A stretch of DNA of 64,000 nucleotides from the sequence record PP534475.1. One strand, 5' to 3'. This document shows, in pieces, positions 1 to 64,000 of this stretch. The notes beneath the pieces were generated by a model. The model did not search any database, was not told the DNA's origin, and saw only the letters and a list, made by a program, of their open reading frames with translations. The stretch comes from Escherichia phage YJin-2024a. Both the position numbers and the translations under genes were made by a program. How positions within the stretch are numbered: the first letter of the stretch is position 1; every line of letters begins with the position of its first letter.

Positions 1-2
1 AT

Positions 3-90
3 TGGTGGGGAAAGATGGAGTCGAACCACCCGAGTCGCAATGACAACTGATTTACAGTCAGCTCTGCTACCACTTACAGAATATTTCCCC
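3..90 (-). tRNA. tRNA-Tyr (anticodon GTA), class II with long variable arm
   Basis: Reverse complement folds with acceptor GGGGAAA/TTTCCCC, anticodon stem GCTGA/TCAGT, loop CTGTAAA, T-arm GGTGG-TTCGACT-CCATC, encoded CCA; resembles E. coli tRNA-Tyr from memory. Confidence 0.7.
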
Positions 91-221
91 ATATTTAGAA
101 GTATTCAAAAAATTCTAATTTAAACACTTTTAAATATGTTTCCAAATTAGATAACTATTATACCAAGTTTTAAGGCACTGAGCAAGTCAAATTTTAAAGA
201 ACTTGCTCAGTGCTGTATTAG

Positions 222-497
222 TTAGTCGAACTTAGGAGCGACAGTTAAGGAGAACGGAAGTTCGAAAACTTCTTCGCCCTCATCACTAACAGTAATTACA
301 CGACCTTTAAGTTCAGACATTGAAATATCAATATCAGCTTTTGCATCTGGAGCCATGCCAGCTTCAACACATTTAGCTTTAATTTCCGGCAGAAGTTCTA
401 CATCGTAGAAATAAAGCCATTCAATCTCACCTTCCCAGCCTTCCCAGGATTTACAGATTGCACTTTCAATACCAGTTGCTATAACACGATTTTGCAT
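222..497 (-). CDS. hypothetical protein
   Basis: 91-aa ORF downstream of a T5-type early promoter (approx 505-540, minus strand). Confidence 0.45.
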   Translation of the reverse strand: MQNRVIATGIESAICKSWEGWEGEIEWLYFYDVELLPEIKAKCVEAGMAPDAKADIDISMSELKGRVITVSDEGEEVFELPFSLTVAPKFD

Positions 498-587
498 TCG
501 TTAACTCCTTCATCAATTTATATAACTATTATACCAGAAATTTAAAGCAAAAGGCAAGTACATTTTTAAAAATTCTGTTTGGAGGAG

Positions 588-794
588 CTAAACTCCAGAT
601 TCTTCAGCCAAGTCTAGACTAATAAGAGATATAGCCATAATTGCCGCTCCATGTTCTTTTTCTCCAGTCTCTTTAGCTAGAGTTATAATGTCAAGAAATT
701 GCTTATGAAAATCTGCAACCTCTTGAGTTATACCTGCCTCAGCAATCATACCTTTAAGCATGAAACGTTGTGCGGTAATTTCAGGATTAGCCAT
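588..794 (-). CDS. hypothetical protein
   Basis: 68-aa ORF; start overlaps stop of upstream small ORF (ATGGCTAA). Confidence 0.45.
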   Translation of the reverse strand: MANPEITAQRFMLKGMIAEAGITQEVADFHKQFLDIITLAKETGEKEHGAAIMAISLISLDLAEESGV

Positions 795-954
795 GTTGTT
801 TCTCCAGTTTCATCTTTAATAGTCTACAAATAAAATCAATGTCTTCATCCGTGCCTAGATCTCTATCTTCAAGAGTTGCCTTGAAGTTTTTAGTCAATTC
901 CATAAGGATGACTTCCCTAGAACGACGTGTTGGCGGAGGTGGATGTCTATACAT
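787..954 (-). CDS. small Pro-rich hypothetical protein (55 aa)
   Basis: ORF below track threshold; stop overlaps the next start, suggesting translational coupling. Confidence 0.3.
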   Translation of the reverse strand: MYRHPPPPTRRSREVILMELTKNFKATLEDRDLGTDEDIDFICRLLKMKLEKQHG

Positions 955-969
955 CTTATTTCCTTAATT

Positions 970-1046
970 TGGTAGGGGTGGTGGGATTCGAACCCACAAA
1001 ACCTGAATTTTAAGTCCAGTACCTATGCCAATTCGATTACACCCCC
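970..1046 (-). tRNA. tRNA, probable anticodon TAA (identity uncertain)
   Basis: Acceptor GGGGGTG/CACCCCT, anticodon stem CTGGA/TTCAG with loop CTTAAAA, T-arm GTGGG-TTCGAAT-CCCAC, encoded CCA; D-stem pairs poorly and variable arm is short for Leu. Confidence 0.5.
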
Positions 1047-1147
1047 GTGTAATCAGTTTATTAGTTGATACATATTATAGCCTAGTGAAAATCCTACTAC
1101 TAGTCCCACAAACCAACCAATATAATAATCTTTTAGTTTCACAGGTA

Positions 1148-1333
1148 TTATCCTCGTTCAATATCTAGGGAAATACCACAGTTAGGATTAATACCTGTAC
1201 CACTGCAATTTGGGCAAACCCAGATATTGCAAAAAGTATCTCCTGCTTCTGCATCAGAACTTTCACCAATTCCCCTACACTCAGGGCAGACACATTCTTC
1301 TAGCTCTTGCTTGAGTTCTTGAAACTTAGACAT
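1148..1333 (-). CDS. small Cys-rich zinc-ribbon protein
   Basis: 61 aa with CPEC..CNIWVCPNC..C spacing typical of a zinc ribbon. Confidence 0.45.
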   Translation of the reverse strand: MSKFQELKQELEECVCPECRGIGESSDAEAGDTFCNIWVCPNCSGTGINPNCGISLDIERG

Positions 1334-1341
1334 ATAGTCTC

Positions 1342-1743
1342 CTAATTAAGTTTTTCAAAACGACCTAGAGAATCTCTAGTCATCTTATTTAAGATTTTTC
1401 CCATATTCTGCTTTCTTGTGAATAATTCTAGGTTAGGTAAAGCATTATTAGACTTATCATCATCTTTGTGCTCTATTTCATAGCCTTCCGGTATTTCACC
1501 GTTGAAAGCCATCCATACGAGTCTGTGCACATATTCATTTTTACCTAGTCCCTTATTGCAAATTTTCACCTGAAAATATCCAGATTTACCATTGCAACGT
1601 GGAGATAATACCTTTCCTTTTATAGTTCTAGTGTACTCGCTATATTGATTTCGTTGTGTTATTATTCTATCCTTAGTTTCTATTGTACCATTTAAGTGTA
1701 CAATTAAAATAACACCAAAGTACTCAAATTCAACCTTTTCCAT
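1342..1743 (-). CDS. HNH homing endonuclease
   Basis: HRLVW...IEHKDDDKSNNALPNLELFTRKQN matches the HNH motif; sits inside the tRNA cluster. Confidence 0.6.
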   Translation of the reverse strand: MEKVEFEYFGVILIVHLNGTIETKDRIITQRNQYSEYTRTIKGKVLSPRCNGKSGYFQVKICNKGLGKNEYVHRLVWMAFNGEIPEGYEIEHKDDDKSNNALPNLELFTRKQNMGKILNKMTRDSLGRFEKLN

Positions 1744-1757
1744 ACGTAATACCTAAT

Positions 1758-1832
1758 TGGTGGGTCGGAGGAGAATCTAACTCCTACTCATTAGCTTATG
1801 AGGCCACCGCTTTAACTTTAAGCTACCGACCC
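1758..1832 (-). tRNA. tRNA-like RNA with non-canonical anticodon arm
   Basis: Good acceptor GGGTCGG/CCGACCC, D-arm GCTT-AAAGTTA-AAGC, T-arm AGGAG-TTAGATT-CTCCT and CCA, but the only stable stem in the anticodon region (CTCAT/ATGAG) encloses a 6-nt loop. Confidence 0.4.
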
Positions 1833-1838
1833 TATGTT

Positions 1839-1932
1839 TGGAGGAAGATGCCAGACTCGAACTGGCACACCGTGTTTCCACAGTTACTGGCTGTTTAGCA
1901 AACAGCTCCCTTACCTTTAGGGTTAATCTTCC
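1839..1932 (-). tRNA. tRNA-Ser (anticodon GCT), class II
   Basis: Acceptor GGAAGAT/ATCTTCC, anticodon stem GCTGT/ACAGC with loop TTGCTAA, long variable arm, T-arm GCCAG-TTCGAGT-CTGGC. Confidence 0.65.
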
Positions 1933-1953
1933 AAATTTATAAGATATATTATA

Positions 1954-2466
1954 TTAGAAATTTAGCTTCATAGCAAGAAAATTTTTCAAGTTTTCGGTAG
2001 ACATCTCATCCACATCTATAGGAGAAACAAAGCCGTTTAATTTTCTAGCAAATTTTTCACCTGCAGGGTCATTATCCCCGACAGCTACCAATTTAAAAGG
2101 TAGTAATTTCAGTTGCTTTAATAACGCAACTGCCTTAAATACAGATTCAGCAATCAATACTACTTTTTCATCTCCATTGAGAGTTTCTAGTCCCCATACA
2201 CACTGGGTAGTAGAATGAGTAAAGTATTTAGCTTCAAAGGGGCACTTACCATGACCTTTTGGAGCAGAAGGATTATAAGTTTGATAGCCCCTCAACATCC
2301 CAGAGAAGTCATATAACGGGACTGTTAGCCATCCTTCCGGACTTAACCAGCAATGATATTTATCTGTATCAAATCCTCTAGATAAGAGGTGCTGTGTTAG
2401 CTCATCAACATTCATATTTGGTTCCTCTCTCAAATTTATAGATATATTATACAGAGAATTTAGCAT
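1954..2466 (-). CDS. hypothetical protein with Toprim-like motifs
   Basis: VVLIAESVFKA ... VAVGDNDPAGEKFARKL resembles the Toprim E and DxD signature. Confidence 0.4.
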   Translation of the reverse strand: MLNSLYNISINLREEPNMNVDELTQHLLSRGFDTDKYHCWLSPEGWLTVPLYDFSGMLRGYQTYNPSAPKGHGKCPFEAKYFTHSTTQCVWGLETLNGDEKVVLIAESVFKAVALLKQLKLLPFKLVAVGDNDPAGEKFARKLNGFVSPIDVDEMSTENLKNFLAMKLNF

Positions 2467-2590
2467 TCAAGCAATCAAATTTTTTAACTTTTTAGAGAAA
2501 AATCATAGGGCACTTAAGGATAGCAGATAAGTGGTGAGGACCAAAATTTGTGACCCCACTAAAAATCCGGGGGTAATTTTTAAAGACCCC

Positions 2591-2619
2591 TTGACATTTT
2601 CGCTGGGGTAGTGTAAAGT
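2591..2619 (+). promoter_or_regulatory. sigma70-type promoter TTGACA-17-TAAAGT
   Basis: Consensus -35, 17-nt spacer, near-consensus -10; AGGAGG RBS 8 nt before ATG at 2682. Confidence 0.6.
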
Positions 2620-2681
2620 ATATGTTATGGATGAGTGATCAAAGAGACACACATTTTCTATATACTAGGAGGTGTCAAAAA

Positions 2682-3674
2682 ATGACAGAAGAAGTAGCTA
2701 AGAGTCCTGAGACCGTCGCTAGCGTTGCAGCAGAACTGCACCGTCACGAGGAATCAGATAAGAAAAAGTGGGAGAAGGTCAGAGCCTACGAAGAGAAACA
2801 TCGTGAACACGATGAAGATGATGAAGAAGATGACGATGATGAGTATTGTCATAAATATGGAAAACGTAAAATGCAAGAACCAGTAAACGTATTCACTAGT
2901 GGCTTCCCTGGCCTAATGGGTGGTTACCCAGCAAACGCAGGTGCTTTCGGTGGTGAAGGTATGGGACTATTCGGAGCTATCCTAATCGGTGCTCTATTAA
3001 CAGGCGGATTCGGTGGTTTCGGTGGATTCGGTGGACGTGGTGTAGTTGGTGAAGGTACCGCAGTTGATGCAGTACTTCAGAACCAAGATACCGCTAGTAT
3101 TCTAGCAGCTATTAACACTACTCGTACAGAGGCTAACCAGGGTACTGGAGCTGTTTTAAGCGCAGTTAATAATGGTTTTAGCCAGACATCCCAAAACCAG
3201 AGCCGTGATACTCAGTCTGTACTAACTACGATCTATGGTACAGGTGCTAATCTGTCTAATCAGATCTGCCAGGAAACTCGCAACGTTATTCAGGGTCAGT
3301 TCGATCTTTCTCGCCAGATTGATCAAGCTTTCGCAGCTAATCAGATAGCTCGTGCACAAGATAAGTTTGATTCTGCACAGATCGCTTTCCAGCAGACTTT
3401 ACAAACTAATAACCAGTTTGCCGCTGTTCAGGCTCAGATGTGTGCTAACCAGAACTCTCTGGAACGTCAGATCGCTGAATGTTGCTGTGAACTTCAGACT
3501 GCGATTGCTGGTGTAACTACTGCGCGTATCCAGGATGAGTTAGACGCGTGTCGTCTACGTGAAGCAATCGCTGCGGGTAGCGGTGCTAACGGTCAGGTAA
3601 TTAATCAAATCGCTTTAAGTCTTGGTGCTATCACTCAGACTCTGGCTGGTCTGCAGGCTAAACTGCCGGCTTAA
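2682..3674 (+). CDS. membrane protein: acidic N-terminus, glycine-zipper segment, Gln/Asn/Thr-rich Cys-containing C-terminus
   Basis: Start moved to ATG 2682 because of the RBS; GGFGGFGGFGG hydrophobic Gly-zipper; DEDDEEDDDDE acidic tract; no recognisable family. Confidence 0.6.
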   Translation: MTEEVAKSPETVASVAAELHRHEESDKKKWEKVRAYEEKHREHDEDDEEDDDDEYCHKYGKRKMQEPVNVFTSGFPGLMGGYPANAGAFGGEGMGLFGAILIGALLTGGFGGFGGFGGRGVVGEGTAVDAVLQNQDTASILAAINTTRTEANQGTGAVLSAVNNGFSQTSQNQSRDTQSVLTTIYGTGANLSNQICQETRNVIQGQFDLSRQIDQAFAANQIARAQDKFDSAQIAFQQTLQTNNQFAAVQAQMCANQNSLERQIAECCCELQTAIAGVTTARIQDELDACRLREAIAAGSGANGQVINQIALSLGAITQTLAGLQAKLPA

Positions 3675-3695
3675 TATTAAGGGGAGGAGCCCATT

Positions 3696-4112
3696 ATGAG
3701 TAAATATGGTTTTGTAAATAACGGACTTAATCAAAGTATGGGCTCCCAGCAGCCCGTTCCGGGTCTGGATAACCCCTACTTACAACAGTTGCAACAGCGT
3801 TTAGCAGAAGCGCAACAGATGCAGCAACAACTCCAGCAAAACCCTGGAAGTGTAAGTCCTATGCAAATGATGCAGCAAATGAGCGGGCAGTCGCAAATGC
3901 CTCAACAAATGCAGCAACAGATGCCGCAGCAGCAAGTTCAGCAACAAACCCAACAACCGCAGGTTTCTGCGGAGGGACAGGCAGTACTAGCCCTTTTCGA
4001 AGACTTCGCAAAGACAGAGGATGGGAAACAGCTTGTATCACTTATGGGTAAGTTTAATAGCTTCTGCCAAAGCCAAGTTGCAAAAGCTCAAAATGGTGGT
4101 AATAACTCCTAA
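3696..4112 (+). CDS. Gln-rich low-complexity protein
   Basis: 138 aa with PQQMQQQMPQQQVQQQTQQPQ tract; GGAGG RBS upstream. Confidence 0.55.
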   Translation: MSKYGFVNNGLNQSMGSQQPVPGLDNPYLQQLQQRLAEAQQMQQQLQQNPGSVSPMQMMQQMSGQSQMPQQMQQQMPQQQVQQQTQQPQVSAEGQAVLALFEDFAKTEDGKQLVSLMGKFNSFCQSQVAKAQNGGNNS

Positions 4113-4121
4113 GGAGAAATT

Positions 4122-4316
4122 ATGTGTTGCAGAAAATCTGTTTCGTGCTGCCCAATGCCTGTAGCACGTTGTTGCTCTCCAGCAATGTTTACGCAAATAC
4201 CGGCGTTCAATCCGTTTGCCTTTAAGCCTACTCTTATCCTGCCCCCTAGAGTAGATTTTCAGTCAAGATTGGCCTCCCGTATGGGTGGTTGCTGTACACC
4301 GAGAGTGTGGTTCTAA
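4122..4316 (+). CDS. small Cys-rich hypothetical protein
   Basis: 64 aa with several CC pairs; last ORF before the terminator; may not be coding. Confidence 0.3.
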   Translation: MCCRKSVSCCPMPVARCCSPAMFTQIPAFNPFAFKPTLILPPRVDFQSRLASRMGGCCTPRVWF

Positions 4317-4329
4317 ACCAAAAACAAAA

Positions 4330-4362
4330 GCCCCTGCCGAAAGGTAAGGGGCTTTTTCTTTT
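4330..4362 (+). terminator. intrinsic terminator
   Basis: GCCCCT...AGGGGC hairpin with inner GAAA loop followed by TTTTTCTTTT. Confidence 0.7.
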
Positions 4363-4365
4363 GCC

Positions 4366-4408
4366 TTAAATACAGAAAAGCCCTGCGCTCTCCAGGAAAC
4401 GCAGGGCT
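4366..4408 (-). terminator. intrinsic terminator for the convergent SPFH gene
   Basis: 8-bp GC-rich hairpin GCCCTGCG/CGCAGGGC followed on the minus strand by TTTTCTGTATTT. Confidence 0.65.
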
Positions 4409-4432
4409 TACTTCAGATGTTACATGCGGGTA

Positions 4433-5380
4433 TTATTTATTACGCATATCCATAATCATTTGGCCATCGTAACCAGTTCCCACTACTGTTTGCGGTACAC
4501 CACCTTGGTATTTCTGAGCACGAATCATTTCGACTTCCAGTTGTTTCCAACGAATCATCTCAGGAGTAATGGTACGTTGCAGTGCGGCGTTAGCTTCAGC
4601 TTCTTTCTTAGCTGCATACAGTTTAGCATCTGCATCACGTTCGTTAGCAATAGCTTGGTTATTACGAGCTTCGCGATCTGCTTCTGCTTGTTTAACCTTC
4701 TGCTGTGCTTCTTGTTCAACACGAGCCAACTCAGCTTTTGCAGCATTAACTTGCTCTTCACGAACTTTGGTATTCTGTACCTGTTCCATGATTACTGGAG
4801 GCAGAGTAATATCCTGAAGGAATACCTGCTTAACTGTGTAACCATATGGGCGTGCATACTCTTCAACTTCTTGTTGAATTGCAGTTTGCAATTGAGCCTG
4901 AATTTTAGCATCAAACAAATCTTGTGCTTTAGGTACAGACTTACCAAACTCACGAATAGTAGACAGTAATTTTTCAGTTACATACTTGTCTAGCGCCTGA
5001 TCCTGAGTACCTGCGTTAATGCGGTTAATCGGTGCCTTAGAACCATCAAACTGCAACATAACAGTCAGGTCAACAGTGGATTTAAACTTATCCTGACTAG
5101 GAACCTGAAGTTTATCTAATTTTAGAGCAATATCTTTAGTACTAAAAGTATCGAAAGAAGCAAAAGGATTTACAATATGAAAGCCGGGTAATACTGGGCT
5201 AGGGTCAACTTTACCCAGGAAAGTCTGGGTTTTAACAGTACCGTCTTGAACAACAGTATAGGAGTTAAGGGCCAGAACTAAACCTACCAAACCAACTGCA
5301 GCACCAATACCCCAACGTTTGATATTACGCATCAATTTTTGCTCATAAGTCAGTTCTTTAGTGTTTTTAGTAGCAAACAT
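4433..5380 (-). CDS. SPFH/band-7 (prohibitin/HflKC-like) membrane protein
   Basis: N-terminal TM helix, SPFH-like core, long Ala/Glu/Gln-rich coiled coil (AKAELARVEQEAQQKVKQAEADREARNNQ). Confidence 0.65.
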   Translation of the reverse strand: MFATKNTKELTYEQKLMRNIKRWGIGAAVGLVGLVLALNSYTVVQDGTVKTQTFLGKVDPSPVLPGFHIVNPFASFDTFSTKDIALKLDKLQVPSQDKFKSTVDLTVMLQFDGSKAPINRINAGTQDQALDKYVTEKLLSTIREFGKSVPKAQDLFDAKIQAQLQTAIQQEVEEYARPYGYTVKQVFLQDITLPPVIMEQVQNTKVREEQVNAAKAELARVEQEAQQKVKQAEADREARNNQAIANERDADAKLYAAKKEAEANAALQRTITPEMIRWKQLEVEMIRAQKYQGGVPQTVVGTGYDGQMIMDMRNK

Positions 5381-5414
5381 ATATTTCCTTTGTTTTAGTT
5401 ACAGTTAATAAAAT

Positions 5415-5489
5415 TGGCCGAGGTGACAGGATTCGAACCTGCATAAAGGAATTTAGAAGACTCCTGCCTCTCCCTTAGACTACACCCCG
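5415..5489 (-). tRNA. tRNA-Arg (anticodon TCT)
   Basis: Acceptor CGGGGTG/CACCTCG, D-arm GTCT-AAGGGAG-AGGC, anticodon stem GGAGT/ATTCC with loop CTTCTAA, T-arm GCAGG-TTCGAAT-CCTGT, CCA. Confidence 0.7.
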
Positions 5490-6286
5490 TTTAAGTATTT
5501 TTAAGAACTCTCGTAAAAACTCTTAAAAATACAGACGATACCGGGAGAGTCATAAGTCTCACTCATTAAGTATTTCAAGACAAAATACAGTAACGTCTAT
5601 TATTTTCCAGTTTAAGTCAGGGTGACTTAGTGGTTATGTCCTGCGGTATATTGAGGACTCGGTTAGGCTTGGGGTCATGACTTCCCACCTTTTGCTGCTA
5701 CTCAACAGGAGTTATCGCGAATTACCTGTGCTATTGTGCACCATTAGTGACATCTCTCATGTCAGCATTTCCCACTTTGTGGATAGCTTGAAAAACTACT
5801 CCGATATGGAGAAAGAACTTCACTATCCTAGAATACCTTCTAAAGTTCTTCTTTAGCCTGGACATAGTTAAATCGTAATAAAACTATTCAGCAGACTGGT
5901 TGGTTAGTCTGGAACCAACTACCGCGTGGTTTAGGCAGTGCGCAACTAACCTCGGAAGCTTTTACATTAAAAGCACCAGTTATCCAGTTCTTACCGACCG
6001 TAGGACTCGAACCTACATCTTCCACCAGTTACGGCTTGATAATACCAATTATACTAGGACGGCAGTGTTACTACATAAGTGATTTCCACACCCCACTATT
6101 TATAAATTAGAGAAGAGTTTAGGGGAGAGGTTTCAGACGCCTCATTTTACACGTTCTAGCCACTAACCGGGATTGCCGCCCCCTGTGTACTAGTTTTACA
6201 ACTAACCCACCGACTCTATTCAATGCGCTCCGGTTGGGATTCTGCACTCAGCGTAATCGGCTCGCTGTTCTCTAATTTATGAATAT

Positions 6287-6315
6287 ATTATACAGAATTT
6301 AAAGGCATTTAGCAA
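6287..6315 (-). promoter_or_regulatory. T5-type early promoter (TTGCTA-17-TATAAT) firing into the ORF-free region 5490-6280
   Basis: Minus-strand consensus hexamers with AT-rich upstream element; -35 lies 9 nt after the stop of the 6324-6767 gene. Confidence 0.6.
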
Positions 6316-6323
6316 ATAAATTT

Positions 6324-6767
6324 TTAATTAAATTCGCCAGCAATCTGAGCAGCAGTACCGCCATCATAACGCCCAGGAAATTCTTCCTTAATCGCTTTCA
6401 TCAGCATACCCTTTGTAATTCCAGGGTTTAGCTTAACTAATTCTGCAAAGTATTTACGAATCTCAGTATCAGATAACTGAGGAGGCAGATACTCCTGCAA
6501 CCACTTATTTAGAATGTATTCATACTGAGCGGACTGCAAGCTATAACTATCAAGATCTTGACCATGAAGTTTAGCTTTCATCTGGTTAATGCTTTTTAGT
6601 TGCGCTTTGAGATAAGACACAAATTGTTCAGAAGTGATGAAATCTTTATCAATACGCTGAAGATCCCCGATTATGGTCTGATAGCTTTTAGCGACTTCTT
6701 TATCAGAACCATTAAACTTAGAATCCTGCAAAGCTCTACGCAAAACATCTAAAATATTCTCTTCCAT
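6324..6767 (-). CDS. YqeY/GatB-C-terminal-domain-like protein
   Basis: C-terminal GMLMKAIKEEFPGRYDGGTAAQIAGEF resembles the GatB/YqeY motif. Confidence 0.5.
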   Translation of the reverse strand: MEENILDVLRRALQDSKFNGSDKEVAKSYQTIIGDLQRIDKDFITSEQFVSYLKAQLKSINQMKAKLHGQDLDSYSLQSAQYEYILNKWLQEYLPPQLSDTEIRKYFAELVKLNPGITKGMLMKAIKEEFPGRYDGGTAAQIAGEFN

Positions 6768-6937
6768 TATTTCATTCCTAACGCTTGGTTAAAAGATTGT
6801 TCTGTCATAACTGCTGAGACTTTGGCGAAATCAAACTTTTTAGGGTTTGTAGTGATTTCAGCAACGTTAGAAGTTTTAACAGTTTTCGTAGTACGAATAC
6901 CGCGAGTGTTAACACCAATAATTACAACTGATTTCAT
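6767..6937 (-). CDS. small hypothetical protein (56 aa)
   Basis: ORF below track threshold; stop overlaps next start (TAATG); promoter at 6969-6997 upstream. Confidence 0.35.
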   Translation of the reverse strand: MKSVVIIGVNTRGIRTTKTVKTSNVAEITTNPKKFDFAKVSAVMTEQSFNQALGMK

Positions 6938-6968
6938 ATTTCGCTTCCTCTCATTAATTTATGGAAGT

Positions 6969-6997
6969 ATTATACGGAAATTTAAATATTTAAGCAA
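6969..6997 (-). promoter_or_regulatory. T5-type early promoter TTGCTT-17-TATAAT
   Basis: Consensus hexamers on the minus strand with AT-rich upstream region. Confidence 0.6.
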
Positions 6998-7005
6998 GTA
7001 AATTT

Positions 7006-7473
7006 TTAAGTTTTAGTGACAACAGGTTTATAGAATGTATGTCCCTTAATCTTAGTTGTTTTCTTAAATTTCTTTGTCCAGTAAGGTTTATCTTTACCAC
7101 TATGGAAGTATAGTGCTCCATATGTAGGATCTTGTGGTAAATCAACGTAGTATATCACTCTAGCTAAATTCTTAGCGGTTTGCCAAGCCTCATCAGTTTT
7201 ATCAACTTTTGGTCTCTTAGATACCCAAGAGAACTGGTTAGACTGATATACTACTTTACAGTAGGAATCTGGGAATTTACCGGAGTTTACACGGTTTTTA
7301 GTAACATGTGCAATCGCCGTCATTCCCTTTATGCCCTCACCACGACTCTCGAAATAGATATTTTTAGCAATGCAATCTATTTCTTTTGCATCGTGCGATG
7401 CCTGACTACTAAAGCTGAAGGTAAGGGCAGCTACTAAAAGCAAAGCTGCCTTCATTCTTTTTACTCCTGCCAA
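7006..7473 (-). CDS. secreted SleB-family cell-wall hydrolase
   Basis: Signal peptide MKAALLLVAALTFSFSSQA; NIYFESRGEGIKGMTAIAHVTKNRV matches the SleB hydrolase motif. Confidence 0.6.
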   Translation of the reverse strand: MAGVKRMKAALLLVAALTFSFSSQASHDAKEIDCIAKNIYFESRGEGIKGMTAIAHVTKNRVNSGKFPDSYCKVVYQSNQFSWVSKRPKVDKTDEAWQTAKNLARVIYYVDLPQDPTYGALYFHSGKDKPYWTKKFKKTTKIKGHTFYKPVVTKT

Positions 7474-7778
7474 TCATATTCAACACGATTGGGATTTTCT
7501 TTATACCCTAAGTCAAGCAAATCATTACGCATAGTTTGCTTAGCTACTGGGTTCGAGGTTACTAGTACCACTTTCTTTGGTCTCTGCCCAAATTCTAAGA
7601 GTAAACGAAGAATTTGATAACCTTCCATACCATCTACAGCTAAGTCATTATCCATATAAATGAAGTGGCCTGTGGTATCAGTTTTATTCAGAAACTCTAC
7701 AGCGGCTTCTGGGGTTCGAATGATAATGTCCATTCCGTGAAGATTACGCACATCATCAATCAAAATATGAAAAGTCAT
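7461..7778 (-). CDS. CheY-like receiver (REC)/flavodoxin-fold protein
   Basis: HILIDD, YMDNDLAVDGMEGYQIL and VVLVTSN align to REC Asp-pair, phospho-acceptor and Thr positions; overlaps hydrolase gene by 13 nt. Confidence 0.45.
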   Translation of the reverse strand: MTFHILIDDVRNLHGMDIIIRTPEAAVEFLNKTDTTGHFIYMDNDLAVDGMEGYQILRLLLEFGQRPKKVVLVTSNPVAKQTMRNDLLDLGYKENPNRVEYDWQE

Positions 7779-8220
7779 AATAGCCTCGTTTCATCAATTT
7801 AAAAATATATTATACATATAATTTAGTAGATTAGCAAATACATTTTTAAATTGTGAAACTAGTAAACCGATAAACAGCCTAGAGGCGCCACAGGCCATAT
7901 CTTATGAGCCATGTACCTTTGATCTAGGGTTTGAATCATCAACGAATACTTTGCATCTTTTAGCTTTAGAAGTTTAGAAGTTTGAGTTCTTTAAACTTTT
8001 CAGCTTTCATACTTAAATGTTGATCTTTGAAGTTGTGTCGGTAATATCAACGACGCTTTGTTCTTACGTGTCAGCTTAAAAGGCTGGTGTAATAAACATA
8101 ATCTCCAATAGATTATACTTTATAGTATGGTCAGCGGTCTTATTTAACCTCGTATTTCAACCGCTGCTGCGAGGTAAGATGCTTGGGCTTTCGTCTACCG
8201 ATTTACTAGCTTTTAAATTA

Positions 8221-8859
8221 TTACTCTACTTCAATGAAGGTAGAGGCGTTAGACTCGGACAGAACAAAGTCAACATTTGTTGCAAAGTCCTGGTATTCCT
8301 CGTCATGTTGCTTAATCAGCTTCTCCAGTTCCAGCGGATCAATCAAGAATGGAGTATTCTTGAGTTCCAGCAGGTTGAGCTGCATTTTAACTTCATCTTC
8401 GGAAGTTTTCTTATCGCGGGTAGCCATGCTATCCTGCAAACGCTCATATTTAGCGTCAAACTGTGCTTTCTGCGTATTAAACTTAACCGTAGCGGCATGG
8501 AACTGCTTACGCATGTTAGCCAGCAGCTGAGCTTTAAGCTCCATAGAACGCTTAGCTTCAATTGCTTCCGCAACAGTCATCTTACGAGAACCAATCTCAA
8601 CGATTGTTTCTGCATTGCTCTTAATCAGAGCAGATTTGATACTATCACGCTTAGACATCATATCCAGCAGAGACTGGAAATCAGTCTTAATACGAGTAGA
8701 CAGATCGGCTACTTCGATTGCAGCGCCAACTACAACCTGGTTTTTATCCTTACCTTCACCAACAGCGATCAGAAGCTGCTGTTCAGTAGCTTTACGGATT
8801 TTAGCTTCCAGAGATTTGATAGTTGCCAGAGCACGAGTTTTAGAAATACGAGTAGTCAT
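8221..8859 (-). CDS. hypothetical coiled-coil protein
   Basis: 212-aa ORF, no recognisable motif. Confidence 0.5.
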   Translation of the reverse strand: MTTRISKTRALATIKSLEAKIRKATEQQLLIAVGEGKDKNQVVVGAAIEVADLSTRIKTDFQSLLDMMSKRDSIKSALIKSNAETIVEIGSRKMTVAEAIEAKRSMELKAQLLANMRKQFHAATVKFNTQKAQFDAKYERLQDSMATRDKKTSEDEVKMQLNLLELKNTPFLIDPLELEKLIKQHDEEYQDFATNVDFVLSESNASTFIEVE

Positions 8860-8912
8860 TATTTGCTTCCTTATATGAAGTTTGAGATTTGAATTTGTTT
8901 AAATTTGGTCTA

Positions 8913-9095
8913 TTACAGACCAATTGCCAGCAGAGTGCGCAGAACAGTATCGTTACTGTTATCAATTTTAGGATTAGCACGATTTAGTAGATTAAAGATT
9001 TTCTGGATACCTGATTGACGTTCAGCCATACGACGGATACCCAGATCACGAGTAGCTTTCTTACCATTTTTACGAACATTTTTAGATACTGGCAT
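8913..9095 (-). CDS. small basic hypothetical protein
   Basis: 60-aa Lys/Arg-rich ORF. Confidence 0.4.
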   Translation of the reverse strand: MPVSKNVRKNGKKATRDLGIRRMAERQSGIQKIFNLLNRANPKIDNSNDTVLRTLLAIGL

Positions 9096-9165
9096 ATTTG
9101 TTTTCCTTTTATTGTTTTCTCAAATTTATGAATATATTATACAGAATTTTGGAGCCGGAAGCAAA

Positions 9166-9867
9166 TCAAATTTTCATTTTTTCGATCATAGCTGCAACAC
9201 AATAGCTCTCAACTAAGGCATCGAATGCTGGGTCGTGCTTAACCGGATAGATCCCATAACGAATAGTGTCCATCTTCTCCATTTTAGCTATTGCCCAGCT
9301 AATACCTTCGGTCTCTAGAGCTTTATAACTGTATCCAGCTTGCATCCAGAGATTACGAAGAGATCGAACATTGCCCAAATTCCAGAATTTCCACGGAACT
9401 ACCTCTTCATTGGTTCCAGCATGGAACGTATTTGCAGAGTAGATAGTCATATCAAACTCTGGGCCATTGCCATAATACAAAGCATTTTCGCCTAGAGCCA
9501 ACTCCATAATATTTTGAGCCATAGAGAAGGCAGCATAGTTTGAGCCTAATTTATTAGTGCAATGATGTTTACCATTTTGGAAGGCAATCAGTTTTGGATT
9601 ACGTTCCTTCATAGCTTCCATAATGTGGATAGCAGACGGACTATTTTTAGCTTGATCCATCCAGAATGCTAGAGTAGATGCTGTAACTTTGGCACCAGAA
9701 TTAAGTTGATCTTGCACATCCAAAGTAACAAATACTAGATCAGGGTCTTTATCAATTCCATGCATAGCCACAAAAGCGAAAGAAGGCATTGCGATATGAG
9801 TAGTACCACAATCTCCTGGAGTTCCTAGAGATTCAATATCTAGCATACCAAATGGTTTTACTTTCAT
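9166..9867 (-). CDS. DEDDh-family 3'-5' exonuclease
   Basis: Exo I motif GMLDIESLG and C-terminal HDPAFDALVES (H-x4-D). Confidence 0.6.
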   Translation of the reverse strand: MKVKPFGMLDIESLGTPGDCGTTHIAMPSFAFVAMHGIDKDPDLVFVTLDVQDQLNSGAKVTASTLAFWMDQAKNSPSAIHIMEAMKERNPKLIAFQNGKHHCTNKLGSNYAAFSMAQNIMELALGENALYYGNGPEFDMTIYSANTFHAGTNEEVVPWKFWNLGNVRSLRNLWMQAGYSYKALETEGISWAIAKMEKMDTIRYGIYPVKHDPAFDALVESYCVAAMIEKMKI

Positions 9868-9895
9868 AACTTATCCTTTATTGTGTAGAAAACTA

Positions 9896-10117
9896 TTAAA
9901 GAGCTGTCTCTTTAATAGACTCCCACTTCTTGGGGTCTTTAAAACCAGGAAGCATATCCTCACTGACATCCCAGTTCTCTTCCATATAGTGGTCATCTAA
10001 GTCTAACTCATCCACTGCTAAATCCATTATCTCATGACTAGAAAGTCGTGTGTAATCCCTAGCTGACTTATGAGTACTAGCACGGTTAAAATCATTCTTT
10101 ACTACAAAATTACGCAT
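9896..10117 (-). CDS. hypothetical acidic protein
   Basis: 73-aa ORF bounded by hairpin elements. Confidence 0.45.
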   Translation of the reverse strand: MRNFVVKNDFNRASTHKSARDYTRLSSHEIMDLAVDELDLDDHYMEENWDVSEDMLPGFKDPKKWESIKETAL

Positions 10118-10119
10118 AG

Positions 10120-10148
10120 TTTCTCCAAATAAGAGGGGCTTTCGCCCC
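10120..10148 (-). terminator. GNRA-tetraloop hairpin terminator
   Basis: Minus-strand GGGGC-GAAA-GCCCC followed by CTCTTATTT. Confidence 0.55.
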
Positions 10149-10158
10149 CTGATTTAAA

Positions 10159-10374
10159 TCACTTGCCCAGCAGTTTAAGGATATTTTCCATAATAGTTTG
10201 GGCAGATTTTTCACTCTTGTTGGTTTCAGCCAACTTTAAAGCGAGTTCTTCCTGCTGTTTCTGAATATCAGCAGCGATTTTTTGATCAGCCTCAATACGA
10301 GCTTGAAGCTCATCAGTGATAGTGCTAAAGGAAGCAACGATTTCAGTAACAGAACGTGGTTTCTTAGAGAACAT
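10159..10374 (-). CDS. hypothetical coiled-coil protein
   Basis: 71-aa ORF flanked on both sides by GGGGC-GAAA-GCCCC hairpins. Confidence 0.45.
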   Translation of the reverse strand: MFSKKPRSVTEIVASFSTITDELQARIEADQKIAADIQKQQEELALKLAETNKSEKSAQTIMENILKLLGK

Positions 10375-10438
10375 AAAAAATATCCTTGATTAGTTAGAGA
10401 ATTGGTCGATTGTAGGGGCTTTCGCCCCTATTTACCTG

Positions 10439-10954
10439 TTACTTCGCTTTACGCTTGCGAGCTGGTTTAGCAGATTTACGAGCAGAATCACCAGTGAACT
10501 TAATGCCTACACCATAACACAGAGCACGAACATTATCTTTACTATACTCTACGCCAAAGATATTTGGCTTAACAGAGCCAAACTGTCCACGAGTATCACG
10601 CAATACATCTGCTGTTGGTTTACGCTTCTGGTTAACTGCCTTCTCATAGTCTTTCATAGACATACCATTACGAGAGAACAATTCAGCCCCAGCGTTGAAG
10701 CTCAGGGAAACTGGGACAGATTTGTGGCCGTAATTTTCTACATACATAACCATTTTGTAGGATTTACGAGTAGCATTTTTAGCCTTAGGCTTCTGACGAA
10801 TCGGAGCCGGATTATTCAGTGCTTGAGCAGCCTGAGCATCGGTAGGATGCTTACGCAGGTGGCGTTCCAGACGAGCTTTGCGATTAGCCTCAGTCTTCGG
10901 GAAAGTTTTAACTGCCGGAGCTGCTTGAGTTTTTGCGTTTTTCTGCTTAGCCAT
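10439..10954 (-). CDS. Lys-rich basic protein, possible nucleic-acid binding
   Basis: Start moved to MAKQKN because of upstream AAGGAAAA RBS; both termini Lys/Arg-rich. Confidence 0.45.
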   Translation of the reverse strand: MAKQKNAKTQAAPAVKTFPKTEANRKARLERHLRKHPTDAQAAQALNNPAPIRQKPKAKNATRKSYKMVMYVENYGHKSVPVSLSFNAGAELFSRNGMSMKDYEKAVNQKRKPTADVLRDTRGQFGSVKPNIFGVEYSKDNVRALCYGVGIKFTGDSARKSAKPARKRKAK

Positions 10955-11030
10955 TATTTGTTTTCCTTTTTTGTTTATCAATTTATGAAGTATATTATAC
11001 GAGAATTTGAAGCGTTTAGCAAATGAATTT

Positions 11031-11480
11031 TTAATTTATTAACTGTAAGCTTCTTTTAATTTCAGACCTTACCTGCATCAAAAGAACTCCTAAAGTATTA
11101 TCCCCGATGCCTCGGCAAACACCCCAATATGTATCTCCCCAGGTATTTCCTTCGATCAAAGTTGCATTTTTTGTTGCTAACAGTTTGTCTCTCAAATCAG
11201 GAATTGCAAACTTTAACCGTAAAAGCTCTAGCATTACATCATCTTTTACCTTATCCCAGTCAGAGCGCAGAGTTAATTTACGTCCTCTACGTTTGGCAAC
11301 TCCTGCGTTTAGGGAGCGTAGTACATGGGCTACATTATCTTTTTGGTCTGATTTCATAGCCTGAAAAGCATGTTCTACAGTATCAGCATGCCATATTTCA
11401 TTTAGATATTCGAAAGTAATTGGTGATAAATAAAAGTTTGATAAGAAACTATAAGTACCTTTAAATTCAGTAATCTTCAT
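11031..11480 (-). CDS. NADAR (YbiA-like) domain protein
   Basis: LSNFY, EHAFQAMK and GNTWGDTYWGVCRGIGDNTLGVLLMQVR align with E. coli YbiA (FSNF, EHYFQAQK, ENDAYWGDGGHGKGKNRLGYLLMELR). Confidence 0.75.
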   Translation of the reverse strand: MKITEFKGTYSFLSNFYLSPITFEYLNEIWHADTVEHAFQAMKSDQKDNVAHVLRSLNAGVAKRRGRKLTLRSDWDKVKDDVMLELLRLKFAIPDLRDKLLATKNATLIEGNTWGDTYWGVCRGIGDNTLGVLLMQVRSEIKRSLQLIN

Positions 11481-11761
11481 TTTTTACGCCCCGCATCTTT
11501 AGCCTCCTCGGCGGTATAGATATACTGATAAGCCCCTTTGGAGTAGGCTGGAGCAGTACACATTTTCTTACGCTCAATCTCTTCTTGAGCTTTTCTTTCG
11601 CGTTCCGCTAATTCTTCGTCCAGATAAACTAAACGTTGTTCTGGAGGAGGTGGAAGACGTGTTTCTGGCTCACCAATATTAGCCTTTCTTATTTGACGAG
11701 GCGATTGTGCACGTTTTCTCAATGGTTTAAATCCTAATGAATTTGAGTTATAAATCCGCAT
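11477..11761 (-). CDS. hypothetical protein
   Basis: 94-aa ORF overlapping the NADAR start by 4 nt. Confidence 0.4.
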   Translation of the reverse strand: MRIYNSNSLGFKPLRKRAQSPRQIRKANIGEPETRLPPPPEQRLVYLDEELAERERKAQEEIERKKMCTAPAYSKGAYQYIYTAEEAKDAGRKK

Positions 11762-11837
11762 AAAGCCCTCCTCACTTTCAATACGAATATTATACTAAAT
11801 TAGAGGGCTTTAAGCAAGAAAATTTTTAATTTATTTA

Positions 11838-12326
11838 TCACATCTCAGCCATTTCAGCTTCAGTAATAACTGTATTACACAATGCATCTACAGCTTCATT
11901 ACCACTAATACCAGAATGCCCTTTAACCTTAATAAAGGTAGGATTAGTATTATGAAAGTTGATATACTGCTGTGTTAATTTAAATGCTTCCTGCCAAAGT
12001 TCTAGATTAAGAGGAACTTCACCATCTGCTTTCTTCCAGCCTTTCCTTTGCCAAGAAAACATCCAACTTTCCATGCCATTTTTGCAATAAGCAGAGTCAG
12101 TATAGATAGCAATTGGTCTATTATCTTTTTTAACAGACCAACGTAGAGCTTCTACAATAGCTGTGAGTTCCATCTCATTATTTGTAGTTTTAGGATTATA
12201 ACCAGATTTAGAACCCAAACGATCGTCGTTATCATTATAGACAATAAAACCCCAAGCACCTGGACCTGGGTTAGACTTACAAGCACCATCTGTGTAAATG
12301 TGGAAAACCGACATTATACCTCCCAA
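11838..12326 (-). CDS. rnhA: ribonuclease H
   Basis: YTDGAC..NPGPGAWG, NEMELTAIVEAL, IYTDSAY, KVKGHSGISGNEAVDAL. Confidence 0.85.
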   Translation of the reverse strand: MGGIMSVFHIYTDGACKSNPGPGAWGFIVYNDNDDRLGSKSGYNPKTTNNEMELTAIVEALRWSVKKDNRPIAIYTDSAYCKNGMESWMFSWQRKGWKKADGEVPLNLELWQEAFKLTQQYINFHNTNPTFIKVKGHSGISGNEAVDALCNTVITEAEMAEM

Positions 12327-12595
12327 CTAATTTTAAGACCCATGTCCACAAAGGCAGCTTCTCGGTAATATTGAGAGATATGATACCCCTTATCCGATAA
12401 GGTTTTTAGTACCGATTTAGCTGCTCCTGGCATTTCTCTAGGATTATATAGCCACCTAGCGTAAGGATTATCTCGAATAATTATTTCTGTATTTCCAGAC
12501 TTAGCAGCTTCTACAATCTTTTCTTCTATAAACTTTAGAAATGCGGGTACTTCTGTTAATCCTGCAAGTTCTTGAGCTTCTTTGGCTGAAATCAC
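12314..12595 (-). CDS. hypothetical protein
   Basis: 93-aa ORF overlapping the rnh start. Confidence 0.4.
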   Translation of the reverse strand: MISAKEAQELAGLTEVPAFLKFIEEKIVEAAKSGNTEIIIRDNPYARWLYNPREMPGAAKSVLKTLSDKGYHISQYYREAAFVDMGLKISWEV

Positions 12596-12688
12596 TATAT
12601 ACCTCCAATTTATAAAATATATTATATTTAAATTTCACTAAATAAGCAAATGAAATTTAAATATAATAGCCCCGAAGGGCTATTTGAG

Positions 12689-13042
12689 CTAAATTATAAT
12701 TAAGATTATGAGAGCATAGGTTAAGTAATGGAGTAACTGATCAAATCCTAAAGCTATCCAAAACCTGGAATCACTTATATCGTATTTACAGCATTGTGCT
12801 TTCCAGTAATCTATGATAAAGTGTAGAATTAATTCCATTATAGCTAAAGTTATAGCCATTCCTAGTGATGTGAACATAGTAAGAATTATAAAGGTTAGTC
12901 CAGCATGTACTAGAGAATGGGTTAGTAATGGAAGTTTCCACCCTATTTTGTGGGTCTTCCTTAACATGTATGGAGTTTGGAGTGGATAATCAGCCATAAA
13001 ATGTTTCAGGAAGAATACAACAAATAATAATATTGTCAACAT
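12689..13042 (-). CDS. small integral membrane protein
   Basis: 117 aa, three or four hydrophobic helices. Confidence 0.45.
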   Translation of the reverse strand: MLTILLFVVFFLKHFMADYPLQTPYMLRKTHKIGWKLPLLTHSLVHAGLTFIILTMFTSLGMAITLAIMELILHFIIDYWKAQCCKYDISDSRFWIALGFDQLLHYLTYALIILIII

Positions 13043-13045
13043 ATA

Positions 13046-13900
13046 TTATACCGTAAAGGGATATGCAATAGCAGGGTGGTGTTCGTAACCACGAACAGTA
13101 AAATCATCCTTGCTTACCCAGGTCAATACATCCTCCAGAGTTCGGATATTTGGATTGATTTCTAGAGTAGGAGGTGCAAAAGGTTCACGATCGAATTGCT
13201 TATGCTCCATCAAAACATTATACTGATCCTCATAGATATGAAGATTGATAATCTTCTGGCGTGCAATTCCTGGTTTAAGGCCTGTAATTTGTGCCATTAA
13301 TGCTAGAAGCGTATAACACTGAACCATGTTAAATACTTGGCCTAATAGGAAGTCATTAGATCTCTGGAAAGAGTTCAGGTATAATGTATCTCCCAAAATA
13401 GAGAACTGATGAGTGTGCATACATGGACGTAAGCAACCCTTTGAGAACTCCCCAGGATTCCAGAAGGTTAGAATTTCCCCCCGATCATCAATGCCCTTCT
13501 TCAGATTATGATAAATCTTGGCTAGTTGGTCAAACATAAGACCATCGGAATTAGTCCACTGACGTCCTTGAACACCATAGACTCGTCCCATATCATCCTC
13601 ACCTTTACGGTATGGATTGTCTAGCCAAGCTAAGTTTTCATTTGCATTAGCATTCCATGTGTTAACACCAATAGCGCGGAATTGTGCTGCTGAATCATAC
13701 CCACGTAGATACCCAATCATTTCCATTATTGCTTGTTTTGCAAACGCCTTACGAGTAGTAATAAGTGGAAATTCCCCTGCACCTACGTTAAAAGTAAAGT
13801 CTGCATCAATAATAGTGAGGCAACGAACCCCTGTTCTAGGATTCGTTACCCACTGACCCTCTGATAAAATACGTTTTCCAACTTCAATATACTGATCCAT
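13046..13900 (-). CDS. thyA: thymidylate synthase
   Basis: [13 protein letters not shown] and PCMHTHQF conserved ThyA segments, 284 aa. Confidence 0.9.
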
Positions 13901-14433
13901 TAATAAGTAACCAATTCCTGTACAAATCGCAGGCTGTTATCACTGTTTGCGCCAGTTGCGTAAACTAAACGAGTAGATTCATAGTTGTAATCTAGAATCG
14001 TATTATCCAGATGTACATCTGCCTCTAGTTTTTGATTACTAAAGATTGTGGATACAAAAGCACTTTCAATATGTCCATGAATATACATTTCGTACAATAA
14101 TGTTGCGCCACCTAAAACCACTGTCTGTTGATCTTTTAAGAATGTAGGTAATGTATCCCCAATCTTAGAAATTGGGGTATAGATACCATGTTTAATATCA
14201 TCAGGCAGAGGACGATCTGCACGAATAAAGAGGTCAGATTCTCCAATCATACGTTGTCGAACAACTTCTGGAAGTGCTAAATAAGTACCAGCACCAATGA
14301 TGATGTTATCTGGATTCAACATGTCCAGTTGAGAATAGAAAGCATCTAGTTCTTCTTTGAAGGAACCCCATGGAAGTTTACCGCGGAGGCCGAACTCCCC
14401 ATTCGGCCCAACTGCATACATTGCTGTAATCAT
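13900..14433 (-). CDS. frd: dihydrofolate reductase
   Basis: 177 aa, [11 protein letters not shown]-terminal motif, directly upstream of thyA. Confidence 0.75.
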
Positions 14434-15575
14434 AAGAAATCTCCAAATTCATTACCCAGATCTTTCAGAGTATCAGTAGAGGTTTCGGTGACTTGACCTA
14501 CACGATATGCTGCACCAATCTGGATTTCTTGTGGAGCAGGCTGTAAAGAAGTGGTATCCAGCCAGTTCATGATCCATGGAATAGGGTTCTTGGTGATTAC
14601 CGGCAGGTTACTTGGCCATTCTACACCAATGTGCATAAACGCATTACGTCCCACAAAATATAGGTACTCTTCTAGAAGTTCTGCGTTCAAACCAATCAGA
14701 CTACGACCTTTGAAAATGAAATGACCCCACTCAATTTCAGTTTTCAGAGTTTTCAGGAGCTGTGCTGGTGCTTTAGCTACTGCTTCATCTACCAGATCTT
14801 TGTCAAATTGTTGAAACATAATCTGGATGATTGCTTTGGACATCTGGGTGTGCAGAGCTTCATCTTTAGCGATTAATTGTAGATTTTTAGCAATACCTTG
14901 CAGAATATCGTTCTCTGCTAATGCAAAGGTACATGCAAAGGATGCGTAAAACTGCATTGCTTCCAGACCGTAGATCGCAAAGTAAGCGTCTAATAGTTTA
15001 GCCTGAGTTTCACGTTTAACTTCAGGGAACTCAGTTTCTGGATATGTATTGTCACCACGATGATCGCGTACTGCGATGAAATACTGACCTAACTGGTACA
15101 GTTCATCAAATAGTTCAACAGAATCAGCGATGCGTGCGAATGCTTCTTGGTTTTTGGTTACAGAATCAATAAATTCTGCTGGATCAGTTAACACATTACG
15201 AATAATATTGCTATAAGCACGACTATGCAGATCTTCGAAGTAGCTCCACTGTTTGAGCATACCCTCTAATTCTGGACGACTTACAAGCGGCATAATAGCT
15301 GCTTCAGGAGCACGACTGATAAAGGAATCAGTTTGAGTCTGCCATGCTAAGTTCAGGAGTGTAATTTCCTGAATTTCACGTGGGAGGTTAGGCCATTGTT
15401 TCTTATCTGCTTCCAGACTGATTTCAGTTTCAGTCCAAAATTGAGAGCGTTGCAGAAGTGCCAGACGTTCTAGTTCTGGATGTGCTACACGTACATAATC
15501 TGCGATACCGAGAGAATCTCCCAGGAAAAGGTCAGCGTTAGTATGATCCCAATTCAGGTTTAGTAAAGTAGTCAT
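14430..15575 (-). CDS. nrdB: ribonucleotide reductase class Ia small subunit
   Basis: Ferritin-like iron-ligand helices (LEAMQFYASFACTFALAE, KDEALHTQM), 381 aa. Confidence 0.9.
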   Translation of the reverse strand: MTTLLNLNWDHTNADLFLGDSLGIADYVRVAHPELERLALLQRSQFWTETEISLEADKKQWPNLPREIQEITLLNLAWQTQTDSFISRAPEAAIMPLVSRPELEGMLKQWSYFEDLHSRAYSNIIRNVLTDPAEFIDSVTKNQEAFARIADSVELFDELYQLGQYFIAVRDHRGDNTYPETEFPEVKRETQAKLLDAYFAIYGLEAMQFYASFACTFALAENDILQGIAKNLQLIAKDEALHTQMSKAIIQIMFQQFDKDLVDEAVAKAPAQLLKTLKTEIEWGHFIFKGRSLIGLNAELLEEYLYFVGRNAFMHIGVEWPSNLPVITKNPIPWIMNWLDTTSLQPAPQEIQIGAAYRVGQVTETSTDTLKDLGNEFGDFL

Positions 15576-15606
15576 TGATTTTCCTCTTTCTCACTATTTC
15601 AGGAAT

Positions 15607-15635
15607 ATTATAGCAAATCTGGTAGCGATTAGCAA
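15607..15635 (-). promoter_or_regulatory. promoter for nrdB (TTGCTA-17-TATAAT)
   Basis: Consensus hexamers between nrdA and nrdB on the minus strand. Confidence 0.55.
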
Positions 15636-15640
15636 GTAAA

Positions 15641-15674
15641 ATTTCAAAGAAAAAAGGAGACCCGAAGATCTCCT
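15641..15674 (-). terminator. intrinsic terminator after nrdA
   Basis: Hairpin GGAGA..TCTCC followed on the minus strand by TTTTCTTTG. Confidence 0.55.
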
Positions 15675-15682
15675 TGTTTTTA

Positions 15683-18013
15683 TTAAATAGTACAACCACC
15701 GGATGCACAACCGGCTGCTTCTTCTCCAGCACCTCCACCATTTGCGGTATTGAAGTTAGCATAATACCAAGTTTTCCACCCATACTTAACAGCAGTCATG
15801 AAATCACGAACTACTACTGGGCCAGGAATGATTTCATTCTCAAACTTGGTGTAGTCATAGTACATATTCGTACTGATAGACTGACTGAAGAATTTCTGCA
15901 TAGTTGCTACCCACTTGATCCACTCGATACGATCTACATCATAAGCCAGTTTATAGCTCATTAACATTTCCCAATCGGTTGCACCTGGAGCAATTGCAAT
16001 TACTTTATTAACTGCACTACCCTTGATAGATACAATCTTACGAGGTGGTTCGATAGAGTTAGTAACACCTAACAGAACAGAAGAACTTTCTCCCGGCATC
16101 TGAGCAGTCAGAACAGAGTTACGCATACCATATTTCAGAATATCTGCACGTAGAGACTCCCAATCCATTTCTAGACCTACGGATACCAGTTCATCAACAG
16201 TTTTCTTGTACGTGTCGATTACCAGAATTCCTTTAGATGGTTTAGTACGATCAAACCACTCACATGCGCCCTGTTCTTTAGCTAGGCGTACAGAGGCTTT
16301 ATGCAGGAAGTAAGACAGTTTTTCAGCCTCACGGTGAATCCAGTTACGGGCTTCAATACCTTCATAAGCCAGACCTTCTGCTGCCATTGCACCTGCTGCG
16401 TTCATCAGGCCAATACCCACATTACGACGTTTCTTAGCCGTATATTCCATAGTTGGGAACGGATAATCCTGAATTTCAATAATTGTATCAACGAATTTCA
16501 GGAGGATGTAGCAAGTTTTTTCCCACTCGGCCAGAGATTCCATGCGTCCAAGTACAACACCACCTAAGTTACACAGAGATACTTCACCAATATCCTCCGG
16601 CTTCATTTGATCAAGCTGCTCTTTTGTCTTGTACAGCTCTGTAATGTGATGGAACGGGCGTGTAGGCTGAGTAATTTCAACACAAAGGTTTGTCATACGG
16701 ATCGGATCAAGGAAGTTACCGTGACGATTAGATTCCCCAATGTGGTGAGCATACATACGTCCTGTTTCCATTCGGATACGTAGCCAAGTATCTAGGATTT
16801 CTTTTGCAGAGACTTTAGGAGCTGCAGGAACTGTTTTTCCTTCGTGGTCGATCTTTGTAAGAGATGCCACACGTTTCTCCGCTGCCACGTAGATTTCTTC
16901 AAATTTAGCCTCGTCATCACTATAAAACGCTTCATGAACTTCTGGAGCATAGAAGTATGACATTAGCGTAATATCTTCGTTTTTAAGATAACGTTTTAAC
17001 AAAAGATTGTTAAAGCTCAGAGAATAATCCATCTTATCGATTTTATTCTCATCTGTAGCACGTTGTTGCTTAACCTGCATCAATTGAATGATTTCAGGGT
17101 CGAAGTACGGATAAGACACTGTGGCAGAACCACCACGAGTTTGCTGAGTATTGGCCTTTACTGAGCGGTCAATGTGTCGATAATATGGCAGTTTTCCGGA
17201 ATGCGGGAATGCCCCATTTCGCACCGGATCAGCAATTGATCGGCTTTCAAGATGATACCCGATTCCCGCTCTGGCTGCGACCATTTTGAAGACGATGTGC
17301 TCGGCGGTGTCGATTGAATCCAACGTGTCAGTGGAATCCACGAGGCAGCAACTAGCAAATCCACGGTCACTAGAGCGCAGACCAACCAGTGGCGGCGTAG
17401 GAACGTTGATTTTGTGGAGTGACATTGCGTTATAGAGGTCGATTGCATCTAGAATTGTCCAGTTAGGTTGAGATAACATCGCCATTGCCATACCCATGTA
17501 GGCGAACTGCGGAGTTTCATAAATTTCACCAGTGGCTATGTTACGACGGGAATACTTATCAAAGAACTGTTTCAGTCCACCACTAGTAAAAAGACGATCA
17601 CGATCATGGTCGATAACTTGATTCAGAGCTTCAAATTGCTCATCGGTAATCCATGCACTCATGTTTTCCCATGCACCTACGCTAACCATGTGGTCATGGA
17701 AGAAGCGTAGAGAAGGTGGTTCGAAAGAATCATAAAGGCGTTTACGCATTTGCGCAAGACGTAATTCCTTTGCTGGCACATCATATGCTGGATTATCTTT
17801 GATAAGACTTTCAGCAGCTTTAATTAATGCATCCATCAGAGTGTCGGAATCTACAACCCCTTTAGGCAGAGTTTTTTGAGCAGCCATAGTAATGGCTGAC
17901 CAACTTACATCAACTGTTTTGCAACCATACTCCGCCCAACCATTGAGTTTTTCAGGAGCAAAGTCTTCTACAGTACCGTCACGTTTAATTACTTTTTCAA
18001 TGCGATGGCTCAT
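15683..18013 (-). CDS. nrdA: ribonucleotide reductase class Ia large subunit
   Basis: ATP-cone N-terminus, NLCVEITQP active-site region, C-terminal CASGGC pair; start moved to MSHRIEK (RBS AAGGAAAG) because the track N-terminal extension covers the promoter. Confidence 0.9.
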   Translation of the reverse strand: MSHRIEKVIKRDGTVEDFAPEKLNGWAEYGCKTVDVSWSAITMAAQKTLPKGVVDSDTLMDALIKAAESLIKDNPAYDVPAKELRLAQMRKRLYDSFEPPSLRFFHDHMVSVGAWENMSAWITDEQFEALNQVIDHDRDRLFTSGGLKQFFDKYSRRNIATGEIYETPQFAYMGMAMAMLSQPNWTILDAIDLYNAMSLHKINVPTPPLVGLRSSDRGFASCCLVDSTDTLDSIDTAEHIVFKMVAARAGIGYHLESRSIADPVRNGAFPHSGKLPYYRHIDRSVKANTQQTRGGSATVSYPYFDPEIIQLMQVKQQRATDENKIDKMDYSLSFNNLLLKRYLKNEDITLMSYFYAPEVHEAFYSDDEAKFEEIYVAAEKRVASLTKIDHEGKTVPAAPKVSAKEILDTWLRIRMETGRMYAHHIGESNRHGNFLDPIRMTNLCVEITQPTRPFHHITELYKTKEQLDQMKPEDIGEVSLCNLGGVVLGRMESLAEWEKTCYILLKFVDTIIEIQDYPFPTMEYTAKKRRNVGIGLMNAAGAMAAEGLAYEGIEARNWIHREAEKLSYFLHKASVRLAKEQGACEWFDRTKPSKGILVIDTYKKTVDELVSVGLEMDWESLRADILKYGMRNSVLTAQMPGESSSVLLGVTNSIEPPRKIVSIKGSAVNKVIAIAPGATDWEMLMSYKLAYDVDRIEWIKWVATMQKFFSQSISTNMYYDYTKFENEIIPGPVVVRDFMTAVKYGWKTWYYANFNTANGGGAGEEAAGCASGGCTI

Positions 18014-18155
18014 TTGGCTTTCCTTTTTATAGTTATCAGGATTTAAGGAATATTCTACTTTATTATCGGTCATTAGGCAAATAAAATTTTCTGATAGAAA
18101 AGGCCCGAGTATTTTCATACCCAGGCCCTGTATATTACCAGTCTAGCTTTTTAGC

Positions 18156-18377
18156 TTATTCAATTACTTTAGCTCTAGCTACTTCTTTTAATAGAATATC
18201 TATGGAGGTGCTCAGCTCGTTATAATTGAATGGTTTATTTGGATTTGAGGTTACAATTTTCCACGCTAGGGTTGTCTTAGGACTTTCTTCCCCTTCCTTA
18301 CGTGTAATCATATTAGCAGCACTCAGTGAAGTACGATGTATTTTAGTTTTACGGCTCAGATGAACGACGTTTCCCAT
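18156..18377 (-). CDS. small hypothetical protein
   Basis: Start ATG sits 1 nt after the phoH stop with AAGGTG RBS. Confidence 0.4.
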   Translation of the reverse strand: MGNVVHLSRKTKIHRTSLSAANMITRKEGEESPKTTLAWKIVTSNPNKPFNYNELSTSIDILLKEVARAKVIE

Positions 18378-18378
18378 A

Positions 18379-19140
18379 TTACACCTTCCCCATGTCTTTA
18401 AAAATATCATAGAATGCTTTAGACTCAACAGAACGAACGTTATCAATCAGTTCGATCATTGAGAATGGGGCATTTTCGTATTTCTCATAGACTTCCATAA
18501 GGAGTGCTAGACCTGAGTCACCTTTAATGTCTTTCTGAGCTATATCTCCGCAGATAATTAAACGGCAGTCTTGTCCTACACGAGTTAGGAGACAAATCAT
18601 TGCCTCAACGGAAATATTCTGAGCTTCATCGACAATTACATAGGAGTTGTTGAAAGTTCTGCCACGAGCATGTTCGATAGCCAAAAATTTAATTTTCTGA
18701 CGTTCGACATATCCCTTATAGGCATGATCGCCGATGGCCCATTTCATACCATCAGCTATTGGCTCCAACCAAGGCTCTAGCTTTTCTGCTAGATCACCAG
18801 GAAGCATACCAAGAGACTTACCTAGAGGTTCATTAGGACGTACGAGAATCACCTGCTCAATATCTGAGTGAATGTCTACGAGTTCCTGAGCTGCAAGAAC
18901 GGACGGAATAAAGGTTTTACCAGTACCTGGCTCACCGATACCCACAGTCACTGTGTTGTTCTTGATCATATTGATATATGATTTTTGCTCGCGGTTTTTA
19001 CCTACTAGGGATTTAGCAACTGGGTTAGCGTAATCATTAGAAAAATCAGCCTGAATTACGTTATTCTCATATTTGTTGCCACGCTTTCTTGAACCATTGC
19101 GGTTCTCTCTTTTTTGACGTGCTTTTCCCATAAATAACAC
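18379..19140 (-). CDS. phoH: PhoH-like ATPase
   Basis: Walker A GEPGTGKTF and Walker B VIVDEAQN. Confidence 0.85.
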   Translation of the reverse strand: MLFMGKARQKRENRNGSRKRGNKYENNVIQADFSNDYANPVAKSLVGKNREQKSYINMIKNNTVTVGIGEPGTGKTFIPSVLAAQELVDIHSDIEQVILVRPNEPLGKSLGMLPGDLAEKLEPWLEPIADGMKWAIGDHAYKGYVERQKIKFLAIEHARGRTFNNSYVIVDEAQNISVEAMICLLTRVGQDCRLIICGDIAQKDIKGDSGLALLMEVYEKYENAPFSMIELIDNVRSVESKAFYDIFKDMGKV

Positions 19141-19408
19141 TCCTATAGTGTACTTCGCTTCTAACAGAGGATCAACAAAGAGATCTTGTTTATCAACTTA
19201 CAAATACATTATAACAAGGTTTACAGCAAAAAGCAAGTATAATTTTAAATAAACCTATGATATTGCTTTTAAATAAAAAATTTACTTGCTTATAAAGGTA
19301 GAAGTATGATACTAGATAATCATTTATTTATATGTAAAGATATTATGCTGTATAGCATCAATAAAAATTGATAAAAATCAAAAGTCAAATAGTATTAGAA
19401 AAATGTAG

Positions 19409-19437
19409 TTGACGTATGGGGTGGAATTATGTATAAT
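19409..19437 (+). promoter_or_regulatory. sigma70 promoter TTGACG-17-TATAAT
   Basis: Near-consensus hexamers 22 nt upstream of ATG 19459 with AGGAG RBS. Confidence 0.65.
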
Positions 19438-19458
19438 ATGTAAATTAAGGAGAATTTA

Positions 19459-20130
19459 ATGGTAAGAAAGAGAATAACTACAGAAGATGTGAACTTAGCA
19501 CTTGCTCCTAGAGGAATAGTTATGCTAAGCACGTATATATCAGCTAAATCCAACGCTATATTTAAGTGCTCTAATGGGCATAGTTGGGAGGCTAGAGTAG
19601 ATAATGTAAAAGGTGGTAGAGGTTGCCCTTATTGTGCTAGCCGTACTTTGGATCTTAAAGAAGTAAATGAATCTTTAGCTGCCCGTGGAATAAAGATGGA
19701 AGGTAAATACATCAATTCCAAGAGTAAAATCATGTTTAGCTGTGAGAATGATCATAGGTGGGAGTCTACACTTGATAGTGTTAGGAATCATAATTCTGGC
19801 TGTCCTATATGTTTATTAGAGAAGGATAATTACCCTACTAACGTATATATTTTAGTAAGTAATATGGGAACCAAAATAGGGGTATCTAGCAGAACTAAAG
19901 ATAGACTCAGAGATATTAAAACTTCTTCTAACATACATGATTTAAAAATATTTAAGGAGTATAGCTTTTCAGATAGATCAAAAGCTATGCGTATTGAGAA
20001 AGAAACCCATTTACAGTTTAAGGAATATAATTGTCAATATAAAGATTTTGATGGTGCTACAGAATTTTTTAGTATTGAGCCAGAAGTAGTAGCAAGGTTT
20101 ATTGAGGAAATAATTAATGAACAAAGATGA
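19459..20130 (+). CDS. T5orf172/GIY-YIG-like protein with tandem N-terminal zinc ribbons (homing-endonuclease-like)
   Basis: Two KC.NGH.WE...CP.C repeats; NVYILVSNMGTKIGVSSRTKDRLRD resembles the T5orf172 core. Confidence 0.55.
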   Translation: MVRKRITTEDVNLALAPRGIVMLSTYISAKSNAIFKCSNGHSWEARVDNVKGGRGCPYCASRTLDLKEVNESLAARGIKMEGKYINSKSKIMFSCENDHRWESTLDSVRNHNSGCPICLLEKDNYPTNVYILVSNMGTKIGVSSRTKDRLRDIKTSSNIHDLKIFKEYSFSDRSKAMRIEKETHLQFKEYNCQYKDFDGATEFFSIEPEVVARFIEEIINEQR

Positions 20131-21964
20131 ATTGATTAGAAATTGTAAGGAAATTATTGAGGGATCTGCCAATGAAGAGTTACTTTTTAATAACGCGAAC
20201 AAACCGAGTGAACGTTTCCCTACACAAAGGGATATGCTTGCAGGTGAATTGAGTAAGTATCTGATTCTAGAAGAAATGCCAATTCAGATTCGAAATGCTC
20301 ATATGATTGGGGATATTCATTTCCATGATGCTGATTATGCTGCATTAGGCATGACTAACTGTTGTCTGGTAGCTCTGGAAGATATGCTGAAGAATGGTAT
20401 GAAGGTTGGTAATGCTGAAATTAGCACTCCAAACTCTATCACTACTGCGGCGGCTATTACTGCTCAGATTATCACTCAGGTTAGCTCTCATCAGTATGGT
20501 GGTACTTCTGTAGATCGCCTTGATGAAGTATTAGCCCCTTATGTTCGTAAATCCTATGACAAAAATCATGCGTTTGCAAAACGTTGGACTAAGGATGAAG
20601 CCAAAGCATCAGTAATGGCTACGGAGATGACTGAAAAGGAAGTCTATGATGCCTGTCAGGGTCTAGAGTATGAAATCAATACGATGTTCAACTCTAACGG
20701 TCAGAGTCCATTTATTACCTTTGGTTTTGGTCTAGGAACTTCTTGGGAAGCACGTCTAGTACAGAAAGCAATACTGAAAGTACGCATGGATGGTTTAGGT
20801 ATCAATAAACGTACAGCTATCTTCCCGAAACTGGTATTTGTACTTCGTGATGGCGTAAATATGAAACCAGGAGATGTTAATTATGACATCAAGAAGTTAG
20901 CTATGAAATGTACTGCTGAACGTATGTATCCAGATTATATCAGCTATGACAAGGTTGTAGAAGTTACTGGAGACTACAAAGTTTCTATGGGCTGTCGTTC
21001 ATTCCTAGCTGCTACAGAAGATGGTGAAACTGCCGGTCGTAATAACTTAGGTGTTGTTTCTGTAAACTTGCCTAGAATTGCTATCGAAGCTGAGGGAAAT
21101 ATTGACCTATTCTTTGATTTGCTTGAGCTACGTGTGGATACAGCATTAAAAGCGTTGGAATGGAGAGTTGATCGCTTAAAATACATTCAAGCTAAAGCTG
21201 CACCTATCCTCTATATGTCAGGAGCCTTTGGGTTACGCTTGGGGCCTGATGAATATGTATTCGATCATTTCTATAACCGTGCTTCTGTATCTCTAGGGTA
21301 TATTGGTTGCCATGAAATGCTACAGTTCATGTTTGGCAAAGATGTAGATACAATGTCCGAGACCTGCATCAAGTTTGTTCAGCGTGTATTGCAGTACATG
21401 CGGGATAGAGTAGATCAGAAGAAGGAAGAAACTAAATTAGGTTATAGCCTGTATGCTACACCATCAGAATCCCTATGTGACCGTTTTTGTCGTCTAGACC
21501 GTGAATATTTCCCGGAGCATGAAGATATTTTATCCAAAGGATACTACACTAACTCTCACCACCTTGATGTGGAACGTAAAGTTGCTCCTAACGTGAAATT
21601 TGATTATGAATCTAACTTTACTCCGATTGCTTCTGGTGGGTGTATTTCCTATGTAGAACTACCGGATATGAAACGATTCCCAGATGCACTGGAATGGGTT
21701 ATTAATTATGCTGCTAGTAAGGTTCATTACTTCGGTATTAATACTCCAGTGGATTCTTGTGGTAAATGTGGATTCTTAGGTGAAACAATAGCATCCGAAG
21801 ATGGATTTAAGTGCCCTATCTGTGGTAATCATGACCCCGAAACTCTTGAAGTAACTCGTCGAGTTTGTGGGTATCTTGGAAATCCGGGTGCTCGTCCATT
21901 TAACCCTGGCAAACAGCACGAGGTGATGGGCAGAGTGAAGCATCAGGATATTCGAGCTAAGTAA
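20117..21964 (+). CDS. nrdD: anaerobic ribonucleoside-triphosphate reductase (class III)
   Basis: C-terminal glycyl-radical motif RVCGYLG preceded by CGKCG..CPICG zinc site, 615 aa. Confidence 0.9.
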   Translation: MNKDELIRNCKEIIEGSANEELLFNNANKPSERFPTQRDMLAGELSKYLILEEMPIQIRNAHMIGDIHFHDADYAALGMTNCCLVALEDMLKNGMKVGNAEISTPNSITTAAAITAQIITQVSSHQYGGTSVDRLDEVLAPYVRKSYDKNHAFAKRWTKDEAKASVMATEMTEKEVYDACQGLEYEINTMFNSNGQSPFITFGFGLGTSWEARLVQKAILKVRMDGLGINKRTAIFPKLVFVLRDGVNMKPGDVNYDIKKLAMKCTAERMYPDYISYDKVVEVTGDYKVSMGCRSFLAATEDGETAGRNNLGVVSVNLPRIAIEAEGNIDLFFDLLELRVDTALKALEWRVDRLKYIQAKAAPILYMSGAFGLRLGPDEYVFDHFYNRASVSLGYIGCHEMLQFMFGKDVDTMSETCIKFVQRVLQYMRDRVDQKKEETKLGYSLYATPSESLCDRFCRLDREYFPEHEDILSKGYYTNSHHLDVERKVAPNVKFDYESNFTPIASGGCISYVELPDMKRFPDALEWVINYAASKVHYFGINTPVDSCGKCGFLGETIASEDGFKCPICGNHDPETLEVTRRVCGYLGNPGARPFNPGKQHEVMGRVKHQDIRAK

Positions 21965-21971
21965 GCTAATC

Positions 21972-22008
21972 AGCCGGGTTGCTAGTCGACCTGGCTTTTA
22001 TTTTATTT
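21972..22008 (+). terminator. intrinsic terminator after nrdD
   Basis: 8-bp hairpin then TTTTATTTTATTT; overlaps the -35 of the next promoter. Confidence 0.55.
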
Positions 22009-22035
22009 GCTTTCAGCCAAAAATTTATATATAAT
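22007..22035 (+). promoter_or_regulatory. T5-type early promoter TTGCTT-17-TATAAT
   Basis: Followed by conserved ATAAATTTGAGAGGAG leader and ATG 22064. Confidence 0.65.
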
Positions 22036-22063
22036 AGACTTATAAATTTGAGAGGAGAAAGCT

Positions 22064-22345
22064 ATGAGCGAATTGCTTCCTAAAGTAGATGTCTCCCATC
22101 TTGGAGAGCCTAGTGAAGAACGTAAGGCCCTAGATTGGTTGGGCGGATTTGATTATCGTCGTGTTGTTGCAACATGGAATGATAAGAAAGTTAAGAAGTT
22201 TCGGGTACATTATGTAGGTAAAGACAAGTGGCTCTGGATTGATTATGAAGAATCGAAGGGGTCTACTAAGGCTGTGAAAATTTATCGTATGTATGGGTAT
22301 TATTATGCTCACTGTGATAAGAATGAATTTACAGTACAGAACTAA
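22064..22345 (+). CDS. hypothetical protein
   Basis: 93-aa ORF directly after the promoter. Confidence 0.45.
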   Translation: MSELLPKVDVSHLGEPSEERKALDWLGGFDYRRVVATWNDKKVKKFRVHYVGKDKWLWIDYEESKGSTKAVKIYRMYGYYYAHCDKNEFTVQN

Positions 22346-22354
22346 GGAACAAGA

Positions 22355-22558
22355 ATGAAAAACGTAAAACATCTTAAATATCGCTTAATTTACAACGGAC
22401 GTATGGAAACAGAAGATCTGGCCCAGTTAGCTATTAATTCTAATGAGGTTACAGTGCGTGCGCTGGCAATTGAAAAGTTGCGTGCCTCCTATGAAAATCG
22501 TGTTATGGAACTAGAGGAGAAACTTTATGGCATTCTCGAAGCCGATGCTACCAGATAA
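22355..22558 (+). CDS. hypothetical protein
   Basis: 67-aa ORF. Confidence 0.4.
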   Translation: MKNVKHLKYRLIYNGRMETEDLAQLAINSNEVTVRALAIEKLRASYENRVMELEEKLYGILEADATR

Positions 22559-22748
22559 GGGTTTAAACGCCGCTTTGGAAAACGCATTAATGCAACACTG
22601 GGAAACTGGCTATAGGGATGGTGTTGAATCCTGCGCTACTATGCTAGAAGTTATTGCTAATACCTTAATGGAGAAAGGCAATAAAGAATTAGCTGAGCTA
22701 TTAGACAGTATTGGGCAAAACTTCAGAGAACAGGTGAAAAATGCGTAG
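22527..22748 (+). CDS. hypothetical protein
   Basis: 73-aa ORF overlapping both neighbours. Confidence 0.4.
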   Translation: MAFSKPMLPDKGLNAALENALMQHWETGYRDGVESCATMLEVIANTLMEKGNKELAELLDSIGQNFREQVKNA

Positions 22749-23556
22749 ATTAATTATTATTAGTGGTGCAGGTTTGAGTGTTGAAAGTGGTGTACGAGCT
22801 TTTCGTACTGATACTGCTAGTGGTAAAGCATTGTGGGATGATTATGATCTAGAAGAAGTATGTAATATTCATGCCTTTCGTGGTAATTTTTATCATAAAA
22901 CTCATATGTTTTACAACAAGCGTCGTGAAGAGCTAAAAACTGTTGAACCCAATCTTGCACATTTGCGTATTGGTGAATGGTATAAACAATATCCAGGTCA
23001 AATAGTAAACTTGACTACCAACGTTGATGACCTTATTGAGCGTGCTGGCGTTCCACATAGTGACATTCTGCACATTCACGGATATTTAAAAGAGGTTGTT
23101 GTAGCTGATAGCTACAATAGTAGCAATAAACGGATTATTGATGTAGGATACAATTCTATTGATCCAGATGATTATAAATGGGTTAAACCTAATGTAATCT
23201 TCTTTGGAGAGCATGCTCCTGCATATGCAGAAATGTACAATGTTTTTGATGGTATTACCAGTCAAGATATGATAGTTGTGGTTGGTTGTTCTAACCAAGT
23301 AATTAACTTCTACTGGGAATTATTTCCTGTTCTTAATTTGACTGCTGCGAAACTTATGGTTGTTAACTACTATGATAGTGCCCTAGCGGCGGAACCGGAC
23401 TATCAAGGTATGACTCGTAGTGAGATGTACCAGCTGGAAGAACGCGGTGTCCCTTACTGGAGTAAAGGTGCGGTAGATGCTTTCAGTGATCCTGATTTTA
23501 TTGCTCGTGTGGAAGCTCATTTAGAGGGTAGACCTTATGTGTCAGGAAATAAGTAA
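22741..23556 (+). CDS. Sir2 (sirtuin-fold) protein lacking the zinc-ribbon module
   Basis: SGAGLSVESGVRAFR, TTNVDDLIERAG, HIHGY, NVIFFGE, VVVGCS match sirtuin Rossmann-fold motifs; no CxxC pairs. Confidence 0.65.
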   Translation: MRRLIIISGAGLSVESGVRAFRTDTASGKALWDDYDLEEVCNIHAFRGNFYHKTHMFYNKRREELKTVEPNLAHLRIGEWYKQYPGQIVNLTTNVDDLIERAGVPHSDILHIHGYLKEVVVADSYNSSNKRIIDVGYNSIDPDDYKWVKPNVIFFGEHAPAYAEMYNVFDGITSQDMIVVVGCSNQVINFYWELFPVLNLTAAKLMVVNYYDSALAAEPDYQGMTRSEMYQLEERGVPYWSKGAVDAFSDPDFIARVEAHLEGRPYVSGNK

Positions 23557-24049
23557 TACTCCAATTATTTTTCTGGACATTGATGGGGTGCTCAATTCGA
23601 GCATCTCCCACCATCATGCACCTGATGATGAAAAGATTTTCTTTGGGAGTGACTGGGTTTTCAAACCGCTTCTCAAGGCTTTTCAAGATTTTATTCGTCC
23701 TTCCTCGATAATGATTGTTGGGGTATCCTCATGGTTCTCTGTCAGGAATGAGATGGAGAACGTTCAGATTATGACCGGATTAGGTCTTATCGATCGTTTT
23801 CTTGGTACAACGGATTTTACTGGTGGTGGATTATCTAGGGGTAATTCTGTTCTTCGCTTCGTTGAAAAGCATAAGCTCAAACATTGGTGTGTGCTGGATG
23901 ATGCCGGTGCTATGATGTATCAGTATCCAACGGTTATAGTCAATGGTAGGACTGGGATAAATCTTCAAGATTTAAAAGCTGTTAGCTATATGCTAGAATT
24001 TAGCCCAGATCTTGAAATGTGTAAATCCTTGCAACAATTTAAGGTGTAA
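23537..24049 (+). CDS. HAD-superfamily phosphatase
   Basis: Motif I FLDIDGVL and motif IV VLDDAG; overlaps the Sir2-like gene by 20 nt. Confidence 0.55.
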   Translation: MCQEISNTPIIFLDIDGVLNSSISHHHAPDDEKIFFGSDWVFKPLLKAFQDFIRPSSIMIVGVSSWFSVRNEMENVQIMTGLGLIDRFLGTTDFTGGGLSRGNSVLRFVEKHKLKHWCVLDDAGAMMYQYPTVIVNGRTGINLQDLKAVSYMLEFSPDLEMCKSLQQFKV

Positions 24050-24051
24050 AT

Positions 24052-24480
24052 ATGTTCAATAATGTATTCTCTAAAGAAGCTAACCCAATTTTGGTTAACT
24101 TTTGGCGTACTCTCCCAGCTAGCCTGTATAATGAGGCTATTAACTCTTTGAAAATATGGTGTGAGAATAACGAAATCTCCTTTGCTTTTAAAGATGATAT
24201 TGATGAGGCTCCCTGTATTGGTTTAATTGTGCAGGTAGAGGAGGGTCTTGAAGAGATTGTGGGCTGGAAAGAGTTAGACGAAATGGGCTTAGTTTTTGCG
24301 TTAAACTATAAGTTGTTTATGCCCAACAAACACCGTATTGCTATTAATTATAAAACTAGTGAATCTCCTGGTTTTCAGGTTAATGAACGTTACGGTTGGT
24401 CTTACTCACCAGAAGAAGTGAATGATGGCATCCAAAAACTTCGCCGTTTTGGTTATCAAATTCCGGGTTTAACTGCCTAA
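24052..24480 (+). CDS. hypothetical protein, paralog A of a tandem pair
   Basis: Shares with the next ORF the pattern D.PC.G......G.E...W.EL..MGL..ALN..LF.P......I...PGL. Confidence 0.5.
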   Translation: MFNNVFSKEANPILVNFWRTLPASLYNEAINSLKIWCENNEISFAFKDDIDEAPCIGLIVQVEEGLEEIVGWKELDEMGLVFALNYKLFMPNKHRIAINYKTSESPGFQVNERYGWSYSPEEVNDGIQKLRRFGYQIPGLTA

Positions 24481-24489
24481 GGAGGCAGG

Positions 24490-24879
24490 ATGGAACAAGT
24501 ATATTGGCGTCAGATTGACCCTAGTTTGGTGAAACGTGCGGAGAAGCTGCTACAACGTTGGTTGGGGGTAAGGCAAGCCTCCTTCACTTTTCCTGAGCAG
24601 CAAACAGATGATCCCTGTGTTGGTGTTTTCCTATCCGGCTACGCGGGGGAATGGGAATTAGATTGGAATGAATTGTCTGCTATGGGCTTGATTGTTGCCC
24701 TAAACTTCTCTTTGTTCCATCCACGTGGTTTGGCCATATGTCGTGTGCCGGATGACGGTTGTTCGCCCCATCTTTTACAGGTGGAAGATGATATTTGGGA
24801 GTACACTCCAGATATTCTCAAAGAAGCTAAAGAACAATTAAACCGTGTTGGGATCTATGTTCCGGGATTAAATGACTAA
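24490..24879 (+). CDS. hypothetical protein, paralog B of a tandem pair
   Basis: Same architecture as 24052-24480; own RBS AAGGAGG. Confidence 0.5.
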   Translation: MEQVYWRQIDPSLVKRAEKLLQRWLGVRQASFTFPEQQTDDPCVGVFLSGYAGEWELDWNELSAMGLIVALNFSLFHPRGLAICRVPDDGCSPHLLQVEDDIWEYTPDILKEAKEQLNRVGIYVPGLND

Positions 24880-24973
24880 TGATTTTTATTAGCTGAACTC
24901 TGATTACCGAGTCATTTTGGCTCGGATTATTACATAATCTTTCCAGTTAATTGACAGTATGAATAAATTGTCA

Positions 24974-25002
24974 TTGACAAATTGGATGGATTATGTAATA
25001 AT
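24974..25002 (+). promoter_or_regulatory. promoter TTGACA-17-AATAAT with TG extension
   Basis: Two TTGACA hexamers (24951, 24974) upstream of the HNH gene. Confidence 0.45.
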
Positions 25003-25021
25003 ATATGTATTGGAGGTAAAG

Positions 25022-25474
25022 ATGTCGCTCACACAACAAGAACTTTTAGATAATTTCCGATATGAAGATGGAAAATTATTTAGAACTACAGGAAGAAATG
25101 CAGGCAAGGAATGTTGTGTTTCAACGGGAAATGGTTATTACCGTATTTCTCTAGGGAGTAGAACTATGCTCCGACACAGAGCTATCTTCTTAATGCATCA
25201 TGGATACTTACCTGATTTGGTAGATCATGAGAACACTATAAAAGGTGATGATCGTATTGAAAATCTTAGGGAGCAGACAGTATCTGGTAATCTAAGAAAT
25301 ATCAAATATAAGAAAGGAATGCATGTTTACCCTTCTGGTAGTAAGAACTGGCAAGTAGTATTTACTATTAACCGTAAACGGATAGTTAAAGGAACATATG
25401 ACAACTATGAGGTTGCATGTTCTATGGCCAAGATGTTTAGAGGCCAATTATATGGTAGGGAATCAATCCAGTAA
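25022..25474 (+). CDS. HNH homing endonuclease
   Basis: HRAIFLMHHGYLPDLVDHENTIKGDDRIENLR is an HNH motif; start moved to MSLTQQ (RBS GGAGG). Confidence 0.6.
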   Translation: MSLTQQELLDNFRYEDGKLFRTTGRNAGKECCVSTGNGYYRISLGSRTMLRHRAIFLMHHGYLPDLVDHENTIKGDDRIENLREQTVSGNLRNIKYKKGMHVYPSGSKNWQVVFTINRKRIVKGTYDNYEVACSMAKMFRGQLYGRESIQ

Positions 25475-25482
25475 AATTTCAT

Positions 25483-25512
25483 TTGCAAGGGAGTATTATT
25501 TTATAGTATAAT
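25483..25512 (+). promoter_or_regulatory. T5-type early promoter TTGCAA-18-TATAAT
   Basis: Followed by CATAAATGAGAGAC leader; transcribes the ORF-poor region 25520-26000. Confidence 0.55.
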
Positions 25513-26009
25513 ATTCCCATAAATGAGAGACATTAGTAAAAATTGATTTTGCTAATTTTTCTTGTTTACAATCCGCGATACGGAACAGTTAGGCTGCCCC
25601 ATTAAGGGTTGTTTTAACTGTTACGTGTTGGTTTTTAAACAAATAGTTAATAGAATACTTAGCGATCTGCGTCCCGTAGGAACCCTGGTAAGGCCTCGAA
25701 GCAACCTAGATAGAGGTGGTTGTGAAGTGAGACGGGAGGAGTGAAAAACTCCGAGACGTGATTCTGTAAGTTATATTGCATCTAGTATGAGCTAGTATAT
25801 GAAGCATTAGGTGAGCAAATCTGGCTTAGCGGCCATCCTCAAGGATTTGTGCGGTATAGCAAAGCAGCAGCGCAGCGTGAAAGTGGAAGTTGCCACCCCA
25901 CTTCAGTATTTGCAATTAATTTGTTGAGAAATTGACAGTAACAGTTGTTCTATTCTCTCTGAATAGTCCTAAAGAAAACTTATTTCATTTCCAACACAGG
26001 AGTATTGTT

Positions 26010-28799
26010 GTGTTCTCAATCCTACAAGGTCATGCAGGATTTCATCGCGATTTAGCCACAGGCAATTGGCGAGAAGTTAAAGCAGAAGACTATCTTTTTG
26101 CTAAAAGATTTTCCTCAAAGCATCCTGAAGGTAAACCAGCTTCAATGCCCTTCAAGTTTGATGTAATTGATGAAGTTGATCCTCAAACCCTAGTAGAAAT
26201 GCTTCCTCTTATGAGACGTTTAACGTCTGACCCTCATATCGTTGCGGTACGAGGTCGATGTCTTGCACCTAAAAATAATGTGCGGCGTAAGAAGGGCAAC
26301 TTTAATGTATCTAACCCAAGTCATATAATTGCAATGGACGTGGATGGTATTGTAGATACAGGTGGTTGCAACAAGTTTGATCTTGTTGGCATGGCTCGAC
26401 ATATTATTAGAATGTTAAATAGTATTAGTGAGGATATGTTTCCTCTTGATGCAGGGTTTATCGCTCATGCATCGTCTTCGGCTGGGCTAAAACCAGGTAT
26501 CCGAATGCACTTAATACTAGAATCTAATGTTAAAGTAACTCAGGGTCAAATCAAATTCTTATTTACATCTATCAACGAAAGTAGTAGACAAAAGTATGGC
26601 TTTGATATTGCCGACTTAGCTTATTACTCTTCCGTACAGCTCCATTATTTTGCAGATCCGTTATTTACCGATGGTATAGTAGATCCGTTTAAAGCGGAGG
26701 GTGCTTCACGTCTGGTATTTGTTAAGGGTTCTAAAGTAAATTTACCTAATAATCTGGTTGACTATGAAACAACTAGAGGTGAGTTTAAGGAGGAGTTTTA
26801 CTCTTTACTCGACCAAATTAAAGGTAAAAAAGCTGCCTCCGATAAAGTAGAGGAAACTATCAGCGAACTAGAAGAAGCTGAGGATGGGGTGTATCTACGT
26901 ATTATCCCTAAACTCTATCATAGAGCTTTGGAGGATGGTGTTGATTTTGCATGGCTAGAAAAAGAAATTCGTCCAGCCTTATCAGAATATATTGCAACTA
27001 AAGATAATAGTCGTAATATTCAAGATTACTTTAATAATGGTCGTAAACAGGCTCTGAAAGCATTTGTTAATAATTCTAAACGTGATATACCCGATGTTTT
27101 AAAAGGTATTCCACTTAAAAAGCTAGAAACTAATTCTCTAGAAACTGATAACTTCTTGAAATTAAATACTGTACCACCAGAAGGTTATATGACTTTTGTA
27201 AAAGCAAGTCTAGGTACAGGTAAAACTACAGCGGTTGTGCGTTGGTTAGATTCAGGGGTTATTAAAGGTAATTTCTTAGCAATTACCAATACTCGAGCAC
27301 TGGTATCTTCAAATGCTAAGAAATTTAGTGCAGGACAATATGATAAGTCTGTAGATATGCTTAATTTTAAGCGTGGCGCTATTGACCGTATGTCCACAAC
27401 TATTCACTCTTTGCATAAGTTCAAGAGTTTTATTGGTCAAATCGATGCAATCTTTATCGATGAATGTGATGCTGTAATGAATGACCTATTATTCGCCCCT
27501 GTTGTTAAACAACGTCGTGAATGTATTCAGGTTCTTCGGGATATTCTTGCAACTGCAAAAATCATTATATTATCTGATGGGGATATTAGTGCAGAAACAA
27601 TTGAAGCATATGGTTCTTTGATTGAGTTTGATAAACCGGTTGCATTTTATAATCATCACCGTAAAATGCTATCAAAAGCTCATGCTTATGAGTTCCCTGA
27701 TGAATCCAGTATTTGGGTTGCACTTCAGACTTCTCTAGAAATGGGTGAGAAATCTATCCTAGTATCTGACTGTGGGCCGGATGAACTGAATGAGAAGGGT
27801 ATGGCACTGCGTCGTAATACGGGTGCGTTAGTTAAGGAAATCCACTCAAACTCCACATCTGATGTGGATATTAGACGTATTCTGGATTACACAACTAATG
27901 AGCTAATTGATCAACAAATTGATTGCTTATTATGTAGTCCATCCGTAACGAGTGGTGTTGACTTCAACTATTTTGATAACGTATTCGTTATTACTAGAAC
28001 CAGCAACCAAGCGCCAAACATGCGTTTCCAAGCAATCAGGCGCGACCGTGGCGCTCAGAACATTTATTATTTTATTGATAAATCTACGAGTGGATTCTCC
28101 GCAGGTTCTGAACAATATAACATTGATGAAGGTTGGCTGGAGTTAGCACAGCAACTATACGCACGTCGCAGGGAACTGGAGTCTAGGAATTATACTAGTA
28201 CTTTACGTTATTACTTGCTTGATCAGGGTGCAACTATTGATATTTTCAGTGAAAGCTGGGGAACTATCGAAGGTGCTGGGAAGGAATATACGGAAGAGCG
28301 AATCAAAGCCATTTTGCATTCAACTCCTGATTATTGTGCTCCACGCCATGCAGATGCGTATGAAGCTAAACTACTTCTTGTTCGTTATTATCATCTTGAG
28401 TCTATTAAAGATGTAACAGTTGAGCATGTTGAACAATATATCAAGGATAAACCGAATGATAGAGCTGCATTCTTCCATAAGATGCACGAGATGTTCTGGG
28501 AAGATATTAAGAAGTGCTCAAATGTCACTATCAAACCATTCATAGAAGCTCTGAAAGGCAAGAAGAAAGATTTCTTCCTTAAAACAGGTCAGAGTGCTAA
28601 CCCAAAATATGCCAGAATGTATCTTGGTATGATGGGTATTGGCAAGGATATGAACACGGAGAATATTGTAGACTGGTACAGAACTTATTGTAAAATCGAG
28701 TGTATGCCAATCCCATATAAGTTTATGACTGATGAGGAGAAACATATGCATGATGAAGCAATGGCAGAGCTAGGTGCTAGAAATGACAGTGAAGAATAA
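26010..28799 (+). CDS. primase-polymerase-like N-terminal domain fused to P-loop helicase (origin-binding-protein-like)
   Basis: N-terminal IIAMDVDG (hhDhD-like); Walker A SLGTGKTT, Walker B IFIDECD; probable GTG start at 26010 with AGGAG RBS 7 nt upstream (track ORF begins at TTG 25932). Confidence 0.55.
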   Translation: MFSILQGHAGFHRDLATGNWREVKAEDYLFAKRFSSKHPEGKPASMPFKFDVIDEVDPQTLVEMLPLMRRLTSDPHIVAVRGRCLAPKNNVRRKKGNFNVSNPSHIIAMDVDGIVDTGGCNKFDLVGMARHIIRMLNSISEDMFPLDAGFIAHASSSAGLKPGIRMHLILESNVKVTQGQIKFLFTSINESSRQKYGFDIADLAYYSSVQLHYFADPLFTDGIVDPFKAEGASRLVFVKGSKVNLPNNLVDYETTRGEFKEEFYSLLDQIKGKKAASDKVEETISELEEAEDGVYLRIIPKLYHRALEDGVDFAWLEKEIRPALSEYIATKDNSRNIQDYFNNGRKQALKAFVNNSKRDIPDVLKGIPLKKLETNSLETDNFLKLNTVPPEGYMTFVKASLGTGKTTAVVRWLDSGVIKGNFLAITNTRALVSSNAKKFSAGQYDKSVDMLNFKRGAIDRMSTTIHSLHKFKSFIGQIDAIFIDECDAVMNDLLFAPVVKQRRECIQVLRDILATAKIIILSDGDISAETIEAYGSLIEFDKPVAFYNHHRKMLSKAHAYEFPDESSIWVALQTSLEMGEKSILVSDCGPDELNEKGMALRRNTGALVKEIHSNSTSDVDIRRILDYTTNELIDQQIDCLLCSPSVTSGVDFNYFDNVFVITRTSNQAPNMRFQAIRRDRGAQNIYYFIDKSTSGFSAGSEQYNIDEGWLELAQQLYARRRELESRNYTSTLRYYLLDQGATIDIFSESWGTIEGAGKEYTEERIKAILHSTPDYCAPRHADAYEAKLLLVRYYHLESIKDVTVEHVEQYIKDKPNDRAAFFHKMHEMFWEDIKKCSNVTIKPFIEALKGKKKDFFLKTGQSANPKYARMYLGMMGIGKDMNTENIVDWYRTYCKIECMPIPYKFMTDEEKHMHDEAMAELGARNDSEE

Positions 28800-29016
28800 A
28801 AAATGGGAAACAAGGAAGTTCCCAGTAAAAGAACGTAAAGTTCCTGTTTATGATACTTCGGAAAAGCTATGTAGGGTGGTACCGCATAGACTAGCTGGCA
28901 TCCCTAACATATCCGAGTGGTTACTTAAACAACGGAAAACAAACGTGTCTCTTCGCATCGGCTTTGAGTTAGATAAAGTCTATGCTGAACTTGCTTCTTT
29001 GCTCAAGGAATCGTAA
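28783..29016 (+). CDS. small hypothetical protein
   Basis: ORF overlapping the end of the helicase gene; start uncertain. Confidence 0.3.
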   Translation: MTVKNKKWETRKFPVKERKVPVYDTSEKLCRVVPHRLAGIPNISEWLLKQRKTNVSLRIGFELDKVYAELASLLKES

Positions 29017-29024
29017 AAATTTAT

Positions 29025-29053
29025 TTGCATAGTTCAAAAAATTTCTGTATAAT
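29025..29053 (+). promoter_or_regulatory. PN25-like T5 early promoter TTGCAT-17-TATAAT
   Basis: TTTATTTGCAT..TCTGTATAATAGATTCATAAATTTGAGAGAGGAG closely matches the classical T5 PN25 sequence as recalled. Confidence 0.75.
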
Positions 29054-29084
29054 AGATTCATAAATTTGAGAGAGGAGTTTAAAT

Positions 29085-29789
29085 ATGGCTGGTTCTCGTA
29101 GAAAGAAACATATCCATGAAATCCCGGATGAAGTCTTTAAAAAGGTTATAGAGCATCTGGAGAACGGTGGTACTAAGAAAGCAGCTTGTGAAATGCTAGG
29201 CGTATCATCCAATCCAACTATGGAAAGGATGATTGAAGAATGGCAAGATCGCCAAATTCAAGTTGCCGAAATGAAGAAAAAGAAACGCGGCACACTTATT
29301 GAAGGCATTGAGTTAGCTAACGTTATTGAGCAGTATTTATCTGGGGATTCTTTTGAAGAAATTGCCGATCGTAATTATCGCTCTGTAGCAATGGTTAAAT
29401 CTGTTCTGGAACGATATGGTGCTTTGCTTCGTTTGAACGATATTGTAGATCCATTGAATCCTCCAATTATTCCTGATGATGCTGTAGCAGAAGAATTTGC
29501 AGTTGGTGAGCTTGTTTGGGTTCCTGGATACCAGTGTATTGGTGAAATCAAAAAAGCAATGGATAATCCTGTTGGTTGCTACCGTGTATGGCTTCTATCA
29601 GAAGGCAAACAACAGAACGTTCATTATATGAATTACGAGCTGGCTTCTGTTAAACACCTGGAAAAGCTAGGGGTTGATGTAAAATCTCTAGGGTACAAGT
29701 GGACTCGTGAAGAAATTATTACGTTGATTAACGAAGCTGTTAAGGCTGCCCTGAAACTTGATAAAGAAAAAGGAAAACGCCGTGAGTAA
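29085..29789 (+). CDS. HTH-domain DNA-binding protein
   Basis: N-terminal GGTKKAACEMLGVS helix-turn-helix; Lys-rich C-terminus. Confidence 0.45.
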   Translation: MAGSRRKKHIHEIPDEVFKKVIEHLENGGTKKAACEMLGVSSNPTMERMIEEWQDRQIQVAEMKKKKRGTLIEGIELANVIEQYLSGDSFEEIADRNYRSVAMVKSVLERYGALLRLNDIVDPLNPPIIPDDAVAEEFAVGELVWVPGYQCIGEIKKAMDNPVGCYRVWLLSEGKQQNVHYMNYELASVKHLEKLGVDVKSLGYKWTREEIITLINEAVKAALKLDKEKGKRRE

Positions 29790-30012
29790 GCTAACAGATT
29801 TGCTCAAAGATGGAGATGTAAAATATCTCCAGCGGGATAGCTGGGAAAATAATAAATGCTTTACAGTAGTTTTAGAATTTAACGTAGAGCAGGGTACAGT
29901 GACCGAACATGTGTGGGAGAACGGTATGGAATCCCCACTTATCCGTCAAGTAAACCTTACCCTAGACGAGGCTCTGGCTGACGATTGGGAGATTGTTGAA
30001 CTAGATGTGTAG
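29782..30012 (+). CDS. small acidic hypothetical protein
   Basis: Probable GTG start overlapping the upstream stop (GTGAGTAA); track start is TTG 29758. Confidence 0.35.
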   Translation: MSKLTDLLKDGDVKYLQRDSWENNKCFTVVLEFNVEQGTVTEHVWENGMESPLIRQVNLTLDEALADDWEIVELDV

Positions 30013-30118
30013 CAATTACCGAAAAATTTCAGTTGCTTAATCCTATAATTCTTGATATAATATTCTCATAGTTTGAAAGAACTATTCTGTTTAATTCTTA
30101 ATTAAGGAAATATAAAAT

Positions 30119-30529
30119 ATGACTACTCCAACTCAGTGGACTGATGAACTGTTCGAAAAAATGTCTTCCGAATACGTTGCTCGTATGGAGCAATTCCCCG
30201 AGGATGAACGTCCGGGTGTTAGCATGGAAATTGTTAGCGAAATTGCCCAGGAAAATGGTGTAACTCCGAACGGTTTTCGTATGAAGCTGACTAAAGCAGG
30301 TTTGTATATCAAGAAAGCTGCTGGCTCCGCTTCTAAATCTAGCGCATCTACTGGAGAAAAAGCTTCTGGTGGTTCTCGTACCTCCAAAGCCCAGGCTCAT
30401 GCTGATCTTCGTTCAGCATTCTCTGATGCTGGCCTAGCACCAGATTTTCTGGATGATGCAATTATCGACAAACTGACCGGTAAAGCAGCCGCTCATCTGG
30501 CAGAAGCAATCCGAGCTATCACTAAGTAA
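30119..30529 (+). CDS. hypothetical protein
   Basis: 136-aa ORF behind a TATAAT promoter near 30055. Confidence 0.45.
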   Translation: MTTPTQWTDELFEKMSSEYVARMEQFPEDERPGVSMEIVSEIAQENGVTPNGFRMKLTKAGLYIKKAAGSASKSSASTGEKASGGSRTSKAQAHADLRSAFSDAGLAPDFLDDAIIDKLTGKAAAHLAEAIRAITK

Positions 30530-30565
30530 TTTTTAGATAAATCCACCAACAAAAGGAATACAGTT

Positions 30566-30862
30566 ATGACCAAAGCTGAAATTATCGCACAATGTGAAAA
30601 ATTTGGTGAGTTTTATCTTCATTACGAGAAACTTCGTCAGAAAGGAACTACGTACCTTCAGGGTACGATGGAATTTGATCCAGCCCAAGATAAATATCTG
30701 GCTGAGCGTATTAAACGTGAACGTATTCGTAAAGCGAAAGATGATGAGATCCTTGTCTTCTCTCGTACTAATGATAGCTTCCGTTTTATTCCTGTCGAGA
30801 AAGTCCGTCGTGTGACTAGCCTCCAATCAGAGTTAGATCGTGCTTCTCCAGTAGGCCGATAA
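30566..30862 (+). CDS. hypothetical protein
   Basis: 98-aa ORF followed by a terminator. Confidence 0.45.
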   Translation: MTKAEIIAQCEKFGEFYLHYEKLRQKGTTYLQGTMEFDPAQDKYLAERIKRERIRKAKDDEILVFSRTNDSFRFIPVEKVRRVTSLQSELDRASPVGR

Positions 30863-30872
30863 GAAACCAATT

Positions 30873-30894
30873 AGCCCCTATATGGGGCTTTTTG
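30873..30894 (+). terminator. intrinsic terminator
   Basis: AGCCCC-TATAT-GGGGCT followed by TTTTTG. Confidence 0.65.
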
Positions 30895-30912
30895 TGTATT
30901 TGGGATATGTAA

Positions 30913-31221
30913 ATGAGCGAACAGGTAAATCAAAACTATGAAGGACACGTTGATGACCAGTCCATCATACTTTGGGAGAAGGAGGGAGAACAAGTAAGAT
31001 TAACAGTATCTGAATTTCGTGGGAATCTATACATGGGTATTCGTTACTGGCTTCTTGATATTAATGATGAATGGTTTCCAACGAAATCTGGCTTCTCTTT
31101 TCCTTACACCCTAGAAACAACATCACAGCTTTTCTATGCGTTTACACAGATTCTTAGCGAATCTGAGGTTTTACATGAAGTACAGAAACGAGCTGAAGAA
31201 CTCAAAGCCAAGAATGCCTAG
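30913..31221 (+). CDS. PC4/YdbC-like ssDNA-binding protein
   Basis: RLTVSEFRGNLYMGIRYW...WFPTKSGFSFP matches the PC4 fold motif. Confidence 0.55.
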   Translation: MSEQVNQNYEGHVDDQSIILWEKEGEQVRLTVSEFRGNLYMGIRYWLLDINDEWFPTKSGFSFPYTLETTSQLFYAFTQILSESEVLHEVQKRAEELKAKNA

Positions 31222-31239
31222 TTCTTGGCTTTTTCTTTA
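31207..31239 (+). terminator. intrinsic terminator
   Basis: GCCAAGAA/TTCTTGGC hairpin containing the stop codon, then TTTTTCTTTAT. Confidence 0.65.
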
Positions 31240-31248
31240 TAAATGTAT

Positions 31249-31277
31249 TTGCTTTCAACTCAGTTTTGTTATATAAT
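31249..31277 (+). promoter_or_regulatory. T5-type early promoter TTGCTT-17-TATAAT
   Basis: Consensus hexamers upstream of the ligase N-terminal gene. Confidence 0.65.
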
Positions 31278-31308
31278 ATTTATATAAATTGATGAGAGAT
31301 ATAAATAA

Positions 31309-32280
31309 ATGACTAATGTAAAAGAATTTATTAAACGCTGTCAAGAAGCATATTATCAAGGCATGTCTTTAATCTCTGATGAGGAATATGATCGTCTTAT
31401 TAAAAGATTCCCACTAGAGGAAGAGATCGGGCCTAAGGGCGATATTCCACATCTATATCGTATGTATTCTTTACAGAAAGTTTATTATAATCGTGGAGAT
31501 AAGCCCCCATTTAACCCATTAGGTCAGGTAGAAACTGATAAGTTAGATGGTTGTGCGATTTCTCTGTTATATATTAATGGCGAATTTGTTCAAGCACTAA
31601 CTCGTGGTAATGGCATTCTAGGGAATGATGTCACAAGCAACGTAAGACTGCTGAACATCCCTAAAAAGATTTCCCAAAAAGTACCTACTCAAATCACTGG
31701 TGAAGTTCTAATTACAAAAGAAGTAGAAAATAAACGTAACTTTGCCTCTGGTGCTATTAACCTCAAAGATAGTGATGATTTCGTACAACGTATCGGAGAA
31801 GGTGGTTTAATCTTCGTCGCATATGGTATCCAGTGTTCTGCTGAATCTGTAGGTATTACAGAAACGTATTTAAAAGATATGCTTTGGCTAGAGAATGAGA
31901 ACTTCTTAACAGTTGTTAATGTGCGTTCCTTCTTTAAATGGATTCCGACGGATGGTAAAGTTGTTCGTATTAATGACAACAACAAATTCTTCCGAGAAGG
32001 CTGGACTAATAAATTCCCTCGTGGAGCATTCGCTATTAAAGAGGATGAAGAAGGCGAGATTACAACTCTTACTAAAGTTGAATGGCAGGTAGGGGCTTCT
32101 GGTAAAGTAACTCCAGTTGGTTATTTTGAACCGGTAATTATTGATGATGCTACAATTGTTAAAGCGACTCTTAATAACGTTGATTATATTAACTCTCTTG
32201 ATCTAGAGATCGGTTGCCAGATTCGAGTGATTCGTGCTGGTGGTGTAATCCCGTGCATAGTAGAGCGAGTATACGATTAA
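31309..32280 (+). CDS. NAD-dependent DNA ligase, N-terminal adenylation/OB part
   Basis: KxDG active-site motif ETDKLDGCAI; ends where the LigA zinc-finger region would start. Confidence 0.75.
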   Translation: MTNVKEFIKRCQEAYYQGMSLISDEEYDRLIKRFPLEEEIGPKGDIPHLYRMYSLQKVYYNRGDKPPFNPLGQVETDKLDGCAISLLYINGEFVQALTRGNGILGNDVTSNVRLLNIPKKISQKVPTQITGEVLITKEVENKRNFASGAINLKDSDDFVQRIGEGGLIFVAYGIQCSAESVGITETYLKDMLWLENENFLTVVNVRSFFKWIPTDGKVVRINDNNKFFREGWTNKFPRGAFAIKEDEEGEITTLTKVEWQVGASGKVTPVGYFEPVIIDDATIVKATLNNVDYINSLDLEIGCQIRVIRAGGVIPCIVERVYD

Positions 32281-32330
32281 TACATAACCCTTTGCTACCC
32301 ATCTACCATATCGGAATTATAAAGTGGTTA

Positions 32331-32359
32331 TTGACATTTTCGCCGCTTAGGTATATACT
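32331..32359 (+). promoter_or_regulatory. promoter TTGACA-17-TATACT inside the ligase gap
   Basis: Shares the 13-mer TTGACATTTTCGC with the promoter at 2591; only an 8-codon mini-ORF follows. Confidence 0.5.
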
Positions 32360-32423
32360 ATTATCATTCAGTTGAGGGATAGAAAGTTATGGCGAGGGTA
32401 AGCAAAGTTAGTTAAAATTGTGG

Positions 32424-32452
32424 TTGCTAAATGCTTAAATACTTGCTATAAT
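32424..32452 (+). promoter_or_regulatory. T5-type early promoter TTGCTA-17-TATAAT
   Basis: Followed by TATAAATTGATAAGGAAG leader and ATG 32483. Confidence 0.65.
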
Positions 32453-32482
32453 ATTTATATAAATTGATAAGGAAGAAATTTG

Positions 32483-33253
32483 ATGAAAATCGAAATTCCA
32501 ACACAATGTCCCTCTTGTGGTTCTAAGCTAGATCTTGTCAACGGACAATTATTCTGTCGGAATAAGTCCAACTGTCCAGCGCAATCAAGTAAGTTAATTG
32601 AGAACTTCTGTACAAAAATGAAGTTAAAGGGCTTTGGCCCAAAAACTATTGAGAAGCTGGAGCTGACGAAGATTTCAGAACTATTTTACCTAACCGAAGA
32701 AGATTTGGTTAGAGCCGTGGGTAGCAAGGTTGCCGCTAAGTTAATTAGCGAATTAAATACTAAAGTTCGCGGAGACATTGACTTTGGTTCAGTTCTCGGT
32801 TCTTTAGGAATCCCTCTAATTGGAGAGGTTGCAGCAAAGAAATTATCCCAAAATTGCACTAGCTTCCACGATGTGAAGGCTGACGGCAAGGCTGGAGAAA
32901 ATTATAAAGCCTGGCTAAATTCCCCACAAGGCAAGGATGTTATCGAACTGCCGTGGAAATTCTCAACTGGTGCTAAAGCTAAAACTGTCGTTACAGATGA
33001 ATTAGTTGCCCAGTCAAACGGAATCGCGGTATGTATTACCGGATCTTTGCAAGATTTTGCAAATAGAACGGATGCAACAAACTATTTAGAAAGTCTAGGG
33101 TATACGGTTAAGAAATCCGTTACTAAAGACGTCAAATACCTAATCTGTGAGGATGAATCAAAACGTTCTTCCTCATCTTATAAGAAAGCCGAAACGAATG
33201 GGATAGAAATCCTGTCGATTAAAGAACTATTGGAGAAAAATAATAATGTCTAA
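32483..33253 (+). CDS. NAD-dependent DNA ligase, C-terminal Zn-finger/HhH/BRCT part
   Basis: CPSCGSKLDLVNGQLFCRNKSNCPAQ is the LigA zinc-finger; start taken at ATG 32483. Confidence 0.75.
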   Translation: MKIEIPTQCPSCGSKLDLVNGQLFCRNKSNCPAQSSKLIENFCTKMKLKGFGPKTIEKLELTKISELFYLTEEDLVRAVGSKVAAKLISELNTKVRGDIDFGSVLGSLGIPLIGEVAAKKLSQNCTSFHDVKADGKAGENYKAWLNSPQGKDVIELPWKFSTGAKAKTVVTDELVAQSNGIAVCITGSLQDFANRTDATNYLESLGYTVKKSVTKDVKYLICEDESKRSSSSYKKAETNGIEILSIKELLEKNNNV

Positions 33254-34013
33254 ACTGAACTGGAACGTAGAAGGTGTAACCGAGTCTCTGAAAGCAAAAG
33301 CCACTGCTCTGGGTGTTGCTGTAATCTCTCAAGAACAAGTAGCTGCTATTGCTGCTGAACTGGCTACTGAAACTGGCAAAGATGTTACTGCTCGCTCTGT
33401 TGGCTCTAAACTGCGTAAAGAAGGTTTTGAAGTACAGAAAGCTAACGAAGTACAGAAATCCCCGTGGACTCCTGAGCAGGAAGCTGAACTGGTTGATTTC
33501 CTGAACGCTCATGCTGGTCAGTATACCTATGCTGAAATCGCTGCTGCTGTAGCTGGTGGTCAGTTCGGCGCTAAGCAGGTACAGGGTAAGATTCTGAGCC
33601 TGGAAATGACCGCTTCTGTTAAGCCAACTGAAAAAGCTGCTGCTGTTCGTTCCTTCACTCCGGATGAAGAAACTGATTTTGTTAATCAGGTTGTTGCTGG
33701 TGCTACTATTGAAGCTATCGCTGCTCACTTCGGTCGTAATATCAAGCAGATCCGTGGTAAAGCTCTGAGCCTGCTTCGTGAAGGTCGTATCGCTGCTATG
33801 CCGGTACAGGAAACTTCAAGTGCTAAAACTCGTGAAGATCTGTTAGAAGGTCTGGATCTGGTTAACATGACTGTTGCTGAGATCGCTGAGAAAACTGGTA
33901 AGTCTGAGCGCGGTGTTAAATCTATGCTGTCTCGTCGTGGTCTGGTTGCTAAGGACTATGATGGTGCCGCTAAGCGTGCTAAACTGGATGCAAAAGCTGC
34001 GGCTGCTGAATAA
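33246..34013 (+). CDS. abundant DNA-binding protein with three HTH-like repeats
   Basis: Three similar segments (YAEIAAAV..AKQVQGKILSLE / IEAIAAHFGRNIKQIRGKALSL / VAEIAEKTGKSERGVKSML); codon usage of a highly expressed gene. Confidence 0.45.
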   Translation: MSKLNWNVEGVTESLKAKATALGVAVISQEQVAAIAAELATETGKDVTARSVGSKLRKEGFEVQKANEVQKSPWTPEQEAELVDFLNAHAGQYTYAEIAAAVAGGQFGAKQVQGKILSLEMTASVKPTEKAAAVRSFTPDEETDFVNQVVAGATIEAIAAHFGRNIKQIRGKALSLLREGRIAAMPVQETSSAKTREDLLEGLDLVNMTVAEIAEKTGKSERGVKSMLSRRGLVAKDYDGAAKRAKLDAKAAAAE

Positions 34014-34030
34014 TCTGGTAAATTAAACCT

Positions 34031-34065
34031 AAGGGGAGGGGGCTATGCTCCTTCCCCTTTTTGCA
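34031..34065 (+). terminator. intrinsic terminator
   Basis: AAGGGGAGGGG...CTCCTTCCCCTT hairpin followed by TTTTGCATTT. Confidence 0.7.
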
Positions 34066-34095
34066 TTTAGAAGGCACGAAAGCGTGCAAAGGAGA

Positions 34096-35568
34096 ATGAC
34101 CTTGTTTAACGTGCAAGCTGTAGTGTTGAAGATGCTTCTAGCTTCTGAACAGAAGCAAATAGCATTGGAAACATTCTCAAAACTGCATAAAGATCATTTT
34201 AATGACGCTTTCTCCTCAATTTACCAAGCCGTCCAGAATTATTATAAAAAATATAACACAATGCCGTCCATTGACGCACTTATGCTTGAAGCTAATAGGA
34301 ACGCCCGCCTTTCTCAAGCTCTAGTCGTCTTAGCTAACACTCAAATTCCAGAAGTGAGCATGGAACAGGCACTTGAAGTCCTAGAAGCCGAATATACACA
34401 GGATTTATTCCTGAAACTTCTAGAAACAGACGTGCTTCAAGATTTAACAATGCTGGATCAGGGAGAAATTCTCAACCGAGTTGCCTCCCTTCACTTAAAA
34501 TTAGAAGAGAAAGTAACGAATACTGGAAAAGTATTCAACGCAGATAACATGCGTATTTTCCAGAGAGAAGAAGATACCAAACTGAACTTAATCGCTCTTG
34601 GTATTTGTAATGAGTTCGACGCTCAAATTGGTTTAGCTCGCACAGAAACGTTACTGCTTGGTGGTTGGCGTGGTACTGGTAAATCCATTATCTGTTCAAA
34701 CATACAGGTTCAGCAATATTTGAATGGAGATATTGCTCCATACTTCTCAATTGAGATGAAAGAACATGAAGTATTTAGACGTAATCTAGCCATGTTAGCA
34801 GGTGTATCAGCACTAGCAATGCGTAATAATACTCTAGAAGGTGCAGCTCTGTTGAGATTAGCCAGAACTAGAGCTAGAATGTTTAATGGTGGTGAAGAGC
34901 TTTTCGATAGCTTTGTTAAACAGTACACAATGGCTAAGATGAGTGATTTCTACGATATGGAGAGTAAGCTAATAGAAGGGTATGAGCTACATACTCCTAT
35001 GATTATTGTTTATGACCCTGAGCTGTCTATTACAACAGTTGACGTAGAACTAAATAAATTAGTTGCTAGATATGGTGATAAAGTTACAGTAGCTTTACTG
35101 GACTATATTAACCAAACCCGACTTCCAGACTCTAAAACCATTGATATGTATGACTGGAAAGAACAGATGGTTGTTAGCTCGTCTTTCAAATCTATCTGCC
35201 AGAAACATAACGTGGCTGGTGTAGCTCCTTACCAGATAGATCAAGATGGTAGAACACGTATGTCAAAGGGGATTCTTGATTCCGCTGACATGGCTGCTAA
35301 TCTTAATGCTGCAAAAGCTGATAATGGTCAAGGTGCTATTATGTTTGACTTCGTTAAGACTCGTTCTTCTGATAGCGTGAAGTTTATGCCTAAAATGAAC
35401 TGGGAAACTCTGCGAATGGATAACACTACCAACCTAGCAATGGAAGATATATCTCAAATGGAAGCTGAGTTCGTTATCCCTATTGAGAAGGATAAGCCGG
35501 CTCAACCTAAACGTGCTAAGAAAGACAAAGCTGAAAATTCAACAGGTGAACAGGCCAGCGATATATGA
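34096..35568 (+). CDS. RecA-fold replicative helicase (DnaB-like)
   Basis: Walker A GGWRGTGKS, Walker B VALLDY; start moved to MTLFNV (RBS AAGGAG) because the track start lies inside the terminator. Confidence 0.65.
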   Translation: MTLFNVQAVVLKMLLASEQKQIALETFSKLHKDHFNDAFSSIYQAVQNYYKKYNTMPSIDALMLEANRNARLSQALVVLANTQIPEVSMEQALEVLEAEYTQDLFLKLLETDVLQDLTMLDQGEILNRVASLHLKLEEKVTNTGKVFNADNMRIFQREEDTKLNLIALGICNEFDAQIGLARTETLLLGGWRGTGKSIICSNIQVQQYLNGDIAPYFSIEMKEHEVFRRNLAMLAGVSALAMRNNTLEGAALLRLARTRARMFNGGEELFDSFVKQYTMAKMSDFYDMESKLIEGYELHTPMIIVYDPELSITTVDVELNKLVARYGDKVTVALLDYINQTRLPDSKTIDMYDWKEQMVVSSSFKSICQKHNVAGVAPYQIDQDGRTRMSKGILDSADMAANLNAAKADNGQGAIMFDFVKTRSSDSVKFMPKMNWETLRMDNTTNLAMEDISQMEAEFVIPIEKDKPAQPKRAKKDKAENSTGEQASDI

Positions 35569-36455
35569 GTAGAATAACAGAACTACTTGATCTGAAAGGC
35601 ATTGAATATAAAGACACAGGTGGGGACATCCTCATCTGTTGTCTCAATCCAGATCATGACGATAAACACCCAAGTTTGCGTATTGATCCTGAAACAGGTA
35701 TTATGCACTGCTTGAGTTGTGGCTTCGGTAAAGGTATACCGAGCATTTACCATTATTTTAATGAGACTCAGTACCGACAGTCCCCAAGACTATCGCAGGT
35801 ACGTAAAAAGATTTCAGAGATTAGGAATGGATCTACGAATCTTGCAATTCCTGAATCTGCTTACCTTTTCGAAGGTGATTTCCGAGGTATAAGTTCTAAG
35901 ACCTTGAAGAAATATTTTGCTTTCCAACACCAAGCAGATTGGGAAGGCAGAATTGTATTCCCAATCACAGATGCTGTTGGACGCAATATCCTATTTTTGG
36001 GTCGTTCTATAAACAGTTCTGCCCCTCCTAAATACTTAGTAAAACCAAAACAAGTTTCACCACCGATTTTTCCTGTACGATATAATACTCCAGTTCTTAT
36101 TCTAGTTGAAGGTATCTTTGATATGCTGAACCTAGAGGATAATGGTATAGACTATGCTTCTTGCTGCTTTGGTACACATCAGTTCACTTCAGATAACATT
36201 GCAGATAAGTTCAGTCCTTATATTATTGCTGGTGTAAAAGTTGTTGTTATCTTACTAGATAATGATGCTTCTGGTAATAAAGCTGCACAAGCATTGGCTA
36301 AGCTAATTCGTACAAAAACGCGTTTAATACCTGTAGTTGCTAACTTTCTCCTGCCTGAAGGCAAAGATCCAGGTGATTTAAACAAAGATGAAATTGATAT
36401 GTTAGCAAAACGTATTGAAATTTTAATTGCTGAATCGCTTAAAGATTTGGTATAA
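35565..36455 (+). CDS. DnaG-type DNA primase
   Basis: CHC2 zinc finger CCLNPDHDDKHPSLRIDPETGIMHCLSCG plus Toprim segment VLILVEG...LLDNDASG. Confidence 0.8.
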   Translation: MSRITELLDLKGIEYKDTGGDILICCLNPDHDDKHPSLRIDPETGIMHCLSCGFGKGIPSIYHYFNETQYRQSPRLSQVRKKISEIRNGSTNLAIPESAYLFEGDFRGISSKTLKKYFAFQHQADWEGRIVFPITDAVGRNILFLGRSINSSAPPKYLVKPKQVSPPIFPVRYNTPVLILVEGIFDMLNLEDNGIDYASCCFGTHQFTSDNIADKFSPYIIAGVKVVVILLDNDASGNKAAQALAKLIRTKTRLIPVVANFLLPEGKDPGDLNKDEIDMLAKRIEILIAESLKDLV

Positions 36456-36517
36456 TATATTGGTAAGTTAGAGAAGAAACACTGAAGTTATACTTACTTA
36501 CCAAGAGGAGATTAAAT

Positions 36518-39085
36518 TTGAAAATCGCAGTAGTTGATAAAGCTCTAAATAACACTCGTTACGATAAACATTTCCAGCTATACGGCGAGGAAGTTGATGT
36601 ATTCCATATGTGTAACGAGAAGTTATCTGGTCGTTTGCTTAAAAAGCACATTACTATTGGAACACCAGAAAACCCATTTGATCCGAATGATTACGATTTT
36701 GTTATACTAGTAGGTGCTGAACCTTTTCTGTATTTCGCAGGTAAGAAAGGCATTGGTGACTATACTGGTAAACGTGTAGAGTATAATGGATATGCTAACT
36801 GGATTGCGAGTATTAGCCCAGCCCAGTTACACTTTAAGCCTGAAATGAAACCAGTTTTCGATGCAACAGTAGAGAATATCCACGATATTATCAATGGTCG
36901 TGAGAAGATTGCAAAAGCTGGTGATTACCGTCCCATTACTGACCCTGACGAGGCGGAAGAATATATCAAGATGGTGTATAATATGGTTATCGGACCTGTC
37001 GCATTCGACTCCGAAACCTCAGCACTATACTGTCGAGATGGTTATCTGCTTGGTGTTTCTATATCTCACCAAGAATATCAGGGTGTATATATCGATTCTG
37101 ATTGTCTCACAGAGGTTGCGGTATATTATCTCCAGAAAATTCTAGATAGTGAAAACCACACTATTGTTTTTCACAACTTGAAGTTTGATATGCACTTTTA
37201 TAAGTACCATCTGGGACTTACTTTTGATAAAGCACATAAAGAACGCAGGCTCCATGATACAATGTTGCAGCATTATGTTCTAGATGAGCGTCGTGGTACT
37301 CATGGCTTGAAATCTCTAGCAATGAAGTATACCGATATGGGTGACTATGACTTTGAACTAGATAAGTTCAAGGAGGATTACTGCAAAGCATATAAAATCA
37401 AGAAAGAAGATTTCACATATGATTTAATTCCGTTTGATATTATGTGGCCTTACGCTGCAAAAGATACCGATGCCACTATACGTTTGCACAACTTCTTCTT
37501 ACCAAAAATTGAGAAGAATGAAAAACTTTGCAGTCTGTATTATGATGTTCTAATGCCTGGTTGTGTATTTCTCCAGCGTGTTGAGGATCGTGGTGTACCA
37601 ATTTCTATTGATCGCTTGAAAGAAGCTCAGTATCAGTTAACTCATAATCTGAATAAAGCCCGTGAGAAGCTGTATACTTATCCAGAAGTCGTTCAGCTAG
37701 AGAAAGATCAGAACGAAGCGTTTAACCCAAACTCTGTTAAACAACTCCGTGTTCTTCTGTTTGATTATGTTGGCTTAACTCCAACAGGTAAATTGACGGA
37801 TACTGGAGCAGACTCTACAGATGCAGAAGCTCTGAACGAATTGTCTACGCAGCATCCAATTGCTAAGACCCTACTAGAGATTCGTAAGCTGACCAAGCTG
37901 ATCTCTACTTACGTTGAGAAGATTCTTCTAAGCATTGATGCTGATGGTTGCATTCGTACTGGCTTCCATGAGCATATGACTACTTCTGGTCGCCTGAGTT
38001 CTTCTGGTAAACTGAACCTGCAGCAGCTACCTCGTGATGAATCTATTATCAAGGGTTGTGTAGTAGCTCCTCCAGGGTATCGTGTAATCGCATGGGACTT
38101 AACAACTGCGGAAGTTTATTATGCTGCTGTTCTATCTGGTGATAGAAATATGCAACAAGTATTTATCAACATGAGAAATGAACCAGATAAATACCCTGAC
38201 TTCCACTCTAACATCGCACACATGGTATTTAAGCTCCAATGCGAACCTCGTGATGTTAAAAAGTTATTCCCAGCCCTGCGTCAAGCAGCTAAAGCAATCA
38301 CCTTTGGTATTTTGTATGGTTCTGGCCCGGCTAAAGTAGCTCATTCTGTTAATGAGGCTCTTTTGGAACAAGCTGCTAAGACAGGCGAACCGTTTGTAGA
38401 GTGTACTGTTGCAGATGCTAAAGAGTACATTGAAACTTACTTCGGTCAGTTCCCACAGCTTAAGCGTTGGATTGATAAGTGCCACGACCAGATCAAGAAC
38501 CATGGGTTTATCTATAGTCACTTTGGTCGTAAACGTCGTCTGCATAATATCCACTCCGAAGACCGTGGTGTTCAGGGTGAAGAAATTCGTTCTGGATTTA
38601 ACGCAATCATTCAGTCTGCTTCTTCTGATAGTCTCCTTTTAGGGGCTGTAGACGCAGATAATGAGATCATTTCTCTTGGCCTAGAACAAGAGATGAAGAT
38701 TGTTATGCTGGTTCACGACTCCGTGGTTGCTATTGTTCGTGAGGATTTGATCGACCAGTACAATGAAATCCTGATTCGTAATATCCAGAAAGACCGTGGT
38801 ATCAGTATTCCTGGCTGTCCGATTGGTATTGATTCAGATTCTGAAGCTGGAGGTTCTCGTGACTATTCTTGTGGTAAGATGAAGAAACAGCACCCATCAA
38901 TCGCTTGTATTGATGATGATGAATATACTCGTTATGTCAAGGGTGTATTACTTGACGCAGAGTTCGAGTATAAGAAACTAGCTGCAATGGATAAAGAGCA
39001 TCCAGATCATAGCAAATACAAGGATGATAAGTTTATTGCTATATGTAAAGATTTGGATAACGTGAGAAGGATTCTCGGTGCTTGA
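36518..39085 (+). CDS. family A DNA polymerase with 3'-5' exonuclease domain
   Basis: Exo motif FDSETSALY; polymerase motifs KAITFGILYGSG and LVHDS; TTG start with AAGAGGAG RBS; 855 aa. Confidence 0.9.
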   Translation: MKIAVVDKALNNTRYDKHFQLYGEEVDVFHMCNEKLSGRLLKKHITIGTPENPFDPNDYDFVILVGAEPFLYFAGKKGIGDYTGKRVEYNGYANWIASISPAQLHFKPEMKPVFDATVENIHDIINGREKIAKAGDYRPITDPDEAEEYIKMVYNMVIGPVAFDSETSALYCRDGYLLGVSISHQEYQGVYIDSDCLTEVAVYYLQKILDSENHTIVFHNLKFDMHFYKYHLGLTFDKAHKERRLHDTMLQHYVLDERRGTHGLKSLAMKYTDMGDYDFELDKFKEDYCKAYKIKKEDFTYDLIPFDIMWPYAAKDTDATIRLHNFFLPKIEKNEKLCSLYYDVLMPGCVFLQRVEDRGVPISIDRLKEAQYQLTHNLNKAREKLYTYPEVVQLEKDQNEAFNPNSVKQLRVLLFDYVGLTPTGKLTDTGADSTDAEALNELSTQHPIAKTLLEIRKLTKLISTYVEKILLSIDADGCIRTGFHEHMTTSGRLSSSGKLNLQQLPRDESIIKGCVVAPPGYRVIAWDLTTAEVYYAAVLSGDRNMQQVFINMRNEPDKYPDFHSNIAHMVFKLQCEPRDVKKLFPALRQAAKAITFGILYGSGPAKVAHSVNEALLEQAAKTGEPFVECTVADAKEYIETYFGQFPQLKRWIDKCHDQIKNHGFIYSHFGRKRRLHNIHSEDRGVQGEEIRSGFNAIIQSASSDSLLLGAVDADNEIISLGLEQEMKIVMLVHDSVVAIVREDLIDQYNEILIRNIQKDRGISIPGCPIGIDSDSEAGGSRDYSCGKMKKQHPSIACIDDDEYTRYVKGVLLDAEFEYKKLAAMDKEHPDHSKYKDDKFIAICKDLDNVRRILGA

Positions 39086-39575
39086 TTTCAAATTGCCCGT
39101 ATATGCTTTACGGGCGTTTGTATCAATTGAGCAAGAAGGTGATTATTCCGTAATTACAACAAGATATAATAAATATGTGCTAGATAACAGGAAGTTGCCT
39201 GGCACTTTTTCTCAACGTAGGCTTATTCTATTTGAGAAACGGAAAGAATTACCATACAAGCTCTATCCTATTAGAGGTAGAATATCCATGTTATCTCAAT
39301 TAGTTGGGTCAAAGCGTAACCAATTCATAGATTCTGATGGAAATCTTATTAATTGGAAGAAAACTACGTTTTATGATGTTGTCACCTCTAAAGTTTTGCA
39401 TTCAGCTAGAATTTATAACGGAAAATACCAATGCTATGTAGCTAAAGTTCCATATCCATTTGTATTATCCTATGTTCCAGCTTATATAAGTTATATTCTG
39501 GTAAATAATAGCCCTGTTATTTATCAAGTCCATCAAGAGGAGCCTGAAATTCCTAGACTTAGAATAAAATTATGA
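39078..39575 (+). CDS. hypothetical protein
   Basis: 165-aa ORF overlapping both neighbours; start uncertain. Confidence 0.35.
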   Translation: MLDFKLPVYALRAFVSIEQEGDYSVITTRYNKYVLDNRKLPGTFSQRRLILFEKRKELPYKLYPIRGRISMLSQLVGSKRNQFIDSDGNLINWKKTTFYDVVTSKVLHSARIYNGKYQCYVAKVPYPFVLSYVPAYISYILVNNSPVIYQVHQEEPEIPRLRIKL

Positions 39576-40924
39576 AGGTTGTTATATCTAATAAAGCCTA
39601 TTTCAAGCCCGATGATGAACTTTGGGATTATTGTAGTAAGCAAACCACTTATCACATTGAGACAATGACTAGTAAATACCCTATTATGTATAAGAATAGT
39701 GGTGTTGTTGCTAAAGAGATTAAGTGGATTCCTATCACGCGTCTGGATCTACTAGATGCTAAAGGAGTAAAATACGAATTAGTTGATAAACGCACATTAG
39801 CTCCGGTAGATATACCAAAACCTACGTTCAAGCTGCGCGAAGAAGATCAGCTTCCAATATACGAAGAATGCGATGATACCTGTATTATTAATGGTAAGCC
39901 TGGATTTGGCAAAACTATCCTAGCCCTGGCACTTGCGTATAAATTTGGCCAGAAAACTCTGGTAATTTGTACCAACACATCTATTCGTGAAATGTGGGCG
40001 GCAGAAGTTCGTAAATGGTTTGGGTTTGAACCGGGTATCATAGGTTCTGGGAAATACAATATTGATCCACCAATTGTGGTCAGTAATATTCAAACAGTGA
40101 ATAAACATGCGAATAATCTGTCTAAAGTATTCGGTACTGTTATAGTTGATGAAGTTCACCATTGTGTGGCCACAACTTTCACTAACTTCCTAGAAATATC
40201 ATGTGCTCGCTATAAGATTGGACTATCTGGAACATTAAAACGTAAAGATGGTCTACAAGTTATGTTCAAAGATTTCTTTGGATATAAGATCTTTAGCCCA
40301 CCAGTTAATAATACTGTTGCACCTACAATCCATAGGTACTCCGTACCTGTTGAGTTATCAGGGAACCAAAACGTACCCTGGGCATTACGTGCTAACGATG
40401 TGTATAATCATCCTGAATATCGAGAGACTATTATAAACCTGGCACATTTATACGTGAATATGGGGCATAAAGTACTCATTGTAAGTGATAGAACAGAGTT
40501 AATCCAAACAGTGCTAGAAGCTCTTGCACAGCGTGGTGTTACAACATATGAAATTATAGGGGCAACCCACTTAGATGACCGATTAAAAATTCAGGAAGAT
40601 ATAGCAAAAGGTGGACCTTGTGTACTTGCAGCAGCTCAAAGTATCTTCTCTGAAGGTATTTCTCTTAACGAGTTGTCTTGTTTAATAATGGGGAGTCTCA
40701 TTAATAATGAATCTCTCATCGAACAGCTTGCAGGACGTGTTCAACGTATTGTCAATGGTAAACTCGACCCTATTGTTGTAGATCTAATTATGAAAGGTGG
40801 CACTGGACTAAGACAGGCTTCTGGACGTATGGCAGTATATCGTAACAACGGGTGGAAAACTATTACTATGACTCCGGAGAAAGCAGTTCAATTAGCTAAA
40901 ATTGCATTTGGCAACAGCTCATAA
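39572..40924 (+). CDS. SF2 DNA helicase (T5 D10-like)
   Basis: Walker A GKPGFGKT, DEAH-type VIVDEVHH. Confidence 0.8.
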   Translation: MKVVISNKAYFKPDDELWDYCSKQTTYHIETMTSKYPIMYKNSGVVAKEIKWIPITRLDLLDAKGVKYELVDKRTLAPVDIPKPTFKLREEDQLPIYEECDDTCIINGKPGFGKTILALALAYKFGQKTLVICTNTSIREMWAAEVRKWFGFEPGIIGSGKYNIDPPIVVSNIQTVNKHANNLSKVFGTVIVDEVHHCVATTFTNFLEISCARYKIGLSGTLKRKDGLQVMFKDFFGYKIFSPPVNNTVAPTIHRYSVPVELSGNQNVPWALRANDVYNHPEYRETIINLAHLYVNMGHKVLIVSDRTELIQTVLEALAQRGVTTYEIIGATHLDDRLKIQEDIAKGGPCVLAAAQSIFSEGISLNELSCLIMGSLINNESLIEQLAGRVQRIVNGKLDPIVVDLIMKGGTGLRQASGRMAVYRNNGWKTITMTPEKAVQLAKIAFGNSS

Positions 40925-41144
40925 ATGATGTATAATATATACATAAATTTGAGAGAGAAAGTTTCGGATTGATAAGAAAGTCCGAAGCAGAAAAATAAAA
41001 ATTTTAGTTGCTAAATTCTCTCGAAATCTAGTATAATATATACATAAATTCGAGGAGAAAACAAAAATTAAATTCTTCGATTATGAAAAGCTATACTTAC
41101 TAGCTAGAGGAAATTCCGACCTAATTATTAAGCTATTCAAAAGA

Positions 41145-41429
41145 ATGCTTACAGAGCCTGATGCTCACCAATTATTGGTCGGTTCCTCATTCATTTTGAA
41201 TGAATCAACAATAGTTGATAATCCAAATAAATTGTCTAATAGACAACTGGCAGAATATCTAGGAATTTTAAGTCTACGAAATTATGCCGAATACAAGTTT
41301 ACAAACGATCCTAGTTTGGACATACAATATGTTCCAGTATGGATACCACGTTTAGTAATCGACACTAACCCACTAATCGCAATTAACAAATCGAAATTAA
41401 TCTTTAAAGAGGAAATAAAATATGGCTAA
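41145..41429 (+). CDS. hypothetical protein
   Basis: 94-aa ORF with weak RBS. Confidence 0.3.
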   Translation: MLTEPDAHQLLVGSSFILNESTIVDNPNKLSNRQLAEYLGILSLRNYAEYKFTNDPSLDIQYVPVWIPRLVIDTNPLIAINKSKLIFKEEIKYG

Positions 41430-42195
41430 GTCTTGGGGCGAAACTACTGGCGGTTCTAACGATAAAATCGAATTCCTGAAGTTCAACAACGGTATCACTC
41501 GTGTTCGTATCGTTTCTGGTGTTCTTCCACGTTATGTCTATTGGCTGACTAATAAAGAGGGTAACGCAGCTCCTTTCGAATGTCTCCGTTTTAACCGTGA
41601 CAAAGAGAGCTTTGTTCGTGGTAAAGCTGATCCAGTTCATGAGATGGGCTTCTTCGAGAAAGAGCTGGATAAAGAGGGTAATCGTGTTCCGCTGAAACCG
41701 AAGAAAAACTATATCGCTTTTGTTATCGACCGTTCTGATAACAAACTGAAAGTAATGGAAGTCAAGGCTACTATTCTGAAAGGCATCCAGTCTATCATGA
41801 AGCAGTTGAATCTGGCAACTCCGTTTGATATTGATATTTCTATCGAGAAAAAAGGTAAAGGTTTCGATACTGAGTATGATGTACAGCAGATTGCTGCTAT
41901 GCAGTTCCAGATTAAGCTGCAAGATCCTAACAGTGCGGAATCTAAGCAATATGCTGCGGATGTAGATCTGATCGGTGAAGCTATGTGTGACGAAGATGGC
42001 GACATCATTAAGTTCGAAAAAGTTCCTTCTCTGGAACAAACCTATCCGGTTCCTACCTATGAAGAGCAGAAAGAAGCAATTCAAGCCTTCATGGAGGGTC
42101 GTGAGAATAAAGATGATGATGCCAAATCTGGTAATAGCAATGTAGGCTCCCAGAAAGGTATTGACACAGAAGCTGCAAGCGATCTGGACGACTAA
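41422..42195 (+). CDS. gp32-like ssDNA-binding protein with acidic C-terminal tail
   Basis: RVRIVSGVLPR...NAAPFECLRF resembles T4 gp32 AVIRFLPSK...QAPFAIL; C-terminus ...EAASDLDD; high-expression codon usage. Confidence 0.5.
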   Translation: MAKSWGETTGGSNDKIEFLKFNNGITRVRIVSGVLPRYVYWLTNKEGNAAPFECLRFNRDKESFVRGKADPVHEMGFFEKELDKEGNRVPLKPKKNYIAFVIDRSDNKLKVMEVKATILKGIQSIMKQLNLATPFDIDISIEKKGKGFDTEYDVQQIAAMQFQIKLQDPNSAESKQYAADVDLIGEAMCDEDGDIIKFEKVPSLEQTYPVPTYEEQKEAIQAFMEGRENKDDDAKSGNSNVGSQKGIDTEAASDLDD

Positions 42196-42201
42196 TAAAT
42201 A

Positions 42202-42226
42202 GAGGGGCTTCGGCCCCTTTCTTTTT
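42202..42226 (+). terminator. UUCG-tetraloop intrinsic terminator
   Basis: GGGGC-TTCG-GCCCC followed by TTTCTTTTT. Confidence 0.7.
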
Positions 42227-42231
42227 AACCA

Positions 42232-43209
42232 ATGAGAATATTATTTAGTGCTGATCATCATATCAAACTAGGACAAGATAAAGTTCCAAAGGAATGGCAG
42301 AAGCGTCGCTTCCTGATGCTAGGAGAACGGTTAAATGATATATTCCATAATCATAACTGTGATCTCCATATTGCTGGTGGTGATATACTTGATGTTGCCG
42401 ACCCGTCGTCAGAAGAAATAGAACTGCTTGAACAGTTCATGTCAAGACTTGACCATCCAGGCAAAATCTTTACTGGAAATCATGAAATGTTAACTAAAAC
42501 CATTTCATGCCTATATCATTATGCAGGAGTTATTAATAAAGTAACGAGTGGTAAGTGGGAAGTAATTACCAAACCATATCGTTCCCCTGAATTTGATATT
42601 GTTCCGTATGATGAGATCCATAAATCCAAATGGAAACCGTCTGAATCAAAACTATGTTTCACGCATGTTCGTGGTGAAATCCCTCCACATGTAAAACCAG
42701 AAATTGATCTAACTAAGTATAACTGTTATGATACTGTAATTGCTGGCGATTTACATTCTTATACTAATAGCCAGACTATCGGATCTACTAGACTTCTCTA
42801 CCCAGGGTCTCCATTAACTACATCGTTCCATAGAGAACGCACAAAAGGTACAAATGGTTGCTTTATCATTGATACCGACACATTAAAAGTAGAATGGATT
42901 GAACTAGGGGATTTACCACAACTGATTCGTAAAACAATCGGAGCCGGTGAAGAGATGGAACCTAGTGATTATGATCGTGTAGTCTATGAAGTTACTGGTG
43001 ACGTTGTTCAACTAAAGTCTATCAAAGACTCTGATTTATTAGATAAGAAGATTAACCATCGAGTTACTAAAGACGCTAAGTTAAATCTTGTTGATCTTGA
43101 TATGTTAGGTGAACTTGAACTTTACTTCCGTGAAGTCGAGAAGCTATCTCAAGGCGACATTGATAGAATCTTGGCTAGAGCTGCGAAATATGTCAAAGAT
43201 TACAATTAA
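42232..43209 (+). CDS. SbcD/Mre11-like nuclease
   Basis: Calcineurin-like phosphoesterase motifs DHH, GGDILD, GNHE. Confidence 0.8.
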   Translation: MRILFSADHHIKLGQDKVPKEWQKRRFLMLGERLNDIFHNHNCDLHIAGGDILDVADPSSEEIELLEQFMSRLDHPGKIFTGNHEMLTKTISCLYHYAGVINKVTSGKWEVITKPYRSPEFDIVPYDEIHKSKWKPSESKLCFTHVRGEIPPHVKPEIDLTKYNCYDTVIAGDLHSYTNSQTIGSTRLLYPGSPLTTSFHRERTKGTNGCFIIDTDTLKVEWIELGDLPQLIRKTIGAGEEMEPSDYDRVVYEVTGDVVQLKSIKDSDLLDKKINHRVTKDAKLNLVDLDMLGELELYFREVEKLSQGDIDRILARAAKYVKDYN

Positions 43210-45028
43210 GACACTAAAATTTAGTAACGTTATGTCTTACGGTAAGGACATCGTAATTCATTTCGATAAGAATCCAGTTACTCAACTAATTGGTGGCAAT
43301 GGACTAGGGAAATCTACAATTGCTACGGTTATTGAAGAACTCTTTTATAATAAGAACTCACGTGGTATTAAGAAGGATGCTCTGTTCTCCTGGTCTTCTC
43401 CGAAAAAAGAATACGATATGCACGCTTACTTCTCGAAAGATGAAGATGAGTACGAACTGCATAAAGTAGTTAAATCAACTGCTAAAGTAACTCTTATTAA
43501 GAATGGAGAAGATATTAGTGGGCATACGGCAACCCAAACATACAAGATGATTGAAGAGATTATGGGTGGTGACTTCCAAACATTCACCAAACTAATCTAT
43601 CAATCAGTGGGTTCCAATCTAGACTTTCTAAAAGCAACAGATGCAACACGTAAGGCTTTTCTTGTTAACTTGTTCAATCAAGAACAGTATAAAGAAATGT
43701 CAGAAACTATTAAGGCTGATCGTAAAGAAATAGCAAATACCTTAAATAATTTGCAGGGCCAAATGGCTGTAATTACGAAAATCCTTAATGGAAAGAATAC
43801 TCTGGGAACCTTACAAGAACCAGTAGAAGTGCCTGAGTTTGACGAAGAACCCTTAGCACAAGAACTTACTGAATCGAAAATTAAGGCGGCATTAGCCAAG
43901 TCTCAAGAGGCTAATATTACTAAATTGCGTAATTTGGACAAAGCTGTACAAGTTGCCGAACAATCTTTCGAGCCTTTCAAAAATTTGCCCGCGCCCACTG
44001 ACCAAAACGAAGAGATCTCGAGTGTTACGCGTGACCTAACGATTGTGACCTCACGTGCGAGCGAAGTTAAGAAACGTTATCAGAAGTTCAAGCAAGAGGC
44101 TTCAAATACTGAATGTCCTACTTGTGGTACTCATCTGGATACAACTGCTGCTCAAAAAGCAATGGATATGGCTAGAACAGAATATGATCCTCTGTTCAAA
44201 GAGAAGCAATCTCTTGAAGCTAAGTTAGAACAGTTGAAGAAAGAACAACTTGAGTACGTTGCGTATACTAGAGCAAAGGATGCTTTGGATAAAGCAGTGG
44301 TAGCTAGAGACGAGTTCAAAAATTCAATGAGTGATGCTTCTTTTGAAGAACTCAATGTGCAAATCCTACAAGTGCAAATCCGACAATTAGAACAGGAAAT
44401 AGCTGATGGCCGTTCTAAGGTTGCAATTGCCAAAGAGCATAATGCAAATGTTGAATTAGCCAATGCAAAATATAAAGCGAAACTAGAACAGATTGAGAAA
44501 GCTGAGGCAGAAATGTCTGAGATTACTTCCAAACTGGATGGAGTATCAGAAGCTGTTGCTGATCTCGATATTCTGATCGCCGCATTGAAAAATCTGGTAG
44601 GGTATAAACTAGAACATAGTGTGAAAGTATTTGAAGAACTAATTAATAAATACCTTTCTATTATGACTGGTGGTAAGTTCGCACTTGGATTTGAACTTGA
44701 TGAAACGAAATTACAAGTAGTAATCTTCAATGATGGAAACCGTACTAGTATGGAGAACTGCTCTACTGGTCAGCAAAGTCGAATCAACCTAGCAACTCTG
44801 TTAGCTATTCGAATGCTACTAACATCTATTAGTAAAGTTAATATTAATCTTCTATTCCTTGATGAAGTAATTAGCTTTATTGATACGAAAGGACTTGACA
44901 CTCTTGTTGAATTATTAAATGAGGAAGAAAGTCTAAATTCTATCATTGTTTCTCATGGGCATACGCATCCATTAGCTCATAAGATTACTGTCAAAAAAGA
45001 TGCAGAAGGATTTTCCTACTTAGAATAA
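43190..45028 (+). CDS. SbcC/Rad50-like ATPase
   Basis: Walker A GGNGLGKST, long coiled coil, CPTCG zinc hook, C-terminal LLFLDE; start taken at MSKITIK. Confidence 0.8.
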   Translation: MSKITIKTLKFSNVMSYGKDIVIHFDKNPVTQLIGGNGLGKSTIATVIEELFYNKNSRGIKKDALFSWSSPKKEYDMHAYFSKDEDEYELHKVVKSTAKVTLIKNGEDISGHTATQTYKMIEEIMGGDFQTFTKLIYQSVGSNLDFLKATDATRKAFLVNLFNQEQYKEMSETIKADRKEIANTLNNLQGQMAVITKILNGKNTLGTLQEPVEVPEFDEEPLAQELTESKIKAALAKSQEANITKLRNLDKAVQVAEQSFEPFKNLPAPTDQNEEISSVTRDLTIVTSRASEVKKRYQKFKQEASNTECPTCGTHLDTTAAQKAMDMARTEYDPLFKEKQSLEAKLEQLKKEQLEYVAYTRAKDALDKAVVARDEFKNSMSDASFEELNVQILQVQIRQLEQEIADGRSKVAIAKEHNANVELANAKYKAKLEQIEKAEAEMSEITSKLDGVSEAVADLDILIAALKNLVGYKLEHSVKVFEELINKYLSIMTGGKFALGFELDETKLQVVIFNDGNRTSMENCSTGQQSRINLATLLAIRMLLTSISKVNINLLFLDEVISFIDTKGLDTLVELLNEEESLNSIIVSHGHTHPLAHKITVKKDAEGFSYLE

Positions 45029-45031
45029 AAC

Positions 45032-45514
45032 ATGGCCGTAGATAGTAGAGAGAAAGGTAAACGTGGTGAGTATCAAGTAAGAGATATTTTACGTGAACGT
45101 ACAGGTCTTGAGTGGGAACGTGTTCCTGGCTCTGGTGCTTTTGGCCAGAGCCATGGACTGAAGGGTGACATCTACCTTCCACCACAAAGCGGACACATTA
45201 GTAAATACTGCTTCGAAGTTAAGTGGTATAAAGATGATGCATTATCAAGTAATTTATTTAATGTTGGTGAATCTACTCTAGAGAAGTGGTGGCAGCAATG
45301 CTCACGTGAAGGTGAGCAGATGAACTCCAAACCTGCATTAATATTCAAAAAAGACAGAGGACAGTGGTTAATAGCTTTGGATAGCTCAGACCCGATGGTT
45401 GACAACTTAATGAGTCGTACCCATATGGTGTTAAATAAGAAAGACATGGAAATCGTAATTGGTTTATTTGAGCCGTGGCTACATCATGCATCTGTTGAGG
45501 ACTTAATTAAATAA
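45032..45514 (+). CDS. PD-(D/E)xK nuclease, Hjc-like Holliday-junction resolvase
   Basis: KGKRGEYQVRDIL..G....VPGSG.....KGDIY.....CFEVKW follows the Hjc pattern. Confidence 0.45.
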   Translation: MAVDSREKGKRGEYQVRDILRERTGLEWERVPGSGAFGQSHGLKGDIYLPPQSGHISKYCFEVKWYKDDALSSNLFNVGESTLEKWWQQCSREGEQMNSKPALIFKKDRGQWLIALDSSDPMVDNLMSRTHMVLNKKDMEIVIGLFEPWLHHASVEDLIK

Positions 45515-46389
45515 TGAGTAAATCCTGGGGAAAATTTATTGAAGAAGAGGAAGCTGAAATGGCTTCCCGTCGTAACCTAATGATTGTTGATGGAACTAAC
45601 TTAGGCTTTCGCTTCAAACATAACAATAGTAAAAAACCATTTGCCTCAAGTTATGTTTCCACTATTCAGTCTCTTGCAAAATCTTATTCTGCTAGAACTA
45701 CAATAGTTTTAGGGGATAAAGGGAAGTCTGCATTCCGCTTAGAGCATTTACCTGAGTATAAGGGTAATCGAGATGAGAAATACTCACAGCGTACGGAAGA
45801 GGAGAAAGCGTTAGATGAGCAGTTCTTCGAGTATTTGAAAGATGCTTTCGAATTATGTGAAACTACATTCCCAACTTTCACTATTCGTGGTGTAGAAGCA
45901 GATGATATGGCGGCTTATATTGTTAAGCTCATCGGACATCTGTATGATCACGTTTGGTTGATTTCTACTGATGGTGACTGGGATACTTTATTAACTGATA
46001 AAGTTTCTCGATTCTCTTTCACAACACGTCGTGAATACCATCTTCGTGATATGTATGAACATCATAATGTTGACGATGTAGAGCAGTTTATATCTCTAAA
46101 AGCAATTATGGGTGATTTAGGGGATAATATCCGCGGTGTTGAAGGTATTGGGGCGAAACGCGGGTATAATATTATTCGTGAATTTGGTAATGTTCTGGAT
46201 ATTATTGATCAGCTTCCCTTGCCTGGAAAACAGAAATATATACAGAATTTAAATGCTTCGGAAGAATTGCTTTATAGAAACCTAATTTTGGTTGATTTAC
46301 CTACCTACTGTGTGGATGCTATTGCTGCTGTAGGTCAAGATGTATTAGATAAGTTTACAAAAGATATTTTGGAGATTGCAGAACAATGA
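45514..46389 (+). CDS. 5'-3' flap endonuclease (T5 D15-type)
   Basis: N-terminal MIVDGTNLGFRF; 291 aa. Confidence 0.9.
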   Translation: MSKSWGKFIEEEEAEMASRRNLMIVDGTNLGFRFKHNNSKKPFASSYVSTIQSLAKSYSARTTIVLGDKGKSAFRLEHLPEYKGNRDEKYSQRTEEEKALDEQFFEYLKDAFELCETTFPTFTIRGVEADDMAAYIVKLIGHLYDHVWLISTDGDWDTLLTDKVSRFSFTTRREYHLRDMYEHHNVDDVEQFISLKAIMGDLGDNIRGVEGIGAKRGYNIIREFGNVLDIIDQLPLPGKQKYIQNLNASEELLYRNLILVDLPTYCVDAIAAVGQDVLDKFTKDILEIAEQ

Positions 46390-46832
46390 TTAAAATTAAA
46401 TTAACTCATCCAGATTGTATGCCTAAGATTGGTTCCGAAGATGCCGCAGGTATGGATCTGCGAGCATTCTTTGGTACTAACCCTGCTGCAGATTTACGTG
46501 CTATTGCACCAGGCAAATCCTTGATGATTGACACCGGTGTCGCGGTAGAAATTCCGCGAGGTTGGTTCGGTTTGGTAGTTCCTCGTAGCTCTTTAGGTAA
46601 GCGTCATCTGATGATTGCAAACACCGCAGGAGTGATAGACTCAGACTATCGTGGAACTATTAAGATGAACCTTTATAACTACGGTTCTGAAATTCAAACT
46701 CTGGAGAATTTTGAAAGACTTTGTCAGTTGGTAGTAGTACCACACTACTCAACTCATAATTTTGAAATTGTTGATGAACTAGGGGAAACTGATCGTGGAG
46801 AAGGCGGATTTGGAAGCTCAGGAAGTAAATAA
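46386..46832 (+). CDS. dut: dUTP diphosphatase
   Basis: AAGMDLRA, RSSLG..H, GVIDSDYRG dUTPase motifs. Confidence 0.9.
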   Translation: MIKIKLTHPDCMPKIGSEDAAGMDLRAFFGTNPAADLRAIAPGKSLMIDTGVAVEIPRGWFGLVVPRSSLGKRHLMIANTAGVIDSDYRGTIKMNLYNYGSEIQTLENFERLCQLVVVPHYSTHNFEIVDELGETDRGEGGFGSSGSK

Positions 46833-46853
46833 TCCTCTAATTAATTAATAATA

Positions 46854-46890
46854 AACCCCAATGGATTTTGTCCATTGGGGTTTTATTTTA
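46854..46890. terminator. bidirectional terminator between early and late modules
   Basis: 12-bp hairpin AACCCCAATGGA/TCCATTGGGGTT with U-tracts on both strands, between convergent dut and tail-fibre genes. Confidence 0.75.
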
Positions 46891-48618
46891 CTTAGCTTTC
46901 AATATATTTATTTCTTCTTGTAATTCTTCAACTTTATTAATAAGCCACTTAACTGCAGCAACGGAATCAAGCAACATAACATTTTCATCAATGGCTAACG
47001 TTTTCTCTCTTCCGGGATCTCCGTATTCCCGTACATATTGGGGATCTATTTTCTGTAAATCCTGGGCTATAAAACCGCGCCTCACCTGTTCATTCTCATC
47101 ATTTTTATAGATGTATGATTTATAGGGCATCTGCTTAATATTACCTATTGCAATATTAGTATCAATGGACTGAATATTTTTCTTTAATCTTTCATCACAA
47201 ATCGGAGATTTTGAAAAAATATAGTTTAGCGAACCATCGTTATACCCATATTGAAGATCAAATGAATTATCAATAAACGTAAACACGGTAATACTCTTGC
47301 CGTTACCTTGTTCACCATCTGGTAGTGCCCAATCCCTTACTTGAGCAATTGCAGCTCTAGGATAACTATTACTAGAATCAGGATAAGATATTTGTCCAAA
47401 ACAAGCAAAAGATCTATAGTTCTTTAGTGAATTACCACTACCACCCCCAAGAATTGGGACGAAGGCACTATATGCTGTGTTATTCCACCAGTCCGGCGCG
47501 CGATAAGCGCAGTGACTATAGGAACTCCCTGTACCGACTCCGGACGGCCTATGGGATGTTGAAAACTGACCATTACTGTCATACTTAATGCTTACAGGGA
47601 TCCCTCTATCATCTGTTATAGTTAAGCTAACACCCCATGCGCCATTAATTACTTTACTTGATTTTAGTTCCGCTGTTACATTTGCACTGGGCGATTTATA
47701 TTCAGATTTAACACTACCACCAGAAACAACAACACCTGAATCGGGGGTTGTTTTATCAGCGTTAATAACACTCCATGATGTATTTGCTGCAACGAAACCA
47801 CCGGACGCCCGGATTACCCATACACCGGTGAAGTTATTAGGGGTAATCTCTTCGGTATTACCATAACGCCCATACACACTAGATTGACGAGAAGCATCAA
47901 AGTTCCATCTACGTGGATAATTCGTTACTGCAGCATTTTCTACAATGGCGTTTAGGTTAGCATATTTTTGGAATGCCTCGGACGGATATCCAGCACCACT
48001 TGCACCATCATTTTCAATAATTGATGTAGAAGTTACGGTTCTAAAGTAGGCAGTTAAGTTAGGAGCAGAAGACTCATTCGCTCTACCGAGGTTAGAAGTT
48101 ACCCCACCATCACCACGTCCAAAAAGACCCTTAAAGGAGCCAGATTGAACACCATTTCGATCAGGAACACGGAAGGTTGTTTGACCATCACCAACTGAGT
48201 ATTTGCCTCTCTCATGTGGATCTGCTAACCATTCTGCATCACTGATAGGACTTAACATTTGAGCATATGCCCAAAGCTCCGGCCAGTCAGCACGGTTTAG
48301 CAATTGACCATCGGAAACCACCTCGTAAGGTTGAATATACGCACGACTATCACGCAGGTGGAAATCGCCAACCCCGTAATTCATAACGCCATTCATTGTA
48401 GGGCCAACTGTGCCAGTATTAATCTTATTCTCTACCCAACGCTTAGTAACCGCATCATAGTCACTAACAGGGTCTCCCGCAAGGGGAGTAGACCCAATAG
48501 GACGCACATTTAACCATGCTGCTGCACGATCTGCTAAGTCGCTTAAGTTATTATTCTTATTAAGCGACTCATTTTTAAGTTTTGTAATATCCGTAGGAAT
48601 TACTGTTTTAGTTACCAT
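46888..48618 (-). CDS. L-shaped tail fibre distal protein with C-terminal S74 intramolecular-chaperone domain
   Basis: C-terminal GFIAQDLQKIDPQYV...LAIDENVMLLDSVAAVKWLINKVEELQEEINILK resembles the autoproteolytic chaperone domain. Confidence 0.7.
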   Translation of the reverse strand: MVTKTVIPTDITKLKNESLNKNNNLSDLADRAAAWLNVRPIGSTPLAGDPVSDYDAVTKRWVENKINTGTVGPTMNGVMNYGVGDFHLRDSRAYIQPYEVVSDGQLLNRADWPELWAYAQMLSPISDAEWLADPHERGKYSVGDGQTTFRVPDRNGVQSGSFKGLFGRGDGGVTSNLGRANESSAPNLTAYFRTVTSTSIIENDGASGAGYPSEAFQKYANLNAIVENAAVTNYPRRWNFDASRQSSVYGRYGNTEEITPNNFTGVWVIRASGGFVAANTSWSVINADKTTPDSGVVVSGGSVKSEYKSPSANVTAELKSSKVINGAWGVSLTITDDRGIPVSIKYDSNGQFSTSHRPSGVGTGSSYSHCAYRAPDWWNNTAYSAFVPILGGGSGNSLKNYRSFACFGQISYPDSSNSYPRAAIAQVRDWALPDGEQGNGKSITVFTFIDNSFDLQYGYNDGSLNYIFSKSPICDERLKKNIQSIDTNIAIGNIKQMPYKSYIYKNDENEQVRRGFIAQDLQKIDPQYVREYGDPGREKTLAIDENVMLLDSVAAVKWLINKVEELQEEINILKAK

Positions 48619-48627
48619 TATAAAACC

Positions 48628-48903
48628 TTATGCCCACTCTCTAAGAGGCTGTGCAAGAATAACACTATGATCACTGTATTGAGTGAAGTCAAATGAATCA
48701 TCAATAACCCTTACGTTCACATAATACCCCTCATTCTGGGTATATATGGGCTCATCCTCTGAGCCACCAGTTTGTGTATAGGTATATCCGATAACATCAA
48801 GCATTATTTGATTTTGCAAAGTTTCATTGCCTTCCCAATCAATAACCACAAGGAAGTCTTCAAATGCTTTCTTGTCCTTAAATTTCATAGTTAAGTCTTT
48901 CAT
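48628..48903 (-). CDS. small hypothetical protein between tail-fibre genes
   Basis: 91-aa ORF. Confidence 0.4.
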   Translation of the reverse strand: MKDLTMKFKDKKAFEDFLVVIDWEGNETLQNQIMLDVIGYTYTQTGGSEDEPIYTQNEGYYVNVRVIDDSFDFTQYSDHSVILAQPLREWA

Positions 48904-51221
48904 ACAGATTCCTTCATTTGACGATCTGTTAATTCTTTATGCCAGATTCTAAAGTTACGAATATGACCGAATAAACTACGCTCTCCGTTAGCAAGGTTGT
49001 AGCCAATACGTATTGTGTGTGCACCATTCACGCTAGACCATGACGATTTAGTTTGCGTTGAAAATATACCATTTGAAACGACCTTGAAATTTCCTTCTGT
49101 ATTTCTTACAAATCCTGCAATTAGTTTTCTTTCTGAATCCACAGCCGGAAATGAAACAATACTACCAAACTGAACGTAAGGTCTTCCATTTCCAGTAGCA
49201 GATCTAAACCCGAATACCAATGCATCATCAGCAGTCTTAAAGCCACTGATATCAAATATTCTTGGCGCTAAGTTAGGAGCAACATCCCAATTTTTGTTAA
49301 CCTCAACAAGGCAAGAAACAGGAGCATTATAAAGGTTATTTTTTATTGGTATAGTAACCAGATCGCTCGCCCTTGTGGCTGGCGTTCCTTCTGTAATAAT
49401 AAAAGATGATGCGCAAGAGCCAACTTCAATTTGAGGCATTGAAATATCAGCGGTGCTTGTGTCGTCAAAAATAGCGCCACCAGTTTTGTTGGCCATATTA
49501 ATAACGCCTCGAACATCTGTAGATGTATCGGTTATCTTATACACAACCTCTACAACTATCCAATCACCATCTTTTGATACATTTTTTACGATAATATTGT
49601 TTGCATCACTACCAGAGGTCGATATTCCCATGTTATCAAGGTCAATAAATGCAACTGCTGACGTCGTTAATGGATCTCCCTTGTCAAATCTAGCCCCGAT
49701 CCGCAAATTCACACCCTTTGCACGAAATGATATTACCACATGATCACCGCTAACCACTGGTATCTTATTTGGTGTTAAGCCTGCAATTATCGTGTACGCA
49801 CCGGTTTGGCCCATATAATCACCAGGCGTGAACGTTGCATATTTAAAACCGCGATTATCAGTTTTTGTCTCACTTCTGCTCAGACCTGGATTTGGATTCC
49901 ATGATTCCGGTGTATTTGAGTTTATAAAATAATTTGTCCTCTGACCTTCAATTAGCAAACCTTCTTTTTCAAATCGCGGTTCGTCAACTTCAGCAACGGT
50001 AAATACTCCTGATTTATTAATGTATGTTGCACCTGTCGCGCGTTTAAAGTTAACAACCTTATCAGATGGCATGGTGATCACGTCATCATCAACAGTTATT
50101 TGTTTATAGCCTGGTGCAAATCCTGCTAGCATGTCCAGTGAATCATTGAATGGAATCCACACATCAGGGAAAGACTGAACTTCTGTGGTATTGCTAATAG
50201 CAACTTCTACTTTATCCACCTCAGCCTGGGCACGATCAGCTTCGGTTTTTGAGCGATCGGCTTCTGTCTTAGCAGTTTTAGCACTATTAGCAGCATTAGT
50301 AGCTTGTTTTCCCGCTTCAGTAGCAGATGCAGCAGCATTAGTTGCAGAAGTAGCCGCTTGATCTTTTAAAGCTGTTGTCTCCGTTACAGCACTATTCTTG
50401 ATGGTTTGAGTATCAGATTTTAATGCCTCAACATCAGATTTTAGACCTTGAATAGTGGTTACTGATTGACTAGCTGAAGTTGCAGAACTAGCAGCATTTG
50501 TTTCACTAGCCTTAGCTTTAGTTTCGCTAGACTTTGCATTAGTTTCTGATGTTTTTGCCTTAGTCTCGGATACTTTAGCAGCAGCAGCAGAGGCAGCCGC
50601 TTGTGCAGCAAATGCTTCCGCTTCATCCCTAAAACCTTTAGAATCGGCAGCAGACGCAGCAGATTCAGCAGCTCTAGTTTCACTAGTCTTAGCATTAGTT
50701 TCACTAATTTTTACAGCAGCAGCGGAAGCAGCAGCATTAGTCTCACTAATTTTAGCATTAGTCTCGGAGGCTTTAGCTTTGGTTTCACTAGACTTTGCAT
50801 TGGTTTCTGATGCTTTTGCATTAGTCTCTGAGGTTTTAGCCTTAGTTTCACTAGCTTTTGCATTAGTCTCAGATACTTTAGCTGCTGCGGCTGATTCTGC
50901 AGATCTATCCGCTGATGCAGCAGATTGAGTAGCAGATGTAGCGGACTGAGTGGCAGAGGCTTCAGAAGCTCCAGCAGATATAGCAGCTTCTTGTTCAGAA
51001 TCCTTAGCGTTAAGTTCCGAAGTCTTAGCAGCTATCTCAGAATCTTTTGCAGCTGCAGCAGACTTAGCTGCTGCCTCAATAGACGATACTAGCTCACTTG
51101 CAGTAATAGAACTAATAGAGTTACCAAGAGTTACTGTATATCTAGGAAATTTACTAGCAGTAGCTTTAGTATCATCAATATTTAGTATCTGTTGTACAAT
51201 AATCTTAGTAGTTACTGCCAT
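48900..51221 (-). CDS. L-shaped tail fibre proximal protein with tandem heptad repeats
   Basis: About 18 copies of SETNAKA/SETKAKA near the N-terminus followed by a beta-rich domain. Confidence 0.65.
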   Translation of the reverse strand: MAVTTKIIVQQILNIDDTKATASKFPRYTVTLGNSISSITASELVSSIEAAAKSAAAAKDSEIAAKTSELNAKDSEQEAAISAGASEASATQSATSATQSAASADRSAESAAAAKVSETNAKASETKAKTSETNAKASETNAKSSETKAKASETNAKISETNAAASAAAVKISETNAKTSETRAAESAASAADSKGFRDEAEAFAAQAAASAAAAKVSETKAKTSETNAKSSETKAKASETNAASSATSASQSVTTIQGLKSDVEALKSDTQTIKNSAVTETTALKDQAATSATNAAASATEAGKQATNAANSAKTAKTEADRSKTEADRAQAEVDKVEVAISNTTEVQSFPDVWIPFNDSLDMLAGFAPGYKQITVDDDVITMPSDKVVNFKRATGATYINKSGVFTVAEVDEPRFEKEGLLIEGQRTNYFINSNTPESWNPNPGLSRSETKTDNRGFKYATFTPGDYMGQTGAYTIIAGLTPNKIPVVSGDHVVISFRAKGVNLRIGARFDKGDPLTTSAVAFIDLDNMGISTSGSDANNIIVKNVSKDGDWIVVEVVYKITDTSTDVRGVINMANKTGGAIFDDTSTADISMPQIEVGSCASSFIITEGTPATRASDLVTIPIKNNLYNAPVSCLVEVNKNWDVAPNLAPRIFDISGFKTADDALVFGFRSATGNGRPYVQFGSIVSFPAVDSERKLIAGFVRNTEGNFKVVSNGIFSTQTKSSWSSVNGAHTIRIGYNLANGERSLFGHIRNFRIWHKELTDRQMKESV
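50486..50878 (-). repeat. tandem 21-bp (heptad-coding) repeat array inside the tail-fibre gene
   Basis: Direct repeats visible at nucleotide level, coding residues approx 116-245. Confidence 0.6.
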
Positions 51222-51643
51222 TATTTAGTTACCCCATCACTGATAAATACTTTACCCTCCATTATGCGAAAGGAGCTAATTGCAGATCCTATAACATCTC
51301 TAGTCATGATTATATCATAGTATCCAGCAAATCGCTGACGAGGATTATATTTATCTCTATCTTTAGACGCTTTAGCCCCTATATTTTCCACAGATTCTAC
51401 GGGTAAACTTATAGCTACAGCCCCCTGAGCAGCATCAATAATATTAGTAGTAAAGGATGCTAATATCTCCGCATTCTCATCTAGGCTATTTTTTACAGTA
51501 CCTCTTAGAGAATATCCGGTTAAGTTAACAGGAGTATTTGTAGGCGGATAAGTACTATCATCAACGTCTAAGAACTGCATCATTAGACCATATGGTACAT
51601 TTTCGTCTATTACTAAATCTATAACTCTATTTTCAGTACTCAT
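51221..51643 (-). CDS. tail collar/Ig-like protein (T5 p132-like)
   Basis: 140 aa, position between tail-fibre and pb4-like genes. Confidence 0.5.
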
Positions 51644-51646
51644 TAT

Positions 51647-53719
51647 TTACCTTATATGGATGTACCCGTTTTGCAGGTCTATCTTCATTCTGTAATAGGC
51701 TTCCGGGTTCCCTGATAACGCAGCATTTCTATCATAGATTATATTAACACCGATTTGTGATAAGAAGGCATTTCCTGCCACAATCTTATCAGCAGTCACA
51801 GTTCCATTAACAATCATGTTGCCATGAAGAACCATTGCAGGGTTAATCCAACCGGAACCATTCCATTGACGAGTAAATGCTGTTTGCGGAGCATTACTAT
51901 TAAACTCAGTCAATACATCATATCTAACTGGTGGACTACCAAAGTTATTCTGGAAGAAGGCATTAGCTTGTCCACCATCCCAGCCTCCAAGACCTGGAAT
52001 ACCTAAGGAATACATGCCAGGGCCTCTTTGCCCATCTGCACCAATAGTACCTTCAGTACCACTCCACTGAACTACATCAGACCAGCTAGTACCTTCAAGA
52101 AGTTTGTTAGTAACTGGATCAAGTGTACCCGTAGTCGCATAGATATTTTGTGTCATATCTGTGCGGTTAGGTGGAGTTTTTGACCAACCAGGAGGCGGAT
52201 AATCTTGTTCTAGTGGTTTAGCAGGTAGAGATGTTGCTAACTTATAAACAAATACTGTTTGTTTACCCTGCATCCCAGTACCAATATCTACGTCACCATT
52301 AGGAGTTCCAATAACAACTCCGCTAGAAATACGAAGAGTATCACCATCATAACGTATCCACTGAGTAGCATTACCTATATCTAACTTTGGCTTAGCAGAA
52401 GTGTTATCCATTCCCATCCAGATACCAGATTTTGTATCTCCCCAAGTTTTACCTTGAGTATAGATTGCCGGATTATCTCGACCAGTTAGATTAGTCATTA
52501 CAAAGTTAGCAGCATTGATAGTTTTAGTTATAACACTACCATCAACGTTAACTATCTTTTTAATAGGATCGAAAGATATTGGTGCTTTTCCTTCTGCATC
52601 TAGGAGGCCTATATTAATAGCACCAGTAGCAGCATCGATTAAAAATGTTTGCTTCCACGTGGAGCCATCTTTAATCTTACCTTTAATATACGCATAGTTT
52701 ACTTCTATACCAGTTTCATTAACAAAACTATTATCAAGAGGAGTATCCTCATTTAGTATAAAAGTCTGTACTGCAGAATCTGTTACATCTTGAGCATCTG
52801 GTCCCCACGCTATAGAGGAGACTTTAAATTTATGCTCAATTTTCCACGGAAACGATATAATAGTTGCCGCTTGTGCAGCACCTACGTTAATTTTTTGGGC
52901 CTTAGTCCATCCAGTTCTTGCAAATTCTGCGGAGTCTATATAAGACACGACAAATTCACGAACATTGGCTCCAGACCCCCTGTTCCAATCCCATTGCACA
53001 CGTAAATCATAACGTTCTTTACCATCTGCAATTCTTGCAGCCTTGAAGGTAATATTGCTAGGAGCAGTGGGCGGTACAAAGTTATACTCTACAGTAAGAA
53101 CTTTAGAAAACTCAAAGTATCCAGAGGAGTCTACAGTTACACCATCAGGCATAGTAACTTGCCCTGATATGCGTACTTTATAATCCCCAATAGGAACACC
53201 ACCAAATCTAATAGTGTGGGATAGTGGACCTATATAATACTTTACCCACGGGCTATTTGAAGGTTGAGTACTCTTTAGCTCAATAGTACAATAACTAGCT
53301 TCTCCCGTAGTTTCTATAACTACTATTGGAGCACCAACACCCACATCTACTGGATCTGCTTCTGATCGAGCAGCAGTAATAGTAGGTTTTTCTTTGGTAC
53401 TAAAAGTAGTTTTATTAGATAAATTTATACCGATCTTAGCCTCTAATAGCTCAGAGTCTATAATAGAATCATAAAAAGCCCCTTGAATCTCGTAAGAGGT
53501 TGAAGGGGTTAGATTATTAATCATTACGAAGAAAGTATCTATACCAGTATAATCACGTCTATCTATACTTTCTCCTGTCTTTAACCAAAAAGATCTACCA
53601 ATAACGTCATAGTCAGTATATATAGAGTGCTGGACATATGCCATTGTATATCCAGTCATTATACTATTTAAGACCATTTTGGCTGGTGCATTATTCGAAA
53701 TCATTAAATGGATGCCCAC
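51647..53719 (-). CDS. tail tip/baseplate protein (T5 pb4-like)
   Basis: 690 aa, beta-rich, downstream of hub gene. Confidence 0.55.
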   Translation of the reverse strand: MGIHLMISNNAPAKMVLNSIMTGYTMAYVQHSIYTDYDVIGRSFWLKTGESIDRRDYTGIDTFFVMINNLTPSTSYEIQGAFYDSIIDSELLEAKIGINLSNKTTFSTKEKPTITAARSEADPVDVGVGAPIVVIETTGEASYCTIELKSTQPSNSPWVKYYIGPLSHTIRFGGVPIGDYKVRISGQVTMPDGVTVDSSGYFEFSKVLTVEYNFVPPTAPSNITFKAARIADGKERYDLRVQWDWNRGSGANVREFVVSYIDSAEFARTGWTKAQKINVGAAQAATIISFPWKIEHKFKVSSIAWGPDAQDVTDSAVQTFILNEDTPLDNSFVNETGIEVNYAYIKGKIKDGSTWKQTFLIDAATGAINIGLLDAEGKAPISFDPIKKIVNVDGSVITKTINAANFVMTNLTGRDNPAIYTQGKTWGDTKSGIWMGMDNTSAKPKLDIGNATQWIRYDGDTLRISSGVVIGTPNGDVDIGTGMQGKQTVFVYKLATSLPAKPLEQDYPPPGWSKTPPNRTDMTQNIYATTGTLDPVTNKLLEGTSWSDVVQWSGTEGTIGADGQRGPGMYSLGIPGLGGWDGGQANAFFQNNFGSPPVRYDVLTEFNSNAPQTAFTRQWNGSGWINPAMVLHGNMIVNGTVTADKIVAGNAFLSQIGVNIIYDRNAALSGNPEAYYRMKIDLQNGYIHIR

Positions 53720-56553
53720 TCCACAGACTGTTCTCCATCATCTCCTTCTGCTCTAATACGAAAATATAGTTTTCTATTGATTCCTAGAGCATCACTGTTA
53801 TGAAGAGCAAAATCTGCCTTATTATACATTAATAAATAGTCATAAGTATACTGATTTTCAATACGTACACTTCTTAGCATTCTATTCTGAGAATCATAGA
53901 TCTCCAGAGTATAGAATATACTTTCTATTATATCTTCTTCTGGTATCCTATCCCAAGCTAGTTTTACATCTGGGCCGACAAACTCAGTTACATCCCCAGA
54001 AGCCGTATTAGTTACCCTAAAATTAGATACTACGCTTAGGTTTTTAGCAGAGTTAAGTTCTATAGATAATGTTACTGGAGAACTTCTTCTACCATTTATA
54101 TCCACAGCCCTTATTTCAAATATTGCTAAACCTGCAGGCTCTCCAATTATCTCTTGGATCATGCGTTCATTGGGATTTGTTTCTAGTTGCTGCACAATAT
54201 AAGGCTCAGCATGCCCGGAATGCACGATAGAGTAATAAACTACATTATTAGTTAAGCTTGGAAGCCAAGATAACTCACCATTTTTTCCTATAGAACCAAC
54301 TAAACCACCGGGTGTAGGGGTATATTTAAAATCTCTAGGAGGGAGGACATTGTTACTAATATCTGGTATATCATTACCACTATTATCTACTTGATCAGAG
54401 TTGATAAATACATCTTCCCCATACTCTTGTAGAGTAACATTTATCTTTCCTTCCCTAGAGTTTTCGACTTCATCTACTAAAAAGTATTTCTTATCCCATC
54501 CGTAACGGTCATATGTAAATGCAATAGCATCGTTAGGCTCAATACCAATGAATTGATACGGTAAAGAAAATGAGAGGGTTCTAGAATACCTAGATTTCTT
54601 AAGTTCTCTGTCTGCAAAACTTCTAGCAGTATAGTAGTTAGTTATATTTGCAAAAGATAATTGTAATTTTTTGTCTAAATTTTTATCTTGCTCTTTATAT
54701 CTAGAGTTATAAAAGGTAATAGAGTTAGTTTTCCAGCTAAGAGCTGGGTCTACGATAGATGCTTGAACTGAGTTGAACTTATTTCTACCAGTAGTATCTG
54801 ATAGCTCTAAATCACCATAAGTATCCAGAAAATTAATTTCTAATGGAGTATTAGAATATTTTTCTACAGTAATCCTATATTGACCAGATAAGTTGTTAAT
54901 AGCCCCACCGTAGGACTCTAGCAAACCTTGCACGTTTTTAAATACTGATTCAGATGTATCTAGAATAGTATTCATTTGTACTATTTGTCTATTTTCTGCT
55001 AATGGATCATTCCACCCAACGTATCTCCAGTATGGCTGCCAAGATACCTGGTAAGATTCATCTATAATATCTAAGATAGCAGCTTCTTGTATCAATTGTT
55101 GAAGAGGGAACTGATCAATAGTAATGTTAGCACCATATCTATCTGAAGTTAAGTAATCAAGTGTTTGCCAGATACCATTTAAACTAGTGCTATTAGCAGT
55201 TACTCTACCATCAGAATGATAGATTTTTATCTTCTTACCCTGAATCTCAGCACTAACTTCTGGGATCTCAGTTCTATTTTCATTAATAGTAAAGCGTACT
55301 ACCGCGTATGCAGTATCTAATAGTTTATATCTAGCATCCCAGTACTCAGGCCCATTACCGTTCATACTTTGGAGATAGAACCCACGCTCCTTCGCTATAT
55401 TTACTAATACTTCAGAAGCCGTTTGATCAGCTTTTCCATGATAAGTCCAAATCCTTATATCACCATTACCATCGTTATATTTATATTCCTGACCATGCAC
55501 GGAAGGACTACTAGAGGATGTTCCTGATGCTATTCTTTGCATGGTGTCTCCGGCTACTTTTTTAACACCAAAACAGGTTCTAGCAGAGCTATCATTAGAG
55601 TCCATACAAATCATAGGGTTATCCCCAAAGGAAAAGTCAAGAAAACCGTCTATCTCCCCTTCAGCAAAGGCGTATACTACATAAACTATATTAGGGTTGT
55701 GTAATTCCGTATCCGCAAAAATAGGTATTCCCGGTATTTTCTGTACACCATAAACTACTGGTATATATTTAGCAGCAAGGTTAAAATCTATATCTACTTC
55801 TTTAGTAACAGTCTCATAATACTTTTTAAGACTATAACTTCTGGATAGTCCAAATAGCTTTTTCTTAGACTTTAGCTTGTATCTTTCTTCCTGTACCTGA
55901 TACTTTGCTAGAATAGAGATACTTTTATTGGCGTGAAAGAAACCGTAGTCTTCTTGGTACTCAAGTCTTTTAGCCCCGTTAGATGGAAGTAATTGCCCTG
56001 CTACAACTTCAAGCCCTCTATGAGAAGCATCATCAGTAAATCTACCATTAACCCTATCAAAATCATAGAATTGGTTAGAACAATTCCAAGTAATTGTGGA
56101 GGTTCCAACTCCCGAAGTACTAATATTATCCTTAATACCTCCACCAGTAATTCTACCTCTAAAGTATAATAAAGGCCCGTTTGTGTCTGGGTCTACAGGT
56201 AAAATAGAACCATCCTCTGTAATAATTGCTTGGTGGATTGATACTGTTCTATCTAAAAAGGACACACCATTCTGCACTAATTTCAGTACTTCATCCTGCG
56301 CTGTACCCGTAATAGTAAAAGATAGACTGCCAATAGATAAATCTCTGTTTTGTTTATGTGCGCTAATAGATTTAACTTTACCAGCCTGATACAAAATACC
56401 GTTATATAGTACATCTCTAAAATAATCAGTTAAATAAATAAAAGCAGTACTAGTACCAGTAGAGCTAGGCAACTCTAGAGAAATTAGACTAGCAGTTTTT
56501 ATTCTGCTGTTAGTTTTTAAGTAGCTTCTAGCACTATCTAATATTTTTTTCAT
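53704..56553 (-). CDS. baseplate hub/Tal-like protein (T5 pb3-like)
   Basis: 949 aa, immediately after Dit-like gene. Confidence 0.6.
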   Translation of the reverse strand: MKKILDSARSYLKTNSRIKTASLISLELPSSTGTSTAFIYLTDYFRDVLYNGILYQAGKVKSISAHKQNRDLSIGSLSFTITGTAQDEVLKLVQNGVSFLDRTVSIHQAIITEDGSILPVDPDTNGPLLYFRGRITGGGIKDNISTSGVGTSTITWNCSNQFYDFDRVNGRFTDDASHRGLEVVAGQLLPSNGAKRLEYQEDYGFFHANKSISILAKYQVQEERYKLKSKKKLFGLSRSYSLKKYYETVTKEVDIDFNLAAKYIPVVYGVQKIPGIPIFADTELHNPNIVYVVYAFAEGEIDGFLDFSFGDNPMICMDSNDSSARTCFGVKKVAGDTMQRIASGTSSSSPSVHGQEYKYNDGNGDIRIWTYHGKADQTASEVLVNIAKERGFYLQSMNGNGPEYWDARYKLLDTAYAVVRFTINENRTEIPEVSAEIQGKKIKIYHSDGRVTANSTSLNGIWQTLDYLTSDRYGANITIDQFPLQQLIQEAAILDIIDESYQVSWQPYWRYVGWNDPLAENRQIVQMNTILDTSESVFKNVQGLLESYGGAINNLSGQYRITVEKYSNTPLEINFLDTYGDLELSDTTGRNKFNSVQASIVDPALSWKTNSITFYNSRYKEQDKNLDKKLQLSFANITNYYTARSFADRELKKSRYSRTLSFSLPYQFIGIEPNDAIAFTYDRYGWDKKYFLVDEVENSREGKINVTLQEYGEDVFINSDQVDNSGNDIPDISNNVLPPRDFKYTPTPGGLVGSIGKNGELSWLPSLTNNVVYYSIVHSGHAEPYIVQQLETNPNERMIQEIIGEPAGLAIFEIRAVDINGRRSSPVTLSIELNSAKNLSVVSNFRVTNTASGDVTEFVGPDVKLAWDRIPEEDIIESIFYTLEIYDSQNRMLRSVRIENQYTYDYLLMYNKADFALHNSDALGINRKLYFRIRAEGDDGEQSVEWASI

Positions 56554-57164
56554 AGACTTTCCCGTAAGTTTAATGAGATGTTGGAGTATGTTCCATTATT
56601 ATTTAGTGTAGATCCAAAAGCATCACCATTCATAAGTTTTGTTCTAAATAGTATTCCATTAAATACTGGCTTCTCTGCTCCAGTAGTAGTTATAAATAAA
56701 TCAGGGTATAAGTTCATAGACCACGTATTGCCTGATTTACTGAATGATGTTATTTTATATACTTTTGGGTGGTTGGACAGCTTAAACAGGTCACCAGGTT
56801 TTGGGGTACCTGTAAGAAGCCCTTTTGTATCCATAGTTATATTAGAACCCTTCTGTCCAGCAGGTATATTTACTAGACTAGTATTACCTCTAACTCTAAA
56901 AGCTTCGTATTGGGGTAATATAACATCTATATAACCACCAGTCCTTTTGTATTCTAGAATAAAAGCGTCTAGAACACTATATTCATCTGGAAATAATTCT
57001 GGATAAGAAATATTTATACCCCAGTATTGAGCAGATACCTTAACTTCGTTAACTTTACCATTTGGTAACTCATCACGAATTACTGGGTCATTATCAATCA
57101 GGTTAACACTTTCGAATCCTAAGCCTGAAAGTTCTGGATTCGTGTATGGGTCTGGTAATCTCAT
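56550..57164 (-). CDS. distal tail protein Dit (T5 pb9-like)
   Basis: 204 aa, directly downstream of tape-measure gene. Confidence 0.6.
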   Translation of the reverse strand: MRLPDPYTNPELSGLGFESVNLIDNDPVIRDELPNGKVNEVKVSAQYWGINISYPELFPDEYSVLDAFILEYKRTGGYIDVILPQYEAFRVRGNTSLVNIPAGQKGSNITMDTKGLLTGTPKPGDLFKLSNHPKVYKITSFSKSGNTWSMNLYPDLFITTTGAEKPVFNGILFRTKLMNGDAFGSTLNNNGTYSNISLNLRESL

Positions 57165-57235
57165 AGTTAATTTCTCCTCTTTAATAACAATATTATAATA
57201 GTATTAGAAAATTTTATCAAGAAATTTTTATTTTT

Positions 57236-57266
57236 CCATAAAGAAAAGGAGGACTCAAAGTCCTCC
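57236..57266 (-). terminator. intrinsic terminator after the tape-measure gene
   Basis: GGAGGACT/AGTCCTCC hairpin followed on the minus strand by TTTTCTTTATGG. Confidence 0.6.
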
Positions 57267-57273
57267 TCCAGTT

Positions 57274-60200
57274 TTAAGAATTTCCTAATGTTTTCAGACT
57301 AGCACCGTTCTCATTCAGAGCTAATTCTACTGCGTCTCTTAGAGCACCACTATTACTAGAGGCAAACTCTCTAAAACTTGCAGCATCCATAGCACTAATA
57401 TTCAGGATGATAGGTCTTCCTGAAGTTGAGTTAGATGAGGTTTTTAGCTCATCATTAGGTGTAGCTTTCATAGGAACCATAGGGGTAACTACTTCTGTAC
57501 CATGCTCACCCATTTGATAGCTAACCCCAGGGTACATATTACCACCCTCAGCACGAGGAACGAAAGAGTTAGCACCACCTATACCTTTATCGCCTCTGAT
57601 ATAAGATAATTCACCAGCATTAGCAGACATAGACACATCTATATTCTTCTGACGCTCTCCTAAGGTTAGGTAACTAGTTGTACTTGCTCCAGAATCCACA
57701 GAGGGTATAGAGGATGCACTAGAAGCAGCGGCTAAGGATAGTGCGCCTGCAGCAGCCGCAGTGGCCATCATCGTTAACCCTAATGGTAAGAACGGACGGG
57801 TAGCTGCAGCGTTCATCATAGCTACGGCTGTAGATATGATTATTTGCTTTTTAGCTTCTCGCTGTTGTATCTTAGTCTTTTCTGCCTCCAACTTCTTGAT
57901 TTTAGCTTTAGATTCCTCAGATTTACCATCACGCTTCTGTTCTGCTGCAATAGCCTGGTCTATTGCACTTATTTGCTGGTTAGCGGAATATGCCATCATC
58001 TGTCCCACCATCTGCATACCTGCAGATATGGTTGTTATACTATCCAAGCTATCTTGTGCATTAGCCACCACTGCTAAGGAGAAATTACCTATGCTGTTAG
58101 CCAATGCTGTAGAAGCAGAATCCACTTCTGACATCTTAGCTATAGCCTGATCATACATAGACATTCTATTCTCAAAATCAGCAAACTCTTTATCTGCTCC
58201 AGATAGACCAGTTGTAGGAGTGAATGTACCCCCTAGTGAGGATATGACTGATTTGTACGTTTGATCCTCTCTTTGCTTTTTAAGCTGTTCTAAGGCTGCT
58301 GAAGTTTTATAAATCTCATTACGATATTTAATTTCTTCTTCAGTATTACCTTTAGACAGCTCCAGCTGCTGCTGCAGAATAGATAACCTTTCAGTGAGAA
58401 TCTGGGACTGACCAGTGACATTTCTCTGCGTTTGGCTAACCTCTAAGTCATCCATGAGACCTGACACAAGTGAGGCAGCAGCCTGTTTCTCTGCTTCCCA
58501 TTTTTCTCTACGTATTTGTGCTTGAGCACGTCTAGATTGCTCTATCTTAGCTTGGCTGTTTTCTTGTTTAGCATATAGCTCAGTTTTTTTCTTCTCTATC
58601 TCTAGTTCAAGATTTAACTGTTCTAGACGATACTGAGTATCAGTCATAGTACGGTTATTTAAAAGGGCTATTTCTTCGTCAATGCCGAGAATTTTATCTG
58701 TAAGATCTTTAACCTTCTTCTGAGCTTCCATACCCTGATTGGTAAGTTTAAGTTTCTCCAGCTGAACTTTTTCAATTTCTTTCTCAACAGCTTTATTTCC
58801 CTGGTTTGTTTGAAGAACACGGCGTAAAGCAGCTTCTTGCTCTTCTAGCTGTTGGAGTTCTAAACGCCTACCGGCTTCCTGTGCTTTTTCTTTATCCTTA
58901 GTTTGGTTATATACATCAGCTATCTTCTGTTGAACTGCTAACTGGTTCTTAGTCTCATTACCAGTTAGTTTAACGTACTCAGATAGAGCCTGGGATGCAG
59001 TTTTCATTTCAGATAAAGTGTTAAACCCTAAGTTGAGATTTTTAACATACTCATCAGCACTCTTACCAGTTCCTGCGGATAGAGATTCTACATTTCTAAT
59101 TACATCTTCAAAAGTTGCACTGGTTTTAGCAGCAGTATCTGTGCTCATAGCTATATTTTGAAAGTCATTAGCTAAATCACCAGAAGTTTTCTTAGTTTGA
59201 TTATATGCTTTTTGTTGCTCTACTAGACCCTTTAGAGCAGCAGAGTTAAAGTCATATACAGCATCAGGATCCGTAGCATCTTTCTGTAGATTAATCTGTT
59301 TCTGGAACTCTGGATTAGCTTTTGCAACAGCAGCTCCGGCAGTTTGAAACGCTGATTTCCAAGCATTAAGGTTTTCAGTAGAATCTGCAACTTCTTTATC
59401 TAAGCGTTCTACTTGTAGACCCATAGCTGCAGTTTCTGCTACAAATTGCTTATTGGCCTCCGAAGCACCTATTGTTAAAAGATCAACAGGGTCACCTTTA
59501 CTAACTTGATTTATAGCTAGTCTTGTATAGAAATCTGCTTGTCCCATACGTTTATCATACTCAGCCTTTAGTTTGTTACGCTTATCAAGAGATTCCCTAT
59601 ACATACCTAAAGCTTTATTGTATCCTTCTTCAGAAGCAGATAAACTTAGAGCAACAGCACCTACATTACTGGGATCTATCAGTTTATTAGTTTTTTCTTG
59701 AGCTCTAGCTGCTTCAGCAGATATAGAAGCCTGAGAGATATAGAATATTGTGTTGATATAATCCATCATTGGTCCTAAGTACTTAGCAGCAGCTTGTTGT
59801 ACTTTTCTTAGGGCAGAGTTAGCGTTAGCAGCAAATAGCTCCCAAGGAGTTAATTTAAGAACCTCATCTAGGTAGCCAAGCTGCTTAGTAGATTCAGTAA
59901 TTATCGCGTTAGCGTATGCTTGTTGTCTCTGGAAAGTGGTAAGACTATTAATATTATAAGTTATACCTGTGTTAGCAGCATTTAACTGTTTAACATAGTC
60001 AGCATATGCGTCATTAAGACGAATGGTGATACCAAGCTCATCTAGAAGTTCGATCTCTTGTTTTGATACACCCTTAATTACACGGTTAAGTGCATCAGTC
60101 ATATCAACACCAAGAACAGCCGCCGCACGACGAGCTACTAAACCAAATTTACTAAGTTGTTCAGCATCAAATCCGTAGGCTGAGGCAGTGGAGGCCTGTC

Positions 60201-60954
60201 TCATCGCTTCCTCAAAAGAAATAGCGTATCCAGTAGCTTCTTGTAGTGATCTGGCAAGAGACTGAACAGGAGTACCTGTCTGAGCGCCTACTATAACACC
60301 AAACTGTTCCAATCTGTTTAGCTGATCACCTATTTTAAGTTGTTCGAATGCAGCTTGCAAAACGTAGAGATTGGAAGCAATACCTGCGTATAGCATAGGT
60401 AAACCACCACCGATCTTAGCCATTGCCGCAAAATTACGAGTAGCTCCGCGTGCGGAACCGGAAGTATTACCTAAAGCTCTAGAAGCTCTACCAGCAGCAC
60501 CAGCAGTGTCATTAAAACCTCTAGTTGTACCACCTAATGCTCTATTAGTATCATATAATCTATCTTGAACTTTCTCTGTTGCAGCTGCAACATCATTACC
60601 CATTGCTTTAACAGATCTAGAAACTCCATCGAATCCCATCTCTAGTTTATCTGTTATTTCAATAAGTTGGATAGCTAGGTAGTCTAGTTTATCACCAATA
60701 TCATTGATAGATTTAGTGATACCAGCCATACCCCTACTAGCTTGCATTTTAGTAAGACTTTTTGCTGCTCTATCTGCTGCCCTCTCAATGGAGTAAAGGG
60801 TTTTGGGCATTTTACCTAACTGCTCATTTGTCAGTTCGGAAGCAGCAGCAGCGTTTTCCAACGCATCAGATACGTTTTCAATAGACTTTGCAGTACGAGT
60901 TGCCCCCTTCTGTTTAACGTCTATTAGTAATTCTCGTATTAGCTTATCAGTCAT
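57274..60954 (-). CDS. tail tape measure protein
   Basis: 1226 aa, coiled-coil-rich, internal hydrophobic/Ala-rich segment. Confidence 0.85.
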   Translation of the reverse strand: MTDKLIRELLIDVKQKGATRTAKSIENVSDALENAAAASELTNEQLGKMPKTLYSIERAADRAAKSLTKMQASRGMAGITKSINDIGDKLDYLAIQLIEITDKLEMGFDGVSRSVKAMGNDVAAATEKVQDRLYDTNRALGGTTRGFNDTAGAAGRASRALGNTSGSARGATRNFAAMAKIGGGLPMLYAGIASNLYVLQAAFEQLKIGDQLNRLEQFGVIVGAQTGTPVQSLARSLQEATGYAISFEEAMRQASTASAYGFDAEQLSKFGLVARRAAAVLGVDMTDALNRVIKGVSKQEIELLDELGITIRLNDAYADYVKQLNAANTGITYNINSLTTFQRQQAYANAIITESTKQLGYLDEVLKLTPWELFAANANSALRKVQQAAAKYLGPMMDYINTIFYISQASISAEAARAQEKTNKLIDPSNVGAVALSLSASEEGYNKALGMYRESLDKRNKLKAEYDKRMGQADFYTRLAINQVSKGDPVDLLTIGASEANKQFVAETAAMGLQVERLDKEVADSTENLNAWKSAFQTAGAAVAKANPEFQKQINLQKDATDPDAVYDFNSAALKGLVEQQKAYNQTKKTSGDLANDFQNIAMSTDTAAKTSATFEDVIRNVESLSAGTGKSADEYVKNLNLGFNTLSEMKTASQALSEYVKLTGNETKNQLAVQQKIADVYNQTKDKEKAQEAGRRLELQQLEEQEAALRRVLQTNQGNKAVEKEIEKVQLEKLKLTNQGMEAQKKVKDLTDKILGIDEEIALLNNRTMTDTQYRLEQLNLELEIEKKKTELYAKQENSQAKIEQSRRAQAQIRREKWEAEKQAAASLVSGLMDDLEVSQTQRNVTGQSQILTERLSILQQQLELSKGNTEEEIKYRNEIYKTSAALEQLKKQREDQTYKSVISSLGGTFTPTTGLSGADKEFADFENRMSMYDQAIAKMSEVDSASTALANSIGNFSLAVVANAQDSLDSITTISAGMQMVGQMMAYSANQQISAIDQAIAAEQKRDGKSEESKAKIKKLEAEKTKIQQREAKKQIIISTAVAMMNAAATRPFLPLGLTMMATAAAAGALSLAAASSASSIPSVDSGASTTSYLTLGERQKNIDVSMSANAGELSYIRGDKGIGGANSFVPRAEGGNMYPGVSYQMGEHGTEVVTPMVPMKATPNDELKTSSNSTSGRPIILNISAMDAASFREFASSNSGALRDAVELALNENGASLKTLGNS

Positions 60955-60960
60955 GTTTTA

Positions 60961-61002
60961 TTTTTCCCAATAAAAAAGGCTCTGGGCAAATCACCCAGAG
61001 CC
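60961..61002 (-). terminator. hairpin terminator/attenuator upstream of the tape-measure gene
   Basis: 9-bp hairpin GGCTCTGGG/CCCAGAGCC followed on the minus strand by TTTTTATTGGG. Confidence 0.55.
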
Positions 61003-61037
61003 AAGCCTCATCGTGGAACGCCCATTGGAGGAAACTT

Positions 61038-61493
61038 TTACCGTGCGCGAGATTTAGCATGTGGCTTAACGTTAGGAATCCTCCCGTTTTGCGGTTTATG
61101 CTTCTCAGCACGTTTACGTGCAGCATCTACAGCTTTAGCATCAAATATATTGATAATGTGTAGAACAAATTCTTTTTCTATAGGATCAGTAATCCCATAA
61201 ATATCAAATAAAACACCTAGAGCAGCTTTATCTTTACCTATAAAAATAGGAAAGTCACCTGGTATGAAACAATCAATTAGACTGTTATAAATATTCATAC
61301 TAATAGATACAATAGGTGGAAAATCTTCGAGTTCAACAGGCATAGCCTTAGGATCAGGTTCTATACCCATTGACTCGCAAAGTATTAAATATTGTTGTTT
61401 AGTCATTTTAGACGCTGAGCTTTTAATACATTTGTCTGCAAAATCAGCAACAGCATCTAGGAGTTCTTTACGCTTTTGGGCTACGAAAAGTGT
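61038..61493 (-). CDS. tail assembly chaperone, downstream (+1) frame
   Basis: Frame open from 61493 and overlapping the end of the upstream chaperone ORF by 26 nt; ATG at 61406. Confidence 0.45.
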   Translation of the reverse strand, partial: TLFVAQKRKELLDAVADFADKCIKSSASKMTKQQYLILCESMGIEPDPKAMPVELEDFPPIVSISMNIYNSLIDCFIPGDFPIFIGKDKAALGVLFDIYGITDPIEKEFVLHIINIFDAKAVDAARKRAEKHKPQNGRIPNVKPHAKSRAR

Positions 61494-61872
61494 CTAAGTG
61501 GAACACTGTCTGGTTGATCCAAGAATCAAACGCAGCAGAGTTCTGCATGAGCATTACAGCATTATCGCGGCTAAAAGGAACTTCAGTAGCAGGATCAGCA
61601 TCTGTTTCAATCAGCATCAGTTTTTCAACGTCACCTACAGTCAAACCAGTCCAACCTTTAATAGCTGCGTCAACAAAGGCTTCAATGAACTTATCGTCAT
61701 CCTGTACCTGAATCAAAGTACCGTTAACCCATTCATCGCGTTTAGCAGAGGAGATAACACGTTTAGAGGTAGCACGAGACATATAGTTAAGTTCTAATTT
61801 AAAGTTCGGCATACCTGGGTAGGAAAGAGTAATAGTACGAGTATCAAGAGTAATATCTTTTAAATTAATCAT
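61468..61872 (-). CDS. tail assembly chaperone (G-like)
   Basis: 134-aa acidic ORF upstream of the tape-measure gene. Confidence 0.5.
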   Translation of the reverse strand: MINLKDITLDTRTITLSYPGMPNFKLELNYMSRATSKRVISSAKRDEWVNGTLIQVQDDDKFIEAFVDAAIKGWTGLTVGDVEKLMLIETDADPATEVPFSRDNAVMLMQNSAAFDSWINQTVFHLDTFRSPKA

Positions 61873-62768
61873 TTTTTAATTTCTCCAAAGAAATCTATTC
61901 TCACTGGGTCTGAAGAAGCAGTAGGTATAATATCCCACTCGACTCTATACACATCTGAGAACTCTAGGCGTTTTGTAATACGTGCTGAAGGAAAATCTAT
62001 AGAAATATTATTATTTCTTATCGTTAAAGGTATATCTGTCTCCGGTTCTATATTATAAACCATATCTCCTGCAAAACGTTTTAAGTAGTACAGAGAAATG
62101 GTTGCCGAAGCATTCATTTCAGTTACATAAGCTCTTTTATTATTATAAATTTTATTTATATCAAAAACACTCTTATCCTCTCTCCAGGAGCACTGCTGTT
62201 GGAAAGATAAAGAGGCAGAAATAAGACCAGGTAAGATGCTACCATTAGTAGAAGCTACTACTGGGCTATAAGACATTACTTCACCCTGTATAATAGAAGC
62301 TGCTTCTCTATATATAGATACTTCGGAAAATTTCCCCGATTCAATACCAACATTAAGAATTGGTATATTCTTATCTAAAGAAAAATCTACTGTAGATACA
62401 TAGCAGTTTTCAAAATATACACAGTTATTATCTTTATTTACTATATAGATATTGAACATAATAGGTTCAATATTACTACTATATAGTGGGAGTAAGAAAG
62501 TATTACCTTTTCTATCAAAACCTAACCATTCAAAGAAGTTAGCCTCAGTAAGAGTATTACTGAAATTTACTGCTAGAGAGATAGAAGAGGGGGTTTGAGC
62601 ATTTATAATAGAGTCTGCATAGTTAGTTCTACGATGAACAGTCCTACGAAGAGTCTTGAATTCCTCGTAGGAAGTCTGTATATCATAGTTTGATAGGGCA
62701 TCAAAATGAAATGCCCTACCATCATACTCAACTATAACTTTTGACTCTCTCATTAGAGAGTAATACAT
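61869..62768 (-). CDS. tail structural protein
   Basis: 299-aa ORF between tail-tube and chaperone genes. Confidence 0.45.
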   Translation of the reverse strand: MYYSLMRESKVIVEYDGRAFHFDALSNYDIQTSYEEFKTLRRTVHRRTNYADSIINAQTPSSISLAVNFSNTLTEANFFEWLGFDRKGNTFLLPLYSSNIEPIMFNIYIVNKDNNCVYFENCYVSTVDFSLDKNIPILNVGIESGKFSEVSIYREAASIIQGEVMSYSPVVASTNGSILPGLISASLSFQQQCSWREDKSVFDINKIYNNKRAYVTEMNASATISLYYLKRFAGDMVYNIEPETDIPLTIRNNNISIDFPSARITKRLEFSDVYRVEWDIIPTASSDPVRIDFFGEIKK

Positions 62769-62772
62769 TTAA

Positions 62773-64000
62773 TTAGCCACCTGCTGTTACAGTAATGCTC
62801 TTAGTACCTTCTACACCAGAACTGTCTTTAGCTACAGCTTTCACAGTAACTTCTCCAGTCTTAGTAGTATCTGCAGTTAATAGACCAGACTCTGGATCAA
62901 TTGTAGCTGCATCACCACTAGAAATAGACCAAGGTACGGCACTATTAGTAGCATCTGGCGGAGTTACTTCAACAGACATCTGTAGAGTATTGCTATTCTC
63001 CACTGAAGTGACATTACCAGCGGATTTAACTGTGATTGATTCAACTAGTTTTGGGGGAGTTTTAGCGCCATCTCCTGTAGCAATCAGATTAGCCACAGTG
63101 GTTTTAGTATACTTGCTAGAGAAACCAAGATAACCTTCATCACCAGTATCCAGATCTGTAGGAATAGCTTTAAACTCTACTGAAGTACCAAGTACATCAT
63201 CAGTTTCAATAGTAGGAATATTAACGTGTGCTTGTTTAGCTACCAGAATAGCCGCAGGACGTTCTTCATCATATTCACCACCAAGTACTAGAGCAATTTC
63301 GAAGCGGTTAACTACCTTAAGAGTTTTAATTAGATCTTTATATAGCTCCATAGATCCTAGAGCTTTATCATTAAGGTAAGCTGTCAGAGAACCAGTTAGT
63401 TCAAACGCACCAGTAAATGAACCGATTGGAATATTTACACGGGACATAATATTTGGGGTTAGGTACGTGATGTTATTATTAATGGTGAAAGTACCCCCAG
63501 TAATAGGGATATCATATGCCTTATCAGAATCCATATCCTTAATTTTCAGGATAGTCAGTTTGTTCTTAATATAAGAACTCTGAATAGTCATATAAGTTTC
63601 ATCATCAATACCTACCACATCTGGATCAAATGGCTGAGCATCCAGAGGAATAAGCTGATTACCATTACCAGACCAAGTTACACGACCAATATCTTCGATA
63701 TCAACGTTAACTTCTGCCTGATTAATCTGACAGGAATCGATATAACTCCATGCTTTATCAGTCAGAATATAAATATGTAACATTGCTAACTCGTGATAAG
63801 AGTTATCTTTGAAGTTAACCATAAAGTTAGCTTCGTTATTGTGTGCCCCTGTATTACCTTCTAAGTTAATAGCTTTACCACTAGAAAGTGCATGCCATAA
63901 CATATAGTCAGGAACAATTTGTTTGCTAGTAGTTTTGTCTTTATATGGCAGGATATAAGTAGAGAAACTCCACTCAGCTGCGTTTAAAGAGTCGTTAAAA
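62773..64000 (-). CDS. major tail tube protein with C-terminal Ig-like domain (T5 pb6-like); 5' end beyond window
   Basis: Frame stays open to the window edge; C-terminal Big_2-like segment. Confidence 0.65.
   Translation of the reverse strand, partial: FNDSLNAAEWSFSTYILPYKDKTTSKQIVPDYMLWHALSSGKAINLEGNTGAHNNEANFMVNFKDNSYHELAMLHIYILTDKAWSYIDSCQINQAEVNVDIEDIGRVTWSGNGNQLIPLDAQPFDPDVVGIDDETYMTIQSSYIKNKLTILKIKDMDSDKAYDIPITGGTFTINNNITYLTPNIMSRVNIPIGSFTGAFELTGSLTAYLNDKALGSMELYKDLIKTLKVVNRFEIALVLGGEYDEERPAAILVAKQAHVNIPTIETDDVLGTSVEFKAIPTDLDTGDEGYLGFSSKYTKTTVANLIATGDGAKTPPKLVESITVKSAGNVTSVENSNTLQMSVEVTPPDATNSAVPWSISSGDAATIDPESGLLTADTTKTGEVTVKAVAKDSSGVEGTKSITVTAGG

Follow-up and report, generated by a model that had tools for sequence, protein, structure and literature searches.

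The segment at positions 2591–4356 of the window, i.e., the whole stretch of 64,000 nucleotides that was analysed, is the T5.077/T5.078/T5.079 unit of a T5-like phage. It is a self-contained unit of three genes, designated P1, P2 and P3, which is optional in T5-like phages and is also found in unrelated phages. The best explanation is that this cassette is an accessory transcription unit of the 'moron' type, autonomous and mobile by horizontal transfer, that was inserted in the early tRNA/anti-defence region of the T5-like genome. Regarding function, our best guess, to which a probability of about 35% was assigned, is that the three products may form a membrane-bound complex acting in phage–host or phage–phage conflict beside the anti-retron gene Rad.

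The transcription and translation signals of the cassette were evaluated via consensus scans and RNA folding. The initial annotation had described three plus-strand open reading frames with their own promoter and terminator among minus-strand neighbours, and all of these elements were present in the sequence. Minus-strand genes and tRNAs flank the cassette on either side, and the promoter, the Shine–Dalgarno (SD) sites and the terminator expected of a self-contained transcription unit were in place. A sigma-70-type early promoter (TTGACA-17-TAAAGT, 10 of 12 consensus matches) was located at 2591..2619 on the plus strand. It is the equivalent of P12, which is annotated in T5 (NC_005859), and identical hexamers were found upstream of a distant homologue (L016) that is only ~40% identical. 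The promoter scan of the window was not enriched over shuffled sequences (2 found versus 7.1 expected); hence, the promoter call rests on conservation and the T5 annotation. Downstream, the plus-strand genes for P1 (T5.077 homologue, 330 aa; 2682..3674), P2 (T5.078 homologue, 138 aa; 3696..4112) and P3 (T5.079 homologue, 64 aa; 4122..4316) are preceded by AGGAGG 9 nt upstream of the ATG, by a GGAGG SD sequence and by AAGGAG 6 nt upstream, respectively, and all three reading frames are translationally well signalled. An ATG at 2622 opens the reading frame of P1. The SD-preceded ATG at 2682 (MTEEV...) was taken as the start because the Epseptimavirus homologues begin with MTEE.

The intrinsic terminator of the cassette (4326..4356, plus strand) consists of a 13-bp stem with one bulge, a GAAA loop and a U-run. 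Its folding free energy was −20 kcal/mol (z = −3.94), none of 200 shuffles was as stable, and it is annotated in T5 as an 'efficient bidirectional rho-independent terminator'. A hairpin directly follows P3 in Pseudomonas phage KPP23 and in L016 as well, and the arrangement of promoter, SD sites and terminator recurs in the latter. Host RNA polymerase would read the cassette from the consensus-like sigma-70 promoter to this private terminator. The cassette end at 4408 that had been proposed initially overshoots, since it includes a second hairpin (4378..4409, minus strand) identified by terminator scan and folding. This hairpin is the terminator of the downstream neighbour, an SPFH/Band-7 gene (4433–5380, minus strand), and is a boundary element outside the cassette. 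It coincides with the T5 major nick site at 32.6% (annotated in AY587007 and NC_005859) and is kept in the cassette-less phages Baret and S114.

The presence or absence of the cassette was compared across T5-like genomes, as the initial annotation had advised, and the cassette was either present or cleanly absent at one site. The blastn query was a 3.4-kb segment (1954–5380); 215 of the 439 related records covered at least 80% of it, and the rows listed below this band matched the flanks only. Sampled records below 80% coverage had empty sites with sharp breakpoints, which placed the presence/absence segment at 2526..4348 against Epseptimavirus S114 and at 2459–4369 against Tequintavirus Baret. 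About half of the T5-like genomes lack exactly this stretch of ~1.8–1.9 kb. By tblastn, P1, P2 and P3 were found in 222, 222 and 223 phage records, respectively, and the P3 matches, which were 87–100% identical, were mostly unannotated. At 46.1% GC, the cassette exceeds both the average of the window (39.0%; z = 3.3) and every other 1.8-kb stretch within these 64 kb, and it is compositionally foreign to its surroundings. Part of the GC excess is due to Ala/Gly/Gln-rich coding.

The dN/dS values were 0.15 for P1 and 0.10–0.17 for P2, both of which are under purifying selection, and the value for P3 was ambiguous (0.09–0.82) because substitutions were few. According to published data, the cassette is dispensable in laboratory hosts. 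T5.077, T5.078 and T5.079 were all scored 'Not Fit' by CRISPRi-ART (PMC11879866, supplementary files 8 and 16), a viable T5Mos deletion (30661–38625) ends within T5.077 (PMC11464382), and ORF071-075 are missing from BF23, a difference interpreted by its authors as the loss of an anti-defence locus (PMC10644984). Literature searches by name for T5.077, T5.078 and T5.079 returned no paper and no published anti-defence test, and those for T5 RNA-seq and T5st0 deletion maps returned nothing useful.

The same P1–P2–P3 trio was present in KPP23, in an N4-like contig and in the distant T5-related lineages L016, L039 and L041. It forms a plus-strand island among minus-strand genes in four metagenomic lineages, and the genes downstream of the trio in KPP23 are on the same strand as the trio. 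Reading frames starting with MCC or MCGCGC followed P2 in KPP23, L016, L017, L039 and L041; an MCC start is rare, occurring in 1 of the 524 reading frames of the window. A P1 paralogue without the CCC motif (L043) has kept a P2-like partner, and no MCC-type reading frame was found downstream of it. The tblastn searches with the N4-like P1 and with the CCC-less paralogue returned no characterised homologue from a cultured phage. The trio travels as a package between T5-like, N4-like and KPP23-like virulent phages, and a selectable, host-dependent function is therefore very likely.

The cassette adjoins a homologue of the anti-retron gene Rad (T5.076; 1954–2466) and homologues of SP15 ORF71-73 and tRNA-Tyr, and so lies in the recognised anti-defence island. 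Rad, the SP15 ORFs and tRNA-Tyr counter retrons, and an unmapped anti-AVAST2 activity is reported for the ~8-kb island (10.1101/2023.03.15.532788). Fragment F9 of this island did not rescue phage from retrons Ec67, Ec78 and Ec83 (Azam et al.), a result that would count against a conflict role only if F9 carried P1. The cassette resembles morons and the cargo of the T5/ΦSP15 Anti-Defense Island (Azam et al., 2023) in its own promoter and terminator, its presence or absence at a fixed site, its foreign base composition and its dispensability in the laboratory, and it lies directly beside the proven anti-retron genes. It differs in its predicted membrane anchor and in proteins that resemble no characterised anti-defence protein, and a defence target is proven only for the island cargo.

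The features of P1 that had been read initially, i.e., an acidic N-terminus, a GGFGGFGGFGG run and an ECCCE cluster, were all confirmed. An N-terminal helix (residues 12–44) leads into a low-complexity run of acidic character; beyond the conserved motif EPVNVF come a hydrophobic, Gly-rich segment at residues ~90–118 and a predicted helical Q/N/A-rich domain of ~200 residues. The low-complexity run is variable (acidic or His-rich), with HHYHHHHHEH in the Epseptimavirus forms and HKHKHQHKH and HHHHHH in paralogues, and neither the N4-like nor the crAss-type proteins have such a run. The P1 N-terminus may resemble small charged proteins encoded beside the crAss-type relatives, which is a lead only. 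C254 and C267–C269 (ECCCE), which form a C-x12-CCC cluster, were invariant in the family alignment. The proposed membrane segment was recovered as one hydrophobic Gly-rich stretch, with a Kyte–Doolittle 19-residue maximum of 1.72 at residues ~95–114; this stretch is compatible with a membrane anchor, and P1 is probably a membrane-anchored protein. The term 'glycine zipper' was an overstatement, since the (GGF)n run is not a canonical GxxxGxxxG motif: the (GGF)3 run yields only GxxxG pairs, the spacing in the hydrophobic core is GxxxxG, and no Gly-zipper family of Pfam matched P1 at E ≤ 1.

The suggestion of a membrane or periplasmic location was supported at the level of prediction for the membrane, to which the anchor-compatible segment of P1 points. 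For the periplasm it was less well supported: a hydrophobic, signal-like N-terminus could not be read in P2 or P3, and the flank charges of P1 leave its orientation unfixed. The flanks of the anchor core are almost uncharged, and the charges across the family lean weakly toward C-in in a positive-inside analysis that is too weak to fix the topology. AlphaFold2 models built with 24 and then 83 sequences had pLDDT values of 49–54.5, and a fold search on such a model would hence be meaningless. Only the N-terminal helix was modelled with confidence; one long helix was predicted at low confidence, and the hydrophobic core was also of low confidence. The Fourier peaks of heptad periodicity (3.45–3.7 residues) were not above those of shuffled sequences, 344 of 500 of which reached them.

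P2 had been described as a prion-like poly-Gln protein. The Gln-rich composition stood (38 of 138 residues), but the Q-rich stretch is a linker of variable length (~10–55 residues, P/A-rich in other lineages) between conserved ends, so P2 is not a conserved prion-like protein. The alignment of eight lineages revealed a conserved N-terminal helix (LQQLQxRLxEAQxxQ), the variable P/Q/M-rich linker and a conserved C-terminal domain of ~40 residues with an invariant Cys (KFxxFCQ). P2 matched phrog_7894 and had 125 relatives at E ≤ 0.01; the best 120 of these 125 were all of P2 size (101–146 aa) and were unnamed, except for a spurious 'kinase' label. This label, 'cAMP-dependent protein kinase catalytic subunit', was rejected because there was no significant match to any family or to a kinase domain, and it had merely been propagated between records. 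P3 is basic (8 K+R versus 1 D+E) and Pro/Phe-rich, contains FNPF and starts with Met-Cys-Cys (MCCRKSVSCC), with four Cys-Cys pairs giving eight cysteines in 64 residues, the number and spacing of which differ between lineages. Neither a hydrophobic h-region nor a signal peptide nor a lipobox was found in P3 (maximum KD19, 0.85). As a lead only, P3 may resemble the Cys/Gly-rich C-terminal tails of the Firmicutes-type P1 relatives.

None of the three proteins was placed in a characterised family by the libraries scanned, in agreement with the initial failure to recognise the families, and no clear homology to a characterised structural or lysis protein was found there. Searches of Pfam, NCBIfam, PADLOC and PDB sequences gave no significant match for P1, P2, P3 or the P1 profiles, the PADLOC result being uninformative as to anti-defence function. 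The trio matched only PHROGs families of unknown function, including phrog_8119 for P1 (E = 3e-204), and when 1.84 billion representatives were searched exhaustively with P1 by HMMER, only 23 clusters emerged, none of them annotated. The P1 profile search gave 604 matches, and CCC was present in 24 of 24 T5-type and 88 of 99 other family members examined. P1 belongs to a large virus superfamily that has no name and whose members also occur in crAss-like phages and on contigs of giant viruses and archaeal viruses. The members of phrog_8119, phrog_16490 and phrog_9288 and the crAss-like genes with spike or fibre labels are true P1 homologues, in which a Gly-rich hydrophobic segment precedes a helical domain with (Q)xxECCCE. 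These homologues differ from P1 in having neither the acidic/His-rich N-terminal extension nor P2 or P3 partners, and many of them carry a Gly/Tyr/Trp-rich C-terminal tail instead.

A mechanism can be proposed for the conflict complex. P1 would be anchored in the inner membrane by its Gly-rich segment and would display the long helical domain with the C-x12-CCC cluster. P2 may act as a cytoplasmic adaptor whose conserved ends are joined by a flexible P/Q tether, and P3, as a small basic Cys-pair protein, may dock on the cysteine cluster of P1 via a shared metal site or thiol/disulfide chemistry. This coupling is suggested because CCC and C254 are invariant and the CCC-less paralogue is not followed by an MCC-type reading frame. 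From synteny, the three proteins would make up one membrane-bound complex. As a guess, this complex might serve conflict and not core replication, either by counteracting a host defence or an abortive-infection effector associated with the membrane or by keeping rival phages out, and any benefit would then be restricted to certain hosts. Anti-defence proteins characterised to date are mostly soluble, and known cases of exclusion usually involve one protein. A three-protein membrane complex would be atypical for both activities.

Other functions were weighed against the conflict complex. A non-essential housekeeping scaffold, in which the P1 family tethers replication, recombination or assembly to the membrane and the trio improves burst size or timing without being required, was considered unlikely. 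The very large size of the superfamily (>600 matches) agrees with it, and so do the TM-less relatives on a giant-virus MAG contig and the relative beside SSB, RecT and resolvase in Bacteroides phage C3_41T2LP. In crAss-like phages, relatives of P1 seem to be almost universal and to keep a conserved position, with the same neighbours (phrog_28898 and DUF7841), which fits a housekeeping role better than a conflict role. However, about half of the T5-like phages do without the cassette, its knock-down had no measurable fitness cost, P2 and P3 are restricted to the trio that moves between phages, and a promoter and terminator of its own, together with a deviating GC content, are what acquired cargo typically shows. 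Superinfection exclusion, injection blocking and membrane remodelling had been raised initially as speculation and remain speculative as roles of the trio. In a specific form, the periplasmic, disulfide-stapled helical domain of P1 would protect the envelope by blocking the DNA entry of other phages or lysis from without; this was judged rather improbable. The KYGKRK basic cluster upstream of the predicted single anchor would favour N-in/C-out on reading, four conserved cysteines per chain would suit periplasmic disulfides, the promoter is of the early type (predicting early expression), and the neighbour is an SPFH membrane protein. As predicted from sequence, the trio would also share with T4 Imm/Sp, T5 Llp and similar proteins an early expression, an association with the envelope and an accessory, non-essential nature. 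These proteins act singly, whereas the cassette is a strictly co-inherited trio of which two members have no signal-like segment; the weak C-in tendency across the P1 family, the TM-less homologues and the lack of a match to characterised families in Pfam, NCBIfam and PADLOC also argue against this reading. T5 already has Llp for exclusion, which was counted against it as well.

For a role in metal handling, Zn, Cu or Ni would have to be bound by the His/acidic N-termini, by CCC and by P3 through its Cys pairs, and the Gly-rich segment would have to oligomerise into an ion-conducting or metal-sequestering membrane assembly. The His-rich runs recur independently in several P1 branches, the cysteine cluster of P1 is invariant and P3 is dense in cysteine, but the reading is hardly probable given the unconserved N-terminal run, the lineage-dependent cysteines of P3 and the absence, across the libraries scanned, of anything resembling a metal-binding family. 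A lysis function (holin, antiholin or spanin-like) appears very improbable. Superficially, P1 and P3 resemble lambda Rz/Rz1, in which an N-proximal anchor and a long helical Cys-bearing domain are paired with a very small Pro-rich Cys protein, and in two myophages a P1 relative lies between the head and tail modules, a frequent site of lysis genes or morons. On the other side, P3 lacks a lipoprotein signal, the trio has a third component in P2, and the cassette is optional, has an early-type promoter and is unlinked to the lysis cassette, its neighbours being Rad and SPFH rather than an endolysin. The knock-down of T5.077-079 likewise caused no fitness defect ('Not Fit'), and T5-like phages encode a holin, endolysins and bona fide Rz-like spanins elsewhere in the genome (PMC11664485). 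In view of the absent lipobox, the genomic position and these published lysis genes, both the spanin and the holin reading were discarded. A virion fibre or ejection protein, as implied by GenBank labels on distant P1 relatives ('spike protein/glycoprotein', 'outer capsid protein/viral fiber' and 'putative tail-fiber protein'), was given the slightest chance. Relatives from crAss-like phages and from phiPLPE bear such labels, the PDB sequence matches, which were weak and below significance, were to trimeric coiled-coil spikes, and a weakly BclA_C-like protein adjoins a Firmicutes-type relative. However, the labels rest on coiled-coil resemblance only, no structural-protein family was matched significantly, the promoter is of the early type, half of the T5-like phages build particles without the cassette, and gp38 in the phiPLPE record does not carry the 'confirmed by MS' note of gp34 and gp35.

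T5 is a model phage whose tRNA region was identified only recently as an anti-defence island, and T5.077-079 is the largest uncharacterised block at the edge of this island. The trio is a compact target for deletion and complementation screens. P3 is a conserved small gene that has been missed or mis-framed in many phage annotations, and P1 provides an entry to a large unnamed superfamily, common among crAss-like gut phages, that now carries misleading 'spike/fibre' labels. More broadly, and tentatively, the trio is possibly a new membrane-anchored phage system with unusual cysteine chemistry (CCC in P1, Met-Cys-Cys and Cys pairs in P3) that serves as a portable counter-defence or exclusion device, with the CCC-helix module being an unnamed virus-wide domain. 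If true, the CCC-helix domain would extend from phages that infect Proteobacteria, Bacteroidota or Firmicutes to giant-virus MAGs and to contigs assigned to archaeal viruses.

The cassette began with a promoter-like site (TTGACA-17-TAAAGT) at 2591-2619, which was followed by three plus-strand ORFs. P1 (2682-3674) lies in a frame that opens 20 codons earlier; the ATG at 2682 (MTEEV...) was the best start because AGGAGG lies 9 nt upstream and Epseptimavirus homologues begin with MTEE. P2 (3696-4112) and P3 (4122-4316) each had a strong Shine-Dalgarno sequence, and a terminator hairpin with a U-run closed the unit at 4326-4356 (fold -20 kcal/mol, z -3.9). The initial annotation had placed the cassette at 2591-4408. 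Its promoter, three ORFs and own terminator were recovered, whereas the end coordinate was displaced because it includes a second, minus-strand hairpin (4378-4409) outside the cassette, which is the terminator of the SPFH gene. This hairpin, which includes the GCGC consensus, falls on the annotated T5 major single-strand nick 3 (32.6%); termination and nicking may share a single element. In some T5-like records, small annotated ORFs (window 2503-2652, minus strand; 5886-6056 in record L001) overlap with the promoter and with the P3/terminator part of the cassette; they look like gene-caller artefacts without a conservation signal of their own.

More than 400 T5-like genomes (Tequintavirus and Epseptimavirus) matched the 2.2 kb around the cassette, with a top identity of 98.4%. 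The T5 counterparts (NC_005859) were T5.077, T5.078 and T5.079, each annotated as 'hypothetical protein', with promoter P12 before them and an 'efficient bidirectional rho-independent terminator' after them. Both flanking genes lie on the opposite strand, and tRNA genes flank the cassette on both sides. The right neighbour, T5.080, encodes a membrane protein with an SPFH/Band-7 match in Pfam (E 2.5e-17). The left neighbour (1954-2466, minus strand) encodes a Toprim protein of 170 residues, which is labelled 'DNA primase' in many genomes and is homologous to T5.076 and ΦSP15 ORF75, identified in the literature as the anti-retron protein Rad (10.1101/2023.03.15.532788). Further left, a tRNA-Tyr gene (3-89) and three small ORFs (222-497, 588-794 and 787-954), all on the minus strand, corresponded to tRNA-Tyr and ORF71-73 of ΦSP15, which are reported to neutralise retrons Ec78 and Ec83 (Azam et al., 10.1101/2023.03.15.532788). 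Hence, a documented anti-defence island occupies the leftmost 2.5 kb of the window. The Anti-Defense Island of Azam et al. spans ~8 kb and comprises tRNA-Tyr, small ORFs and Rad (ORF75, i.e., T5.076); an anti-AVAST2 activity was also noted there, its gene not being mapped (10.1101/2023.03.15.532788). Past Rad, the ΦSP15 order continues with ORF76 (P1) and ORF77 (P2), and P3 is without annotation. In BF23, ORF071-075 have been lost, and the authors of that study regard the missing locus as an anti-defence one (PMC10644984). A 133-residue ORF among the tRNA genes (1342-1743, minus strand), approximately at the position of T5 hegA, carried an HNH-endonuclease-like motif (EHKDDDKSNN...N) and is probably a homing endonuclease that adds to the mosaicism of the tRNA region.

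The accessory status of the unit was explored by record comparison. In tblastn searches, P1, P2 and P3 were found in 222, 222 and 223 phage records, respectively. A 3.4-kb query including both flanking genes matched 439 records, 215 of which covered at least 80% of the query; among the records listed below this coverage, only the flanks matched. The missing segment was 2526-4348 (window coordinates) in Epseptimavirus S114 and 2459-4369 in Tequintavirus Baret, and both cassette-free phages retained the second hairpin. At 46.1%, the GC content of the cassette segment exceeded the window mean (39.0%; z 3.3) and was the highest of any 1.8-kb stretch in the 64 kb. The dN/dS values of P1 (0.15) and P2 (0.10-0.17) indicated purifying selection. 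P3 had few substitutions and an ambiguous dN/dS, with an unusually low dS (0.07-0.24 vs 0.49-0.81 for P1 in the same pairs of phages), for which recent recombination or extra nucleotide-level constraint, e.g., RNA structure near the terminator, is a possible cause. In a CRISPRi-ART screen of T5, T5.077, T5.078 and T5.079 were all 'Not Fit' with 'unknown function', unlike T5.076, which appeared under anti-defence (PMC11879866, supplementary files 8, 16). Moreover, T5Mos is viable despite a deletion (30661-38625) whose end falls within T5.077 (PMC11464382).

The trio was also present in several lineages unrelated or distant to T5-like phages. In Pseudomonas phage KPP23 (L009, AB910392.1; 62.8 kb, no T5 kinship), ORF074 resembled P1 (61% identity in the C-terminal half), ORF073 resembled P2, and the third gene was a 60-residue ORF (MCCNQPVPQCC...RCC..DCC) homologous to T5.079 in an unannotated frame (L009 5936-6118). 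GenBank instead annotates ORF072 (L009 5938-6132, GTG start), which overlaps this conserved ORF but follows the wrong frame; the P3 equivalent is without any annotation in most T5-like records. An N4-like contig with a virion RNA polymerase encoded P1 (300 aa), P2 (130 aa) and a 49-residue ORF starting with MCC. The order was unchanged in three distant Demerecviridae-like contigs, among which L016 retained the promoter hexamers of the window and the double terminator, and L041 had MCGCGC instead of MCC at the P3 start. In these four metagenomic lineages (N4-like, L016, L039 and L041), the trio formed a plus-strand island amid minus-strand genes; the KPP23 trio is followed by genes on its own strand. 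Of the 524 ORFs in the window that begin with ATG and span 45 codons or more, a single one started with MCC; the recurrence of this rare start across lineages supports P3 as a genuine gene.

P1 had a confident N-terminal helix (residues 12-44; AF2, pLDDT 84-93), a variable acidic run (His-rich in Epseptimavirus forms), a conserved EPVNVF motif and one glycine-rich hydrophobic stretch (KD19 maximum 1.72). For the C-terminal ~200 residues, AF2 predicted helix at low confidence, and no significant heptad periodicity was detected in P1. C254 and C267-269 were invariant in the alignment of trio-type proteins. The acidic run, GGFGGFGGFGG and ECCCE described initially were each present in P1, and the Gln-rich character of P2 was borne out (38 Gln in 138 residues). 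P2 consisted of a conserved N-terminal helix, a P/Q/M-rich linker of ~10-55 residues and ~40 conserved C-terminal residues with an invariant Cys. Among its 125 relatives, those listed were P2-sized and nameless save for a 'kinase' label. The label 'cAMP-dependent protein kinase catalytic subunit (kapc)' (AY587007 and many derived records) was rejected as a spurious, propagated annotation artefact, since neither a family nor a kinase domain was matched significantly in a Pfam scan of P2. P3 was basic, nearly without acidic residues and rich in Pro, Phe and Ser, with an N-terminal Met-Cys-Cys, an internal CC and FNPF.

A P1 profile search retrieved more than 600 nameless proteins without a Pfam domain, mostly from large gut-phage contigs; those examined were crAss-like (Crass_capsid gene present). 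The crAss-type relatives had the glycine-rich segment almost at the start, QECCCENRL, and a Gly/Tyr/Trp-rich tail at the end. In the crAss-like contigs L004, L019 and L020, the relative is followed by a conserved block, all of whose members are of unknown function: a ~108-residue beta-rich protein, a ~170-residue helical 'MFQSLR...' protein (phrog_28898), a ~65-residue highly charged Arg-rich protein and DUF7841. In-frame stops under translation table 11 in some genes of these contigs suggest stop-codon recoding. Other branches had GCGCGC tails. Some relatives without CCC still had the His-rich N-terminus and were paired with a P2-like protein; one locus of this type was examined, and no MCC-type ORF lay downstream. 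Others lacked the anchor, one of them on a giant-virus MAG contig (L035 3316-4662); this protein and that at L036 3888-5228 (~446-448 residues, no hydrophobic anchor) had repeated 'ERNG/DRNG' helical units and ended in QIAECCC(S/E), then R..D.L. Hence, the CCC-helix module reaches beyond phages.

These results firmly establish that the three genes form an autonomous, mobile and dispensable unit under selection, which sits at the margin of a proven anti-defence island. We infer that P1 is anchored in the membrane and that the three proteins act together, perhaps via their cysteine motifs. A conflict function (counter-defence or exclusion) was ranked first, since the unit is accessory and portable and because of its neighbourhood; this reading is tentative, with a probability of about 0.35. 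Non-essential scaffolding was the nearest rival, followed by a specifically periplasmic exclusion role. The hydrophobic core of P1 has almost uncharged flanks, with one conserved Arg directly after it, so flank charge does not indicate an orientation for P1. Metal handling ranked lower still, ahead of lysis; the holin, endolysins and Rz-like spanins of T5-like phages are encoded elsewhere in the genome (PMC11664485). A virion fibre was placed last. GenBank labels crAss-type relatives 'spike protein/glycoprotein' or 'outer capsid protein/viral fiber', and gp38 of Iodobacter phage phiPLPE ('putative tail-fiber protein') is a distant P1 relative; in that record, the note 'confirmed by MS' stands on gp34 and gp35 and is absent from gp38.

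The T5 annotation already includes the T5.077-079 genes with their promoter and terminator, and knock-down results have been published. As far as searches of the literature and libraries show, four features are new: the trio behaves as a portable unit in unrelated phage groups, the small Met-Cys-Cys gene is conserved and often mis-annotated, P2 is modular, and P1 is tied to a large CCC-motif superfamily.

Follow-up and report, generated by a model that had tools for sequence, protein, structure and literature searches.

The minus-strand open reading frame at 4433..5380 of the window, the 64,000-nucleotide stretch of Tequintavirus (T5-like) genome analysed here, is a real functional gene, and a chance open reading frame is rejected. 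It is the ortholog of T5.080 of phage T5. We consider it reasonably probable that its product is an accessory inner-membrane SPFH protein that forms a periplasm-facing ring and serves in the conditional control of envelope or membrane integrity. In the mechanism that we propose, a stand-alone accessory gene, probably expressed early, would give rise to an inner-membrane protein that spans the membrane once and is predicted to expose its SPFH domain, coiled-coil wall and C-terminal cap segment to the periplasm. By analogy with all full-length SPFH proteins solved to date, we infer that copies of this protein most likely associate with one another to form a homo-oligomeric ring or dome. Such a ring could enclose an area of the host inner membrane, keeping membrane proteins in or out, and its role would be exerted on the envelope during infection rather than at a core replication step.

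The gene and its ribosome-binding site are placed as follows.
4433..5380, minus strand: SPFH/band-7 coding sequence, ortholog of T5.080 (YP_006908.1), 315 amino acids plus stop, ATG start (open reading frame list)
5386..5390, minus strand: Shine-Dalgarno sequence AAGGA, 5 nt upstream of the ATG, read from the sequence
Met17 was considered as an alternative start and rejected because it has no Shine-Dalgarno sequence, whereas Met1 has AAGGA. A large antisense open reading frame (4424-4969, plus strand) was taken as a shadow of the conserved minus-strand SPFH gene.

The original prediction of a phage-encoded SPFH/band-7 protein, for which a profile search against SPFH/Band_7 models had been proposed as a check, is confirmed by a significant match: Pfam Band_7 (PF01145) aligns to residues 52-225 at E=2.5e-17 (63.9 bits against a cut-off of 23.6), with positions 13-176 of the 176-position profile covered. 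The protein also matches PHROG_200 at E=1.5e-85 and is 95% identical in amino acids to T5.080, which is the same gene in the same place, between tRNA-Arg and a terminator, and shows no difference of substance. This identity is, however, already public annotation. The homologs 44RR ORF098c, Aeh1 ORF064c and RB43 ORF139c were listed in 2006 as ‘SPFH domain/Band 7 family’ (PMC1524935), and several GenBank records of homologs bear the label ‘SPFH domain-containing protein’; in the closest relatives of the window the gene goes under ‘hypothetical protein’ or ‘lipoprotein’. With gene and domain already annotated, finding them again adds little.

The predicted architecture of the protein, from the N terminus to the C terminus, comprises five elements.
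5315..5380, minus strand: K/R-rich N-terminal tail, predicted cytoplasmic, residues 1-22 (charge count)
5264..5314, minus strand: single predicted transmembrane (TM) anchor WGIGAAVGLVGLVLALN, residues 23-39 (hydropathy maximum; model helix 12-38; aligned homolog N-termini)
4805..5260, minus strand: SPFH alpha/beta core, residues 41-192 (AlphaFold2 pLDDT 80-90, Foldseek, Pfam)
4508..4798, minus strand: Ala/Glu/Gln-rich helix 195-270 and helix 273-291, the CC1/CC2 wall of SPFH cages
4436..4507, minus strand: C-terminal segment GGVPQTVVG..YDGQMIMDMR, residues 292-315, conserved among aligned homologs
When Kyte-Doolittle means were taken over 17-residue windows with a threshold of 1.8, residues 23-39 (WGIGAAVGLVGLVLALN) formed the sole window above it, in agreement with the TM anchor foreseen earlier; hydropathy and the structural model together predict attachment to the membrane through the N terminus. 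The single-chain AlphaFold2 model (mean pLDDT 80) places the TM segment, the SPFH core, a 76-residue helix at 195-270, a further helix at 273-291 and two strands in that order. The structure prediction that had been suggested as a check hence returned an SPFH core followed by a long helical region, and the long Ala/Glu/Gln coiled coil is recovered in the two helices (Ala 20%, Glu 14% and Gln 11% over residues 195-291). The C-terminal segment, modelled with low confidence (pLDDT 42-50) and with two short strands (299-302 and 308-311, pLDDT below 50-70), occupies the position that corresponds to the cap in solved SPFH cages. Foldseek returned 63 PDB matches at E<=0.001, the best 50 of which are SPFH-family or vault proteins; the alignments to cage subunits of erlin, prohibitin, HflK/C, stomatin and QmcA run the full length, over 260-307 columns (E=5e-14 to 5e-10).

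Based on the positive-inside rule and on homologs, the SPFH domain is predicted, with good indirect support, to be periplasmic. Lysine and arginine outnumber aspartate and glutamate 6 to 2 before the TM segment and balance them 2 to 2 after it, for a net charge of +4 in the N-terminal tail and 0 beyond the membrane. The same bias is found in 197 of 256 family members and the opposite bias in 25 of the 256. In several separate family clusters a lipoprotein signal peptide (for example LLLGSC|S) replaces the TM segment at the same position; seven such clusters were listed (P0114, P0124, P0134, P0172, P0186, P0242 and P0267). Because a signal peptide allows no other side, the domain of these relatives must lie outside the cytoplasm. 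A lipobox is thus present in some family members, and PHROG_200 and many GenBank records use the term ‘lipoprotein’, but we give virtually no credence to that label for the window protein. Its own sequence refutes a lipoprotein identity: there are 0 cysteines and no lipobox, so the label is wrong here. Among 19 aligned diverse phage homologs, 18 likewise combine a K/R tail with a TM helix that lacks a lipobox.

Of the known SPFH systems, HflK/HflC of E. coli is alike in its single N-in TM segment and periplasmic SPFH domain (both predicted for the phage protein), long CC1/CC2 helices and C-terminal cap segment, and structural alignment is full-length (282-307 columns, E about 1e-11). It differs in that the phage gene is single, with no K/C heteromer, and the phage protein lacks the long cytoplasmic N-terminus that HflK has. 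QmcA-YbbJ of E. coli (PDB 8z5g) is the best PDB sequence match (E=1.9e-6 with a single sequence, 3.4e-7 with a profile), and size and domain order are similar; the Ala/Glu-rich helix accounts for most of the score. QmcA is oriented towards the cytoplasm and has its functional partner in an adjacent NfeD gene, whereas the phage protein is predicted to have the opposite orientation and has no NfeD among the scanned neighbours. The top structural matches are the prohibitin and erlin cages (Foldseek E=4.7e-14 for erlin and 4e-13 for PHB1/2), and prohibitin faces a compartment that is topologically equivalent to the periplasm. These eukaryotic complexes are heteromeric, identity is 14-20%, and the kinship apparent from these matches is that of the superfamily.

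These comparisons bear on the original suggestion that the phage manipulates FtsH-type membrane proteostasis, which is if anything weakened. A phage ring could act like HflK/C or prohibitin, enclosing or competing for host FtsH and so re-tuning membrane-protein turnover, but we judge this quite unlikely. HflK/C, reportedly the only E. coli SPFH pair on the periplasmic side (Chiba et al. 2006), has the N-in, periplasm-facing orientation that is predicted for the phage protein. The full-length fold aligns with subunits of the HflK/C-FtsH complex (7vhq, 7wi3 and 9cz2), and prohibitin-2, which partners the FtsH homolog of mitochondria, ranks second among the PDB sequence matches (E=1.3e-4, residues 60-241). 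Yet the fold is equally similar to erlin, stomatin and QmcA, none of which works through FtsH. An NCBIfam scan at E<=0.01, in a library that names bacterial SPFH families, matched no model, those of HflK and HflC included, and the PDB profile match to HflC is marginal (E=0.006), covering the low-complexity coiled coil alone with 0 stretches passing by themselves. There is, moreover, one gene rather than a heteromeric pair, and knock-down of T5.080 costs no fitness in E. coli. We know of no T5 function that depends on FtsH.

The gene is read as the last member of a single transcription unit, which agrees with the T5 promoter P16-17 and consists of a sigma-70 promoter, an RNAX counterpart, tRNA-Arg, the coding sequence and a terminator.
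6287..6315, minus strand: sigma-70 type early promoter TTGCTA-17-TATAAT, counterpart of T5 P16-17 (scan, 10/12 match)
5490..6280, minus strand: counterpart of the T5 stable RNA ‘RNAX’, between promoter and tRNA-Arg (T5 annotation)
5992-6063: tRNA-like element inside the RNAX counterpart (Rfam tRNA, 34.2 bits)
5415..5489, minus strand: tRNA-Arg(UCU), 34 nt upstream of the SPFH start codon in the same unit (ARAGORN; Rfam 49.3 bits; T5 annotation)
4378..4409, minus strand: intrinsic terminator of the SPFH unit, 13-bp stem plus T run, z=-3.8
The promoter is likely to be the start of the RNAX-tRNA-SPFH transcript. From the match to a sigma-70-type promoter and its place in the annotated promoter map of T5, the SPFH gene is probably made early. 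The terminator is kept in T5 and AKFV33 and holds GAGCGCA, which is annotated in T5 as a major nick.

The SPFH gene is a stand-alone gene whose neighbours vary by lineage. In the window it is flanked by the tRNA upstream and the terminator downstream, and two neighbouring protein-coding genes lie beyond the promoter.
7006..7473, minus strand: secreted SleB-like cell-wall hydrolase, T5.083 homolog (Pfam Hydrolase_2 E=3.8e-25; synteny)
7461..7778, minus strand: cREC_REC receiver-domain protein, T5.084 homolog (Pfam)
Clustering of the open reading frames of 113 loci gave no neighbour common to all phage lineages. Pfam scans of the flanking open reading frames in the window and in the other lineages matched no NfeD, and each phage locus examined has a single SPFH gene. 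Recurrence is limited to two neighbours, the secreted SleB-like wall hydrolase and the RI antiholin, of which only the hydrolase is repeated beside the SPFH gene in three phage lineages. The cREC_REC gene also adjoins the SPFH gene in J3S-type phages.

It is from this weak synteny that we guess at a role in envelope or membrane integrity. A rival reading seems to us unlikely: that the ring is an accessory of the envelope or of lysis timing, which organises or restrains lysis factors of the periplasm and inner membrane and so keeps wall and membrane whole until the right time. The factors that might be restrained are the Sec-exported SleB-like hydrolase in T5-like, J3S-like and L030-like phages and the holin/RI-antiholin pair in T4-like phages. 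Support comes from the Hydrolase_2 gene: in three genome types (the T5-likes, the Grimontviridae J3S type and the 153-kb contig type L030/L032) it is encoded in the same direction as the SPFH gene at a distance of 0.4-1.6 kb, with differing gene order. Because the window hydrolase has a signal peptide, it and the SPFH protein would both be periplasmic. The SPFH gene also directly follows the RI antiholin (PF24205) and DUF5856 in Slopekvirus and RB43-type T4-likes, and it stands about four genes from RI antiholin/DUF5856 in Aeromonas T4-likes. However, the three syntenic cases may stem from one transferred block, cREC_REC included, and the tk-rI interval of T4-likes is an insertion hot spot for unrelated accessory genes. 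The endolysin and holin of T5 are located elsewhere in its genome. Strict co-occurrence of hydrolase and SPFH gene was considered and rejected because the hydrolase family is found much more widely, in 1,283 phage records compared with 723 for the SPFH gene; many of the records sampled that have the hydrolase alone come from large phages (90-200 kb) of Escherichia, Pseudomonas, Acinetobacter and other bacteria. In the more distant carriers, Schitoviridae Vibrio phage 1.026.O and Aeh1, no such envelope-related neighbour is annotated beside the SPFH gene.

The broader reading that we favour, an accessory periplasm-facing ring, draws also on how the gene is maintained. It is under strong purifying selection, with dN/dS of about 0.04-0.07 (0.027/0.396 against T5, 0.014/0.343 against AKFV33 and 0.055/0.730 against a 91%-identical T5-like phage). 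The 723 phage records that contain a homolog are distributed among the Demerecviridae, Straboviridae (Slopekvirus, RB43, Aeromonas T4-likes and Aeh1), Grimontviridae, Schitoviridae and unclassified 85-153 kb contigs. The gene is laterally spread among phages, with identity of 55-83% across at least five phage lineages, Aeh1 and the Schitoviridae Vibrio phage being exceptions at 33-36%. A search of 5,426 E. coli genomes found no DNA homolog, and a search of PLSDB plasmids no protein homolog. Single-gene chromosomal SPFH proteins of the same subfamily, length and architecture exist in the Morganellaceae (Providencia and Morganella, 55-60% identity) and in environmental gammaproteobacteria (Methylococcaceae and Methylophaga, 33-41%), and in a neighbour-joining tree the Morganellaceae genes cluster with the phage genes. 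Although conserved, the gene is dispensable in laboratory infection, as shown by the knock-down class of T5.080: in a CRISPRi-ART screen of T5 it was ‘Not Fit’, a class that refers to one host and one condition and to knock-down rather than deletion (PMC11879866, supplementary file 16). The HIDEN-SEQ preprint covers T4, Bas37 and Bas54 and no T5-like phage, and our literature search, including T5, holin and anti-phage contexts and T5.080 itself, turned up no study of what a phage SPFH protein does. The phage gene is likely to be a conditional fitness factor that acts on host range, lysis timing or counter-defence.

Counter-defence and exclusion genes usually combine, as this gene does, dispensability in a defence-poor laboratory host with strong conservation and lateral spread. 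It is conceivable, if distinctly improbable, that the ring shields the inner membrane from pore-forming attack in the manner of an immunity factor or exclusion device. The attacks meant are those of bacteriocins or microcins, the DNA entry of superinfecting phages and the pore effectors of abortive infection. A chromosomal homolog in Morganella (55-58% identity) immediately precedes, in the same orientation, genes for one or two double-glycine-leader peptides, an HlyD-type fusion protein and an ABC exporter with a C39 peptidase; the arrangement persists across two distinct upstream contexts. The microcin linkage is seen in that one genus alone, though, and the Providencia and environmental gammaproteobacterial homologs differ from the phage genes in having a stable context among housekeeping genes such as trpBA-accD-folC and ndh. 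No defence-system model was matched in a PADLOC-DB scan of the protein at E<=0.01, and no SPFH protein shown to act in immunity or exclusion turned up in the literature searches.

A single-gene, periplasm-facing SPFH cage exchanged among phages that infect several genera of Gammaproteobacteria could also be viewed as a portable module for envelope protection or lysis timing, a generalization that we regard as rather improbable. Such a module would require neither NfeD nor a paralog, and its anchor could be a TM helix or a lipid. It might, for example, sequester a secreted wall hydrolase or a holin/antiholin pair, or shield the inner membrane from pore-forming bacteriocins, superinfecting phages or abortive-infection effectors. 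If true, this would be the first function assigned to a viral SPFH protein. Structural work on SPFH cages has been intense since 2022 (HflK/C, QmcA, flotillin, prohibitin, erlin and stomatin structures), and their contents and purpose are still debated. The phage protein would offer a convenient minimal model, being encoded by a single, partnerless gene under strong purifying selection that is exchanged among unrelated phage families, and being predicted to be periplasmic.

Downstream of the SPFH gene lies the plus-strand ‘Gly-zipper cassette’ with which it had been paired.
2622..4316, plus strand: Gly-zipper cassette, homologs of T5.077, T5.078 and T5.079 (PHROG 8119 and 7894), with open reading frames at 2622-3674, 3696-4112 and 4122-4316
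4325..4360, either strand: second hairpin, bidirectional terminator of the T5.077-079 cassette, absent in AKFV33
As geometry the convergence holds, since the plus-strand frames end about 120 nt from the SPFH stop, and two terminator hairpins lie between them. A functional tie to the cassette is not supported. The two large cassette proteins matched nothing in NCBIfam or PADLOC, and the cassette is absent from all non-T5-like lineages that carry the SPFH gene. It is an independent indel outside the SPFH unit, missing as a whole block from 9 of 29 T5-like loci that retain the SPFH gene (AKFV33, for example). In T5 the cassette forms its own transcription unit, which runs from promoter P12 to its own terminator (T5 annotation).

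Among T5-like phages the SPFH gene is an ordinary accessory gene, already catalogued. Its 315-aa product matches Pfam Band_7 (SPFH) with E=2.5e-17 and 63.9 bits, above the cut-off of 23.6 bits, and PHROG_200 with E=1.5e-85; its best PDB sequence matches are E. coli QmcA (1.9e-6) and human prohibitin-2 (1.3e-4). A 19-sequence family profile searched against PDB sequences gave a marginal match to HflC (E=0.006), confined to the coiled coil. The AlphaFold2 model, built on the 19-sequence family alignment (mean pLDDT 80), runs from a helix (12-38) through a beta/alpha core (41-192), a 76-residue helix (195-270) and a further helix (273-291) to two short C-terminal strands. Solved SPFH cage subunits align to it over 260-307 columns in Foldseek (erlin 4.7e-14, prohibitin 4e-13, HflK/C 7e-12, stomatin 1e-11, QmcA 5e-10), and the helical region, residues 195-291, is 20% Ala, 14% Glu and 11% Gln. 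Profile search, structure prediction and composition thus bear out all three elements of the original prediction: a transmembrane (TM) anchor, an SPFH core and an Ala/Glu/Gln coiled coil. The identification is correct and already public. Because a 2006 table lists Aeh1 ORF064c, 44RR ORF098c and RB43 ORF139c as 'SPFH domain/Band 7 family' (PMC1524935) and several GenBank records name the product 'SPFH domain-containing protein', the domain call is not new.

Salmonella phage vB_SenS_S124 is 98.9% identical to window 2500-8000 over its full length, and this interval matches 450 phage records, nearly all T5-like Salmonella and Escherichia phages. Relatives with good annotation are placed in Demerecviridae, Tequintavirus; judged by these sequence relationships the window is a T5-like phage genome, so the SPFH finding concerns such a genome. 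The phage T5 ortholog, T5.080 (YP_006908.1), is 95% identical at the aa level and occupies the same position, and its record already notes a single TM domain and similarity to Aeh1 ORF064c and 44RR ORF098c. With dN/dS of 0.04-0.07 among T5-like phages, the ORF is a working, previously known gene. Its unit comprises, in order:

6287-6315, minus strand: sigma-70 promoter TTGCTA-17-TATAAT, counterpart of T5 P16-17 (promoter match, T5 annotation)
between promoter and tRNA-Arg, minus strand: counterpart of T5 'RNAX', 719 nt in T5 (T5 annotation)
5415-5489, minus strand: tRNA-Arg(UCU), between the RNAX counterpart and the SPFH CDS
5 nt upstream of the SPFH ATG, minus strand: ribosome-binding site AAGGA, read from the sequence
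4433..5380, minus strand: SPFH CDS, ATG start, 315 aa (ORF call)
4378-4409, minus strand: terminator hairpin, 13-bp stem, directly 3' of the SPFH stop

From this order, the SPFH mRNA would form the 3' part of a transcript that begins with stable RNA and tRNA and is driven by a host-type promoter, and the place of that promoter in T5's annotated promoter map suggests early expression. The terminator hairpin is kept in T5 and AKFV33, and GAGCGCA within it is the 'major DNA single-chain interruption', a nick site, annotated in T5 (NC_005859 39746/39747). A tRNA-like element at 5992-6063 (minus strand) scores 34.2 bits against the Rfam tRNA model (gathering threshold 29) and is not called by ARAGORN; since it falls inside the region annotated in T5 as 'RNAX, stable RNA with unknown functions', at least some of RNAX may be a tRNA precursor of degenerate or unusual form.

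Homologs occur in 723 phage records by tblastn, at 90-100% identity in T5-likes, ~80-84% over residues 39-313 in Slopekvirus/KP15, RB43 and related T4-likes, ~63% in Aeromonas T4-likes, and 33-36% in Aeh1 and a Schitoviridae Vibrio phage. J3S-type Grimontviridae carry homologs at ~74-75%, and IMG/VR adds further 85-153 kb contig types at 54-78%. An HMMER scan of 1.84 billion representatives returned 333 clusters at E<=1e-10, and those listed that look full-length are ~300 aa long. Between lineages dS is saturated and dN is near 0.2, so the transfers are old and the protein is constrained. Chromosomal homologs are found in Providencia and Morganella (55-60%) and, among housekeeping genes (trpB-trpA-accD-folC or ndh), in Methylococcaceae, Methylophaga and other Gammaproteobacteria (33-41%); neighbour joining places the Morganellaceae genes with those of the phages, separate from the environmental clade. 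No DNA-level homolog was detected in 5,426 complete E. coli genomes, and no protein homolog in PLSDB plasmids.

The lipoprotein label carried in PHROG and GenBank is rejected, because a protein with zero cysteines cannot be a lipoprotein. Residues 1-22, before the TM segment, hold 6 K/R and 2 D/E, and the 22 residues past it 2 K/R and 2 D/E. Of 256 family members that are 250 aa or longer, 197 have more positive charge in the 15 residues preceding the hydrophobic segment than in the 15 following it, and 25 have less. Seven listed clusters (P0114, from a Morganella phage; P0124, from Aeromonas; P0134, P0172, P0186, P0242 and P0267) carry a lipoprotein signal peptide of canonical type, such as LLLGSC|SIETVP, falling where the TM helix of other members ends. 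Exported, lipid-anchored variants make sense only with the SPFH domain outside the cytoplasm, and together with the charge bias they lead us to predict a periplasmic domain (N-in, C-out). This orientation would be the same as in HflK/C and opposite to that in QmcA, two proteins reportedly oriented opposite to each other in work by Chiba, Ito and Akiyama in 2006. Position +2 after the lipidated Cys is Ser or Ala, never Asp, in P0114, P0124, P0134, P0172, P0242 and P0267. By the E. coli sorting rule, lipoproteins without Asp at +2 go to the outer membrane; these relatives would be destined there if the rule applies to them, and an SPFH ring in the outer membrane would be out of the ordinary.

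In a dCas13d knock-down screen of T5, T5.080 was 'Not Fit', that is, dispensable for growth on laboratory E. coli, as were T5.077-079 and T5.081-084 (PMC11879866, supplementary file 16). The gene is under strong purifying selection, laterally spread and dispensable in the laboratory, traits that in combination mark it as a conditional accessory one. We propose that the protein would self-assemble into an SPFH ring facing the periplasm, which during infection would set apart a patch of the host's inner membrane; such a structural, membrane-partitioning ring is the best-supported mechanism. That the ring modulates FtsH, as the original prediction's proteostasis reading had it, is doubtful: the predicted orientation is that of HflK/C, but specific support is lacking, with no HflK/HflC model match to the protein and no second SPFH paralog in Pfam scans of flanking ORFs. 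Those scans also gave no NfeD partner. Membrane protection or exclusion by the ring is less probable still; no defence-system model matched the protein.

An envelope or lysis-timing role, which we rank above FtsH modulation while considering it unlikely, draws on the neighbours. When ORFs in 113 loci were called and clustered and cluster representatives annotated, no universal neighbour emerged and two recurred, a SleB-like hydrolase and the RI antiholin. Hydrolase_2 lies 0.4-1.6 kb from the SPFH gene, on the same strand, in three genome types: T5-likes (cREC_REC, Hydrolase_2, DUF7616, YqeY, RNAX, tRNA, SPFH), J3S-type (SPFH, 71-aa ORF, cREC_REC, multi-TM ORF, Hydrolase_2) and loci L030/L032 (SPFH, 117-aa repeat protein, Hydrolase_2). 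The window's hydrolase has a signal peptide, and the two products would therefore encounter each other in the periplasm. Slopekvirus and RB43-type phages carry the SPFH gene directly after the RI antiholin (PF24205) and DUF5856, and Aeromonas T4-likes a few genes from them. Against this, the hydrolase family occurs in 1,283 phage records, most without an SPFH gene, the three syntenic cases may all go back to a single transferred block, the tk-rI interval is well known as a hot spot for insertions, and beside the gene in Vibrio phage 1.026.O and Aeh1 no envelope-related neighbour is annotated.

The cREC_REC gene and the signal-peptide Hydrolase_2 travel jointly beside the SPFH gene (window 7006-7778, minus strand; locus L005, 2599-3713), a pairing shared by T5-like and J3S-type (Grimontviridae) phages; an RtcB ligase and an RNA ligase border the block in J3S. 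In three Aeromonas T4-like loci (L047-L049), a 72-79-aa protein with the type IV pilin N-terminal methylation motif GFTLIELMV lies directly 3' of the SPFH gene, followed by a Gly-rich lipoprotein ending GGFGKSGGFGSSGG and a 400-aa protein, the latter two apparently resembling a YgiB/YgiC pair.

The convergent Gly-zipper cassette (T5.077-079 homologs, three plus-strand ORFs, 2622-4316) has its own promoter (P12 in T5) and this terminator:

~4325-4360: bidirectional terminator hairpin of the cassette (hairpin, T5 annotation)

The convergence noted in the original prediction holds as geometry; the functional coupling is contradicted by presence and absence, all three cassette genes occurring in 19 of 29 T5-like loci with an SPFH gene, none in 9 and two in 1. 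AKFV33 lacks the whole cassette and the second hairpin, with the SPFH gene and its own terminator intact, and locus comparison found the cassette in no other phage lineage with the gene. The cassette, apparently one indel unit with its own terminator, is not a partner of the SPFH gene, and convergence is not evidence of common function. A GGFGGFGGFGG stretch occurs in its 350-aa protein, whose C-terminal half is rich in Q/N/T and includes a CCC motif; this protein matches nothing in Pfam, NCBIfam or PADLOC. Between a tRNA-Ser gene and the cassette, at the position of T5.076, lies a 170-aa ORF (1954-2466, minus strand), which public records name 'DNA primase' or Toprim/OLD-like; T5.076 appears in the CRISPRi-ART supplement as 'anti-defense, Known, Semi-Fit' (PMC11879866).

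In Morganella chromosomes (loci L060, L061, L064 and L065, locus coordinates ~7100-11800), a microcin-type cluster lies immediately 3' of the SPFH homolog and on its strand: first one or two peptides of 91-96 aa that carry a double-glycine leader (MKEL..EIE.VSGAG), then an HlyD-type fusion protein and a C39-peptidase ABC exporter. The pairing is limited to this one genus and is kept in two different upstream contexts. A place beside microcin-type peptides is where immunity genes usually lie.

Follow-up and report, generated by a model that had tools for sequence, protein, structure and literature searches.

Phage T5 has long served as a classical model, and counter-defense tRNAs were recently shown to lie in its tRNA region. 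Its GenBank record was deposited about 2004 and has apparently carried the RNAX note since then. In that record (AY543070) a misc_RNA named rnaX or RNAX is entered as a "stable RNA with unknown functions," a label that comes from the GenBank note alone; neither structure nor function is stated for it, and the annotation of phage DT571/2 is identical. Our literature searches on RNAX and T5 non-coding RNAs returned nothing relevant from the searchable library, neither a paper on RNAX nor RNA-seq data. Chen and colleagues are said to have described the bacterial Y RNAs (YrlA), in the journal RNA in 2014, as non-coding RNAs made of a helix and a tRNA-like module. The free ends of YrlA lie in its protein-binding stem. 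GOLLD and ROOL are phage and prophage RNAs that occur at tRNA islands, measure about 580-800 nt or more with many helices and junctions, and combine a conserved part with poorly conserved parts; their function is unknown, and the variable region of GOLLD sometimes holds embedded tRNAs (PMC12286853, PMC5737381).

The region considered here lies within 64,000 nucleotides of Escherichia phage YJin-2024a (PP534475.1), the whole of which we call the window. The window is from a Tequintavirus, with 100% identity to Salmonella phage PQ488695. By blastn, query positions 168-797 (79% of the region) align at 93.1% identity to T5 AY543070 40848-41559, the annotated rnaX. Cell-wall hydrolase, DUF7616, and YqeY-like genes are followed by an early promoter, RNAX, and tRNA-Arg(UCU), and all features of the locus are on the minus strand (Table 1). 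T5 rnaX is likewise situated behind the YqeY-like gene T5.081 and promoter P 16-17, annotated in the T5 record and homologous to the promoter at 6287..6315, and directly before tRNA-Arg(UCU), and it has the same motifs and helices as the window copy. The two copies differ in that the leader of the window copy is ~150 nt longer, with an extra hairpin absent from T5, whereas T5 has an 83-nt insertion duplicating the GUCACCUUGAC-UAAACUGG block. The region is almost certainly the ortholog of T5 RNAX. It is ~790 nt long here and ends 5 nt before tRNA-Arg(UCU); its 5' end can be placed only approximately, at about 6273-6280, and the conserved RNA core starts near window position 6100, not at the promoter. 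The existence of RNAX was already known; its architecture and breadth appear to be undescribed.

Table 1. Positions of RNAX, its structural elements, and flanking features in the window
Feature	Position	Strand	Basis or remark
Sigma-70-type early promoter TTGCTA-17-TATAAT	6315..6287	minus	Consensus scan, 10/12 consensus matches
Whole RNAX transcript unit	5490..6280	minus	Homology to T5 misc_RNA rnaX and DT571/2 rnaX
Leader hairpin CAGCG-loop-CGCUG near 5' end	6249..6267	minus	Compensatory version CAGCA/UGCUG
P0 5' strand GUGG, inside invariant motif AUAGUGGGGUGUSGAA	6093..6096	minus	Pairs with 5926-5929
P1 5' strand AUCACUUAUGUAGU	6070..6083	minus	Covariation and RNAalifold
tRNA-shaped module, 72 nt, P1 tip	6063..5992	minus	Rfam tRNA 34.2 bits
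P1 3' strand ACUGGAUAACUGGU	5975..5988	minus	Covariation and RNAalifold
Hairpin H2 GCUUUU-AAUGU-AAAAGC	5958..5974	minus	Covaries, 95.3% paired
Helix P3	5934..5953	minus	Judged by eye, no tool count
P0 3' strand CCAC in AAACCACG	5926..5929	minus	Closes 5' domain
Central variable region, lineage-specific hairpins swapped between lineages	5777..5925	minus	Alignments
3'-domain closing helix, 5' strand AGUGG in GUGGGAAA	5772..5776	minus	Pairs with 5629-5633; tentative
Hairpin H3 UGACAU-GAGAG-AUGUCA	5748..5764	minus	Compensatory UGGCAU/AUGCCA, UCACG/CGUGA
Hairpin H5 ACAGG/CCUGU, conserved loop AAUUCGCGAUAAC	5705..5729	minus	Both-side changes in 5/5 pairs
Hairpin H6 with invariant loop AGUCAUGA (loop 5683..5675)	5665..5691	minus	Covarying basal stem
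Hairpin H7 GUCCU-loop-AGGAC	5638..5658	minus	Both-side changes in 5/5 pairs
3'-domain closing helix, 3' strand CCACU in AUAACCAC	5629..5633	minus	Covariation
Hairpin j AAGUCA-CCC-UGACUU, then conserved AAACUGGAA	5614..5628	minus	Conservation in alignments
AU-rich 3'-terminal hairpin	5495..5532	minus	12 stacked pairs, 5 with compensatory changes
tRNA-Arg(UCU)	5415..5489	minus	ARAGORN; Rfam 49.3 bits

Several GenBank records carry a short hypothetical CDS over RNAX, and the calls vary between records. In the window, positions 5490-6286 hold mechanical ORFs only, of 42-60 aa. The four within the conserved core lose their frame or gain stops in relatives, and two ORFs at 5677-5865 are already broken in T5 (85-89% identity) and in SE3 (95-99% identity, 1-nt insertion); the fifth (6119-6247) lies in the leader segment missing from T5. 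The initial annotation had reported a consensus promoter facing a region with no credible ORF. The promoter is indeed near consensus, and the frames of the core are not kept beyond close relatives. The "hypothetical protein" genes placed over RNAX in many GenBank records are spurious.

Compensatory substitutions maintain a modular secondary structure of RNAX in at least six genera of the Demerecviridae. In the 5' domain, the 36 proposed pairs are 95.6% paired, vs. 33-38% with the 3' partners slid, and 20 of them have changes on both sides; these values were reached by 0 of 500 shuffles, statistics that overstate independence because they were taken over many sequences that are close relatives. 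P0, P1, H2, and the acceptor stem of the module described below also come out of an independent RNAalifold prediction. The 4-bp helix P0 exists in three complementary versions (GUGG:CCAC, ACGG:CCGU, and UGGG:CCCA). P1, with 14 positions, has 15 sequence variants, every one with 12 pairs and with mismatches fixed at positions 5 and 10; 99.7% of its cells are paired, and 7 of the 12 pairs are compensatory. Other versions of the H2 stem are GCUUAU/AUAAGC, GCUUC/GAAGC, and GGUUC/GAACC, and those of P3, between conserved flanks, are AGGCAG/CUGCC, GCUG/CAGC, GCUA/UAGC, and UGGC/GCCA; in other lineages P3 surrounds an inserted domain. Many pairs are U.G on the transcribed strand (two positions of P1, for example, have U.G in 16 and 23 sequences). 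These would be A.C on the opposite strand, and the fold therefore belongs to RNA.

The 30 pairs of the 3' domain are 84.2% paired, vs. 33-45% when slid, and 23 have changes on both sides, a covariation that comes partly from replaced, possibly non-homologous hairpins. The partners assigned to the closing helix of this domain are tentative: 90% of its cells are paired, and A-U at the fifth pair of the window copy is replaced by U-A in KEY, with few independent changes behind either this helix or P3. CACGGGAUAAC of DU_PP_V was tried as a homologue of GUGGGAAA and rejected; it fits the H5 loop better, and DU_PP_V is therefore not counted for the closing helix. The H5 stem also occurs as CUAGGAAG/CUUCCUAG and CUUAG/CUAAG. 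H6 is built of a basal stem (AGGCU/AGCCU, AGACU/AGUCU, GUGAC/GUCAC, or CCUAGAC/GUCUAGG), an internal loop, apical G-C pairs, and the loop AGUCAUGA, and every one of the 56 genuine, distinct RNAX stretches contains AGTCATGA. This loop contains the self-complementary UCAUGA, which has no conserved intramolecular partner; it has 8 nt (9 in the window) vs. 7 in an anticodon loop, and its near-invariant closing G-C pairs are two only. DU_PP_V keeps the stem of hairpin j with a changed loop, and the order of modules differs in PM135, where an H6-like loop precedes the 5' domain.

Single-sequence folding gave unremarkable z-scores (-1.3 and -1.4), and pair probabilities between conserved anchor motifs in 23 homologues recovered local hairpins and part of P1 only. 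A blind scan for covarying columns on one global MAFFT alignment returned the true helices amid many false ones; these resulted from swapped non-homologous domains, and the analysis was therefore done domain by domain. Three candidate pairings were discarded: the 5' motif GGGGUG with CACCC of hairpin j, taken from the minimum-free-energy fold, of which DU_PP_V keeps the first and loses the second; GGUGU with ACACU, which has an uncompensated U-to-C change in the L027 lineage; and a hairpin GUGC/GCAC, which overlaps the better-supported H5. RNAX is very probably a conserved structured non-coding RNA. This had been one suggestion of the initial annotation, with covariation across related genomes as a way to examine it, and that comparison now reveals a ~790-nt region, orthologous to T5 rnaX, that is conserved and covaries across genera, with compensatory changes in helices of both domains.

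The tip of P1 carries a module shaped like a tRNA. It matches Rfam RF00005 with E=1e-4, above the gathering score of 29, and Infernal passes over the anticodon arm as an 18-nt insert; ARAGORN called five tRNAs on the window, and the element at 6063..5992 was not among them. In the alignment made by hand, 6 of 7 acceptor positions are paired, including a G1.U72 wobble and leaving a U5.U68 mismatch, the D stem has 3 bp and the D loop a GG, and the T arm reads GUAGG-UUCGAGU-CCUAC. The module resembles a tRNA in its acceptor, D, and T arms, U8, G18-G19, and the T loop UUCGAGU. It differs in that its ends run on into P1 (junction strands AACACU, 6069..6064, and AGA, 5991..5989), its anticodon stem is unpaired, and CCA is not encoded. 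In place of a 5-bp anticodon stem with a 7-nt loop, AAGCC against GUGGA gives a single pair, and in place of a free-ended 7-bp acceptor with CCA, the flanks are locked in P1 and AAGA follows position 72. Across sequences, 1:72 is G.U in 15 and G.A in 17, the U5.U68 mismatch is conserved, and the acceptor, D, and T pairs covary. Homologues of the module score between 26.6 bits (FZ41) and 50.2 bits (KEY) in Rfam tRNA, with T5 under the threshold; that of KEY resembles tRNA-Pro(UGG) and has a proper Pro(UGG) anticodon arm. The "anticodons" given to the modules of relatives differ by caller (Ser-ACT, SeC-TCA, Pro). A plain hairpin replaces the module in PM135 and in four sequences of the EPS7 type (EPS7 itself and three relatives from IMG/VR or GenBank).

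The T arm, the acceptor stem, the D loop with GG, the unpaired anticodon stem, and the approximate coordinates given previously all match this analysis. The suggestion of pseudo-tRNAs stands for one embedded, degenerate tRNA-like module and falls for several, and the module caps P1 rather than being free-standing. The possibility that ordinary tRNAs had been overlooked was also raised; ARAGORN and Rfam find none inside the region, and the Rfam scan, which places the tRNA match at 6063..5992 over the gathering score, has no match to other families there. The tRNA-like element is not a product of chance, because the region is conserved in at least 525 GenBank phage records and covaries.

The leader (6280..6103) is variable and mostly missing in T5, and its hairpin is common to KEY, phiR2-01, and DU_PP_V/PM135. 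At the other end, the terminal hairpin is the segment of RNAX best conserved in sequence across genera (90-100% identity in Klebsiella and Pectobacterium phages), and tRNA-Arg(UCU) begins 5 nt past it in the same orientation as RNAX. RNAX precedes tRNA-Arg in every genus examined for which downstream sequence could be compared; the two are separated by one or two ORFs (about 110-170 aa) in Epseptimavirus, KEY, phiR2-01, and PM135, all of which keep RNAX. A cut by RNase P at the 5' processing site of tRNA-Arg would release RNAX and set its 3' end, and the terminal hairpin, together with the leader hairpin where present, may shield the RNA from exonucleases and RNase E and so make it "stable."

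RNAX was found in Tequintavirus, Epseptimavirus, and Sugarlandvirus and in Erwinia phage KEY, Pectobacterium DU_PP_V, and Proteus PM135. For the 5' domain, a covariance model built with Yersinia phiR2-01 and PM135 left out detects these at 130.6 bits (E=7e-34) and 70.1 bits (E=2e-17), respectively, and finds a single full-length copy in the window. An IMG/VR pattern scan for the P1 core gave about 90 environmental hits, every one of which the model rejected; the scan had only three genuine hits, namely, the genome of a T5-like isolate, PM135, and a relative of PM135. A tblastn search with the SPFH/Band_7 neighbor, intended to find distant members of the Demerecviridae, brought up T4-like phages. 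Indels are frequent in the region, and HNH or homing-endonuclease genes are inserted adjacent to it. Unrelated environmental viral contigs also carry the hairpin GGG-AGUCAUGA-CCC within their tRNA arrays; in some its neighbor is a degenerate, helix-capped element like a tRNA, and in others it takes the anticodon-arm position of tRNA-like RNAs of 100-230 nt with CCA ends. AUAACC in the environmental elements was considered as a relative of RNAX AUAACCAC; the resemblance is coincidental because the motif there belongs to a T-loop analogue.

Apart from tRNA, Rfam has no match at E<=10 in window positions 4500-7500, nor at E<=1 in KEY, DU_PP_V, FZ41, and 26175I. Models of tmRNA, group I and II introns, RNase P RNA, 6S RNA, and other large Rfam RNAs give only sub-threshold noise inside RNAX, and those of GOLLD and ROOL are unmatched by the window or the four divergent homologues. 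Like GOLLD and ROOL, RNAX is phage-encoded, lies beside a tRNA island, exceeds 500 nt, and has a multi-helix covarying structure. In contrast to them, it belongs to phages of the family Demerecviridae with Enterobacterales as hosts, and its tRNA-like piece caps a conserved helix and is not in a disordered linker; GOLLD and ROOL form homo-oligomeric RNA-only cages, for which the sole hint in RNAX is the invariant palindromic loop. RNAX is like GOLLD and ROOL in context and size and is a member of neither. With YrlA it shares a tRNA-like element with T and D arms within a larger RNA and a helix with conserved irregularities, but it is several times larger and its topology is unlike. As for evidence of a YrlA type, RNAX homologues have no non-tRNA Rfam hits at E<=1, and no rsr or rtcB neighbors are among the annotated features of the loci fetched.

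The best explanation overall, and a reasonably probable one when a compromise is struck across its layers, is that the region is the T5 RNAX ortholog, a structured non-coding RNA. That its role is one of a stable, trans-acting, tRNA-mimicking scaffold or decoy is a tentative proposal of low confidence. RNAX would act early in infection as a structured scaffold imitating parts of tRNA, namely, the tRNA body at the P1 tip and the CAU-bearing, G-C-closed hairpin that resembles an anticodon arm. As an adjunct to the tRNAs of the phage, it may bind or titrate translation-initiation factors, factors directed at tRNA, or defense nucleases that target tRNA, and UCAUGA in the invariant loop may let two copies pair. 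Genes of the T5 tRNA region are known counter-measures against tRNA-cleaving defenses (PMC11464382, PMC11555353). The viable T5 deletions described in the work on PARIS (29191-32442 and 30661-38625; PMC11464382) leave rnaX (40848-41566) intact, provided that the coordinates of the two sources correspond. The tRNA-shaped module is missing in EPS7-type and PM135-type RNAs, and mimicry of a tRNA body is therefore not the universal core function.

RNAX might instead be a self-assembling "ornate" particle, an analogue of GOLLD and ROOL that forms homo-oligomers via the invariant loop, with the tRNA-like piece as a peripheral element or cargo. A phage tRNA island, a length of 550-900 nt, and a conserved core with a variable periphery are the context of those RNAs (PMC12286853, PMC5737381), a tRNA or tRNA-like piece is inserted at a variable position as in them, and the assemblies of GOLLD, ROOL, and OLE are joined by kissing loops, for which the invariant, partnerless palindrome in AGUCAUGA would be suited. 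However, the Rfam models find no match at the thresholds given above, a single palindromic loop would yield a dimer at most and no cage, the invariance of the loop leaves intermolecular pairing without a covariation signal, and RNAs of 100-230 nt that carry the same hairpin are too small for cages; we consider a particle unlikely. Quite unlikely, in our judgment, is a role confined to cis, in which RNAX would serve only as a structured leader that steers or times the processing of tRNA-Arg and the tRNA operon, for instance by offering RNase P, E, or III an entry. Its constant place before tRNA-Arg(UCU) and the terminal hairpin 5 nt from the tRNA in the window agree with such a leader, but the RNA is still kept in the lineages with intervening ORFs, ~600 nt of covarying structure and many invariant unpaired motifs go far beyond the needs of known tRNA leaders, and the T5 annotators entered RNAX as a separate stable RNA.

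Another account has the hairpins working in DNA, for example as an origin, as a palindrome bound by protein, or as the target of a homing endonuclease, or has the region encode small proteins. GTCATGAC is palindromic as DNA, genes for HNH endonucleases are inserted beside the region, and there are the short CDS in GenBank, but the frequent U.G wobbles make the helices strand-specific, the small ORFs are not conserved, and the CDS calls are inconsistent; we hold this to be highly improbable. The region could also be a graveyard of decayed tRNA genes, a pseudo-tRNA with neutral spacer conserved by close kinship alone, as the degenerate anticodon arm, the tRNA-Pro(UGG)-like homologue of KEY (50.2 bits), and the abundant indels and homing-endonuclease insertions might suggest. 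The tRNA-like part, however, is 72 of ~790 nt with no further Rfam tRNA signal in the region, the non-tRNA helices covary between genera sharing ~70% identity or less, and invariant motifs persist amid unalignable flanks. The covariation data already contradict a graveyard, which is almost certainly the wrong reading.

Returning to RNAX as a tRNA-mimicking RNA, a further possibility, speculative at this stage, is that it represents, in enterobacterial phages, a wider and undescribed class of RNAs that accompany tRNA arrays. One module of this class would be a conserved helix with a degenerate tRNA body as its cap, and the other a covarying stem with the invariant loop AGUCAUGA, like a G-C-closed CAU anticodon arm. 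In T5-like phages it would have grown to an ornate RNA of 550-900 nt, on a par with GOLLD and ROOL, acting as a multivalent mimic of initiator/Met-type tRNA or as a self-pairing particle to manipulate translation initiation or to disarm tRNA-directed nucleases of the host.

RNAX, which has no Rfam family, can now be seen as a large modular RNA that covaries across genera, and the spurious "hypothetical protein" annotations over it could be corrected in many GenBank records. What GOLLD and ROOL do is a long-standing question; if the job of RNAX is related, it would be testable in E. coli and T5, the most tractable system.

The window derives from a T5-like phage: over 5300-6500 it matches Salmonella phage SaI_NFG_5581 at 100% identity and many Tequintavirus genomes at 99%. 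Every feature of the finding is on the minus strand, and promoter, non-coding RNA and tRNA-Arg share one orientation. The initial annotation described an early promoter facing an ORF-free region with a tRNA-like element (T arm, matching acceptor stem and a D-loop with GG). The consensus promoter is confirmed, the ~790 nt downstream of it carry short mechanical ORFs only, tRNA-Arg is present, and the element matches the Rfam tRNA model; therefore, the original observation holds as written, and the feature is real. Each of the four ORFs of at least 44 aa in the conserved core gains frameshifts or stops in relatives (the two at 5677-5865 are disrupted already in T5 and in one 95-99% identical Epseptimavirus), and a fifth lies within a leader segment missing from T5. 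The region is non-coding.

Features of the RNAX locus and of its fold (window coordinates; in the 5' domain, r = 6103 minus window position)
Feature	Position	Strand	Details
Promoter	6315..6287	minus	TTGCTA-17-TATAAT
tRNA-like element	6063..5992	minus	Rfam tRNA model, 34.2 bits (gathering score 29)
P0 (helix)	r7-10 : r174-177		GUGG : CCAC
P1 (helix)	r20-33 : r115-128		
tRNA-shaped module	r40-111		within P1
Junction strands			AACACU and AAGA; enclosed by P1 alongside the module
H2 (hairpin), P3 (helix)			3' of P1, in this order
3'-domain closing helix			AGUGG : CCACU; tentative
H3, H5, H6, H7			3'-domain hairpins counted among the 30 pairs
H5			conserved loop AAUUCGCGAUAAC
AU-rich terminal hairpin	5532..5495	minus	
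tRNA-Arg(UCU)	5489..5415	minus	found by ARAGORN and Rfam

As an entity, this RNA is already in GenBank as T5 RNAX: the homologous stretch of T5 (AY543070, 40848-41566) is a misc_RNA, rnaX/RNAX, described as a "stable RNA with unknown functions," located after "promoter P 16-17" and immediately before tRNA-Arg, and the DT571/2 homolog bears the same label. Other records label the tRNA-like piece inconsistently (tRNA-OTHER, Ser-CGA, Sec or Pseudo), and some place a hypothetical CDS over the region. Such short "hypothetical protein" CDSs cross RNAX on either strand in many genomes (e.g., PQ488695; OR896820 CDS0085/0086; MK630230 CPT_Spivey_115); they show no conservation and are probably spurious. 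Our literature search for RNAX found no paper, and its conserved architecture, Demerecviridae-wide breadth, helix-capping tRNA module and invariant loop appear to be undescribed.

Covariation across related genomes bears out the proposed structured RNA. In a 32-sequence alignment, 36 pairs of the 5' domain are 95.6% paired, compared with 33%-38% after sliding the 3' partners 1-3 columns; 20 pairs change on both sides, and 0 of 500 shuffles matched the observed values. RNAalifold recovered P0, P1, the acceptor stem and H2 with no structure supplied. In a motif-anchored table, P1 has 15 distinct sequence variants of 12 pairs each, with fixed mismatches at positions 5 and 10 (C.C and G.G); the one exception is Pectobacterium phage DU_PP_V, with mismatches at positions 6 (U.U) and 10 (G.G). 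P0 occurs in three fully complementary versions: GUGG:CCAC, ACGG:CCGU (DU_PP_V) and UGGG:CCCA (Proteus phage PM135). U.G pairs are frequent, which ties the fold to the transcribed strand. A covariance model built on this domain picks up phiR2-01 (130.6 bits) and PM135 (70.1 bits), neither of them among its training sequences, and a single full-length copy in the 64-kb window. Together with the T5 label, this covarying fold supports the reading as a pseudo-tRNA or structured non-coding RNA.

The acceptor, D and T arms of the tRNA-shaped module covary. It deviates from a normal tRNA in its 1:72 pair (G.U or G.A), a conserved U5.U68 mismatch, the lack of an encoded CCA, and its anticodon arm. As first noted, the anticodon stem does not pair in the window, nor does it in T5; the Rfam alignment skips this arm, and ARAGORN did not call the element. 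The arm varies by lineage: Erwinia phage KEY (50.2 bits) carries a well-formed Pro(UGG) arm, in some Epseptimaviruses the arm is a hairpin whose loop has 6 nt, and Klebsiella phages have a longer, 86-nt module. In EPS7 and three relatives (n = 4), and in PM135, the same helix bears a simple hairpin in place of the whole module. The most plausible reading of the module is that of a captured tRNA (possibly tRNA-Pro) turned into a peripheral, dispensable structural module.

In the 3' domain, 30 pairs are 84.2% paired (33%-45% when slid) and 23 change on both sides; this evidence is weaker than that for the 5' domain because replaced hairpins supply part of the signal. Hairpin H6 has a basal stem that covaries, followed by an internal loop and apical G-C pairs, and ends in the loop AGUCAUGA, present in 56/56 genuine RNAX stretches; each RNA contains the self-complementary sequence UCAUGA once. 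The AU-rich terminal hairpin also covaries and has the highest sequence conservation of any RNAX piece across genera.

Distant blastn placed the region in 525 phage records, at identities down to ~70%. The conserved RNA does not begin at the promoter: its first part is the motif AUAGUGGGGUGUSGAA (window ~6100), which follows a variable leader (72 nt in T5 vs. 219 nt in the window, counting from the first base of the -35 hexamer to the motif). From this motif to the terminal hairpin it runs 548-895 nt. The ordered motifs are shared by Tequintavirus, Epseptimavirus (including Yersinia phiR2-01), Klebsiella Sugarlandvirus, DU_PP_V (Mccorquodalevirinae) and KEY, whose 3' part diverges; there, the GUCACC-type hairpin j and the terminal hairpin were not found. 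PM135 (Novosibvirus) has the 5' domain and an altered module order, with a AGUCAUGA-type loop upstream. Whole hairpin domains have been swapped between lineages, between conserved blocks, and some phages carry homing-endonuclease or other ORFs inserted before or after RNAX. Insertions and exchanges of RNA domains are concentrated at this locus.

Individual loci vary further. An HNH_3 homing-endonuclease gene separates promoter and RNAX in some Epseptimaviruses (L027 and L035, both 1017-1499). Between RNAX and tRNA-Arg lie a ~170-aa ORF with no Pfam match (L025-L028, L034, L035) or, in PM135, an unannotated ~110-aa ORF (L073 ~6957-7290). T5 RNAX carries an 83-nt insertion (L003 ~3000-3090) with its own long hairpin, flanked by a duplicated GUCACCUUGAC-UAAACUGG block and missing from the RNAX copy in the window. 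Two metagenomic variants are visibly recombinant: in L045 (239-420), a 5' half of T5 type and a 3' half of Epseptimavirus type meet within the T loop, giving a T-stem mismatch, and L049 (8485-8680) has a Klebsiella-type long tRNA-like module between T5-type flanks. In PM135 (L073 7450-7765) and a relative (L146 ~360-680, minus strand), tRNA-Arg is followed immediately by a second consensus promoter, which drives ~300 nt without an ORF ahead of tRNA-Tyr; this stretch may be a further non-coding RNA.

The ~55-nt promoter block recurs in several copies (~80% identity) in every T5-like locus. In the window, a second promoter with identical TTGCTA-17-TATAAT hexamers (7809-7837, minus strand), 1.5 kb upstream of that of RNAX, precedes ORF 7461-7778 (counterpart of T5.084) and a cell-wall hydrolase gene. 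GenBank records label the gene directly upstream of the RNAX promoter (6324-6767, minus strand) "tRNA amidotransferase" or "recombination related exonuclease"; its sole Pfam match is sub-threshold, to YqeY (GatB tail-like, tRNA-binding; 25.4 bits, cut-off 27). Its product is a conceivable partner for the tRNA-like RNA, although Sugarlandvirus phages carry RNAX without this gene.

The 14-mer GGGAGTCATGACCC matched at least 120 IMG/VR contigs, 32 of 119 matches being within 400 nt of a tRNA and 14 of 118 loci having at least 10 tRNAs; extended flanking complementarity accompanies 37% of matches (~15% expected by chance). Two element types recur. Group A (~230 nt) joins a covarying AGUCAUGA-capped stem to a helix, GAACUC/GAGUUC, around a degenerate tRNA-like element; RNAX contains the same pair of modules. 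Group B, a tRNA-like RNA, has an acceptor stem, a CCA end and, at the anticodon-arm position, an elongated arm bearing AGUCAUGA. Neither matched an Rfam family beyond weak tRNA. These findings suggest that H6 is a functional module similar to an anticodon arm, with U-CAU-purine-A, G-C closing pairs and one extra loop nucleotide. The small elements of groups A and B, built around the GGG-AGUCAUGA-CCC hairpin, come from environmental viral contigs that are unrelated, many of which carry large tRNA arrays (L057 1216-1347 and L072 ~8300-8440, both minus strand; L188, L189/L260/L299, L200, L216, L236, L270, L275, L283, L290, L293, L301). L072 additionally encodes a permuted, two-piece, alpha-type tmRNA (5169-5574, minus strand; Rfam alpha_tmRNA, 111.9 bits), for which ARAGORN gives a tag peptide.

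Rfam searches of window 4500-7500 (E ≤ 10) and of four divergent homologs (E ≤ 1) matched no family besides tRNA, and RNAX therefore falls outside GOLLD, ROOL, tmRNA, the intron families, RNase P RNA and 6S RNA. GOLLD and ROOL are ornate phage-encoded RNAs of 580-800+ nt and unknown function, located beside tRNA islands and sometimes with tRNAs within their variable region (PMC12286853, PMC5737381); the context of RNAX agrees with these descriptions, as a functional analogy only. Going by what is standard in E. coli RNA metabolism, cleavage by RNase P at tRNA-Arg (5 nt past the terminal hairpin) would produce the RNAX 3' end, and terminal hairpins would confer stability. Genes of the T5 tRNA region counter tRNA-cleaving defenses (PMC11464382, PMC11555353), and the viable T5 deletions described in PMC11464382 end before rnaX. 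The RNAX fold is conserved and the RNA is modular. It may pair with itself through UCAUGA, and our guess is that it would act in trans, mimicking tRNA to serve as a scaffold or decoy for the phage tRNA and translation program. As a counterpart to the large, enigmatic phage RNAs, RNAX is both attractive and tractable.
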